42,233 nt of DNA. It comes from a virus (Duplodnaviria > Caudoviricetes). The stretch spans positions 1 through 42,233 of IMG/VR virus record IMGVR_UViG_3300005613_000136; one strand, given 5' to 3'. Position 1 is the first letter of the stretch, and each line of letters opens with the position of its first letter. The notes below the pieces were generated by a model. That model made no database searches. It had not been told where the DNA came from and worked only from the letters and a program-made list of their open reading frames with translations. This document shows, piece by piece, positions 1-42,233 of the stretch. Position numbers and translations under genes: made by a program.

Positions 1-123
1 TGCTGTGACCAAAGGTTCGTACAATGAACCAATCTATATCCTCTCAAGAGAGAACCCAGAGAACTCATGGCAATGGAAAGCAGGCTACGAGCAGTGTCAG
101 AAGGACATCGCAGACAAACTAAA
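1..123. repeat. Terminal direct repeat, left copy (circular assembly overlap)
   Basis: Identical to 42111-42233; an ORF reads in frame across the join. Confidence 0.97.
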
Positions 124-137
124 GGACTAGCGTATGC
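113..137 (+). repeat. Gene-junction repeat family B (GACAAACTAAAGGACTAGCGTATGC)
   Basis: 25 bp identical to 285-309; encodes DKLKD-stop plus the next ATG. Confidence 0.95.
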
Positions 138-196
138 CGATGGATTTCTCTGTAGGACTGGTAATTGGATTTATTCTAGCTAAAATATTCAAATAA
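134..196 (+). CDS. 20-aa hydrophobic micropeptide (MPMDFSVGLVIGFILAKIFK)
   Basis: Hand-translated; starts inside the junction repeat and stops 1 nt before the next ATG. Confidence 0.55.
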   Translation: MPMDFSVGLVIGFILAKIFK

Positions 197-197
197 T

Positions 198-302
198 ATG
201 AACATCAAAAAATGTGCCAAGTGCAAGATGGTTCTCTTAAGAGAGAATGAAAACGCTACTTTCATTGTGTGTGAGTGTGAGACCGACAAACTAAAGGACT
301 AG
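198..302 (+). CDS. 34-aa Cys-rich miniprotein ending DKLKD
   Basis: Hand-translated MNIKKCAKCK...VCECETDKLKD; TAAtATG coupling upstream; ends in the junction repeat. Confidence 0.7.
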   Translation: MNIKKCAKCKMVLLRENENATFIVCECETDKLKD

Positions 303-309
303 CGTATGC
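285..309 (+). repeat. Gene-junction repeat family B
   Basis: Identical to 113-137. Confidence 0.95.
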
Positions 310-512
310 TCGAATTCTTATTTGGTTGGTTCTTGGGAGAAACTTTGGCGACACCAGAAACCTATGTCATCTCAAGGCCTGAAAAACAAAAAGAGTGTGA
401 TTACTGTTCATCTGCTGTCGATGCACGCCTTGGGTCGGGCTTGCTGTGTGGTCACCATTACCACACACTTGGACTTTACAAAGAAACAGATCCTAAACTC
501 TTTGAGAAATAA
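306..512 (+). CDS. Hypothetical protein with CxxC...CxxH (possible Zn finger)
   Basis: ATG inside the junction repeat; CDYC...LCGHHY. Confidence 0.75.
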   Translation: MLEFLFGWFLGETLATPETYVISRPEKQKECDYCSSAVDARLGSGLLCGHHYHTLGLYKETDPKLFEK

Positions 513-530
513 TCTATAAAGGACTAGCTA

Positions 531-647
531 ATGAGCAAACAAGACAGAGAGCGCCGCAACAATGACCTACGCATCTTTAAGTGGACTATTGCAGTAGGCA
601 TCCTACTCGCTGCGGCACTGAGTTATTTAACAAGAGGATGGATATGA
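531..647 (+). CDS. 38-aa single-pass membrane micropeptide
   Basis: Hand-translated MSKQDRERRNNDLRIFKWTIAVGILLAAALSYLTRGWI; follows degenerate repeat TAAAGGACTAGC; ATGA overlap with the next gene. Confidence 0.7.
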   Translation: MSKQDRERRNNDLRIFKWTIAVGILLAAALSYLTRGWI

Positions 648-883
648 GTTACTACCACGCCCAAACAAAAGAAGAGGCTAGAAGGTTGATGCAGACGTAT
701 GCGGTCTTCACTCGTCAATTAAGCCTAGAATTTGTGCCGGATGTTGCTTCTTGGTGGGAGACCTACGGAGAAAATACGTGTTACCAACTCTCTTCAAAAC
801 ACGCATTGATTCTGATACACAACAAAAACCTGCTTAAAAACAAGAATATTTATTCATGGAACGAATATCCTCAAGAGGAATGA
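644..883 (+). CDS. Hypothetical protein
   Basis: Start moved from 581 to the ATGA-overlap ATG at 644 (MSYYHAQ...). Confidence 0.75.
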   Translation: MSYYHAQTKEEARRLMQTYAVFTRQLSLEFVPDVASWWETYGENTCYQLSSKHALILIHNKNLLKNKNIYSWNEYPQEE

Positions 884-884
884 T

Positions 885-1100
885 ATGAACGAAGCATTTA
901 AGAAGGATCGTTGCAGCGTGGGAGATGTGATTGTGTCTCCTGCAGGAGAAGCTGTAATTCTTGAGGTCGGTGAGACCAGCTTCTTGAGTAGTTATTTTGG
1001 TGAGTTTGATGAAGCATGGGCGTGGCACACTTACGCAGAAGCAAAGAAGTTCGGCTGGATATTCAAAGGCCAAGACACCTGTAACACATGTGGAAAGTGA
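885..1100 (+). CDS. Hypothetical protein ending TCNTCGK
   Basis: TGAtATG coupling; ends in junction repeat family C. Confidence 0.8.
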   Translation: MNEAFKKDRCSVGDVIVSPAGEAVILEVGETSFLSSYFGEFDEAWAWHTYAEAKKFGWIFKGQDTCNTCGK

Positions 1101-1105
1101 TATGA
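1072..1105 (+). repeat. Gene-junction repeat family C
   Basis: 30/34 identity to 1352-1385; encodes TCNxCxK-stop plus tATGA. Confidence 0.9.
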
Positions 1106-1380
1106 ACAAAGAATTTGAGTTCCAAACTCAAGAAGCAAAACATGGCTTTACTCCAGAACAGAGGAGCATCTATTGGTTCGGTGTGATTGATGCTCTGACT
1201 CAACGAGAAGCATTTGAAAAACAAGTGACGTCTTTGTACGAGAGTGAGTACGGCATTCCTTGCATAGACATGTTGCGTCAGTGGCTTAACGAAAGACCAA
1301 GCGGGCCTGTTTCAACAAAAGACTTAGAACATTGGCTCAAGCCATTGATTGAAGAGACCTGTAACGCATGTGAGAAGTGA
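1102..1380 (+). CDS. Hypothetical protein ending TCNACEK
   Basis: Start moved to the ATG at 1102 (TGAtATG). Confidence 0.8.
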   Translation: MNKEFEFQTQEAKHGFTPEQRSIYWFGVIDALTQREAFEKQVTSLYESEYGIPCIDMLRQWLNERPSGPVSTKDLEHWLKPLIEETCNACEK

Positions 1381-1385
1381 TATGA
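1352..1385 (+). repeat. Gene-junction repeat family C
   Basis: 30/34 identity to 1072-1105. Confidence 0.9.
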
Positions 1386-1627
1386 CGGACGACCAATCAA
1401 AATTTGCAGAGATTTTCAGTATATATCACGGAAAAGACATGTTTGTCGTGACTTTTTCGAGTAGCTATTTCAGTAACCAATTCGAATCAGAGGATATAAT
1501 TGCAAACATTGCAATAACACCCAATACGGCAGCGTTATTATTAAGAGAGCTCGAAAGTCGTATTTCTGATTTTGAAGAGAAGTATGGAAAGATTGATAGG
1601 CATGTGTGCTGTAAATGTGGAGAATAG
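1382..1627 (+). CDS. Hypothetical protein ending CCKCGE
   Basis: Start moved to the ATG at 1382; degenerate family-C C-terminus. Confidence 0.8.
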   Translation: MTDDQSKFAEIFSIYHGKDMFVVTFSSSYFSNQFESEDIIANIAITPNTAALLLRELESRISDFEEKYGKIDRHVCCKCGE

Positions 1628-1640
1628 TGTATACTGTAAT

Positions 1641-1845
1641 AAGGTCCCATCAAGTTCTCTTTTATTTAGGACGCGTCTCATGAGGACGTGTCTCAAATAC
1701 ATGATCCTCCAGCGTTCTCTCTGAGGACAATAGGGCATAACGTCTCACTCTCGGGTGGGGCGCTGGAGGATTATCTCCAAGAAAGAAGCCCATGCGCAAG
1801 CATGAACGAAAGGCAGTCTACTCTTGCTCGAGGGGGCTGTTTTTT
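1641..1845 (+). ncRNA. Putative structured small RNA 1
   Basis: TATACT at 1630-1635 upstream; hairpin 1663-1699; 18-bp stem 1701-1718/1757-1774 with 4 G-U pairs; hairpin plus T-run at 1812-1845. Confidence 0.55.
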
Positions 1846-1852
1846 GTATAAT
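1824..1852 (+). promoter_or_regulatory. Sigma70-type promoter
   Basis: TTGCTC-N17-TATAAT. Confidence 0.7.
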
Positions 1853-1857
1853 ACGTT

Positions 1858-2008
1858 CGTACCCATGAAGCTGTCTTTAAGACAGCCGTCTTTGCCAGAA
1901 ATGGCAACACCAAAAATCTCAAAGCTACTTCTTCAGGGTAGCTTCATGGGTATATGTTTCCATACATATTTGCATCAAAGTAACCATTCGCATTGCGGTG
2001 GTTATTTT
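1858..2008 (+). ncRNA. Putative structured small RNA 2 (four-way junction)
   Basis: 13-bp perfect closing stem 1860-1872/1940-1952, three internal hairpins, terminator-like hairpin 1977-2008. Confidence 0.55.
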
Positions 2009-2016
2009 GCTATACT
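2008..2016 (+). promoter_or_regulatory. Extended -10 promoter
   Basis: TGcTATACT; TATACTGTAA is shared with 1630-1639. Confidence 0.6.
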
Positions 2017-2021
2017 GTAAC

Positions 2022-2184
2022 TGTAAGGATCTTGACTTGTAGGCGAGCGACGAAAGGGGATCATGCAACAAAATAAGCCATGATCGCTAAGGCGGACTGT
2101 CTGCTTCGCATACTTTCTACGTCCGCCTATAGGTCAAGAGACATATTTCAGGTTAAGAAGTGGTCATTTTATGATCGCTTTTTT
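2022..2184 (+). ncRNA. Putative structured small RNA 3
   Basis: 16-bp stem 2030-2045/2124-2139 with 2 G-U pairs; internal GATCATG/CATGATC and GGCGGAC/GTCCGCC stems. Confidence 0.55.
2158..2184 (+). terminator. Intrinsic terminator
   Basis: AAGTGGTCAT-ttt-ATGATCGCTT followed by a T-run. Confidence 0.65.
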
Positions 2185-2209
2185 GATTGTATGTGTGTGT
2201 ATATCTTTA

Positions 2210-2238
2210 TTGCTCACATACCTCACATGTGATAGCAT
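2210..2238 (+). promoter_or_regulatory. Promoter with probable operator
   Basis: TTGCTC-N17-TAGCAT; contains CTCACAT twice and the palindrome TCACATGTGA (2223-2232). Confidence 0.6.
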
Positions 2239-2250
2239 ATGAGTAACGAT

Positions 2251-2394
2251 ATGAAAGAACGACAAGGAAAACTGATTGTATATCTTCCTCCTTCGCAAAA
2301 GGAGATCTTGAAGGAAAAACTCTACGACAAAGGGCTAACCATGAGTTCATGGTTTCGTATTCAAGTTCGTGAATTTTTAAGAGAGGAAGAGTAA
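2251..2394 (+). CDS. Ribbon-helix-helix (Arc/CopG-like) DNA-binding protein, 47 aa
   Basis: Hand-translated MKERQGKLIVYLPPSQKEILKEKLYDKGLTMSSWFRIQVREFLREEE: strand-helix-G-x-T-x-S-helix RHH pattern; absent from the ORF track. Confidence 0.7.
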   Translation: MKERQGKLIVYLPPSQKEILKEKLYDKGLTMSSWFRIQVREFLREEE

Positions 2395-2514
2395 CCTGAC
2401 CTGTTAGGGGGAGATGGACGACTCCGACGACTAGATGTTTGCTCGGGCAACAGAAGGCCATAAGCTCCCCCGGCAGCTTGGGACTATTTTTGATTATATT
2501 TAAACATCAATAGT

Positions 2515-2730
2515 ATGGATTCAAACCCTATCTTTGCTGTCGAGTACGATGTTGATGGTATTCGACAACAGATCGAGGAGCATGGTTCTTGGAGAACAAG
2601 ACGTTTCCTCAAGAAAAGCCTGAAAGAAGCTGTGAGTGCAGCAATGAAGCAGGCTCAAGCAGTTCAATTGAGCAAGTGCCAATGCACATGCCATTTCGGA
2701 TTGGATAAATGTTTTTGTGAATGTAAGTAA
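2515..2730 (+). CDS. Hypothetical protein with Cys-rich C-terminus
   Basis: TATG start; CQCTCH...CFCEC. Confidence 0.7.
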   Translation: MDSNPIFAVEYDVDGIRQQIEEHGSWRTRRFLKKSLKEAVSAAMKQAQAVQLSKCQCTCHFGLDKCFCECK

Positions 2731-2735
2731 TCACT

Positions 2736-2912
2736 ATGTCCAAAACTACTAAGAGTCGTGCTCAGCTACTCCAAGAGGATCTTGCAGAGCTGACAAAGAA
2801 ATACAACTGTTACTTAGAGGCGTCTGTTTCAATTCGTGGAGAACGAGTTCACTCAGAGGTGCTCATCCACGAACGTCCAGAAAAGAAGGAAGAAGAACAT
2901 GCCAAAGATTAA
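2736..2912 (+). CDS. Hypothetical protein, 58 aa
   Basis: Hand-translated MSKTTKSRAQLLQEDLAELTKKYNCYLEASV...; fills the gap between neighbours. Confidence 0.65.
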   Translation: MSKTTKSRAQLLQEDLAELTKKYNCYLEASVSIRGERVHSEVLIHERPEKKEEEHAKD

Positions 2913-3357
2913 ACACATCTTTGTACAGGATTGTGGGATCTACCCAACAGAAGTACTCGTTGTTATTGGGATGTATAGGGAGGAGATCATAAAGCATCTC
3001 AAGAAACGTAAGGGTTTAAAGAAAGGTTTGTTTATTGCTATCGAGCAGAATCCGGATCTTTTCACAGATAGGTATGTGGAAGGTGCAGCTTTTCTTTTGA
3101 GACATACAATAACGGGTAAGCAATATCACTGTCTTTGGCTACCACAACCATCACGTAAAAAAGATTTCACACTGACTCTGATTCATGAGACAGTACATAT
3201 AGCGCAGCAAGTACTAGGCATTGATAGAAATGTGGATCTGGTAGAGGAGAGGGAGTCTACTGCGTACTTCATTGAATACTTTTACGACAAAGTCACAGAA
3301 GAAATTTCTAAACAGTATGGCCGTAAACGACAACGGAAAATACACAAAGCTAACTGA
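2899..3357 (+). CDS. Putative zinc metallopeptidase (HExxH)
   Basis: LIHETVH plus downstream ERE..AY; start moved to MPKIKH at 2899. Confidence 0.65.
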   Translation: MPKIKHIFVQDCGIYPTEVLVVIGMYREEIIKHLKKRKGLKKGLFIAIEQNPDLFTDRYVEGAAFLLRHTITGKQYHCLWLPQPSRKKDFTLTLIHETVHIAQQVLGIDRNVDLVEERESTAYFIEYFYDKVTEEISKQYGRKRQRKIHKAN

Positions 3358-3757
3358 GAACGTCGTCAATAAGTTAGAAGAGATTTTTGCACTTGATGGT
3401 ACAGTGGAAGAGGCGTGTTTATTTGCTGACATTAGTAAACAAACGTACTACAACTGGATCAATAGTGACCCACAGATGAAGGCAAGGTTTGACGCTTTAC
3501 GCAATACTCCAGTATTGGAGGCTAGAAGGACTGTAGTTAAAGGGTTAAAAGAGAATTATAGTAATGCAATGGACTACCTTTCACGTAAGAAAAAGCTAGA
3601 GTTTTCTACAAGAACAGAGCATACTGGAGCTGATGGAGGTTCTATCCTAGGTAGTTTGTTTGACGCCGCTAAAGCTAAAGAGATTTCAACAGAAGAAGCT
3701 AGTGCAACTATTCAAAGCTTAAGATCTTTAACAGATGCTGACGAAAAGGGAGATTGA
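3317..3757 (+). CDS. terS: Terminase small subunit
   Basis: HTH GTVEEACLFADISKQTYYNW; EHTGADGG C-terminal motif; overlaps the large terminase start; start moved to 3317. Confidence 0.8.
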   Translation: MAVNDNGKYTKLTENVVNKLEEIFALDGTVEEACLFADISKQTYYNWINSDPQMKARFDALRNTPVLEARRTVVKGLKENYSNAMDYLSRKKKLEFSTRTEHTGADGGSILGSLFDAAKAKEISTEEASATIQSLRSLTDADEKGD

Positions 3758-5291
3758 ACTTTACAGAAAGATTCAGAAAGATCCTTTCGAGTACGCAAAG
3801 GCAATGTTTGGTTTGTTGCCTCAACCGATTAAAGAAGAGTACAGAGCCAGATGGGAACAAGGACTCAGGAAAGACTGGGAAGCATGGGAGTCCTTTAAGC
3901 TATCCGTAAACGATCAATGGTTTGAACCATTCGTGAAGGGAAAGCACCTAACATGGCAACAGACTCTTCTTTTTTGGTGTGTAAAAAAAGCCCTAGCGAG
4001 GAAGGCTTCTAATCAGATTAGTGTTGTATCAGGACATGGAACGGGAAAGAGCGCCTCAATTGCCATTCTTATTCTTTGGTATCTGTTCTCCTACAAAGAT
4101 TGTCAGGTTCCTTGTACAGCCCCTTCAGCCGACCAGATGTATGACGTTCTGTGGAAGGAAGTGGCTACATGGCATGCTCGCTTACCTGCACAGGTAAAGG
4201 ATCTCTATGACGTAGAGTCTAGTTATGTTCGTATAAAAGAAAGTCCTAAGACATGGTTTGCTCGTGCGAAGACAGCACGTAAAGAGAACCCAGAGGCTCT
4301 GGCTGGTATCCACGCTGACTATGTGATGATGCTTGTGGATGAGGCTAGTGGTGTACATGAATCTATTTTCACAACAGCACAAGGAGCTCTGACGAATGAG
4401 AACGTGCTTTTCATCATGATTAGTAACGGTACGCGTTTGCAGGGGTTCTTCTACGATTCACACCACAGATTGAAGGATGACTGGCAGCGCTTGTCGTTTG
4501 ATAGTGAGGCTTCCCCTATTGTGGACAACGATTACGTTGAGCGTATTACAAAGAAATATGGGGCTGATTCTGATGAATACAGAGTGCGTGTACGAGGAAA
4601 GTTCCCGAAAGCTGACGCGATTGACCAACATGGTTACTCACCACTGCTACTTGAGAAGGATTTAGAGAGGGCTTTTACTACATTGCCCAAGCAGGCATTG
4701 ATTGGATCACCTCGTCTCTCCGTTGACGTTGCTGGTGAAGGAAACAACTTCAATGTTTGGATTCTTCGTTACGATAACTTCGCACGTGTGTTGGATAAAG
4801 TACCTGTACTTGATACAATGGAGACAGCATCAGTGACCGCAAGATTCGCTACAGAGCATGACATCCATCCATACAACGTCTTTGTTGATAAGAACGGTGT
4901 TGGTCGTGGTGTTGTAGACGCTCTGCATAACATGAACTTCTTTGTTCGTGGTGTTCTTGCTTCAGCCTCACCAGATATCGGTGAGGATAAAGAGACATTC
5001 CTCAACAGACGAGCGCAGAACTTCTGGAGAATGAGGATGTGGTTAATGGGTGGTGGTAAGTTGGATAGCGAACATGCAGATGATTGGAGAGAGATTCTTT
5101 CAATCAAGTACAAGACAATGGACCACAAGAGATTGCAGATCATGCCTAAGTTGATGATGCAAAGAGAAGGTATTTCAAGTCCGGACGTAGCAGATGCTCT
5201 AGCTCAGAGTTTTGATGTGCTGCACGCACATGATCCTAACGTCACAAGCGATCTGGTCGAAGATCCTTTTGACCCTAATGCACTTATTTAA
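3735..5291 (+). CDS. terL: Terminase large subunit
   Basis: Walker A SGHGTGKS, Walker B MMLVDEA, RNase H-like C-terminal domain (VDVAGEG, VDKNGVG, SPDVADAL). Confidence 0.96.
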   Translation: MLTKREIELYRKIQKDPFEYAKAMFGLLPQPIKEEYRARWEQGLRKDWEAWESFKLSVNDQWFEPFVKGKHLTWQQTLLFWCVKKALARKASNQISVVSGHGTGKSASIAILILWYLFSYKDCQVPCTAPSADQMYDVLWKEVATWHARLPAQVKDLYDVESSYVRIKESPKTWFARAKTARKENPEALAGIHADYVMMLVDEASGVHESIFTTAQGALTNENVLFIMISNGTRLQGFFYDSHHRLKDDWQRLSFDSEASPIVDNDYVERITKKYGADSDEYRVRVRGKFPKADAIDQHGYSPLLLEKDLERAFTTLPKQALIGSPRLSVDVAGEGNNFNVWILRYDNFARVLDKVPVLDTMETASVTARFATEHDIHPYNVFVDKNGVGRGVVDALHNMNFFVRGVLASASPDIGEDKETFLNRRAQNFWRMRMWLMGGGKLDSEHADDWREILSIKYKTMDHKRLQIMPKLMMQREGISSPDVADALAQSFDVLHAHDPNVTSDLVEDPFDPNALI

Positions 5292-5297
5292 GCCTTT

Positions 5298-7313
5298 ATG
5301 CCGAAAGAAGAAATAAAGGCGAACATCCCTACAGCGTTTGATCGAAGCCAAGAGCCCGAGGCTCATGAAGATGTTGTTTATACTGACGAGGAACAAAGCT
5401 ATCTCGGCTTTATGCGTCGTCGTATCATGACAGCTCGCGATCGAAGAGAAGATAAGCTCATCGAGTTTGATGACCAAAACTACTCGACGTACTATCAGAC
5501 CAACCTCAAGGCAGCGAACTCTTACAACCCACCACGTAAGAACCGTGAGGATGCTCGAATCGTTACTGGAACAACACAAGAGAAGGAGACCACACTGCTC
5601 TCTACTCTCTTGAACTTTAACTTCGAGCCCAACATTCGTCCTTATGACGAGAATGACAATGAGATCTATGAACTAGGTGAGGTCATGGAAGATCTTGTTT
5701 CCAAGAGTCGGAAGATGGAGAAGTATGACGACCGACGTCGCTTGTACTACAAAGAACTTCTGGATCAAGGAACATGTTTCATTGAAGAAGTGAAGGTCGA
5801 GCAAATCATCTACGACAAGAAGATGAAGGAAGGAACCGACCTAACTGGCATGAGGATCGACAGTATCAAGTGGGATACACGTCTCAAGAAGCTCTATGCC
5901 AACTGTGAGACACGCCTCCTTTCTGGAGAAAGTGTTTATCTCGGTAATATTCGAGAGTTCTTCCTAGACAAGCAGCCATTTGCTTTCATTCGCGATGTTA
6001 TCCATTACGATGAAGCAAAGATGATTTACGGAGAATGGGAACGATTCGAGAACGTCCCCCGTAAAGTAGTGCGTTTCTCTACTGAGACAGAAGAGTATGT
6101 GGACTACCGAAACTGGTCACTGCTTGAAATTGATGACGATTATGTGGAGGTCATCAAGTACCAAGACCCACTCAACAACGAGTACATGATCTTGCTTAAC
6201 GGTGTCATGATGATGCCGATCAAGTTCCCGCTCACATCTATCTCTCCTTCAGGAAAGTTCACCTTTGCCAAGGGAGATGCAGAGCCAATCAGCAAGTTCT
6301 TTGCTTACTCCAAGTCAACACCAGCAAAGACCAAGGTCGATCAGCAGGTTCTTGATGAGACTATCAAGATGATCTTGCTCAAGATGAAGAAGAGTCTGTT
6401 CCCACCAATGGCGAACAACTCCGGTAAGATCCTTTCTCGAAAGATCTTTTGGCCAGCAGTCATTACTAATGACGTTGATGTAGCCAAGTTGCAGGAGATT
6501 GGAGCTAATACAGGTCCTACACCAGCCGAGTTCAATACATTCCAGCTCATGAAGCAGATTGTTGATGAGAAGAGTGTTGACCCTTCATTCTCTGGAGATC
6601 AGGTAGGTGGAGACCCAACAGCAACAGAGATCGTGACACGCAAACAGCAGCAGATGCTCAAGCTTGGTCAGACAGTTGTTGGTGTTATCTCTTTGGAGAC
6701 TGAGCTCGTTCGATTGCGTATCCATAACATCCTCGCCAACTGGACACTTCCTATTGATGAGCGTGTCGATGAGGTGCGTAAGGAGCTCGTGAAGTACTAC
6801 CGTTCATTTGATGTCGATACAATCTTCAGTGATAACGGACGAAAAGGACGTCGTATCGTCATGTTCGATGAAGAATCCGTAGAGCGCTTCGGTTCTCCAG
6901 AAGGATCACAGGAGCTCTCAGAGATTCAGGAAAAGATCAAAGAGAAGACAGGTGAGGACATTCGTTTCACCTTCCTCAACCCAGAGGCTATGCAGCAGCT
7001 CAATGCAACATTCGATGTGAGCATGGTTCCTACAGAGAAATCCAGCTCAGAGCTAGATCGAGTACTGTTCGAGCAGAGTTTGAGAGGAGCAATGGAATTG
7101 TTCGGCCCAGAGGAAATCAACAAGGAGTACGCAAAACAACGGTACGCTGTTCTGTCTAAGGAAGACCCAGAGAAGTTCTTCTCTCAACAGACTCAGCAAC
7201 CGCAGGTCGCTCCAGAAGTACAACCACAAAGTCAACCAAGAGCAGCACAGCAACTCACACAAGCCGCAGGTGGTGTTCAACAACCGTCCCTTAACACGTT
7301 ACTTAGTCAGTAA
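5298..7313 (+). CDS. Portal protein (P22-like)
   Basis: 671 aa directly after TerL; TATEI motif; Gln-rich C-terminal tail. Confidence 0.85.
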   Translation: MPKEEIKANIPTAFDRSQEPEAHEDVVYTDEEQSYLGFMRRRIMTARDRREDKLIEFDDQNYSTYYQTNLKAANSYNPPRKNREDARIVTGTTQEKETTLLSTLLNFNFEPNIRPYDENDNEIYELGEVMEDLVSKSRKMEKYDDRRRLYYKELLDQGTCFIEEVKVEQIIYDKKMKEGTDLTGMRIDSIKWDTRLKKLYANCETRLLSGESVYLGNIREFFLDKQPFAFIRDVIHYDEAKMIYGEWERFENVPRKVVRFSTETEEYVDYRNWSLLEIDDDYVEVIKYQDPLNNEYMILLNGVMMMPIKFPLTSISPSGKFTFAKGDAEPISKFFAYSKSTPAKTKVDQQVLDETIKMILLKMKKSLFPPMANNSGKILSRKIFWPAVITNDVDVAKLQEIGANTGPTPAEFNTFQLMKQIVDEKSVDPSFSGDQVGGDPTATEIVTRKQQQMLKLGQTVVGVISLETELVRLRIHNILANWTLPIDERVDEVRKELVKYYRSFDVDTIFSDNGRKGRRIVMFDEESVERFGSPEGSQELSEIQEKIKEKTGEDIRFTFLNPEAMQQLNATFDVSMVPTEKSSSELDRVLFEQSLRGAMELFGPEEINKEYAKQRYAVLSKEDPEKFFSQQTQQPQVAPEVQPQSQPRAAQQLTQAAGGVQQPSLNTLLSQ

Positions 7314-7747
7314 TGCCTATGTTCAAGCGAATACTACGTCCCTTCATAGATGAGATTAAGGAGCATGTTTCACATGAAACCCAGAAGCATGCTCCTACTC
7401 AAAGAGATTTTATAGACGATGACTATGCGAGTTTGGTCAAAGAAGCATTGATGATTACTGATTTGAATCAGAAAGATGTTGACCAGATGGATGTGCGCGA
7501 TAGAGATGAGATGGTTAAAAGCGCCAATACAATCAACAGAGAGCCAGCACTGAGGTATGTCTTAGATGCTTTGAAAGCAGAACAGATGAGGGAGATGACT
7601 ACAAAAGGACACCACAGGGATCACTATATTGCTGGAAGAGCTGTGATTATGGCGTATGAGAACGTACTTATGGCTATTGAAAGATTATCAATGAAATTTG
7701 AAGAATCTAATTACGTCGATCCTGTCGACATTAATGACTCGATTTAG
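7313..7747 (+). CDS. Hypothetical head-module protein
   Basis: TAATG overlap with the portal gene. Confidence 0.8.
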   Translation: MPMFKRILRPFIDEIKEHVSHETQKHAPTQRDFIDDDYASLVKEALMITDLNQKDVDQMDVRDRDEMVKSANTINREPALRYVLDALKAEQMREMTTKGHHRDHYIAGRAVIMAYENVLMAIERLSMKFEESNYVDPVDINDSI

Positions 7748-7750
7748 TCT

Positions 7751-8398
7751 ATGTCTGAAAAAGAAACAGACCCTTCCGTGAATGAGGAAAGCACTTCCTC
7801 ACAAGAGGAAGAAGAGGGTTCATCACCCGACAATCCAGCTATTTCTTCTGAGGAGTTCGAGAAGATCAAAGCTGAGAAGGCTGATTTAGCTGAACGGCTA
7901 GCCAAGCTAGAGCAGAAAGACCACAACTTTGAAGCTTTGCGTAAGAAACGCCTAGCTGATATTGAGTTAACAAAGGAAGAGAAGGAAGCTCTTTTAGAGG
8001 ATGAGATGAAGAAGATCAATGAGCGCCAAGAGGAATTCATGAAGAACCAGTATGAGAGCAAAGTCACAAGTCTTGTTCGTCAGTTCGGAATGAATAGCGA
8101 TGAAGAGGGTCGCAAGAAGCTGCGTCTCCAGTTCGATCGCCTCAGTGCGGCAGATCAGCCAAAGAGCGACGATGATCTATTCGCTACAATGCGAGATGCT
8201 GCTCGTTTATCTGATATCGACTCCAAGCCAACACTTGATCCAGTATCAAATGCAGCCTCTTTTTATGGGTCCATGCCACCAAAGCGAAACAAGAAAACTG
8301 ATTACACGTCTACCGAAGATGGGAAGAAGTTGGCAGATAAGATCGGTCTTGATTTAGAGGCTTATAATAAGGCTAAAAAAGAAGGTAAGATCAAATAA
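7751..8398 (+). CDS. Probable capsid scaffolding protein
   Basis: Acidic N-terminus, long coiled coil, C-terminal ..ADKIGLDLEAY.. helix; between portal and capsid genes. Confidence 0.6.
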   Translation: MSEKETDPSVNEESTSSQEEEEGSSPDNPAISSEEFEKIKAEKADLAERLAKLEQKDHNFEALRKKRLADIELTKEEKEALLEDEMKKINERQEEFMKNQYESKVTSLVRQFGMNSDEEGRKKLRLQFDRLSAADQPKSDDDLFATMRDAARLSDIDSKPTLDPVSNAASFYGSMPPKRNKKTDYTSTEDGKKLADKIGLDLEAYNKAKKEGKIK

Positions 8399-8400
8399 AT

Positions 8401-9000
8401 ATGGCTGACAAAAAGACACCAAAAGAGGCTGAGGTACCAAAGGAAGCTGAGGCACCAGAGGCAGTTTCTCAGGAAGCAAGTGAAGAGGTGGTACTCAAGA
8501 AAGATGAGTTCCACTACTTGGTAGATACCGTTAAGGGATTGCAATCAAAGGTTAGCGACTTGCAGCGCGAGAAGAATGGGATCATGGATCTGGAGTACAT
8601 CAAGGAGCACTTCGCTCACATTCGTTTGTATGAAGGTGGTATCGTGCGAGAAGTAGGAAAGTCTTGGAATGATGTGGACCCACGCAACGGAAATCAGCAA
8701 ATTCCTTGGATCTCCTTCAAGGCTGATAATCAGGAAGAGGATGTGAAGATGCCACTCATTGATTTCACTTCAGAGCTAGAAAAGGTACGAGTGAAGATTC
8801 TTGATCGTATTGTTTTAGACGAAGGCGTACATGTGGTTGATTACGTTCCAGTAATCACATATGACTACTCGAACTATAAGGCCCTTAATACCGGTCAGCG
8901 TGTTGCTCAGAAGGTCACAACACCCGTATACGCACTTAAACTAGAGCTTCCAGATGGAAGTGTGGAAACACTCCCTGAGAACGCTGTAACAGGTCAATAG
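8401..9000 (+). CDS. Hypothetical protein
   Basis: Tightly packed ORF with TATG start. Confidence 0.8.
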   Translation: MADKKTPKEAEVPKEAEAPEAVSQEASEEVVLKKDEFHYLVDTVKGLQSKVSDLQREKNGIMDLEYIKEHFAHIRLYEGGIVREVGKSWNDVDPRNGNQQIPWISFKADNQEEDVKMPLIDFTSELEKVRVKILDRIVLDEGVHVVDYVPVITYDYSNYKALNTGQRVAQKVTTPVYALKLELPDGSVETLPENAVTGQ

Positions 9001-9001
9001 T

Positions 9002-9427
9002 ATGAAGAAACCAAATCTCAAAAGCCTAGTGAAAGAGGCTAAGAAGAAGGAGGAGAACCTATCAAAGCTGCGTAATGAGCGATGTGTGCCTATGGCCGTC
9101 GAGCTCATGAAGGCTATGGCATCCCACGATGGTCATAAGTTGGGAGACGTAACTCATGAAGAGCTCATGAGTGCGTATGAACCAGTTGTTATCAAGCTCT
9201 TCGAGAAGTACATGGAGGCAAATATCACTGTAGGTGATGCACAGGTAATCAACGCGTTTGCCATGCAAGCATTTGAATCTGTTAACACCATGATGGTAGA
9301 GACACTCAACTCACACTTGCGTAATGTTCAGAAGAAGAAATTCGGTAGTCAGTTGAATGAACTTACGTTTAAGCAGCTTGACGAGCTTCTTAAATCTGAT
9401 ACAGTAAAAGAGGAAAGTAGTAAGTAA
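9002..9427 (+). CDS. Hypothetical protein
   Basis: TAGtATG coupling. Confidence 0.8.
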   Translation: MKKPNLKSLVKEAKKKEENLSKLRNERCVPMAVELMKAMASHDGHKLGDVTHEELMSAYEPVVIKLFEKYMEANITVGDAQVINAFAMQAFESVNTMMVETLNSHLRNVQKKKFGSQLNELTFKQLDELLKSDTVKEESSK

Positions 9428-9440
9428 TTTTCGGGTAAGA

Positions 9441-9599
9441 GCGAATGAGAGGGACTAATGTCTGTTAGTCTCTCCACTTTCGCCCCTACTGCGTTATGTA
9501 GGACAATCACGCTTCTGATCGTGGAGGACGTGTATATAACTGAAATCAGGAGCTGATCCTGTAAAGCAGCCTCGCAGTTTTTCTGTCGAGTCGTTTTTT
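9441..9599 (+). ncRNA. Structured leader of the capsid operon
   Basis: Consecutive hairpins (9449-9474, 9485-9502, 9508-9523, 9547-9561, 9571-9590) then a T-run; candidate promoter TTGACG-N16-TACAGT at 9378-9405. Confidence 0.45.
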
Positions 9600-9620
9600 A
9601 TTTATCTAAAGAAATCCATT

Positions 9621-10049
9621 ATGGCTTTCGAACAACACAGTGGAAAAGCTCGTACTGAGTGGTACCCAAAGAAGGCTTCAACAGTTTTCGCAAAGGGAGA
9701 TCTCGTGTACGCAGATGGTTCTGGTGCTATTCAGCCAGCAGACGCAACTTCAGGGATGCACATCGGCGTTATCCAGAAGGCAGTTGCGGCTACTGATGAC
9801 GACTACGCTTCAACCACACTTGTACCTGTTCTCGTGCCTACCGACGACACCGAATGGCTCGTAGATGTTGGTACAGGAACAGCAACCGCAGCATTGATTG
9901 GAACTCAGTTCGATCTTACGGATGCTGCTGGAGTAGACGTTTCTGCAACATCTAAGAACGTCGTTACATGCACACGTTTCATTTCAGCCTCAAAGGTTGT
10001 AGTGAAGGTGAACGCAATGATTGCAAACCGTGATGTTGCAACATCTTAA
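9621..10049 (+). CDS. Capsid decoration/cement protein
   Basis: 142 aa, Ala/Thr/Gly-rich, KGDLV...A...IGV pattern, directly upstream of the MCP. Confidence 0.7.
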   Translation: MAFEQHSGKARTEWYPKKASTVFAKGDLVYADGSGAIQPADATSGMHIGVIQKAVAATDDDYASTTLVPVLVPTDDTEWLVDVGTGTATAALIGTQFDLTDAAGVDVSATSKNVVTCTRFISASKVVVKVNAMIANRDVATS

Positions 10050-10068
10050 TCTTAATTCTACTTAACAT

Positions 10069-11103
10069 ATGGCAGGTCCAGGAAGTTCAACGACTCTCTT
10101 GAACATCGTTACACTTAGCGAGTTCACAGACCTCGTTGAAAAGAAATTCACCCTCGACAACGCAATGATGCCTGAGAATGCAGCTCAACTGTTTATCTCA
10201 GAAAACCTTGCTGCGCATACAGGGAACACTCGACGCTACGACGAAGTAGATGTTGAGACATATGCTGCTGTCAAAGCAGAGGGAGTTGATGCAACAAAGG
10301 CATCAGCAGGTGTTGGTTACAACATCACCATGACAGCAAAGCGTGTTGCCCGAGAAATTGATATTACTTGGGAAATGCGTCGTTACAACAAGGCACCACA
10401 AGTGATGTCACAGCTCACAAGCCTTTCTCACTTTGGTCCTCAGCGCTCTGATCTTGATCTTACTCACCGACTCTCATTTGCATCATCTACTTCTTACACA
10501 GACTTGGATGGTCTTACTGTAGACGTATCTGTGGGTGATTCACTTGCGCTTTTGAGCACAACTCACGCTCTTGCATTCTCAGCTTCAACATACTCAAACC
10601 GAGTATCTGGAGATCCAGTATTCTCTCAGGGTGCTCTTGAGAACGCAGAAATCCTCGCTAACACCAACGTGCTTTCAAACTTTGGTGAGAAGCGAATGAT
10701 GAACTTCAACACAATTGTTACTTCAGATGATCCTAATACTGTTCGTGCAGTACGACAGGTTCTCGAAAGTACCGCTGACGTTGATGCTTCACACGAAGGT
10801 GTTGTGAACGTATTCCGAGGACGCTACCGACACGTAGTGCTTCCTAACTTGGCAACTACTGCTGCCGGGGCATACGACTCAACAAAACGCCGATGGTGGT
10901 TCATTGCCTCAATTGGAATGGGTCCATCTATGAGCTGGCAGGCTTACTACGGAATCTTCGAGGCAAACAACTTGAAGACACCAGCTCCAGGAAACAACGG
11001 AGAAGACGTACACAACGACAACTGGACATATGGGTCACGAATGTCCTACGGAATCGCTATCCTTTCTGGACGCGGAATTGTCGGATCTCTCCCAACATCT
11101 TAA
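10069..11103 (+). CDS. Major capsid protein (HK97 fold)
   Basis: 344 aa; AAVKAEG E-loop pattern; W(F)I followed by a C-terminal YGSRMSYG...RGIVGS motif typical of MCPs; position. Confidence 0.85.
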   Translation: MAGPGSSTTLLNIVTLSEFTDLVEKKFTLDNAMMPENAAQLFISENLAAHTGNTRRYDEVDVETYAAVKAEGVDATKASAGVGYNITMTAKRVAREIDITWEMRRYNKAPQVMSQLTSLSHFGPQRSDLDLTHRLSFASSTSYTDLDGLTVDVSVGDSLALLSTTHALAFSASTYSNRVSGDPVFSQGALENAEILANTNVLSNFGEKRMMNFNTIVTSDDPNTVRAVRQVLESTADVDASHEGVVNVFRGRYRHVVLPNLATTAAGAYDSTKRRWWFIASIGMGPSMSWQAYYGIFEANNLKTPAPGNNGEDVHNDNWTYGSRMSYGIAILSGRGIVGSLPTS

Positions 11104-11187
11104 TTCCTTCCTTAGCACTATGAGGATTGGTCTATAGGAGACTGATCTCTAGGACGGCGGTGGGTGCAATAGGAATAGAAAAGAATT

Positions 11188-12120
11188 ATGAACTATAACT
11201 TAAACTCAGGGTGGGGAAAGGTGCAGGCTAACGGTTTGCCATTCCTCGGATCTGGTCAGCACTTCTTTGTAGGTGCTACTACAGCCGCTAACCGCGACAT
11301 GGTTCTCGAACTCTTCGGATACCACGCAGATCCAGATGGTGACTTACGCTTTTTCGACACCATTGAAGAAGCAATTGGTGCGTGTACTGCAAACGCAGGA
11401 GACATGATCTATGTTTTGCCTGGCTACACACAGACAATCTCTGCCGCAAGCGGTATTGACATTGATGTCGCTGGAGTGTCCCTTATCGGGCTTGGTCTCG
11501 GTGGTGATCGACCAGTAATCACATTCGATACTGCAACAACTGCTGACCTAGATATTGGAGCAAGCGGCATTTACATCAAAAACTTTGAGTTTGTTAACGA
11601 CATTGATGCGCTCGCAGAGCCTATTGATATCGAAGCAAACGTAGAAGATGTCACATTTGATGAGTGTTTGTTCTTGGACGACACGGCTTCTAAGCAGACC
11701 GTACGATGGTTCCAGACAGCAGACACAAACAGTGGAATCAAGTTCCTTAACTGTAAGCACTATGGTTCTGATACCGCAGGTGCAACTGCATGGGGAACAT
11801 TCATCGGTGGACTGGAGCACGTCGTTGACGGACTCGTCTCACACGGAGATATGTCCGCAGCGAACATCGAGATTAAGACAACTCTTACAGCAGAACTCAT
11901 TGTTAAGAACTGTCTTCTTGAGAACGCAAACGCAGTTGACGTGAACATTGAAGGAAACAGTCTTTCAAACACGGGTTGGCTTGCTAACAACTACTGCCGA
12001 ATTGCAACAGACGGTCAGACCACTTGGATCAACAACATTGGAAACGCCTCTCTCTTTGAGAACTACGGTGTGAACAACAACGGTGAAACAGGTGTTCTAA
12101 TCGGAACTGCATCATCATAA
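11188..12120 (+). CDS. Right-handed beta-helix (pectin-lyase-like) virion protein
   Basis: FDTIEEAIGAC..GDMIYVLPG motif followed by Asn/Gly-rich strands. Confidence 0.7.
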   Translation: MNYNLNSGWGKVQANGLPFLGSGQHFFVGATTAANRDMVLELFGYHADPDGDLRFFDTIEEAIGACTANAGDMIYVLPGYTQTISAASGIDIDVAGVSLIGLGLGGDRPVITFDTATTADLDIGASGIYIKNFEFVNDIDALAEPIDIEANVEDVTFDECLFLDDTASKQTVRWFQTADTNSGIKFLNCKHYGSDTAGATAWGTFIGGLEHVVDGLVSHGDMSAANIEIKTTLTAELIVKNCLLENANAVDVNIEGNSLSNTGWLANNYCRIATDGQTTWINNIGNASLFENYGVNNNGETGVLIGTASS

Positions 12121-12124
12121 ACAT

Positions 12125-12403
12125 ATGAAAGTAGCGGAACTTAAAGCAGCTCTTGATGAGCTGGGAGTAGAGTATGACGCTTCTGCAAAGAAGCCTGAAC
12201 TCGAAGAACTCCTTGCTTCCGCGCAAGAGCTTCCGGCTGAAGAACCAGCCGAAGAAGCAGAAACACTTGAAGAAGTTTCTGCTGAGGAACCAGAGGTCTT
12301 TGATGGCCGAAAGGTTCTATCCAAACAGGAAGTTGAACTAGGAGGAAGTAAATTCCTTGAGTACAAATTCTTGGACGGTTCAAGCACACGCGTCCCTCGT
12401 TAA
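12125..12403 (+). CDS. HeH/LEM (SAP-like) domain protein
   Basis: MKVAELKAALDELGVEYDASAKKPELEELL. Confidence 0.75.
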   Translation: MKVAELKAALDELGVEYDASAKKPELEELLASAQELPAEEPAEEAETLEEVSAEEPEVFDGRKVLSKQEVELGGSKFLEYKFLDGSSTRVPR

Positions 12404-12412
12404 ACGCCATGC

Positions 12413-12459
12413 TTCTCCGTCTCCTCACTCCCTTTATGGGGAGTGGGATAGACGGGGAA
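12413..12459 (+). other. Long intergenic hairpin (terminator or processing site)
   Basis: TTCTCCGTCT/AGACGGGGAA outer stem and CTCACTCCCT/GGGGAGTGGG inner stem. Confidence 0.6.
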
Positions 12460-12487
12460 CAAGAGATATATCTTTACCTTGTAACCT

Positions 12488-13885
12488 ATGAACTACCCAA
12501 CAGATGAATTCGGTAACCCAATCAACCCGGTCAATCCTCTTCCGGTTGATGATGTTTCCGTGGCTCGGGATTATATTCCAGTATCAGAGACCATTACCTT
12601 TATTACTGGAGCCGCCGGTACTGGTGGTTCTGTTCGATTAGACAAAGGACCAGTCGCAGGTTTCTACGGAGACCGGGTTGGAAGCTTTTGGTCTGACCTA
12701 TCAAACCTCATCATCCAAAATGGAGCACGTCCAGGAAATGATGAATCCAAAGTAACCGCTGTTACAGAGACAGCAGGATCAGCAGATGTCACGATTTACG
12801 ATCCAAGTTATAACCTAAGTGAACTACTTCCGCCTACAGCAAATGACGGTGAATATGTCATCGTTCTTACTGATGAATCAGGAAACACCTTGTATGGTTG
12901 GGTTGACGCAGTAGCAGCAAATGGATCAGATAGCTACACCCTAGACATTTATAGTGAACCAGCAATTGCAAACCAAGATTGGGTCGGATCATTGGCTAAT
13001 TTTACGTTTGCAGCAGGATCAACTAGGTACGCAATTTTCCGAAACAACTCATCGTTCGCTTGGACGACTGGAACAATTCTCACAAGAGAAGTTGCCTACA
13101 AATCACAGATCAGTGATCTTGCACAGATCTCCGACTTTGAAAACGGAAACTATGCAGTCGATTACTACCGTGGACGTATTCTCTATAAGAAAGCAACAAC
13201 AGGAACTTCTGATGTAGCGACTTACGGCATTCAAGGAAATACGGTTGTCGCACTAAGTTCATCAGGTGGTAGCTCAGAGAACACCCACGATACACCCGTA
13301 GTAGCTACCGGTACACAGACTCTCTACGAAGCAAAGACCTTCGATGGATCTGCTCTGCCAAACAGTGTTGCAGAAGGAGATGCAGTGCGACCTGCTGCTA
13401 CTGAATACGGAGTGACTTATGTAACGGTTGTGAATGATGACGGATCAGAACAACCAGCGTATGACTCAGGGCAAGATGCGTTCCGACAAGGAGAAATCAA
13501 CCCACTCTCTGACCACTATGCTGCAACAAGCCTTGTAGATACTACAAACGTATCTGCAACTACGCATTACTATCCCTCAAGTACTGGTGGTGTAATGGAC
13601 GGATACAGCGACCTTTCCGTATCAGGAAAGTTCATTGATGCTGACGGAACAATGACAATGACTGTCGAGATGATGAATGATGAAGACTCCTCAAGTGGAG
13701 ACTGGATTCAGGTATACGGATACGATGACAAGAACAACACCACAACGAACAGTTGGTCTGTTACAAATGGAACGCTTACATTTGCAATCTCATTCAAGGA
13801 TGCTAACTACAAACGCTATCGAGTAGCTTTGGTTGCATCAGGTGCAACTAACACGGCCATCATTAAGCAACGTAAGAAGTACTAG
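12488..13885 (+). CDS. Putative virion structural protein
   Basis: 465 aa, acidic, Thr/Ser/Gly-rich beta-type composition. Confidence 0.7.
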   Translation: MNYPTDEFGNPINPVNPLPVDDVSVARDYIPVSETITFITGAAGTGGSVRLDKGPVAGFYGDRVGSFWSDLSNLIIQNGARPGNDESKVTAVTETAGSADVTIYDPSYNLSELLPPTANDGEYVIVLTDESGNTLYGWVDAVAANGSDSYTLDIYSEPAIANQDWVGSLANFTFAAGSTRYAIFRNNSSFAWTTGTILTREVAYKSQISDLAQISDFENGNYAVDYYRGRILYKKATTGTSDVATYGIQGNTVVALSSSGGSSENTHDTPVVATGTQTLYEAKTFDGSALPNSVAEGDAVRPAATEYGVTYVTVVNDDGSEQPAYDSGQDAFRQGEINPLSDHYAATSLVDTTNVSATTHYYPSSTGGVMDGYSDLSVSGKFIDADGTMTMTVEMMNDEDSSSGDWIQVYGYDDKNNTTTNSWSVTNGTLTFAISFKDANYKRYRVALVASGATNTAIIKQRKKY

Positions 13886-13886
13886 T

Positions 13887-14444
13887 ATGGATAATAAGTA
13901 CTCTGTAAGAGAGGTATTTCCTACATCGTTTGATGACGGAACTATTGCAGATGTCATGATTAATGGTGGTGGATTCCATGCAGATAAAACGATTACGCTG
14001 TCTGCGAACAACACCACAGCGCAGGAGAACATCTTTCAGATCACCGGATCTGTGCAGATTCTTGCGCTCAAAGGAGTTATCACTGATGCTTCGACACTCG
14101 TAAACTGTACAGCGATCTCATTGCAAGTTCATGACGGAACAACACAAGATCAGGTTACCGCTGTAGGTGGTTCTGCAATTAGTGGCTTTAATGTAGGAGG
14201 TCTTCTTCTAAAAGATAAAGCATTAGCAAATGCTATTACTGTAGCTAACAACGACCAAGGACGTATCGTTGAGGCTAGTGGTGCGCCTGCATACTTCCAG
14301 TTTACAGTTGTGCAAAAAACGGCAACCAACACATTCATTCGAATGCAGTACACCACAACTGATGCACCAATTGATGCACAGATTGAATGGCATTGTATCT
14401 GGCGACCGGGACCAGATGACGCAGGAACCTTAGTAGCAGTCTAA
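13887..14444 (+). CDS. Putative virion structural protein
   Basis: Start moved to the TAGtATG at 13887 (MDNKYS...). Confidence 0.7.
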   Translation: MDNKYSVREVFPTSFDDGTIADVMINGGGFHADKTITLSANNTTAQENIFQITGSVQILALKGVITDASTLVNCTAISLQVHDGTTQDQVTAVGGSAISGFNVGGLLLKDKALANAITVANNDQGRIVEASGAPAYFQFTVVQKTATNTFIRMQYTTTDAPIDAQIEWHCIWRPGPDDAGTLVAV

Positions 14445-14455
14445 TAACAATCTCT

Positions 14456-14719
14456 ATGAGCAAAATTATTCCAGAAGGACAAGACCTTCCAGCAAAGTCA
14501 TCTCCGCTGACTGTGGATGACGTTAAGTTCGCAGCAATGGTTGCGCAAGCTAAATCATTACTCACTGCACCAATGGAAGAAGGTGAGCTATTGAGTGCGC
14601 TTGAAGCCCATTACATCGCAGAAAATAACGAACACTATACAAGTGCCCAACTTAAAAAGGTAATTAAGCAGGTAGCTAAAGACCTTAAACCAGAGCCAGT
14701 AGTAGAAGAAGGTCCGTAA
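14456..14719 (+). CDS. Hypothetical protein
   Basis: TATG start, packed in the operon. Confidence 0.75.
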   Translation: MSKIIPEGQDLPAKSSPLTVDDVKFAAMVAQAKSLLTAPMEEGELLSALEAHYIAENNEHYTSAQLKKVIKQVAKDLKPEPVVEEGP

Positions 14720-14728
14720 TTCAAATCT

Positions 14729-16030
14729 ATGACTCGTGATCTAAGAACAAAGGCACAGGAGGTCGATATTCGACAAGTCTTTGTAGAACAACAAAGAACC
14801 GTCGATGACGGATGGGACATCGCTAGTGGATCTTCTGTGTCTAGCGCGGGTTTGAATTTATCAGCAGAAAAGGTCTATGACTTCTCTTGGTTCTGGGAGA
14901 CTGGTGGTTCAATTCGATTTAAGATTACGCCCAACGATACTGATGCAACTATTCGTCGCTTCTACTTCTCAGGTCGTGATACGGACTTCAAGATTCAGCT
15001 TGCTGTTCGCGGCTCTAATGGAAACACTGTCTTCGAACTTCGTAATGGATCAGGAAACAACTACTACACAGCAGGCCAAACTGTAACAGTGGGACAAGAG
15101 AATGATGTTGTATTGGTCTGGGACCCAAGTGTCCCTAGCCTCACCTCTTTTCTAAATGGTGAAAATGAAGTAACGGACACTGTTGCTGGTTCAGCAAACT
15201 TTGGTGCATACGATACGGAATATAAAACTGTGAAGTTTGGCTCTATTGCAGGAGGTACTTCTGTTACAGATCTCAATACAATGGAGGTTACATTCTTCAG
15301 AGAACTTCTGAATGAGGAGGAAGCAGCCGATCTCAACGAAGAGACTACTTACTCTGAATTAGATGCCAAAAGAACCGTAGTTTCTCTGCCGCTCATCACG
15401 AACTACAATGATGGATCTAATGACGTCACTGACAATCTAGGATCAGGTGGGACTTTCACATGGGGGGATGGAAGTACAGCTTCAACACAACCAACACAAC
15501 TTACCCCTCACGGAATGACATGTGATGGAGGTGATTATGTGCAGGCAGTCGATAATACAGTAGCCGACATGACTACAAACGACTTTTCTGTGGTCGTTTG
15601 GTTCAAGACAGATACAGCAGCAGCCATCCAGAGAATCCTATGGAAAGATGATGGTTCATCAGGATATCGTCTGTATCTCGACACAAACCCCAAGCTCGCA
15701 ATTTTCCCACGAGACGGAGCAAACTCTGCGGATATTCGAACCGCGACATTAACACTGGCTGATGGGCAGTGGCATTGTGGTGTTTACGTGCATGATAAAA
15801 CGAACGGTACCGCGTATCTCTATGTAGACGGTGAGCAGGAAGCAAGTGGAGATATCTCTTCTGTAGGAAGTTTGACGAACACAGATAAGTTAACTATCGG
15901 AACAGAGAGTGACGGAACAGATGGTCTTGATGGAGATATTACACGGCCACGAATTTTCCCAACTATTGCCTTAACACCATTGCAAGTTCGCGAGCTCTTT
16001 AATAGAGATAGCCGAACATTTAACGGATAA
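14729..16030 (+). CDS. LamG/concanavalin A-like domain protein
   Basis: FSVVVWFKT...DGQWHCGVYVHD...AYLYVDG...LTIG...DGDI signature; a second degenerate copy lies N-terminal. Confidence 0.85.
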   Translation: MTRDLRTKAQEVDIRQVFVEQQRTVDDGWDIASGSSVSSAGLNLSAEKVYDFSWFWETGGSIRFKITPNDTDATIRRFYFSGRDTDFKIQLAVRGSNGNTVFELRNGSGNNYYTAGQTVTVGQENDVVLVWDPSVPSLTSFLNGENEVTDTVAGSANFGAYDTEYKTVKFGSIAGGTSVTDLNTMEVTFFRELLNEEEAADLNEETTYSELDAKRTVVSLPLITNYNDGSNDVTDNLGSGGTFTWGDGSTASTQPTQLTPHGMTCDGGDYVQAVDNTVADMTTNDFSVVVWFKTDTAAAIQRILWKDDGSSGYRLYLDTNPKLAIFPRDGANSADIRTATLTLADGQWHCGVYVHDKTNGTAYLYVDGEQEASGDISSVGSLTNTDKLTIGTESDGTDGLDGDITRPRIFPTIALTPLQVRELFNRDSRTFNG

Positions 16031-16031
16031 T

Positions 16032-18080
16032 ATGGCACGAATTAAAGAACAATTAGCAGCTAATATCATCGGACACTGGGACTTTCGAACCGGTAGTTTT
16101 AAGGATCAGACTGGTGGAGGGAGTGATGGATCTCCAACAAATGATCCTGTCTGGACACGAAGTAGGAGAGGACGTGCTAGTGCATTCAATGGAATTGACC
16201 AAGTTGTTGATTTAGGCACGAATACATTAGGCCCTCTAGCTGAGGGAGCTTCTGGAATCACAATGGTTGTCACTGCCTGTCCACAAAATGTTGAGGCTGG
16301 ATCAATCCCAATGCTTTTTAGTGAAACGATTGGTGTCGCAAGCAATGGTTTCAATATGCGATTGGATCAGATTGATTCAGATACTTACAATCTTCGTGTA
16401 GGTGGTCGATCACAAGCTGGGGATGCGTATCAATCACATCAATCTACGGCTGTATATAATTACGGAGAAGAACATCACTTCGTAGGAGTTTTGGACTATG
16501 CAAACGATATGGTCCATCTCTATGTAGATGGAGTTCTTGAAGGAAGTACGGCAGCGACTTTCGGATCTACTACATATAATCAAGGATCACCTACACGAAC
16601 TGATGCCATTGGAGGAGCATCATCTAGTGCGAACTTAACAAGTAGTTTGATGAATGAAGTATTGGTATTGGATACTCCAATTAGTGCTGCACAAGCCTCT
16701 CAGCTTTATCAAGAACATCTTGAAGAGCTTGCATTAACTTCTGTGCCACAATCTTCACGCGTTGCTGTTCCAGAACCAGTAAAAACTGACAACATCGCCT
16801 TTCAACTTACCGGTGATACCGTTGATGGTGTATTTAAAAATATCTACGGAATAGAAACTGCGAGCGTCGATGCTGGCGTAGATCTGGTACCGAGCTCTAT
16901 TTACAACACTCTTGTTCCAGAATTCTCTGGCTCTGATAATGAGGACATCAATTTCGGGGATGTGACGTTCATGGATGGTGATACTCAGGCTACTATTCTA
17001 ATGACTCTCGAACCAACTGCATTAGGAACTTTCGATGGTTTCTATACAAAAGGTACAAGTGTTTCATCACGTGTCCGTTTTGGATTAGGTGGAACTGGTG
17101 CGGGAACAGCAAGTGACATCTTGCTGAATATTGCCAATGGTGCAGCTTCAAGTTCGTATACAACAAATGAGCCACTTCAAGCTGGATGCAAAGCACGTCT
17201 TGCCATTGTTTTTAATGGAGGTGGTGCAACAGATGATGACAAACTCAAACTTTATGTTAATGGCACGCTACAAACTTTGACTCATTCAGTAAGTCCAGGA
17301 GCATCTATCCCAAATGTTTCTACAGATTTTCTCATTGGAAATGATAATGGATCTACCGCACGTGTATTCAATGGAATGATCTCAGATGTTCAGTACCACA
17401 GTGGAGAAAATTATACGCAAGCCGATGTCACACGAGACTATAAGAATCTCTTCGGTGCAACGAACCTAAACCTCTTAGGAGAAGATTGGAATATTTCTAC
17501 AACAAATGAAACAGGAGGTTCCCTAAGTAATTCTCCATTCATTGTTGATACAGGTTCATGGAAGATTGAGGACTCAACTACATATCCCGGACAGAAACGT
17601 ATCAATTGTAAATCAACAGGAAACGCATACATTTCAAGCGCTCAGGCCTTTGGTACGTGGGACTTCACTGTCTTTAAAGAGGATGCTAGTGAGACCCAAA
17701 TCGTCTTCATTGCTGATACGATTGGAACAACAGGAGCATCGGGTCAGGATGGATACTTGTTTGAACTTCAAGCTGATGAGGCGATTGAATTCGCGCGTGT
17801 AACCAACGGAAGTACAAGTACACTATTCAGAACAAATGCAGGACACGTAAGTGCGGAGACCTCCTTGAGATTCCGTATCACACGAGATTCCTCTGGAGAA
17901 TTCACACTCTACGAATTCGTCAGTGGCGCTTGGCAACTAATTGCAGATGGGGCAACTGGAAGTAATCCAGTAACAGAAACAACTCACGTCTCTAGCAGCT
18001 ACATGAACCTGGATTTCCCGACTGGCGACGAGATCGAAAACATCAAACTCTGGCCAACTATTCAAGATCCAACTGCCTAA
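16032..18080 (+). CDS. Multi-LamG domain protein
   Basis: GHWDF, HHFVGVLD...HLYVDG and KLYVNG...FNGMISDV motifs. Confidence 0.85.
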   Translation: MARIKEQLAANIIGHWDFRTGSFKDQTGGGSDGSPTNDPVWTRSRRGRASAFNGIDQVVDLGTNTLGPLAEGASGITMVVTACPQNVEAGSIPMLFSETIGVASNGFNMRLDQIDSDTYNLRVGGRSQAGDAYQSHQSTAVYNYGEEHHFVGVLDYANDMVHLYVDGVLEGSTAATFGSTTYNQGSPTRTDAIGGASSSANLTSSLMNEVLVLDTPISAAQASQLYQEHLEELALTSVPQSSRVAVPEPVKTDNIAFQLTGDTVDGVFKNIYGIETASVDAGVDLVPSSIYNTLVPEFSGSDNEDINFGDVTFMDGDTQATILMTLEPTALGTFDGFYTKGTSVSSRVRFGLGGTGAGTASDILLNIANGAASSSYTTNEPLQAGCKARLAIVFNGGGATDDDKLKLYVNGTLQTLTHSVSPGASIPNVSTDFLIGNDNGSTARVFNGMISDVQYHSGENYTQADVTRDYKNLFGATNLNLLGEDWNISTTNETGGSLSNSPFIVDTGSWKIEDSTTYPGQKRINCKSTGNAYISSAQAFGTWDFTVFKEDASETQIVFIADTIGTTGASGQDGYLFELQADEAIEFARVTNGSTSTLFRTNAGHVSAETSLRFRITRDSSGEFTLYEFVSGAWQLIADGATGSNPVTETTHVSSSYMNLDFPTGDEIENIKLWPTIQDPTA

Positions 18081-18090
18081 ATAAATTTAT

Positions 18091-19254
18091 ATGGACAATC
18101 CCGGAATTTCAAAATATAGCCTCGTATCTACGTTAAACTCAACAACGGATACACTTGCTGGAGACGCAACATTCACTGGAACAGGTGAGCAAAATGATTA
18201 TCCACATGTAGGTGTGATGACGAAATCAGACGTTGCTGGAACGCTATACTTTGATTTCTCTAATAATGGGACTGACTGGGATAGCACTTACCCAGTAAAT
18301 GGATTTCAGTGTGCAGCAGGTGTCTCAGAATTCCATACAGCCGTGAAACTTGGGCGTTACTTCCGTGTGAGATATGTGAACGACTCTTCTGTGCAGAGCT
18401 CTTTTCGTCTCTCGACGTATTATGGAACAAGCTTTGTTCCATCAGTGGCACCGTTGAACCAGACAGCAGGATTGGATCAAGACGCAATCTTTACTCGTGG
18501 CTCTATTGCTCAGGATGAGATCCGTATTGGACGACGTAGTGGTGTAGCAGGATGGACAAAATTCGGCTTCCGATCAGGTCTGACTGCCTCTGCTGGAGAA
18601 GAGATGGTGTGGGAAACAACAGGAAACTTCACTCCACTGACTTCCGCAGAGACATTTGATATTGCTTATGACGGAACAGCGGGAGGTTCTACAGATGGAG
18701 CAGGTACAGTAGGAGCTACTGAGCTCACATTCTTCTACATCGACTCTAATGGACTGCCGGCAACAGCCACCCATACTCTAGGAACTGACGGAACTGATAC
18801 AACGGCTTTCAGTGGTTTGGGCATCAACCGTATTGCAGTTTCAGCATCAGGCTCAAATCAGGCTAATAGTGCGGCCATTACGGTCACTGCAACAACGGCT
18901 GGTACTAAACAAGCAATTGTCCCCGCTGGAGAAAGTGTTACTCAGCAAGCCCTATTCTTCGTTGGAAGTAATCATGACGCTGTAGCAAAATTCCTTTATC
19001 TGCATGTGAATAAACCGAGTGGAGGTGATGCAAAGGTAGCAATCAAAGGGATCGCCTATAACCGACAAGTAGACACCTACTATGAAGTTTTCCGTACTAC
19101 ACTAGATACCTCCGTAGAAATTACAGAAGTTATCAATGAACCTATTGGATTTAATTTGTCGCCTACAGATGTACTCTATTTCACAGCAGATACCGACACC
19201 AACAATGCTGAAGTCGTTATTCGCTTCAGTCTTAACGAATACCAACGATCATAG
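18091..19254 (+). CDS. Putative virion structural protein
   Basis: FTGTGE...FSNNGTDWD...RYFRVRYVN beta-sandwich pattern seen in phage virion proteins. Confidence 0.7.
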   Translation: MDNPGISKYSLVSTLNSTTDTLAGDATFTGTGEQNDYPHVGVMTKSDVAGTLYFDFSNNGTDWDSTYPVNGFQCAAGVSEFHTAVKLGRYFRVRYVNDSSVQSSFRLSTYYGTSFVPSVAPLNQTAGLDQDAIFTRGSIAQDEIRIGRRSGVAGWTKFGFRSGLTASAGEEMVWETTGNFTPLTSAETFDIAYDGTAGGSTDGAGTVGATELTFFYIDSNGLPATATHTLGTDGTDTTAFSGLGINRIAVSASGSNQANSAAITVTATTAGTKQAIVPAGESVTQQALFFVGSNHDAVAKFLYLHVNKPSGGDAKVAIKGIAYNRQVDTYYEVFRTTLDTSVEITEVINEPIGFNLSPTDVLYFTADTDTNNAEVVIRFSLNEYQRS

Positions 19255-19260
19255 CTTTAT

Positions 19261-19533
19261 ATGGAGGTAATAACTTCATCAACTTTAATACCGATAGGGG
19301 CAATAGTGAGTATGGGCGCTGTACTTATTGGCTTTGTGAAGTGGTTAACAACCATTCAAAACATGGCCAAACAAAATAAAATCGACATCCATGAGCTTAA
19401 GAAGACTGAGATCCCGGAGATTCAGAAGAAGTTGGATGATATGCACGAGAAGCAGAATAATGCGGCGACCTCTATTGCAAAGATTGAAGGGCAATTAGAT
19501 TTCCTAGTCGATCATGCAAAGAAGCATCAATAA
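19261..19533 (+). CDS. Membrane-anchored coiled-coil protein (holin-associated)
   Basis: N-terminal TM segment plus coiled coil; upstream of the endolysin. Confidence 0.6.
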   Translation: MEVITSSTLIPIGAIVSMGAVLIGFVKWLTTIQNMAKQNKIDIHELKKTEIPEIQKKLDDMHEKQNNAATSIAKIEGQLDFLVDHAKKHQ

Positions 19534-19534
19534 T

Positions 19535-19750
19535 ATGCGTTGGATGTATATCGCTATTCTGGTGTTGATGGTCTCATCGCTGTCTTTCTTCGGAAGAACT
19601 GTGAAAGGCAATGGAGACAGCATGATCTACCACACCCCTAATTGTAAGTATTACAGTGCAGTGGTTATAGGTAATCATTACAAAGACAGATTATTTTGGA
19701 CAGAGACAGGAGCTCGTAAGTACGGATTTCGAAAAGCTAAAAATTGCTAG
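19535..19750 (+). CDS. Exported small protein with Ada metal-binding-like domain
   Basis: Signal/TM segment then VKGN..SMIYHTPNC.YY...FWTE..A...GFRKA; start moved to MRWMY. Confidence 0.65.
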   Translation: MRWMYIAILVLMVSSLSFFGRTVKGNGDSMIYHTPNCKYYSAVVIGNHYKDRLFWTETGARKYGFRKAKNC

Positions 19751-19752
19751 AT

Positions 19753-20445
19753 ATGAAAATCCTCGGCGAAAAACTCAATCAAGATCAGTTTCGAAACTAT
19801 GTCGAAACATATGAGTTTGGTTCAATCCCTCCAACCTCTCTTGTGATTCATCACACTTGGTCTCCTAAGAAGAAAGATTGGAGTGGAAAGACTACCTTGA
19901 TGGGAATCAAGAACTATTACGAAGGTAAGGGATGGAAGTCTGGCCCGCACTTGTTTATCGCTGAAGATGGAATCTGGTTATTCACTCCAATGTACGACGT
20001 TGGAACACACGCAGGAGATGGTAACGCAACGTACAAATGGGGGCGACTAAAGGAGTACTCGATCGGAATAGAAGTTGTTGGAGACTACGATACGGAGTTA
20101 TGGAGTGGAAAGACTAAGAGTAATGCGCTCGCTGCAATTCGTGTCTTGATGGATAAGCTGAATATCAATACGGAGAACGTGAACTTTCATAGAGACTTCT
20201 CAAGCAAGTCATGTCCTGGCCACGCGATCACAAAAGACTGGCTCTTCAAGGAACTGGCGAAGCGTGATGTTCAGGGAAAGCGTATCGAGCAGAATCTCTC
20301 AATGGTCTCAGACTGGGCGCGTGATGCCTTCCAGTGGCAGATCGAGCACGACCTTGATAGGCACGTACACCCACATGAAAAGGTTACAGCGGAATGGGTA
20401 TTTACCATGATTAAAAAATATCACGATAAATTTAACCAAACGTAA
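19753..20445 (+). CDS. Endolysin, N-acetylmuramoyl-L-alanine amidase (Amidase_2)
   Basis: VIHHT, HLFI, H-A-G, SIGIEVVG, FHRDF..KSCPG motifs; start moved to 19753. Confidence 0.93.
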   Translation: MKILGEKLNQDQFRNYVETYEFGSIPPTSLVIHHTWSPKKKDWSGKTTLMGIKNYYEGKGWKSGPHLFIAEDGIWLFTPMYDVGTHAGDGNATYKWGRLKEYSIGIEVVGDYDTELWSGKTKSNALAAIRVLMDKLNINTENVNFHRDFSSKSCPGHAITKDWLFKELAKRDVQGKRIEQNLSMVSDWARDAFQWQIEHDLDRHVHPHEKVTAEWVFTMIKKYHDKFNQT

Positions 20446-20446
20446 T

Positions 20447-20620
20447 ATGCCAAAACTACACGTCTTGTTCACACGCGTTTTAGATGGTGAGTTGAATGCT
20501 CAGAGAACTGAAGATGAGCTCAACCGTGTTCTCTCTGATATGGAGGGGGAGGTGCTCAGTGTCCAAGTTGAGGAACTGCAAGCACAGAAAGAATATAAGC
20601 TATACGTTTTAACTAAATGA
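20447..20620 (+). CDS. Hypothetical protein, 57 aa
   Basis: Hand-translated MPKLHVLFTRVLDG...; stop-t-ATG coupling on both sides. Confidence 0.7.
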   Translation: MPKLHVLFTRVLDGELNAQRTEDELNRVLSDMEGEVLSVQVEELQAQKEYKLYVLTK

Positions 20621-20621
20621 T

Positions 20622-20765
20622 ATGCCAGCTAAATCCGAAAAACAGCGCAAGTTCTTTGGAGCAGAGCTCGGCCGCAAACTCGCAGGGAAGAAGTTGCGAA
20701 CGGCTCTAAGCCTAGATGAGCTACGCAAGATGACTCGTAAACGTAAAAAACGTAAGAAGAAATAA
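20622..20765 (+). CDS. Highly basic 47-aa protein (DUF3008-like N-terminus)
   Basis: Hand-translated MPAKSEKQRKFFGAELGRKLAGKK...TRKRKKRKKK; coupled on both sides. Confidence 0.7.
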   Translation: MPAKSEKQRKFFGAELGRKLAGKKLRTALSLDELRKMTRKRKKRKKK

Positions 20766-20766
20766 T

Positions 20767-20967
20767 ATGATGAATCACTATTCCGTGACATATGCTGGTC
20801 GCATCGTCGGTTTCCTCATGGCTCTGTCCCTCATGATGGGATGGGATCTGGATGAAGGGTATCTCACAGAAGTCGTAACTGCTGTTCTATGGCTTTCTGG
20901 AGAGGCACTTACTCTATACGGACGATATCGCAAAGGCGATTTGCACTGGTGGGGGGCTCGTAAATAG
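20767..20967 (+). CDS. Holin-like protein (2 TM)
   Basis: Two hydrophobic segments, YGRYRKG basic tail, near the endolysin. Confidence 0.7.
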   Translation: MMNHYSVTYAGRIVGFLMALSLMMGWDLDEGYLTEVVTAVLWLSGEALTLYGRYRKGDLHWWGARK

Positions 20968-20989
20968 CTAATTCATAATAGAAAAACGC

Positions 20990-21103
20990 ATGTTTTACTT
21001 CGACGACGAACCAGCTCCTGTAGCTGAGGAAGCAGCAGAAGAGGAGGCTTCAGAGGAGGTCGATGCTTCTGAAGAAGCTTCTGCTGAAGAGTCCGCTGAA
21101 TAA
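20990..21103 (+). CDS. Highly acidic 37-aa peptide
   Basis: Hand-translated MFYFDDEPAPVAEEAAEEEASEEVDASEEASAEESAE. Confidence 0.55.
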   Translation: MFYFDDEPAPVAEEAAEEEASEEVDASEEASAEESAE

Positions 21104-21108
21104 GAGAC

Positions 21109-21201
21109 AGCCGAGGAAACTCGGCTTCTCTCCCCCCGTTTTTACGGGGAAGGGATGTTCGCTTGAACACCGCCCGGCTCGATAGAGTCGGGGGGAGAGA
21201 A
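21109..21201 (+). ncRNA. Intergenic multibranch RNA structure
   Basis: GCCGAG-GAAA-CTCGGC, then TTCTCTCCCC/GGGGAGAGAA enclosing three hairpins. Confidence 0.5.
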
Positions 21202-21214
21202 TAAAATCTTCTTT

Positions 21215-22684
21215 ATGACAGCACAAGTTCTACAAACACCAGAGATCATTGCTATTGAAGGATCTACTATCCGAGTTCGTCACCCGGATATTTCTGGTTA
21301 CACACGTACAACAATGATCGACTCGCTAACCGCAGCGGGCACATCTTTGTCAGTGCGCGACAACAATAACTTCGAAGACAACGACTGGTTCATCTTTGGG
21401 GAGATTGGTAATGCCAAGAGTGAGGAATGTGATGTGAATGGTGCGGTGACACGTGGTTCAGCACTTACCATTACAAACTCAACTAAGTTCGATCACGAGC
21501 TAGACACTCCCGTGACTCGTATCTTTGAACGCGCGTTCAAGATCTATGGAGCAGCGACAGATGGTGGTGCAGGAACACTCTTAGAATCAGTTGATGCAAA
21601 GACTGCAAGCACAAACCAGCTTGCTGATTCCATCATGGTTCAGTGGGATCGCATGTATTCAGAGTGGACATTCCAGACCACAGATACAGCATATGCGTTC
21701 TACTACGTCACGTTCTTTGATGGCACAACTGAAAGTCCAGCGTCAGATTACGTGGCTTCAACGGGTCTCGCCTTTAACGCGGCTTACTCACTCGCTCAAA
21801 AAGGTCTCAACCTCGCACGTGCTGAGGTAGATAACGAACTCATTACATGGCAGTTCTTGAGCGATACGATTGATGACTTCCAAAAACAAGTCACAGACTA
21901 CGTGAAGGCTGATGGTCAGATCAAAGATTGGCCGTTCGAAGAGATCGAAGATAAGACATCTCTTGTCACAGCACAAAACCAAGACTCATACGCATTATCT
22001 GGTCTGTCTTCCACGCTCAAATACCCAGATACCTTCCAAGGAATTATCCATGTGAAGCTCGGTGCTGAGGAGCTCAGATATGCAGACCTCGACAAATATC
22101 AGTACATGACTGAAGGTCAGGTGCGAACTGAGGTGGATACACAAGCAGCCATCGGTGCAACCTCGATCATCCTTGATGATGTCTCAGAGTTCGGAGATAG
22201 TGGGTCATTTTACATCAGCACTCAGACTGGCTTGGTGACTTACACAGCGCGAGATACAAGCACGAATACACTCAGTGGGATTCCTACGGCTGGAAATGGA
22301 TCGCTGACCTCGATTGCAACCGTAGACGCAATTGTGTGGCAAGGAGTAGTACCAAGTAAACCGACTCGCTACACAATCTTCAATGACAACATCTTGTTAA
22401 CAGCTCCCCCAGACGCAAATACGGCTGGAAAGCGTATCAAGATCAAGTACTTCAAGGAGTTAGATCGGATCACAGCACTGTCACAGACATTACCGATTCC
22501 ATTCGTACACATCTCCAAGTACTTCATCGCTGCTCAGATTGAATATCGAAAGAAGAACAGTCAGAACGGAGATCGTTACCTTGCCATCTTCAACAGAGAG
22601 CTAGACAAAGCAGCCAAGAAGTATCAAGAGCATCTCAAAGAATCTTCCGAGTACTACACATTTACCACCAACCTTAACCCATAA
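21215..22684 (+). CDS. Head-to-tail adaptor with inserted beta domains
   Basis: DWPF motif, KPTRYTIFNDNILL.APPD...IKIKY and C-terminal helices typical of adaptors. Confidence 0.65.
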   Translation: MTAQVLQTPEIIAIEGSTIRVRHPDISGYTRTTMIDSLTAAGTSLSVRDNNNFEDNDWFIFGEIGNAKSEECDVNGAVTRGSALTITNSTKFDHELDTPVTRIFERAFKIYGAATDGGAGTLLESVDAKTASTNQLADSIMVQWDRMYSEWTFQTTDTAYAFYYVTFFDGTTESPASDYVASTGLAFNAAYSLAQKGLNLARAEVDNELITWQFLSDTIDDFQKQVTDYVKADGQIKDWPFEEIEDKTSLVTAQNQDSYALSGLSSTLKYPDTFQGIIHVKLGAEELRYADLDKYQYMTEGQVRTEVDTQAAIGATSIILDDVSEFGDSGSFYISTQTGLVTYTARDTSTNTLSGIPTAGNGSLTSIATVDAIVWQGVVPSKPTRYTIFNDNILLTAPPDANTAGKRIKIKYFKELDRITALSQTLPIPFVHISKYFIAAQIEYRKKNSQNGDRYLAIFNRELDKAAKKYQEHLKESSEYYTFTTNLNP

Positions 22685-22686
22685 GT

Positions 22687-24186
22687 ATGCCAGCATTTGA
22701 CTTCCTACAATTTACAGAGGGTGCCTACTCCGATGTTGCCATCCACCTTGTACCTACTGGCCAGCGTGGAAGTGGTGCAGGAGGGGCGTTGTGGTCAATG
22801 TCAAATGTAACTACTTCTTATAAGTTAGGGACAATTCTAAAGCGGCCAGGTTACGAACAGATCGGGGATGCGCTTCAGGCAAACAAAGCCATCACAGGAA
22901 TGCACAACTTTAGGCAGAGTGCTTCTGTTCAAAAGATGCTTGCTACCGTGAACGACTCAACCGATGATGATACTCAGCTCTTCTACAGTACCGGTGGTGC
23001 TTGGACAGAGATTGGTCAGGCTGAAACAGACTGGGCAAACAAGGCGAACATCAATATCGAATTCGCTGACATGGCTGATTACTGCTACATGGTCGGATGG
23101 GGATCAACAGATGGGTTTGTAACACCAGCTTCACTGACTGGGACAACATTCTCAACATCAACAAATGTCACATCCATGCCGAATGCGAAGTACATTCGCC
23201 GGTATCGTGATCGTATCTACATTGGAAACACAGATATTGGAGGAACTGCCACACCTTTCCGTGTGTATTACTCAACAATTCCTGTGTCCGGTGCAATCAC
23301 ATGGGAGACTGATATCAACTTCTTTGATGTCGATTATTCAGAAGAGATTACTGGATTGGGTGAGAACTGGGATCGACTCATGGTATTCACTGAATACTCA
23401 GCCTATATGGTCACTGGGGTGAATCCACTTGTACGAAAGAAGGTGTGGGATGTTGGGTGTTCAAACCACAGAACTATCAAGAACAGCGGGCAATACATGA
23501 TCTGGGCCAACCGAGACGGTGTTTGGCTATCTCAAGGTGGAAGCTTCCCAAAGAACGTAGCCGGGCGTGTACTAGACTTCGTTCGTTTTGCAGATCCAAC
23601 CACATTCTTCGCTGAAGTAGTTGATGAGCAATATCACTTGTACGTTGATGCTGTCACAGTAAACGGTATTAGCTACACAAACTGCTCAATCGTTTTGGAT
23701 ATTCCTACACTTACATGGCACATCCATGAGTATGCGGATGACTTTGAAATGATGGCAAAGTTCTACAGCTCGGGTGAGGATCAGCTCTGGCTCGGAACAG
23801 ATGACGGAGAGGTCATGCGTCTTGGTAAGTACACTGACAGTACACTTCTCACTGACGATGATGGTTCAAAGATTGATTCTTCATTCCAGACAGCAGCAAT
23901 GGATTTCGGAGCACCAAGCTCGGAAAAGATTTGGAATAAGATCTTCGCCTATGCAGATCGTGCAATGGGCCTCAAACTTAAAGCTCGTGTTGTAGACGCT
24001 AATAATCAGGGTGTCTCTCAATGGCGAGCCTTGGGTGAGTTGTCCAAATATGTAAACGAGTTCCAGGTTCTTACAGAGCCAGGTCACTTCCTTCAACTAC
24101 AAGGTGTAGAGAGTGGGTCTAATAAATACTGGTCATTCTACGGATTCACAGTTGATGCTGATGTAGACGTTCCACAGTCTAAATAA
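22687..24186 (+). CDS. Tail hub / DNA stabilisation protein (P22 gp10-like beta-propeller)
   Basis: G.ILKRPG, YRDRIY, ITGLG..DRLMVF, VGC.NHRTI motifs; follows the adaptor. Confidence 0.75.
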   Translation: MPAFDFLQFTEGAYSDVAIHLVPTGQRGSGAGGALWSMSNVTTSYKLGTILKRPGYEQIGDALQANKAITGMHNFRQSASVQKMLATVNDSTDDDTQLFYSTGGAWTEIGQAETDWANKANINIEFADMADYCYMVGWGSTDGFVTPASLTGTTFSTSTNVTSMPNAKYIRRYRDRIYIGNTDIGGTATPFRVYYSTIPVSGAITWETDINFFDVDYSEEITGLGENWDRLMVFTEYSAYMVTGVNPLVRKKVWDVGCSNHRTIKNSGQYMIWANRDGVWLSQGGSFPKNVAGRVLDFVRFADPTTFFAEVVDEQYHLYVDAVTVNGISYTNCSIVLDIPTLTWHIHEYADDFEMMAKFYSSGEDQLWLGTDDGEVMRLGKYTDSTLLTDDDGSKIDSSFQTAAMDFGAPSSEKIWNKIFAYADRAMGLKLKARVVDANNQGVSQWRALGELSKYVNEFQVLTEPGHFLQLQGVESGSNKYWSFYGFTVDADVDVPQSK

Positions 24187-24188
24187 TT

Positions 24189-25079
24189 ATGCCAAAAGTA
24201 ACTGCATTCGGTAGCTCATTTGCTTCTCAGGGAGTTGAGAAGCTGGGTTTCGATTCGTCTCACCGAAGAGATACCATCTTGTTTCCGGAGCAGATTATTG
24301 ATCCACAGAGCCAGCTAACAGACCTAGGATTGTTTCAGGAGAAGATCGAGAGCGTGAACTTGCGCGAAGACTCTACTATCAACGGGTCTAAAGCTTCTGA
24401 TGTGCAACGTCGAGCAGAGGCTATCTTCGTTGATGACTTGGTTTACATCGGTACTCCTTATGATTCTGACACAGCACTAACATCACCACCGATGACGGTT
24501 GGTGGTGTAGGTGGTTCGATTACACGCAACGTAACGAACTCTCAGGTTCAGACGGGGAACGTATCTAACTGGCGATACTTATACTCAGGGATTCTTGCTC
24601 AGACGATTGATGACGGAACAGTGCAGTGGCAAGACAGAGATATCGAGTTCTACTGCACGGCAGAGTTTTCAGATACAACCAACCAAGATGCGTTCATTGG
24701 TATGTTTGCACGAACCTTGATTCCACCAGGACTTAACTCGACTGACACGGATCGTCATATCGGGTTTTACTTCCAAGATGATGAGGTATACGCATCGAAC
24801 GCAGATGGAACAACACAAACAAAATCAGCCGATCTTACCGGTAAGATTCGTAATTCTGAAGGAGATCCAAAGCTCATCACAGACATGAATGTGTATTGGT
24901 TTAAATCGTTTGCCACGGAGAGAATTGAGTTTTATATAAACAACGACTTGGTTTACGAGAGTTTCACAAATCTCCCATTAACACAGGATGGAATTGCGTT
25001 CATTGGTATCGCAGATACCGGTTCATCAAGAACGATGGACATCAAGAACAACTACTCATGGATTCTAAAGAAGACCTAG
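24189..25079 (+). CDS. Putative tail needle/fibre protein
   Basis: Follows the tail hub; beta-rich C-terminal domain (IEFYINN). Confidence 0.55.
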   Translation: MPKVTAFGSSFASQGVEKLGFDSSHRRDTILFPEQIIDPQSQLTDLGLFQEKIESVNLREDSTINGSKASDVQRRAEAIFVDDLVYIGTPYDSDTALTSPPMTVGGVGGSITRNVTNSQVQTGNVSNWRYLYSGILAQTIDDGTVQWQDRDIEFYCTAEFSDTTNQDAFIGMFARTLIPPGLNSTDTDRHIGFYFQDDEVYASNADGTTQTKSADLTGKIRNSEGDPKLITDMNVYWFKSFATERIEFYINNDLVYESFTNLPLTQDGIAFIGIADTGSSRTMDIKNNYSWILKKT

Positions 25080-25080
25080 T

Positions 25081-25326
25081 ATGTCTACAAAACAATGCAA
25101 ATTAGAAAACGGTGCGCTGTTTTATGCCGATGAGGATGATCCAAGAGTTCAAAAATATGAACAGGGGTACGATCTGTACCAAGATGATAAAGGAGAAGTG
25201 AAGTCACGGAATGAAAAAAGCCGCAAAAACATAGTGGATTTAAAAGTAAAAGTATTAAACAAAACCGCTACGACAGAGGATCTCACTAACATGGTGGAGT
25301 ATCTTATCGAGAAGGTGGATAGATAA
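25081..25326 (+). CDS. Hypothetical protein
   Basis: TAGtATG coupling. Confidence 0.75.
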   Translation: MSTKQCKLENGALFYADEDDPRVQKYEQGYDLYQDDKGEVKSRNEKSRKNIVDLKVKVLNKTATTEDLTNMVEYLIEKVDR

Positions 25327-25335
25327 TGCTATAAT
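25327..25335 (+). promoter_or_regulatory. Extended -10 promoter for the ejection-protein genes
   Basis: TGcTATAAT, 8 nt before the ATG at 25344. Confidence 0.6.
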
Positions 25336-25343
25336 AGGTATAT

Positions 25344-26810
25344 ATGGCACAACTAAACTTGGCGAAAAAACTAAAAAACCTCGGTGCTACCTTTCTTGTT
25401 GATAAAACAAGCGGAGATGTATTTGTAACTCTCCCAGGAAAGTTCGGTAGAGCAAAGTCAACGTCACGACTTCGCCAAGAAACTGAGAGTAGTTTGAAGA
25501 ATTCCGGTCTATCTAACCTGATTAAGAAGGGGGAGTTCAAAACACAAGAACAAATCCTTGGTGCTGGAGGTGCAGCTCGGGCCATTTCACACCCAAGTGG
25601 GGATGTGGACTCATTAGATATTCTGGGACAGGTTGTAGATGACGTCTTCCAGAATGTGGAGCAGGCACTTAAAGCACAACCTTCCGGAACAATCGCCATC
25701 GGAAATGAGAACATCTCACGATCGGATGCACAAAAGCTCATTGGTAAGACAGTAGACTTCTCACAAGCTGCTCAGGACGCACAGGCTGCCGCAGGAGAGG
25801 CCGCAGCAGCATCTCTGGATGCAAGCTTGGCTGAGCAAGATGGGGTCATTACAGAGCCTTCTGTGACGTCTGAGACTTTTTCATTAGATATCTTCCCAGA
25901 CCCTACATTGGCACAGACTGTGCAGGAAACGTCCGCTGATCTGATCGCAAACCCAGAGTTTGTTAACGCAGCATTCCAAGCATTTCATGGACGTGATGCC
26001 AACCAAGCAGAGCTAGATGAGTTTGTGGGACGTAACACGGGAGAGATTCGGGGAATTATTAGAGCAGGTTCACCTGTATCACAGGCACAAGTTCAGCCTG
26101 GAACCGGAGTTGAACAGCAATTTACCCCTGAACAATTGGCTGCCGCAGACGCACTGGCTGAAGCTGCCGCTAACTCAGACCTAATCTATAAGCCACAGGT
26201 TTCTCCGGAAGATATTGATGAGTTTGTTTCTACTGGAATTGAACGCGCAACAGAAGAGCTAGATCCCTTCTTCTCTGAGCAGATCGGACGAGGGCGAGAC
26301 GCCTTCATCCAGAGTATCGGATTTGAAACACAGGCTCGTCAGCGAGAACTTGAAGCGCAAGAACTGCGTGAACAGAAGGAATTACGCGCTGCTCGTGGAT
26401 CTCTTGAGGAACGTGGAGCGACATTCAGTGGCGAAGCAGCGGAACTCTTGGGTGAGGAAAGTGCATTACCAACACGTTTCCAGACAGTATTAGAAGGGCT
26501 ACTTCCGAAGCAGCAAGGACTTATCGCCTCAGCAGCACAGCAACGGTTTGCTGAAAGGATTGCTGGTAAAACTCAAACAGCAGAAGAACTCCTAGGAACA
26601 CAAGCAGTCCAAGATATTACAGGTGATATTACCAACCCAGTAACTCAGGGATTGTTTCAGACACTCGGAACACCAACACCAGGTTCGATCGCGCGAGCAA
26701 GAGAAACGGCAATTCAGACACGAGGACGAGAACTAGCAGGAGCGGATGTGGTGAGTGAAGTTGCAACAAGCGAAGAATTTCCACAAGAACAATTAACGCA
26801 ATTTATCTAA
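25344..26810 (+). CDS. Probable DNA ejection (internal virion) protein
   Basis: Ala/Gln/Glu-rich helical protein in the podovirus ejection-gene position. Confidence 0.6.
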   Translation: MAQLNLAKKLKNLGATFLVDKTSGDVFVTLPGKFGRAKSTSRLRQETESSLKNSGLSNLIKKGEFKTQEQILGAGGAARAISHPSGDVDSLDILGQVVDDVFQNVEQALKAQPSGTIAIGNENISRSDAQKLIGKTVDFSQAAQDAQAAAGEAAAASLDASLAEQDGVITEPSVTSETFSLDIFPDPTLAQTVQETSADLIANPEFVNAAFQAFHGRDANQAELDEFVGRNTGEIRGIIRAGSPVSQAQVQPGTGVEQQFTPEQLAAADALAEAAANSDLIYKPQVSPEDIDEFVSTGIERATEELDPFFSEQIGRGRDAFIQSIGFETQARQRELEAQELREQKELRAARGSLEERGATFSGEAAELLGEESALPTRFQTVLEGLLPKQQGLIASAAQQRFAERIAGKTQTAEELLGTQAVQDITGDITNPVTQGLFQTLGTPTPGSIARARETAIQTRGRELAGADVVSEVATSEEFPQEQLTQFI

Positions 26811-26811
26811 T

Positions 26812-27981
26812 ATGCCTCCTGTACTTGAATCCGCAACCGAATCTCCTGTGGAAACACAGGAACGAGTTAAAGAGCAGCTTGAAGCTTCTGGCCAAGCAAC
26901 TGGCGCACGTCGTCAATTGCAGATTGACCGAGAAGCTGGTATCCCAACACAGCGTGTAACTGCTGACCGTTTCGGTGAAGGCACAGTTCCTACTGCGGCA
27001 GAACAACAAGCTACGACCCAGAACGTAACCGCTGCTGGGAACTTTGTTGATCTCGTCCGACAAAAGTCTCAAGATAAGATCAAACAACGACGCGACGAAC
27101 TCCTTAGCGCGCCGCAGAATTTTGATACTCAAATTGATCTACAGCGTGGAGCACTGCACACAGCTCTTGTCGATCAAGCATCGGCTCTGACACCAGAGAA
27201 CTTGCGCTGGCTCACACCACAACAACAATCAGCTATTCGTTCCGGAGACAAGAACTTGATTAAGACTGCAATCATCGGACTCAATAGCATCTCTCAGGCT
27301 CGTGCTAAGCGACAGGAAGCAACCCAAGCACGTAAAGAAGGAGTCCTAGATTTCCTTAGTGATAATAATCTTCTTGGTACCCTGTCAGAAGAACAGGCAA
27401 CACAACTCGAAACAGAGGTCGGTTTGCCTGTAGGTACTGTGTCTGCACTGGCAGAGCAGCAAGCGGATGGGCAGTTCACATTTGAGGTTCGCTCCTTGAA
27501 GGGTGATCGCTTTTTGCAGCTCAAGAAGGATGCGCGAACAGGCCAGATTGTGGGACAGGAGATCATCACGGCTGGGGGTGGTGCGCCTGGAGTCGTATCA
27601 ACAACAACGACCGTCACACCAGAGCCAGAACAAGCACTTTCATTTGAAGAATTCAGGAACCTTGCCATCACAGAGGGTGCATTTCTTGGTGACGCGTTGG
27701 GTTCTCCTACTGAAGAAACTATCAATGCGCTGTATCAGGATTATCTTGCTGAGACAGGTGCTACAACTGCACCACCTCAAGCACCAGCTCTTGCTGGTCC
27801 GAGTGATGAGGATGCTGTGAAACTTCTCTCTTCAACTGACAAGAAGAAGATGTTTGCTCAAGGTCTCGACCCAAACAATCCATCAGATGCACGTCAATAC
27901 ATTCAACAGAACTTCAGTGCAACTACAGAAGTTAGTCCAGAAGATGCAGCCTTCAATGCTTTCCTAGGAATTTCCGAATAA
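26812..27981 (+). CDS. Probable DNA ejection protein
   Basis: Ala/Gln/Thr-rich; position. Confidence 0.6.
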   Translation: MPPVLESATESPVETQERVKEQLEASGQATGARRQLQIDREAGIPTQRVTADRFGEGTVPTAAEQQATTQNVTAAGNFVDLVRQKSQDKIKQRRDELLSAPQNFDTQIDLQRGALHTALVDQASALTPENLRWLTPQQQSAIRSGDKNLIKTAIIGLNSISQARAKRQEATQARKEGVLDFLSDNNLLGTLSEEQATQLETEVGLPVGTVSALAEQQADGQFTFEVRSLKGDRFLQLKKDARTGQIVGQEIITAGGGAPGVVSTTTTVTPEPEQALSFEEFRNLAITEGAFLGDALGSPTEETINALYQDYLAETGATTAPPQAPALAGPSDEDAVKLLSSTDKKKMFAQGLDPNNPSDARQYIQQNFSATTEVSPEDAAFNAFLGISE

Positions 27982-27985
27982 ATTT

Positions 27986-30900
27986 ATGTCACTTGATGTA
28001 GCACGATCAGTTCTGCAAAAAGGCCAAGCAAAACAGGCTGGCCAAGTTATTAAAGTTGCAAAAACAACTGAGACACCACAGCAGGCTGTGGAACAGGTGG
28101 CAGAAACAGAGGGTATCAAAATTACACAACCACCAATCGTCTCTCCTTTCTTCACACCAGAGGCTAGTAAGGTCACCCCGATTGAGGGCGGCCGTGTCTT
28201 TACGTTTGAAGATGGGGGTGAATTTGCTCTCACTGAAGAGGGAAAGCCGTTTATTACACCTCGTAGAGTCAGCACACAGACGAAGAACGAATTGCGTGAA
28301 GGTACTTTTGCAGATACCTCACTTGAAGTGGACCATGTAATCAGTAAGGCAATCGGAGGTACGGACACACGTAAAAATTTACAGACACTCAAGTCTACAA
28401 AGACATTGTCTCAGACAGTTCAGGATTTTATTACAGGAAAAGATCGTCTTCCTGGGCAGTATGAACCCCGCAACCGACAAGAGGGGAAGGTCATTGTTGA
28501 ACAGAAGGCAATCAATAAATACAAGAGGGGCGACATCACACTGCCAGCGGCAAGAGAGGCTATCCGTAACTGGGACAAACCAGAGGTGGTCAACTTCTTG
28601 TTAGAAGAACAGGTGGTATCTCCAGATTTTGATACAGTAAATCTTACTGAAACAATCAGTCCTGAGCTCCGGCGTGGTATTCAGGAAGTGGGTGGTAGCG
28701 CAGCAGAAAAAGCCAAGGAGTTCATTGTTCGTCGCTCAAAAGAAGAGATTGCAAAGTCACCAACTCAAAGGCTTGAAGAAGCTCTCACAGTTCCTGTAGA
28801 TATTGTGAAGGGAACCGTTGATCTTCTCGCAAAGGTCCCTGGATTCATGGCCCGACAAATCACTTCCGGTGCCTTCAGCTTGATTGAATCAACCACAGAT
28901 CTTGAGCCAGAGTTCAAACCAGAAGGCCCTATTGAAGAGGCTTTCTTTGGGCAAGAGCCAATCGTTTCATTCCGCCGTCGTGTAGATGAATCAAAAGATA
29001 TCATCTCTGCTTTGGGTGCAGATGAAGATGAAGCAGGGCGACTTGCAATAATTGGTGTTGGTCTCAGCACTATGCTCGACTTGCCACCACTGCCGGGTAA
29101 AGCCGGTAAGGCAAAGGTTACTTCCTTGGTTAAGAATGAGTTGAAAGACCAAATTGGTGAGAAACTTGCAAAGGATATTGCCGAAGATGTTTCTCGTCGA
29201 GCAGATGAATTGATTACAATTCGTGATCCAATCAAACGACAAAGGGAAGTTGAGAATTTGTTAGATGGATATAACCGTGTAGTTCTCAAAGACTCCACAA
29301 AAGAGATTCCGAATATTGATCTGGCCTCAACGTCTGTGCGTAATAAGACCAGTATCCCTTTGGATTCTGCCAAGACCGCTGATAAGGTTACTGATATTAA
29401 GTCTGGTGCTCGAAGTTCCTTCCGAGAGAAGGAGCCTGGATTTGAGTTGTCAGAAGAGACTAAGTTCCAAAAACTACAGCGGAATCTTCAAGACAAGATG
29501 AATCGACTCGGCTTTGTTCAGAAGACTATTGAAGAAACAAAAGGCGTGAAACTTGCAGATGATGTAGATGCCTACTTGCAAGCTGAGTTATTTATTGGAC
29601 GCGCGAAACAACGCTTGGACAACTTTGACCGAACGACACTTGAGCCACTACTCAAGACCATGAAAGATGCTGACGTCTCGCTAGACGAGTTCGGAACATA
29701 CCTTTATGCCAAGCATGCTCCTGAACGTAATGCAAAGATCTTCGATGAATTCGGCAAGCTCAATGGTAGTGGAATGACAGATGACGAGGCTAAGGCAATT
29801 CTCAAAGGATTCCAGGACTCAGGGAAACTTCGCAACATGGACGAGCTACAGAAGCTCTTCCAGAAGAACATCACAAATCAACGAATCAATATTCTTCGTG
29901 AAGCAGGTATTCTTTCTACTGACTCAGCAAATACCTTACGAACAAGCTATAACAACTACGCCCCATTGAAGGGACGAGCTGATCTTGATGACATGCGCCT
30001 TCGCGGACAGGGCTTTAGTTTGTCTGGAAAAGATATTAAACGAGCTAAGGGACGTGAATCACAAGCCCAGAACAACCCATTCACACAGGCTGTACTTGAT
30101 TTCGAGGACTCTGCTATCCGTGCGGAGAAGAATAAGGTTGGTCAAACACTCCTTAAACTCGCAGAAGAAAACCCAAACCCTAAAGTGTGGGAGGTGGAGA
30201 ACCTCAAGTTCACCCCAGTATTCGACAAGTCCGGTGAGATCCAATACTTCGATCCTAAGTTCAAGTTCGCTGACAATGTTGTACAGGTATATGAGGACGG
30301 TAAGTTGAAGTTGATTACCATTCATGACAAGGCTCTTGCTGAGGCAATGAAGAACATGGGTACCGAACGAGGTATCCGATTCTTACAGAATGTAAATAAC
30401 TTCTTGCGTTCAGTTAACACCACAGTGAACCCAGAATTCCTCATCACTAACTTTGAACGTGATATTCAGACAGCCCTTATTCACTTGGGCGGAGAACAAA
30501 GCGCAGAGATGGCAGGTCAGGTGCTCAAAGATGTGCCTTCAGCAATGAAGGGTGTTTGGAATAACGTACGAAAGGGTGACATTGATAGCGAGTGGGCGGC
30601 TTTGTATCAGGAAATGAAGGAACAGGGTGGTCGTGTTGGGTTCTTTGACTCTAAGGGAATCGAAGATAAGACAAACGATTTGCTAAAGAAGATCCGAAAC
30701 TATCAGGCTGATAACACGAAAGAAAAGATGGCTTCATTCCTCAATGGAGTCGGTGAGTATGTCGAGGCATCAAACGAAGCAGTAGAAAGTGCAACGCGCT
30801 TGTCTGCTTACAAGGCCGCAAAAGATGCCGGGATGAGTAAAGAACGGGCTGCACAACTCGCGAAGAATCTAACAATCAACTTTAACAAAAAAGGAAACTG

Positions 30901-32002
30901 GGGTTCTGCCCTCAATTCCTTGTACTTGTTTGCCAATGCGGGTATTCAAGGTTCAACGAAGATGATTTCTGCAATGGTGAAATCACCTAAGATCAGGAAG
31001 ATTGCTGCTGGTATCGTGGCAACATCATACGGTCTCAATGAGATGAACCATGCAATCAATGCAGAAGAGTATAAAAAGATTGATGATTCAATCAAGGATC
31101 GCAACTACATCTTCATGATGCCGAACGGTAACTATATTAAGGTACCGCTGCCTTATGGTTACAACATTTTGAAAGTGATGGGAGATGTGATGTTTGAGAC
31201 CACGCGTGGTCAGAAGACACCTACTGATTCAATGAAGCGTTTGGCTATGGCCTCAAATGAGGCGTTTAACCCTCTCAGTAGTGGTAGCTTCAATCAGACA
31301 ATTTCACCTACGTTCTTTGATCCATTCGTTCAAGCGGCAGAAAATAAGAACTGGTTCGGTGGACCAATCAAGCCAGAGAATCTTCCTTTCGGACCACAGA
31401 GAAAGGAGAGCGATCTCTACTTTGGTTCTGTTCGACCTACGAGCAAGAAGATTACTAATTGGATAAACAAAGCTACGGGTGGTAATGATCTTGAGGCTGG
31501 ATTTGCTGATGTATCACCTGAACTTCTCGATCACTTCCTCGACTTCACCACTGGTGGAGCCGGACGTTTTGTGGCAAACACGTTTGAGTCAGGTACTGGT
31601 CTGCTGAATAAGGATTTCCCAGATATCAAAAACATGCCGTTCGTTCGAAAACTGATCGGCACGCCTTCTGAGTATTATGAATCACGAATCATCAACCAGA
31701 CACTGAAAGATCGTGAGATTAGATTGTTCGATAAGAAAGAAGAAGAAGAGTTCAAGTCATCAATTCGACATGAACTTCTTGAAGGTAACATCACACGTGA
31801 TGAAGCTAAAACAGCAGTACGGCAGTATCTCGGTGGTCAATCAAAGGTGAAGGCCAATCGCGCGTTCGAGCAAATGCAACAACTACCACCAGATCAACGT
31901 GCTGATGCAGTTAAAGATCTTGATACGAAATCGTTAGAGCAGCTTAAAAAGCTGATTTCTTCCAGCCTACAAGAGCAAGCAGAGCAAGACCAACAACAAT
32001 AA
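27986..32002 (+). CDS. Large ejection / polyvalent protein with N-terminal HNH motif and C-terminal LPD38-like domain
   Basis: EVDHVISKAIGGTDTRKNLQTL; YIKVPLPYGY, ENKNWFGGPI, SPELLDHFL..TGGAG. Confidence 0.75.
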   Translation: MSLDVARSVLQKGQAKQAGQVIKVAKTTETPQQAVEQVAETEGIKITQPPIVSPFFTPEASKVTPIEGGRVFTFEDGGEFALTEEGKPFITPRRVSTQTKNELREGTFADTSLEVDHVISKAIGGTDTRKNLQTLKSTKTLSQTVQDFITGKDRLPGQYEPRNRQEGKVIVEQKAINKYKRGDITLPAAREAIRNWDKPEVVNFLLEEQVVSPDFDTVNLTETISPELRRGIQEVGGSAAEKAKEFIVRRSKEEIAKSPTQRLEEALTVPVDIVKGTVDLLAKVPGFMARQITSGAFSLIESTTDLEPEFKPEGPIEEAFFGQEPIVSFRRRVDESKDIISALGADEDEAGRLAIIGVGLSTMLDLPPLPGKAGKAKVTSLVKNELKDQIGEKLAKDIAEDVSRRADELITIRDPIKRQREVENLLDGYNRVVLKDSTKEIPNIDLASTSVRNKTSIPLDSAKTADKVTDIKSGARSSFREKEPGFELSEETKFQKLQRNLQDKMNRLGFVQKTIEETKGVKLADDVDAYLQAELFIGRAKQRLDNFDRTTLEPLLKTMKDADVSLDEFGTYLYAKHAPERNAKIFDEFGKLNGSGMTDDEAKAILKGFQDSGKLRNMDELQKLFQKNITNQRINILREAGILSTDSANTLRTSYNNYAPLKGRADLDDMRLRGQGFSLSGKDIKRAKGRESQAQNNPFTQAVLDFEDSAIRAEKNKVGQTLLKLAEENPNPKVWEVENLKFTPVFDKSGEIQYFDPKFKFADNVVQVYEDGKLKLITIHDKALAEAMKNMGTERGIRFLQNVNNFLRSVNTTVNPEFLITNFERDIQTALIHLGGEQSAEMAGQVLKDVPSAMKGVWNNVRKGDIDSEWAALYQEMKEQGGRVGFFDSKGIEDKTNDLLKKIRNYQADNTKEKMASFLNGVGEYVEASNEAVESATRLSAYKAAKDAGMSKERAAQLAKNLTINFNKKGNWGSALNSLYLFANAGIQGSTKMISAMVKSPKIRKIAAGIVATSYGLNEMNHAINAEEYKKIDDSIKDRNYIFMMPNGNYIKVPLPYGYNILKVMGDVMFETTRGQKTPTDSMKRLAMASNEAFNPLSSGSFNQTISPTFFDPFVQAAENKNWFGGPIKPENLPFGPQRKESDLYFGSVRPTSKKITNWINKATGGNDLEAGFADVSPELLDHFLDFTTGGAGRFVANTFESGTGLLNKDFPDIKNMPFVRKLIGTPSEYYESRIINQTLKDREIRLFDKKEEEEFKSSIRHELLEGNITRDEAKTAVRQYLGGQSKVKANRAFEQMQQLPPDQRADAVKDLDTKSLEQLKKLISSSLQEQAEQDQQQ

Positions 32003-32135
32003 CTGCCCCCACAGGGGTGAAGTAAGCATTCATCAGCACCACACCGATTGTGATTAACGGTGCTACAATGAGACCTACGATTAGTACGAGGCTGCCTAGC
32101 AATAGGTAGGCGCCAATGACTTTGAGTATTTCCAT
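31944..32135 (-). CDS. Small two-TM membrane protein
   Basis: Almost entirely hydrophobic, TATG start; last gene of the leftward operon. Confidence 0.7.
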   Translation of the reverse strand: MEILKVIGAYLLLGSLVLIVGLIVAPLITIGVVLMNAYFTPVGAVIVVGLALLALVGWKKSAF

Positions 32136-32144
32136 AGAATTAAA

Positions 32145-32291
32145 TTAGCTAAATAGTTTGATAAGTAGATGGATCACGATATCGACGAACAGTAAAATGA
32201 TCTTGATCGAAACACCAAGAACAAGGATGCCAATACCTAGAGCTGCTAGATTCACTAGACATGTACCTGCTGAATTGAGTTGATGTTTCAT
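32145..32291 (-). CDS. 48-aa membrane micropeptide
   Basis: Hand-translated MKHQLNSAGTCLVNLAALGIGILVLGVSIKIILLFVDIVIHLLIKLFS. Confidence 0.65.
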   Translation of the reverse strand: MKHQLNSAGTCLVNLAALGIGILVLGVSIKIILLFVDIVIHLLIKLFS

Positions 32292-32317
32292 ATAATTATT
32301 TTTGACAGGCCAATCTA

Positions 32318-32647
32318 TCACGGATTGGTCTTTTTGTCAATGTATTCAGGATACTTACCTTCTAAGTAAGCTTTCTCCTTGAGCCAAAGCGGCTTGGATT
32401 TAGGGTATTTATTGAGGTTATCTTCTGTGGACTGCTGGTATGCAATCATCCTGTTCAACTCCTTCTTTAGTCCTTTGCCTAGATGGTGATACCAACAAAG
32501 TATCACACAATTCCATGCCTCTTCATTCTTACGACCTAGAGCGTGCTCGATCGTCATCCTTCCCGAGCATGTTCCTTCTTGTCTTCTGGCACACAGTTGT
32601 GGTCTGGACAGCACCTCCTCCAGAACCTTTCTTTTCATTGCTTTCAT
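32318..32647 (-). CDS. HNH-like / NinG-like zinc nuclease-fold protein
   Basis: C...C....IEHALG...WNCVILCWYHH. Confidence 0.6.
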   Translation of the reverse strand: MKAMKRKVLEEVLSRPQLCARRQEGTCSGRMTIEHALGRKNEEAWNCVILCWYHHLGKGLKKELNRMIAYQQSTEDNLNKYPKSKPLWLKEKAYLEGKYPEYIDKKTNP

Positions 32648-32768
32648 ACTGAACTCTGAACACGATTATGTAAATCAATCTAACGTGCGCACTCCCAATG
32701 TGCGCAGACAGTATCGCTGTACTGCCCATGAGTTGTAACAAAGAACGATATCGTGTTCAGGATTCAGC
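32648..32768 (-). ncRNA. Multibranch RNA structure abutting a start codon
   Basis: 11-bp perfect stem 32656-32666/32750-32760 extended by G-U pairs on the - strand; inner CAGTA/TACTG and TGCGCAC/GTGCGCA hairpins. Confidence 0.5.
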
Positions 32769-32771
32769 AGG

Positions 32772-32888
32772 CTACATGTTGAGTGTAACCGCTTGGTTCA
32801 GAAGTAGTGCCGTACCAACAAGTAGTACGCCAACAATCATGAACATGATGAGAATCGGGCCGAAGCAGCCTTTGAATAGGTTTTTCAT
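32772..32888 (-). CDS. 38-aa membrane micropeptide
   Basis: Hand-translated MKNLFKGCFGPILIMFMIVGVLLVGTALLLNQAVTLNM; ATGA overlap with the upstream gene. Confidence 0.7.
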   Translation of the reverse strand: MKNLFKGCFGPILIMFMIVGVLLVGTALLLNQAVTLNM

Positions 32889-33298
32889 ACTTCAATGTGT
32901 TTGTTTTCAATGAGCCAGATAAGGGCTTTAGCGCGGGCGTTGGCTTCTGTGTCGGATTCATGCACCGGGGTCGTTGCGTCATAACCGAAGTACCAAACAA
33001 CTCTCCCGTCATCCATTTTGTGTTTACCCGTATCCCAACCTAAAAGACGGTCAAACTCATTAACGAATATCTCTGGCAGCATCTCTCCTAGCTCGGCTAC
33101 CGTGAAGGCGGAGATCTTATTATCTGGTACGAATGAATCGGCTTCGTAAGACGTGTTCATTGGAGAAATGTAGTTACATTCTAGAACATACGGACGGTCT
33201 CCATATTTTACCAACTCCCACACACTCTCTTGTTTCACACCTAACGCTTTCAATTGTTTTGCTAGCTCAAGTGAGCAGACTTGTTGTTCGATGTTCAT
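32885..33298 (-). CDS. Conserved-type phage hypothetical protein
   Basis: QVCSLELAKQLKALG...SAFTVAELGEMLP...TEANARAKALIWL pattern. Confidence 0.85.
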   Translation of the reverse strand: MNIEQQVCSLELAKQLKALGVKQESVWELVKYGDRPYVLECNYISPMNTSYEADSFVPDNKISAFTVAELGEMLPEIFVNEFDRLLGWDTGKHKMDDGRVVWYFGYDATTPVHESDTEANARAKALIWLIENKHIEV

Positions 33299-33403
33299 AT
33301 ATTTTCACTTCCTCAATATAGTGTGTAGAAAATCCGCTCTTATAGATGTTAGCTATCTCCTCCTCGTGTTGGGGACATGGTGTCTCAGAACAAAAATGTA
33401 TGT

Positions 33404-33760
33404 TCATACCTTCGATTCATTGTATTGGTTGAGAGCAATCCATTGCTTACACAAAGGACAATCAGGTTCAGACGTATCACACTTTGGTAAACATTCTTCA
33501 ACCACCTGAACAAGCTCACGTGCAGCGAGGAGTTCTTTGTAGATTGCTGGAAAAGTGTTGTGGAGTCTGGCAAATATGTGTGTATTTATTTCTGTGTCAA
33601 ACACCGCAATCTCTGCATGACCACGGACTTTTGTAATGCGCCATGTCTTGTCATTGGTGCGATACACAACCTCTACTGGCCCTTTTACACCTTCTTCATA
33701 AATATTTTTAAGGTGCGCCAACTGTTCGTCGGGTAGGAATGTTAAGTGTTTGTTCTTCAT
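33404..33760 (-). CDS. Hypothetical protein
   Basis: TATG start; C-terminal C.....CPLC. Confidence 0.75.
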   Translation of the reverse strand: MKNKHLTFLPDEQLAHLKNIYEEGVKGPVEVVYRTNDKTWRITKVRGHAEIAVFDTEINTHIFARLHNTFPAIYKELLAARELVQVVEECLPKCDTSEPDCPLCKQWIALNQYNESKV

Positions 33761-33828
33761 ACATTTGTAGAAAAGTGCTCTGGTATTTACACCGCCGGAG
33801 CAGCGGCGAGATACAGATCACCTCCTTG

Positions 33829-33933
33829 CTAGAGTGCGCACGCCATAACGAGCATGCCGTACGTCGCTAGGACAACGATGACGAATGAGAGTCCTGTCTT
33901 TAGGGCGTTCTTCCAGTTCAATTTCACCTCCAT
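33829..33933 (-). CDS. 34-aa hydrophobic peptide
   Basis: Hand-translated MEVKLNWKNALKTGLSFVIVVLATYGMLVMACAL; alternative TTG start just after GGAGGTGA. Confidence 0.55.
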   Translation of the reverse strand: MEVKLNWKNALKTGLSFVIVVLATYGMLVMACAL

Positions 33934-33958
33934 TGAACGCACAAACGTGTTATGCGCT

Positions 33959-34432
33959 CTAGGAAATTAAATTTAATTTAGCAAATTCACCATACATTTT
34001 TCTCGCAGCATCATTATATGCTCTTGCCGCCAACAGCTCATCTTCAAAACTTCCGAGGTGAACTCTGGCACCTTCTGAAGAAGTGATGTGCGCTACCCAT
34101 TTTTTATTATTCTTGTGCCAACAGACGCCTTTGAACTTTGAGGAACAGACCCGTTTTAAGGATGATCTGTTTTGAGAATTTTGTCGTTGAGTTGCGTGTC
34201 GCAAATTTGATGCTCTATTATCGAGCTTATTGCCATTTATGTGATCTGTCACAAATCCTTTTTTTGACGGAAAAATAATGCGATGAGCTTTTACTGTTTT
34301 GCCATTCACCCATCCTGCTGGATAACCACCCCCATTCAGCGACCAACTGATGCTCGAAATGAATTCATAATCCTCGTCGTCAATGAGCATTTCAAGGTAG
34401 TCTTGTTTATTTTTTACTTTTATTTTTTTCAT
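33959..34432 (-). CDS. HNH endonuclease with AP2 domain (homing-endonuclease type)
   Basis: AHRII...TDHINGNKLDNRASNLR...QN plus SKFKGVCW...KW.AHI...HLGSF....AARAYN.AA...YGEFA. Confidence 0.93.
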   Translation of the reverse strand: MKKIKVKNKQDYLEMLIDDEDYEFISSISWSLNGGGYPAGWVNGKTVKAHRIIFPSKKGFVTDHINGNKLDNRASNLRHATQRQNSQNRSSLKRVCSSKFKGVCWHKNNKKWVAHITSSEGARVHLGSFEDELLAARAYNDAARKMYGEFAKLNLIS

Positions 34433-34459
34433 ATTCGCGCCACTACTGCGTTGAAGAGA

Positions 34460-34795
34460 TCAAAAGAGTTTACGTAACCAGTGGGCAATCTTCCTATTTA
34501 ACCTGTTGTTCTTAATTGGGATAAGAACATAGTGACGCTTCACAAACTGTGCAAACCAGAAAGCTGAATGTTTTGTGTACTCCTTTTCAGGTAGTTTGAT
34601 GCTGTCAAAATACGCTGCGTAAATCGCGTCAATGAAATGCTTACTCTTCCTGTAAAAAGCAGAATTTTGGTTTTGTTTTTGATGATTGAGAGAACATCTC
34701 GCTATACCAATAGCAGCCGAAGGCTTAATGCTTAAGTTATACTCTCTTTCTAGTAATGCATGTACGTCATTAGCTATTTTTTGCTCTAGCTTCAT
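34460..34795 (-). CDS. Hypothetical protein
   Basis: TATG start; AT-rich segment. Confidence 0.7.
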   Translation of the reverse strand: MKLEQKIANDVHALLEREYNLSIKPSAAIGIARCSLNHQKQNQNSAFYRKSKHFIDAIYAAYFDSIKLPEKEYTKHSAFWFAQFVKRHYVLIPIKNNRLNRKIAHWLRKLF

Positions 34796-34805
34796 ATAAT
34801 TTGAG

Positions 34806-34846
34806 AAAAAAAGCGGGCGTTACTCACCTCCAGAGGATAGCCGCTT
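34806..34846 (-). terminator. Intrinsic terminator candidate
   Basis: AAGCGG...CCGCTT followed by a T-run on the - strand. Confidence 0.5.
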
Positions 34847-34888
34847 AGTCGGGTTACGCGCCCGGCAGCTCCCCACTGGAAGAGGGGA

Positions 34889-35653
34889 TTACTCCCCTAA
34901 ATGATTTCTAAGAGCTTCCTTGATTGTTCTCTTGCTCCATTTCTTTTCGTCGATTTCTACAAGGTCTTCTGGCTCATTTACGTTTATACCTGTGATCTCT
35001 TCAAAGATTGCTGCATCGAACCCCGGAAGACTGAGGAACCGCTCATGGTCTTTTGGATTTTCTTTCCACCAAATACGACACGCCTCTTTGAAGTCGAGCG
35101 TCTTTAGATAACCTCCCATTGTTTCCCATCCCTTTACATTCTTTTTCTCCTCGTCTGTCATATCTTCTTTATTCACCCAACGATTCAAAGGGATGTCAGC
35201 ATAAATATTATGTTTTTCGTAAAACTCTTCAACCGTCATGTCTAATTCTTTGTTAAACAAACGCATCTTTGAACTGTCGGTGTTGAATGATCCTGAGTTC
35301 CGGTCTCCTGAGTTCCAGTGTCCTGAGTTCCAGTCTCCTGAGTTCCAGTGTCCTGAGTTCCAGTCTCCTGAGTTCCGGTCTCCTGAGTTCCAGTCTCCTG
35401 AGTTCCAGTCTCCTGAGTTCCAGTCTCCTGAGTTCCGGTCTCCTGAGTTCCAGTCTCCTGAGTTCCAGTGTCCTGAGTTCCAGTCTCCTGAGTTCCGGTC
35501 TCCTGAGTTCCGGTCTCCTGAGTTCCAGTGTCCTGAGTTCCGGTCTCCTGAGTTCCAGTGTCCTGAGTTCCGGTCTCCTGAGTTCCAGTCTCCTGAGTTC
35601 CAGTGTCCTGAGTTCCAGTCTCCTGAGTTCCAGTCTCCTGTATTTTTTGTCAT
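34889..35653 (-). CDS. Pentapeptide (NSGxx) repeat protein
   Basis: 23 N(S/T)G(D/H)(W/R) units plus C-terminal GGYLK...LPGFDAAIFEEITGI domain; start moved to MTKNTG. Confidence 0.9.
   Translation of the reverse strand: MTKNTGDWNSGDWNSGHWNSGDWNSGDRNSGHWNSGDRNSGHWNSGDRNSGDRNSGDWNSGHWNSGDWNSGDRNSGDWNSGDWNSGDWNSGDRNSGDWNSGHWNSGDWNSGHWNSGDRNSGSFNTDSSKMRLFNKELDMTVEEFYEKHNIYADIPLNRWVNKEDMTDEEKKNVKGWETMGGYLKTLDFKEACRIWWKENPKDHERFLSLPGFDAAIFEEITGINVNEPEDLVEIDEKKWSKRTIKEALRNHLGE
35300..35644 (-). repeat. 15-bp tandem repeat, 23 units
   Basis: AACTCAGGA(G/C)AC(T/C)GG. Confidence 0.97.
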
Positions 35654-35664
35654 ATGTTTATATA

Positions 35665-35811
35665 TTACGTTCCTAACATTATACCGCGCATAGCCTCGGC
35701 ACACACTCTCGGTAGCGTGAAGTGCTGTACAACAGCGTATCCAAGGCAGATTACTGACGTTGCGTAGGCTAGGTGATGGCGTTTAATTGGTGGCTTTACC
35801 TCCTTTGGCAT
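35665..35811 (-). CDS. 48-aa peptide with a hydrophobic segment
   Basis: Start moved to the TGAtATG at 35811 (MPKEVK...). Confidence 0.6.
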   Translation of the reverse strand: MPKEVKPPIKRHHLAYATSVICLGYAVVQHFTLPRVCAEAMRGIMLGT

Positions 35812-35812
35812 A

Positions 35813-36364
35813 TCAAAGTGTTTCAAGTAATTGATCTGCCAACCCCTTCCATTCGTAAGCCTTGGTCTGGTTCTCTTTCGCAAGATCTACATAATAAGAA
35901 GCTGAGTCCCAGTTGTCGTAAATTGCCTCGCTCATTCCCATAGCTGTGTTGCCCATCGCTTCTTCTAGTTCTGATGCTGCTAGGTAGTAGTAAGACGCAA
36001 TCTGACCAATTGTTTCTTTCTGTGCTTCGATCTTGTCCCGCTCGTTCTTAGCATTCCATGCAATACCCTTTTGCTTCTTAGCCTCTGCCGCTTCGTTAAC
36101 AGCTTTTGCCTCAGCTTTCTTTACGTCTTCTCCCAACTTCTCTTTTTCATCCACAGAGACGTCGTATTCTCTCTTCAGTGTATCAAGTTCTACTTGCAGT
36201 GTCGTATAGTTTTCCACAGAGAACGTCAGTTCCTCTCTAAGGTCTTGGATTTGCTTGTCTTTGCGTGTTAATTCTGAATGCGCAAATGCTGACAGCATGA
36301 CCAATGCAATCATTACTACCACCGTTGCCAACCCTTTCAGCATGTCTTTTTCTGTTTGACTCAT
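35813..36364 (-). CDS. Membrane-anchored coiled-coil protein
   Basis: N-terminal TM segment then a long coiled coil. Confidence 0.8.
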   Translation of the reverse strand: MSQTEKDMLKGLATVVVMIALVMLSAFAHSELTRKDKQIQDLREELTFSVENYTTLQVELDTLKREYDVSVDEKEKLGEDVKKAEAKAVNEAAEAKKQKGIAWNAKNERDKIEAQKETIGQIASYYYLAASELEEAMGNTAMGMSEAIYDNWDSASYYVDLAKENQTKAYEWKGLADQLLETL

Positions 36365-36368
36365 ATCA

Positions 36369-36818
36369 TTATGTAATTGTTAATTGCCCAGACTTCTCTG
36401 CTTGATATTCCGGACGTTGTTTGTAATGCGTTTCTTCAACCTCGGAGATGAATAACCTGCGACGTTTCTTCCTCTGTGTATCCCATGCAGGATGATCGTC
36501 TGGAATCTCTTCACCATTCATAGTTGCAACAGGATCGTTGACTGAGATCTCACCGTAAAAGAATTTGATTCCTTTGATCGTGGGTACCCAATAGCCATTA
36601 TCGTTCGTCTTCTTAATCAGATTGAAGAACTTGAGTTTCCTGAAGTTGGCTAGTTGGTTGTGTGACCACTGAAATTCCTTGTTGATGTTCATTGGTCGCC
36701 TCTCTTGCTCATATCGAGCAACGAATTGGATGAACGCACCAATAATGGTTTTGTTCAGATTGTGTGTGAATGCCGTGGCAGTATGCCCGCAACACTCACA
36801 GGTCTCTTTGTATTTCAT
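36369..36818 (-). CDS. Putative winged-helix protein with N-terminal CxxC
   Basis: CECCG; FRKLKFFNLI...GYWVPTIKG wing pattern. Confidence 0.6.
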   Translation of the reverse strand: MKYKETCECCGHTATAFTHNLNKTIIGAFIQFVARYEQERRPMNINKEFQWSHNQLANFRKLKFFNLIKKTNDNGYWVPTIKGIKFFYGEISVNDPVATMNGEEIPDDHPAWDTQRKKRRRLFISEVEETHYKQRPEYQAEKSGQLTIT

Positions 36819-36819
36819 A

Positions 36820-37209
36820 TCATGTAGGGTCTGGAATCACGATACCCATCTCGGACGCTTTCACGATGATCCGTTCGAGGTATTCATTAAATTCCTTCGT
36901 TGTTAGCTGCTTGGTGCTAGGCACTACCTCATACTCTTTTCCTTCAAAGACTAGGACCTTTCGTGGCAAGAACATCTTTTTAAAGATTTCGTGCAACTCT
37001 TCTGCCGTATGCCCCACCTCCTTTGAGATGAGGCTCATGACAATGCCCCAGTAGTACGCATTCTGTCTCGTGCTTCTATCCTTCCCCCATTTCTTCATGG
37101 TGAGATTGTAGAAGCCGTCTTGCTGCGTCTTTGTTACCTCGATGAACCGTTCTTTGTTCATCATCTTGGCCTCGCCGTCCTCAATTTTTAGGACGAAGTT
37201 TGCAATCAT
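36820..37209 (-). CDS. ninB: NinB-like recombination protein
   Basis: RSTRQNAYYWG...LHEIFK...STKQLTTKEFNEYLERI. Confidence 0.85.
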   Translation of the reverse strand: MIANFVLKIEDGEAKMMNKERFIEVTKTQQDGFYNLTMKKWGKDRSTRQNAYYWGIVMSLISKEVGHTAEELHEIFKKMFLPRKVLVFEGKEYEVVPSTKQLTTKEFNEYLERIIVKASEMGIVIPDPT

Positions 37210-37433
37210 ACATTTCTCATGTCCCGTTTAAGCGATCGCATGCTGTAGATGTATCGCTGTAGTGGAACCTCAGTTTCATTACTTAGGAATTTCTCCTCCA
37301 ATTCACGCCACTTCTCCGGTGGTGTCTGGAAGCAGAAGTCGAATACTCCCTGCTTAGATCGAGAGATGGTTGGTGCCAACCCCTGTGAGTGCAAGAAAGC
37401 TGCGAGTTGGAAGTTATCTGTTTTCTGTTCCAT
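37206..37433 (-). CDS. DUF5659-like small protein
   Basis: TDNFQLAAFL...FDFCF...V....Y....RSLK pattern. Confidence 0.6.
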   Translation of the reverse strand: MEQKTDNFQLAAFLHSQGLAPTISRSKQGVFDFCFQTPPEKWRELEEKFLSNETEVPLQRYIYSMRSLKRDMRNV

Positions 37434-37434
37434 A

Positions 37435-38052
37435 TTAAAAGGCTAGTTCCTCAATAAGTTTATTAATCTCGTCGAGCGTCTGTTCTTGGTAGTCTCGGTA
37501 AAACTCAATCTGAGTCTCAACCTCTACCCTGTTTATTTCATGGATGAACATCGGCTTAACTGTAATGCGCGGATCAAAGAATACGAAGTAAAGTTTATCT
37601 AAGTCCGGATTCACAATGAAGTATTGCATGGCCTGCGCTTCGTACGCGTTATCTAACTCCCGTTCGAAATACATTTGCAGGTGTCTTGATGACGATAGGC
37701 ACTTGATTTCCACAGCTTCCGTGTATTTGCCGTCATTGAGAATCAATCCGTCAGGTGATAGTGCAATGTTGGGATTGTTCTCACTGATGCAGAACCCTAC
37801 TTCCTCTACCTTTTTTGAAGTCTCGGCCTCAAAGAGTGCGCGTGCTTCTGCTTCCAGTCGTGAACCACGGTCCATCGCAGTTTCCTCTGAGACCTCTTGT
37901 AGACCAAGACGTTCAGCCATCAACTCGTAGAACCCTAACTTTCGCTTTGACCCACGACGGGTAATGATATCGTTCAGTTTTGATCCAGTGATCTTTCCCT
38001 GCCTCAAGGAGAACCATTCATCTGTTCTCTGTTCTACGTTGATTGTTTTCAT
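37435..38052 (-). CDS. YqaJ-like viral recombinase / lambda-type exonuclease
   Basis: QRTDEWFSLRQGKITGS, MDRGSRLE, SPDGL, EIKC, Q...Y motifs. Confidence 0.93.
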   Translation of the reverse strand: MKTINVEQRTDEWFSLRQGKITGSKLNDIITRRGSKRKLGFYELMAERLGLQEVSEETAMDRGSRLEAEARALFEAETSKKVEEVGFCISENNPNIALSPDGLILNDGKYTEAVEIKCLSSSRHLQMYFERELDNAYEAQAMQYFIVNPDLDKLYFVFFDPRITVKPMFIHEINRVEVETQIEFYRDYQEQTLDEINKLIEELAF

Positions 38053-38555
38053 ACTTCCTCGCTTAGTTTATCTTTCAATTCGTTTTTAGCTGCGATCACT
38101 TCTGGCTGCGCCATCACACCACCGAGTGAAGTGAATAGTGTCTTCAATTCTTCTAGGCTCTCTGCTCCACTTAGTTTGCTGATAGCATTGTTTACTTCCT
38201 CCATACGCTTCTCTTCCCGATACGCTGTGTATTCCTCCATCTCTTCCATAGAAGCAACCTCTCCGCTTGCGAGATATCCGAGTAGTGCTAGTGCGCGACC
38301 CACAGCAATCGTTTCCAATTTCTCAAAGGCTTTGTCTCCCTTGCTTGGTCCAATTGCGTGGCCTGTCGCATCTGCCGAATCTGCGTTAGACTTATCTCGT
38401 AGGATGTATGCTTCAAAAAGAATGTTTCCATCTTCCAACATCTTCGGTGTTGTCTTAATAGAGCTTCGTGGGTTTTCTTCACGGAACGCTTTGAGTCGCT
38501 TTGGGACTCGTGCGTACTTGTTCCCCTTTAGATCAATTGTGTTCACTTTAGTCAT
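38049..38555 (-). CDS. Putative single-strand annealing protein
   Basis: KGNKYARV..RL..F, ATGHA, EKLETIAVGRALALLG; immediately upstream of the exonuclease; start moved to MTKVN. Confidence 0.65.
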   Translation of the reverse strand: MTKVNTIDLKGNKYARVPKRLKAFREENPRSSIKTTPKMLEDGNILFEAYILRDKSNADSADATGHAIGPSKGDKAFEKLETIAVGRALALLGYLASGEVASMEEMEEYTAYREEKRMEEVNNAISKLSGAESLEELKTLFTSLGGVMAQPEVIAAKNELKDKLSEEV

Positions 38556-38724
38556 ATTTTTTGCAGTGTGAATAACAAGGCGCTCCTCCACATTCCTCAC
38601 AAACATGTAAGCCGACCTTCTTGTAGTAAGGCTGAGCGTTTTGCGTGTTTCGGCTAAGGTCTCCCTCCATTTCCGTTTCGTTGCGTTGCATGCAGTTTAC
38701 GCAAACACAGTTAGGACAACTCAT
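38548..38724 (-). CDS. Cys-rich miniprotein
   Basis: CPNCVCVNC...CEECGGAPCYSHC; ATGA-overlap start. Confidence 0.6.
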   Translation of the reverse strand: MSCPNCVCVNCMQRNETEMEGDLSRNTQNAQPYYKKVGLHVCEECGGAPCYSHCKKYD

Positions 38725-38810
38725 ACAAGTGGTTGAAAACCGGTGAGTAAAATACAAAACACACCGAAAGCTACGAGCAGGTGTGTCGAATTGATGCGCT
38801 GTTTGTTCAT
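38721..38810 (-). CDS. 29-aa hydrophobic peptide, first gene of the leftward operon
   Basis: Hand-translated MNKQRINSTHLLVAFGVFCILLTGFQPLV. Confidence 0.55.
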   Translation of the reverse strand: MNKQRINSTHLLVAFGVFCILLTGFQPLV

Positions 38811-38837
38811 ATCATTGCATTAGTTTCTTATGTACTA

Positions 38838-38866
38838 AGTGTATACCTATGTGGTACACAAGTCAA
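38838..38866 (-). promoter_or_regulatory. Leftward early promoter
   Basis: TTGACT-N17-TACACT on the - strand. Confidence 0.7.
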
Positions 38867-38873
38867 CCCATAC

Positions 38874-38882
38874 TTATCCACA
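38874..38882 (+). promoter_or_regulatory. DnaA box
   Basis: TTATCCACA perfect consensus. Confidence 0.65.
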
Positions 38883-38885
38883 ATT

Positions 38886-39200
38886 ATGCTAGAACAAGAT
38901 ATACAAAAAGCGATCATGGATGTGCTGAGACTGCATGGCTTCAAGGTCATCAAGTTCAACAACGTCGGTGTCTACAAGAAGAAGACTGATAGTTACATTC
39001 CAACGCATCAGAAGGGCGTCTCAGACCTCCTGTGTTGCGCTCCAGACGGTCACTTCGTAGCGATAGAGGTCAAGAGACCTGGGAACAAACCAACGGCCAA
39101 TCAGGAGCAGTTCTTGGAAGAGGTGCGTGAGAAGAATGGTATTGCTCTCGTGATGACAAGTGTTGATGATGCGATCGCTTTTGTCGAAGCATATCGTTGA
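38886..39200 (+). CDS. VRR-NUC domain nuclease (Holliday-junction resolvase type)
   Basis: EQDIQKAI, GVSDL, FVAIEVKRPG...TANQ..F; start moved to MLEQDIQ. Confidence 0.9.
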   Translation: MLEQDIQKAIMDVLRLHGFKVIKFNNVGVYKKKTDSYIPTHQKGVSDLLCCAPDGHFVAIEVKRPGNKPTANQEQFLEEVREKNGIALVMTSVDDAIAFVEAYR

Positions 39201-39209
39201 TATATAAAG

Positions 39210-39218
39210 TTATCCACA
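39210..39218 (+). promoter_or_regulatory. DnaA box
   Basis: TTATCCACA perfect consensus. Confidence 0.65.
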
Positions 39219-39250
39219 TTCTATAAAATAGAGGTTGTGGTATCTTATGA

Positions 39251-39368
39251 GCATAGCCTGCCGGAAACAGGTGCAATTAACACTTCTATTAGTTCAGTCC
39301 GAATGCCCGTGAGGGCGGTGTCATTGCAACACTTTCCAATCGGGTTGGACTAGTAGAGGTGTTTTTTT
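39251..39368 (+). ncRNA. Putative structured small RNA
   Basis: 24-bp stem 39279-39302/39340-39363 with 5 G-U pairs and no other mismatch; GCCC-GTGA-GGGC GNRA hairpin; T7 run; TGgTATCTT upstream. Confidence 0.6.
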
Positions 39369-39678
39369 ATACTCCTAAGACTGTTGGAATCACCACGGCA
39401 CAGCACCGTGACTGAAGAGTGGTTCCTCCTGATTGGGTGGATGCTGTCAACACGAACCATACGGATACCTAAACCTCAAGTAAGTAACCACAGTCCTGAT
39501 TCCAATTAAAAGGAATCTTGTCTGGTGGGACGAGAGACATCTTAGTTACGACTAGAACTCTTACTTAGGGAAGGAAATGGCTGGGTGGTTGTTGAGGATG
39601 GGGAATGCGTTTAGGGGCTAAAAGAGGGAAGAGTATTAGTGTCGTAAAATGTTAATACAGTGCATGATATCTCAAACA

Positions 39679-39687
39679 TGTGGATAA
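39679..39687 (-). promoter_or_regulatory. DnaA box
   Basis: TGTGGATAA, reverse complement of TTATCCACA. Confidence 0.65.
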
Positions 39688-39723
39688 GTAGACCTATTGC
39701 GGGTCTATTTTTATGTATACACA

Positions 39724-39732
39724 TGGTATACT
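39724..39732 (+). promoter_or_regulatory. Extended -10 promoter, leaderless transcript
   Basis: TGgTATACT 6 nt before the ATG at 39739; preceded by hairpin TAGACC/GGTCTA plus a T-run. Confidence 0.6.
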
Positions 39733-39738
39733 GTTGGT

Positions 39739-40203
39739 ATGCTTAAAGAAGATACAAGAGTTTTCAGAGATCTTTACTTGGAGATTCCAGATATTGATCT
39801 ACTCGAAACCAAACACAAACTACTCCTGCTATTGTCGTACGACTCTGACGGACGCAAAGTGCTCACAGACGTCCAAATCAGCCGTCTGACGGGTTTTAGA
39901 CGAAGTAACGTCTCTCGTATCCTAACCGATGGTCAGAAGCGTCTCACGGCATTCTGGAGGGTCAAGCACAACAAAGAGCCAGACGACTATGTTCGCATGT
40001 ATCTGAGGTCGATGCCTAAAGAAATTAAGGGAGCTCCTGAGTACAAGGACTTCTGGAAGATGAGGAAGAAGGTTGTTCACAAGACAACAATCACGGAGAA
40101 GAAGTTTTCATGCAATGATTGTGGGGCTACGTTCCTAAGTTTTAAAAGTAAACTTGATGCCGTCTGCGTAACCTGTAGAGGAATACACGTTTATGAAATG
40201 TGA
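39739..40203 (+). CDS. HTH (sigma70 region-4-like) plus Zn-ribbon regulator
   Basis: LTDVQISRLTGFRRSNVSRILTDGQKRL; CNDC...CVTC; start moved to 39739. Confidence 0.7.
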   Translation: MLKEDTRVFRDLYLEIPDIDLLETKHKLLLLLSYDSDGRKVLTDVQISRLTGFRRSNVSRILTDGQKRLTAFWRVKHNKEPDDYVRMYLRSMPKEIKGAPEYKDFWKMRKKVVHKTTITEKKFSCNDCGATFLSFKSKLDAVCVTCRGIHVYEM

Positions 40204-40315
40204 TAGATGCCAAGAGCCAACAAGCGTCACTTACAAAGATTCAGATTTAGATATGGATATGTGTGGAACCTGTTACACATATGTTCAGTGGGGCAAAACA
40301 TATGACAACAAATAA
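40193..40315 (+). CDS. 40-aa Zn-finger miniprotein
   Basis: Hand-translated MKCDRCQEPTSVTYKDSDLDMDMCGTCYTYVQWGKTYDNK. Confidence 0.6.
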   Translation: MKCDRCQEPTSVTYKDSDLDMDMCGTCYTYVQWGKTYDNK

Positions 40316-41159
40316 AGAAAAAGATTATACCTCAGAACGTAGAATTGCTTTGCTGGCCGGCGAGGTGTGTGACGTTTTATTTAATGTAAAAGATTACAGG
40401 TATATAGGGTTTGCCCACCTAGACTTAGATGATATTGAAGTAACTTTTCATGCAACTGCATCCTCTTATCCCGGACAGGCTGCGTATGTGCCGGTAAACC
40501 ATTGGTTTGAACTCACAGAAAATGGCGAATGGGCGACTTACAAAGAGATTCCAGTTTTTATAACATTCATCAAGCTGGAAATAATAGCAGAAAAAGATGA
40601 CACATTAGAATTTGTTGTCTCAAAAAGAGACAGACCTTTCAAGTTTGCTGACGAATCTTGTTTTAATGACTGTAAAATAAGCGATGTAGGGTTTGAAACA
40701 ATGGAAGAAATGCAAGAGGCTTGTGAACATGAATGGCGCAAGTTTTCTGTGAGAGCATCCTCTGAAGATCAAATGCAGTTCGAAGTAGAGCCAAAGAATT
40801 ACTTTGGAACAGATCCTGATACTGCCAACGAGATCCGATTTACTTGGGATAAGTGTGAGCGTTGTTATGAAACAAGAAACGTCAGTTGTAAGAGTTATGA
40901 CATGGGATTTTCTTGGGAAGAATTTTCCTACCAAAAAGCTCTACAGGAAGAAAGGAAGAGAAGGAGTGTGGATTGTAAACATGAAGAATTTGAATATAAA
41001 AGATTGTTAAGGTGCTACACGACTGTAAGAGATGCAAACGACCCAGATAACGAAAGATATTATGTAGACGGTCAGCCGTGCGATGATTTAAACGCTGAAC
41101 TGGACAAAGTTCAATGCACCAACTGCGGAAAGTTTTATAAACACACAGAAGCTAAGTAG
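40302..41159 (+). CDS. Hypothetical protein with C-terminal CxH...CxxC module
   Basis: DCKHEE...VQCTNCGK; start moved to MTTNK; ends in junction repeat A. Confidence 0.75.
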   Translation: MTTNKEKDYTSERRIALLAGEVCDVLFNVKDYRYIGFAHLDLDDIEVTFHATASSYPGQAAYVPVNHWFELTENGEWATYKEIPVFITFIKLEIIAEKDDTLEFVVSKRDRPFKFADESCFNDCKISDVGFETMEEMQEACEHEWRKFSVRASSEDQMQFEVEPKNYFGTDPDTANEIRFTWDKCERCYETRNVSCKSYDMGFSWEEFSYQKALQEERKRRSVDCKHEEFEYKRLLRCYTTVRDANDPDNERYYVDGQPCDDLNAELDKVQCTNCGKFYKHTEAK

Positions 41160-41165
41160 TATGGA
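41115..41165 (+). repeat. Gene-junction repeat family A, copy 1
   Basis: TGCACCAACTGC-N26-TAAGTAGTATGGA; ungapped match to copies 2 and 3. Confidence 0.92.
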
Positions 41166-41346
41166 GAATAAACTTTTAGAAAAACTAATACTTCGAGCAG
41201 AAGAGTTGAACAAAGAGCACTTCTTAAATAATGGCAGAAGCTCGCTTCCAGTCGTCATGACAGAGCCTAATGTTTACTACAATATTCAATTCGTTCTCGA
41301 GGCTTTAATTGAACATCTTGATCAAGAGTATGACAAACAACTGTGA
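41161..41346 (+). CDS. Hypothetical protein
   Basis: Starts within repeat A. Confidence 0.75.
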   Translation: MENKLLEKLILRAEELNKEHFLNNGRSSLPVVMTEPNVYYNIQFVLEALIEHLDQEYDKQL

Positions 41347-41695
41347 TCACGTATGGGAAGTGGCTGCTGTCTTTGATCCTCCTCCAGCCACATGTGTGAA
41401 GTGCGGAAAGGTTGAAGAGATTGAGTGCAAGCATGAGGAACAAGAGCTTATTTGGAATGCAGGGGTACGTGTAGAAGACTCAAATTCTCCTGGGGTATAT
41501 GAACACCACCAGAGATGTATGGACTGTAAAGAGATTCTTCATCGTAAACTAGGAGAGGAGGTTGGCAAAGAGAAGATGGAGTGTAAGCATGAGGAGCATC
41601 CAGTGTACTACCATCTGCATGGTAAAACTTGGCTGGAACTCCAGCACATCTGCACCAACTGCTACAAGATTATTAAACGAGGAGAGGTTAAGTAG
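41330..41695 (+). CDS. Protein of three tandem CxH...CxxC modules
   Basis: CDH..CVKC, CKH..CMDC, CKH..CTNC; start moved to MTNNCDH. Confidence 0.75.
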   Translation: MTNNCDHVWEVAAVFDPPPATCVKCGKVEEIECKHEEQELIWNAGVRVEDSNSPGVYEHHQRCMDCKEILHRKLGEEVGKEKMECKHEEHPVYYHLHGKTWLELQHICTNCYKIIKRGEVK

Positions 41696-41701
41696 TATGG
41701 A
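41651..41701 (+). repeat. Gene-junction repeat family A, copy 2
   Basis: Same 51-nt ungapped pattern. Confidence 0.92.
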
Positions 41702-41816
41702 TAACTGTGAGCATGAGTGGAGCAGGCTTCATGTAAGTGTGTTTAACGACAGACAAGAGCACATCATGCAATGCACCAACTGCGCAGAGATTTATAAACG
41801 TATAGAGGTTAAGTAG
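41697..41816 (+). CDS. 39-aa single CxH...CxxC module protein
   Basis: MDNCEHEW...QCTNCAEIYKRIEVK; bounded by repeat A on both sides. Confidence 0.75.
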   Translation: MDNCEHEWSRLHVSVFNDRQEHIMQCTNCAEIYKRIEVK

Positions 41817-41822
41817 TATGGA
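41772..41822 (+). repeat. Gene-junction repeat family A, copy 3
   Basis: Same 51-nt ungapped pattern. Confidence 0.92.
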
Positions 41823-42036
41823 CCTAGATAAACTGAGAGAGACCATGCAGGTTTACGAACTTGATGGTGTAGAGGTTATGGCTGTTCATGATTTTGCACC
41901 AATTGTAAAAGCCGTAGAGGAGTACAAGAAGGAGGTGCTGGAGATGTTGCCGGATGAGAAGGAGCCTCAGTACGGAACTTGGTGGAGAGCTTATAACGCC
42001 TGCCTCCAAGAGATCAAAGACAAACTAAAGGACTAA
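41818..42036 (+). CDS. Hypothetical protein ending DKLKD
   Basis: Starts in repeat A, ends in repeat B. Confidence 0.8.
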   Translation: MDLDKLRETMQVYELDGVEVMAVHDFAPIVKAVEEYKKEVLEMLPDEKEPQYGTWWRAYNACLQEIKDKLKD

Positions 42037-42042
42037 AGTATG
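42019..42042 (+). repeat. Gene-junction repeat family B
   Basis: GACAAACTAAAGGACTAaaGTATG, 22/24 identity to 113-136. Confidence 0.9.
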
Positions 42043-42233
42043 GAATACAAACAAATTTCATGCGCAGATGAGGTCATCAAAGAGTTGAAGAAAGGATGGC
42101 ATGTTGTCAGTGCTGTGACCAAAGGTTCGTACAATGAACCAATCTATATCCTCTCAAGAGAGAACCCAGAGAACTCATGGCAATGGAAAGCAGGCTACGA
42201 GCAGTGTCAGAAGGACATCGCAGACAAACTAAA
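42040..42233 (+). CDS. 66-aa protein wrapping the genome junction (stop at 128-130), ending DKLKD
   Basis: Hand-translated MEYKQISCADEV...WKAGYEQCQKDIADKLKD. Confidence 0.8.
   Translation, partial: MEYKQISCADEVIKELKKGWHVVSAVTKGSYNEPIYILSRENPENSWQWKAGYEQCQKDIADKL
42111..42233. repeat. Terminal direct repeat, right copy
   Basis: Identical to 1-123. Confidence 0.97.

What the first reader, a model, noticed from the sequence alone, without database searches (positions are those of the whole stretch)
40302..42233. Cassette-like array of small genes joined by three successive families of stop/start-spanning repeats (continues through 1-1627)
Seen: in the rightward accessory operon (40302 across the junction to 1627, about 13 small ORFs), otherwise unrelated genes end in the same short DNA block, which covers their last codons, the stop and the next ATG. 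The families occur in runs: A,A,A (41115, 41651, 41772), B,B,B plus degenerate b (42019, 113, 285, 517), then C,C plus degenerate c (1072, 1352, about 1601). Each inter-repeat segment holds one to three complete ORFs. Known: lambdoid boundary sequences and T4-type PeSL elements promote modular exchange, and phage annealase/exonuclease systems recombine short imperfect homologies; this genome encodes such a set. Inference: the repeats are crossover points that let whole genes be inserted, excised or swapped while preserving translational coupling, giving an integrase-free gene-cassette array whose recombination sites are hidden inside coding sequence.
Basis: partly seen in the sequence, partly recalled or inferred. 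Interest (0 to 1): 0.85.

Follow-up and report, generated by a model that had tools for sequence, protein, structure and literature searches.

The report
Phage genes chained by shared ends
In an uncultured phage, neighbouring small accessory genes with different middles end (and sometimes begin) in the same short DNA blocks spanning the stop and next start codon; these are likely scars of recombination between short shared gene ends, as already shown in other phages, not a dedicated cassette system.

Summary
The repeats are real and far above chance: A (3 copies, 54 nt), B (3, 24-33 nt) and C (2, 34 nt) cover the last codons, stop and next ATG; b is a weak 12-nt non-coding match; c is unsupported as DNA. 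Two weaker junction repeats (D, E) extend the chain. They are copied DNA, do not fold, and I found no integrase. Gene 885-1100 looks like a chimaera: similarity to 44 homologues ends where C begins. The A genes are partly paralogous zinc modules. No variant of this phage was found, so exchange at A/B/C is untested. The anatomy is known: mycobacteriophages Island3/Brujita (in print), and T4 versus PP01, where I verified a 485-nt repeat-to-repeat loss leaving one hybrid copy. Unrelated junction repeats of 50 nt or more occur in 4 of 25 terminase relatives. Against a required role: five gene indels between two other relatives had no flanking repeats. Best reading: recombination between short shared gene ends, likely by the phage's annealase-like/YqaJ genes, leaves reusable junction duplicates. 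Earlier scan notes report similar arrays in T4-like phages. Known mechanism, unusually dense chain.

The parts
41112..41165 (+). Repeat A1: last 15 codons of gene 40302-41159 (CxxC half of a zinc module), stop, ATG of 41161
41648..41701 (+). Repeat A2: end of gene 41330-41695, ATG of 41697
41769..41822 (+). Repeat A3: end of gene 41697-41816, ATG of 41818
42010..42042 (+). Repeat B1: end of gene 41818-42036 (tail DKLKD), ATG of 42040
104..137 (+). Repeat B2: end of gene 42040-130 (across the join), ATG of 134; its first part also appears at 42214-42233 in the terminal overlap
285..309 (+). Repeat B3: end of gene 198-302, ATG of 306; 25/25 to B2
517..528 (+). b: 12-nt non-coding remnant of B before the ATG at 531 (weak)
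631..647 (+). D1: junction 531-647/644-883; 15/17 to D2 (at chance level on its own)
872..902 (+). D2 (872-888) overlapping E1 (881-902): junction 644-883/885-1100 and first six codons of gene 885
1072..1119 (+). C1 (1072-1105) overlapping E2 (1098-1119): tail of gene 885-1100, stop, head of gene 1102
1352..1385 (+). C2: tail of gene 1102-1380, stop, ATG of 1382
885..1100 (+). 71-aa likely chimaeric gene: core (residues about 8-63) from a widespread family, head in E, tail in C
41418..41442 (+). Internal zinc-module head (CKHEE), 22/25 to 41574-41598
41574..41598 (+). Second internal zinc-module head in gene 41330-41695
40302..42233 (+). First half of the array: genes at 40302, 41161, 41330, 41697, 41818, 42040
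1..1627 (+). Second half of the array: genes at 134, 198, 306, 531, 644, 885, 1102, 1382 (1-123 duplicates 42111-42233)
38049..38606 (-). Candidate single-strand annealase (weak Rad52/Sak-like fold match; inconclusive)
37435..38052 (-). YqaJ-like exonuclease
   Evidence: PF09588, E 1e-16
36820..37209 (-). NinB/Orf recombination mediator
   Evidence: phrog_72, E 2e-20

Best explanation
The A, B and C blocks are copied DNA spanning gene ends and next starts, and are likely scars of homologous recombination between short gene ends shared by diverged alleles of this accessory operon, probably catalysed by the phage's own annealase-like and YqaJ exonuclease genes. Shown: the copies, their position, their DNA-level ancestry and the absence of hairpins. 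Inferred: an unequal or single crossover in a 20-60-nt shared tail/stop/start adds a gene or gene core and leaves the junction duplicated. The product survives because length, stop and coupling are untouched. New gains need homology to an existing junction, so like repeats cluster in runs (A,A,A, B,B,B, then D/E/C). The copies would remain usable for clean loss of the enclosed genes. No dedicated recombinase or site is needed.
For: Repeats far above chance; synonymous identity 33 of 37. 8 of 8 simulated crossovers keep ORF length and coupling. Gene 885-1100: residues 57, 58, 61, 62, 63 are identical in 38, 40, 35, 19, 18 of 44 homologues, residues 64-70 in 0-5; 0 of 44 have a CxxC tail; C starts in codon 63; 39 of 44 have 31 or more residues before G13 where this gene has 12, the first six inside repeat E. 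Same anatomy with a proven empty allele: T4 has a 30-nt stop/start repeat 485 nt apart, and PP01 lacks that block and keeps one hybrid copy; Island3 genes 67/68 share a 60-bp 3' end and Brujita keeps one recombinant copy (PMC3029335 section 13). Unrelated junction repeats in relatives: G785, the closest by terminase (49%), has a chain of heads, YopX tails and junctions with a chimaeric ORF; G799 has three copies; G787 and G788 one long pair each; L101 has two or more pairs. YqaJ and NinB are present.
Against: No variant of this phage: the only other holder is identical, so no event at A/B/C is observed. No empty allele was found for G785 or L101. In the one informative pair of relatives (L048/L058, about 85-93% identical), 5 of 5 whole-gene indels lie at or near gene boundaries but show no flanking repeat above background (3-6/20 upstream, 7-9/20 downstream; background 5.9 and 8.9), so repeats are not needed for junction-precise exchange. 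21 of 25 relatives show no junction repeat of 50 nt or more. The family of gene 885 has variable tails anyway, so its break point is also a natural domain boundary. The annealase assignment is weak (pLDDT 55; Sak Z 6.5, rmsd 3.6, 88 aligned, tied with dsRNA-binding domains).
Confidence: 0.58

Rival explanations
1. Tandem duplication of whole small genes, followed by fast divergence or internal replacement of the middles; the repeats are the least-diverged remains of paralogues, not crossover points for incoming genes.
For: The A run is built of repeated CxH...CxxC modules sharing heads and tails (40722/41706 24/32; 41418/41574 22/25). Genes 885 and 1102 share both head (E) and tail (C). Genes 41818 and 42040 share a 21-residue end. 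The genes after B2 and B3 start with similar hydrophobic stretches (read by eye).
Against: The middles show no significant similarity while the ends are 76-100% identical. The core of gene 885 belongs to a widespread family with other heads and tails, so it came from elsewhere; replacing a middle still needs recombination at the ends.
Confidence: 0.24
2. The blocks are kept for function: a shared C-terminal peptide tag or zinc half-site, or a start-associated translation signal like the SAS motifs of Cluster K mycobacteriophages.
For: Tails encode CxxC (A, C) or DKLKD (B) in frame. B and b carry a 5-nt Shine-Dalgarno-like core 7 nt before the ATG, A2 and A3 one at 8-12 nt, in a genome where most starts lack one (consensus recalled). 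Earlier scan notes favoured a tag reading for T4 e.2-e.5 (unchecked).
Against: Three unrelated families of 2-3 copies, not one motif of 11-19 copies as for SAS (PMC3203893). Synonymous positions are as conserved as residues. A1 and C lack a Shine-Dalgarno-like core. No copy was found elsewhere in the genome or in IMG/VR.
Confidence: 0.12
3. A dedicated site-specific cassette system (integron- or PeSL-like) with its own sites.
For: Small genes separated by repeats in an ordered array.
Against: No hairpin in 16 of 16 strands folded (z from -0.58 to +1.12); no Rfam match; no integrase among 60 ORFs scanned with PHROGs and Pfam; no single consensus; promoter-like sites at chance level (10 against 10.5).
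Confidence: 0.04
4. Chance or assembly artefact.
For: The array crosses the contig ends; b, c and D are weak singly.
Against: Statistics; second assembly identical across the join; copies differ from each other; the reading frames are open.
Confidence: 0.02

Closest known systems
Mycobacteriophage Island3 genes 67/68 versus Brujita (PMC3029335, section 13 read)
   Same: Two neighbouring genes share a 50-60-bp 3' end (18 C-terminal residues), the rest unrelated; the authors propose general recombination at this homology, akin to boundary sequences.
   Different: One pair with a proven empty allele; here three families plus weaker ones in a chain, no empty allele found.
T4 e.3 to nudE region versus phage PP01 (tested here; lead from earlier scan notes)
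   Same: A 30-nt repeat (24/30) covers last codons, stop and next ATG; PP01 has lost the 485 nt between the copies and keeps one hybrid copy.
   Different: Cultured T4-like phage, one tail family, deletion proven; unrelated sequence.
Linker/boundary sequences of lambdoid phages (known here only through the Discussion of PMC2839356 and passages of PMC3029335; originals not read)
   Same: Short conserved homology at module borders used by general recombination.
   Different: Defined as shared between genomes at homologous positions; here the copies are repeated within one genome and lie in coding ends, and no second genome shares them.
PeSL cassettes of T4-type phages RB49/phi1 (PMC2839356, abstract and Discussion read)
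   Same: Integrase-free gain and loss of ORFans by recombination between repeats in a hyperplastic region.
   Different: PeSLs are intergenic promoter plus stem-loop units with mini-circles shown; A/B/C are coding and do not fold, and the array has no excess of promoter-like sites.
Start-associated sequences (SAS) of Cluster K mycobacteriophages and Cluster EF Microbacterium phages (PMC3203893, PMC7302621; passages read)
   Same: Repeats next to start codons of non-structural genes, sometimes covering the upstream stop.
   Different: One 13-bp ribosome-binding-site-like motif in 10-19 copies, conserved across phages; here several longer local families that are mostly upstream coding sequence.

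Membership tests
Shared-gene-end recombination (Island3/Brujita, T4/PP01 type) | Neighbouring genes with different bodies share their 3' end at DNA level | tested here: met
   (clearest for B3 and C; A partly paralogous)
Shared-gene-end recombination (Island3/Brujita, T4/PP01 type) | Crossover within the repeat keeps frame, stop and coupling | tested here: met
   8 of 8 simulated
Shared-gene-end recombination (Island3/Brujita, T4/PP01 type) | A relative lacks the enclosed block and keeps one hybrid copy | tested here: inconclusive
   no variant found; no run listed
Shared-gene-end recombination (Island3/Brujita, T4/PP01 type) | A general recombination system is available | tested here: inconclusive
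   YqaJ and NinB met; annealase only a weak fold match
PeSL cassettes | Repeat holds a stem-loop | tested here: not met
PeSL cassettes | Repeat holds a sigma-70-like promoter and is intergenic | tested here: not met
PeSL cassettes | Excised mini-circles | not testable with these tools
   no run listed
Integron attC arrays | Sites fold into single-strand hairpins (feature recalled) | tested here: not met
Integron attC arrays | Integron integrase (may be absent in CALINs; recalled) | tested here: not met
   none among 60 ORFs scanned
SAS motifs | One short motif in 10-19 copies before many non-structural genes | tested here: not met
   2-3 copies per family, none outside the array
Lambdoid boundary sequences | Same short sequence at the same module border in several mosaic genomes | tested here: inconclusive
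   no related genome shares the array

The most novel reading that the evidence does not exclude
The array is a self-extending, integrase-free cassette chain: every gain duplicates a coding junction, the new copy becomes the landing site for the next gene or gene core, and cores are swapped between resident heads and tails to mint chimaeric small proteins; this runs in many Patescibacteria-type phages with lineage-specific repeats (window, G785, G799, L101).
Probability: 0.25. Interest if true: 0.65.

Novelty: new variant of a known kind. Interest (0 to 1): 0.38.

Why it matters
How phages gain small accessory genes exactly at gene borders is an old question: short boundary homology versus illegitimate joins plus selection. 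This genome shows both heads and tails of small genes acting as likely homology, in a dense chain of successive families, with one gene that looks assembled from a foreign core and resident ends. It gives a compact test case for annealase-driven exchange in a phage group that probably infects Patescibacteria. The mechanism itself is already documented, and no event is proven here.

Tried and rejected
Search for variants: the B pattern in IMG/VR gave 7 loci, all chance; the C pattern 0 (21); a degenerate A pattern 5 loci, one chance site (56, 57); the neighbouring 154-aa gene no relative; the B pattern in metagenomes 1 contig, identical; cultured phages nothing useful; own assembly only itself; sequencing runs: none was listed. 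Genes 41818, 1102 and 40302 have no homologue beyond themselves in the word-indexed search. Cluster members of 10 array proteins gave only the same phage, including two frameshifted fragments. The profile of gene 885 found no IMG/VR locus (47), none in 6 and in 23 relative records, and convincing hits in only 2 Patescibacteria-group genomes, G007 and G210; the G210 prophage shows no repeat scoring 16 or more. Empty alleles for G785 and L101 (124) were not found. My first reading of L048/L058 as 'short repeats flank the indels' (notebook) did not survive a background comparison. Other pairs (L032/L047, G004/G005, L031/L046) were uninformative. A junction-pair test on 85 terminase loci gave 0 of 8,534 pairs at 22/30 or more, but missed repeats with one non-coding copy. 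attC and PeSL: rejected. Diversity-generating retroelement: differences between copies are not adenine-specific (read) and no reverse transcriptase was found. Foldseek gave no match at E 0.001 for the annealase candidate; the PDB sequence search nothing useful. Atlas hits for the 39-aa gene were unnamed clusters.

Full report
Setting. The window is a complete circular 42.1-kb phage record with a 123-nt terminal overlap. It has a terminase at 3735, an LPD38-bearing protein at 27986, a YqaJ-like exonuclease (37435-38052, minus) and NinB (36820-37209, minus); I found no integrase among 60 ORFs scanned. Most gene starts lack a Shine-Dalgarno-like core (consensus recalled). The family of gene 885 occurs on a phage-like contig of a Patescibacteria-group MAG (record title) and in a prophage of another genome drawn from that phylum, so a Patescibacteria host is likely but inferred. 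A second contig, L018, is identical over 12,553 nt across the join.

Observation. The array 40302 -> 1627 holds 14 ORFs of 20-285 aa. The top 8 of 1,711 pre-ATG window pairs are all A, B, b or C pairs; 990 non-array pairs reach at most 16/30. Eight repeat pairs score 16 or more, against 0.05 in 20 shuffles and 0-1 in 9 of 10 other windows of equal length. b is a 12-nt non-coding match; c is not supported as DNA. Two further junction repeats fill the gap between b and C: D (15/17, not significant alone) and E (19/22, covering the first codons of genes 885 and 1102). Neighbouring junctions therefore resemble each other step by step along the operon.

What the repeats are. They are copied DNA: 33 of 37 degenerate codons for identical residues are the same codon, 17.8 expected (inflated because pairs were chosen by DNA similarity). 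None of 16 strands folds better than shuffles, Rfam finds nothing, and promoter-like sites in the array are at chance level. They are not attC sites or PeSLs. No family occurs outside the array or, by exact or degenerate pattern, in other IMG/VR phages.

Are the genes unrelated? Partly. The three A genes are built of CxH...CxxC modules that share heads as well as tails; the 39-aa gene at 41697 is one such module. Genes 41818 and 42040 share a 21-residue end at 52% identity; gene 198 shares only the last five residues. Genes 885 and 1102 share head (E) and tail (C) around unrelated middles. Gene 885 is the best test. A search of 1.84 billion representatives gave 44 homologues. Conservation runs to residue 63 (G57 38/44, W58 40/44, K61 35/44, G62 19/44, Q63 18/44) and falls to 0-5/44 at residues 64-70; none has a CxxC tail; 39 of 44 carry a longer N-terminus. 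Repeat C begins in codon 63. The gene looks like a foreign core between resident ends. The caveat is that this family has several alternative tails, so residue 63 is also its natural boundary.

Do such repeats mediate exchange? For this phage it could not be tested: no variant genome, protein variant or sequencing run was listed. In simulation, 8 of 8 crossovers between copies leave the upstream ORF's length and coupling intact. In known phages the same anatomy does give clean exchange. PMC3029335 (passages and section 13 read) reports that Island3 genes 67 and 68 share a 60-bp 3' end and that Brujita keeps one recombinant copy without gene 68. Following earlier scan notes, I checked T4: a 30-nt stop/start repeat (24/30) lies 485 nt apart near e.3 and nudE; PP01 lacks that block and keeps one hybrid copy.

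Relatives. A terminase profile gave 80 IMG/VR loci at 35-53% identity; none shares the array. I took 25 of the longer records whole or nearly so (three only to 20 kb). Four of 25 have a junction repeat of 50 nt or more: G785 (76 nt), G787 (dropped by the GC filter, seen), G799 (64) and G788 (58). G785, the closest by terminase, carries a chain of its own at 157-2374: one head three times, a YopX tail twice, a 24-nt junction twice and a 116-nt head twice, with an ORF made of one gene's head and another's YopX half. It reads like two diverged alleles of one operon segment stacked in tandem (inference). G799 has three copies of a 46-64-nt junction block. L101 has two unrelated ORFs ending in the same nine-residue tail (26/27 nt) and further pairs. 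No empty allele was found for G785 or L101; none was sought for G787, G788 or G799 beyond the all-against-all comparisons. Against a required role: in L048/L058, 5 of 5 whole-gene indels lie at or near gene borders with no flanking similarity above background, and 21 of 25 records show no long junction repeat.

Mechanism. Most likely (0.58), an unequal or single crossover in a short shared gene end brings in a gene or core and duplicates the junction; selection keeps products with intact stop and coupling; later gains reuse existing junctions, giving runs of like repeats. The enzymes are likely the phage's YqaJ exonuclease with the product of 38049-38606, whose model matches Sak, Mgm101 and RAD52 only weakly (Z 6.1-6.5, tied with dsRNA-binding domains; pLDDT 55). 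Shown: repeats, ancestry, frame preservation, break in homology at C. Inferred: direction of events, enzymes, present activity. Rivals: tandem duplication with divergence (0.24, strongest for A), selected tag or translation signal (0.12), dedicated site-specific system (0.04), artefact (0.02).

Literature. Nine searches of the open-access library listed no paper on chains of stop/start-spanning repeats in this phage group; subscription papers, including the original boundary-sequence work, were not searchable. Read: PMC2839356 (abstract, Discussion), PMC3203893 (passages), PMC3029335 (passages, section 13), PMC7302621 (passages). No supplement was opened. The scan has noted similar arrays in T4-like phages (AI notes, one claim partly checked here).

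Verdict. A real feature and a fair first reading, but the mechanism is described, and exchange at these sites is unproven. What is new is the density and the chain of successive families with chimaeric genes, recurring with different sequences in related phages. New variant of a known kind; interest 0.38.

Noticed in passing
window 1628-2238: Non-coding stretch after the array with three strong hairpins (1701-1774, 1860-1952, 2030-2139; RNA folding z -5.5, -5.7, -6.3, 0 of 200 shuffles each), each preceded by a -10-like hexamer (read by eye). Possible small structured RNAs; no Rfam match.
   Followed up: partly
G785:C1:157-2374 (L115): Chained junction-repeat array with duplicated YopX genes, a Dam-like methyltransferase between repeats and a chimaeric ORF at 1194-1457.
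   Followed up: partly
G799, reverse strand 32072-33575: A 46-64-nt block encoding a 16-residue mini-ORF recurs three times, plus a partial fourth, between accessory genes.
   Followed up: partly
L101 2364-3605: An RtcB tRNA-ligase gene in a phage-like Patescibacteria contig is flanked by 23-nt direct repeats holding a ribosome-binding site.
   Followed up: partly
L074 5359-5933 and L067 (reverse) 16294-17876: Gene blocks bounded by 58-nt and 74-nt repeats; one copy is a gene head or tail, the other a non-coding remnant.
   Followed up: partly
window 34889-35704 (minus): Pentapeptide-repeat gene with a 15-nt tandem array of over 20 units.
   Followed up: no
window 27986-32002: 1,338-aa protein with an LPD38 domain and a weak HNH match, a probable ejected polyvalent protein.
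   Followed up: no
homologues P0004-P0047 of gene 885: One conserved core carries several interchangeable C-terminal tails (three patterns in 14, 7 and 4 of 44) and varied N-terminal domains.
   Followed up: partly
window 38871-38882 and 39679-39690: Perfect 12-nt inverted pair resembling a DnaA box (recalled) in the region between the divergent operons; possible origin.
   Followed up: no
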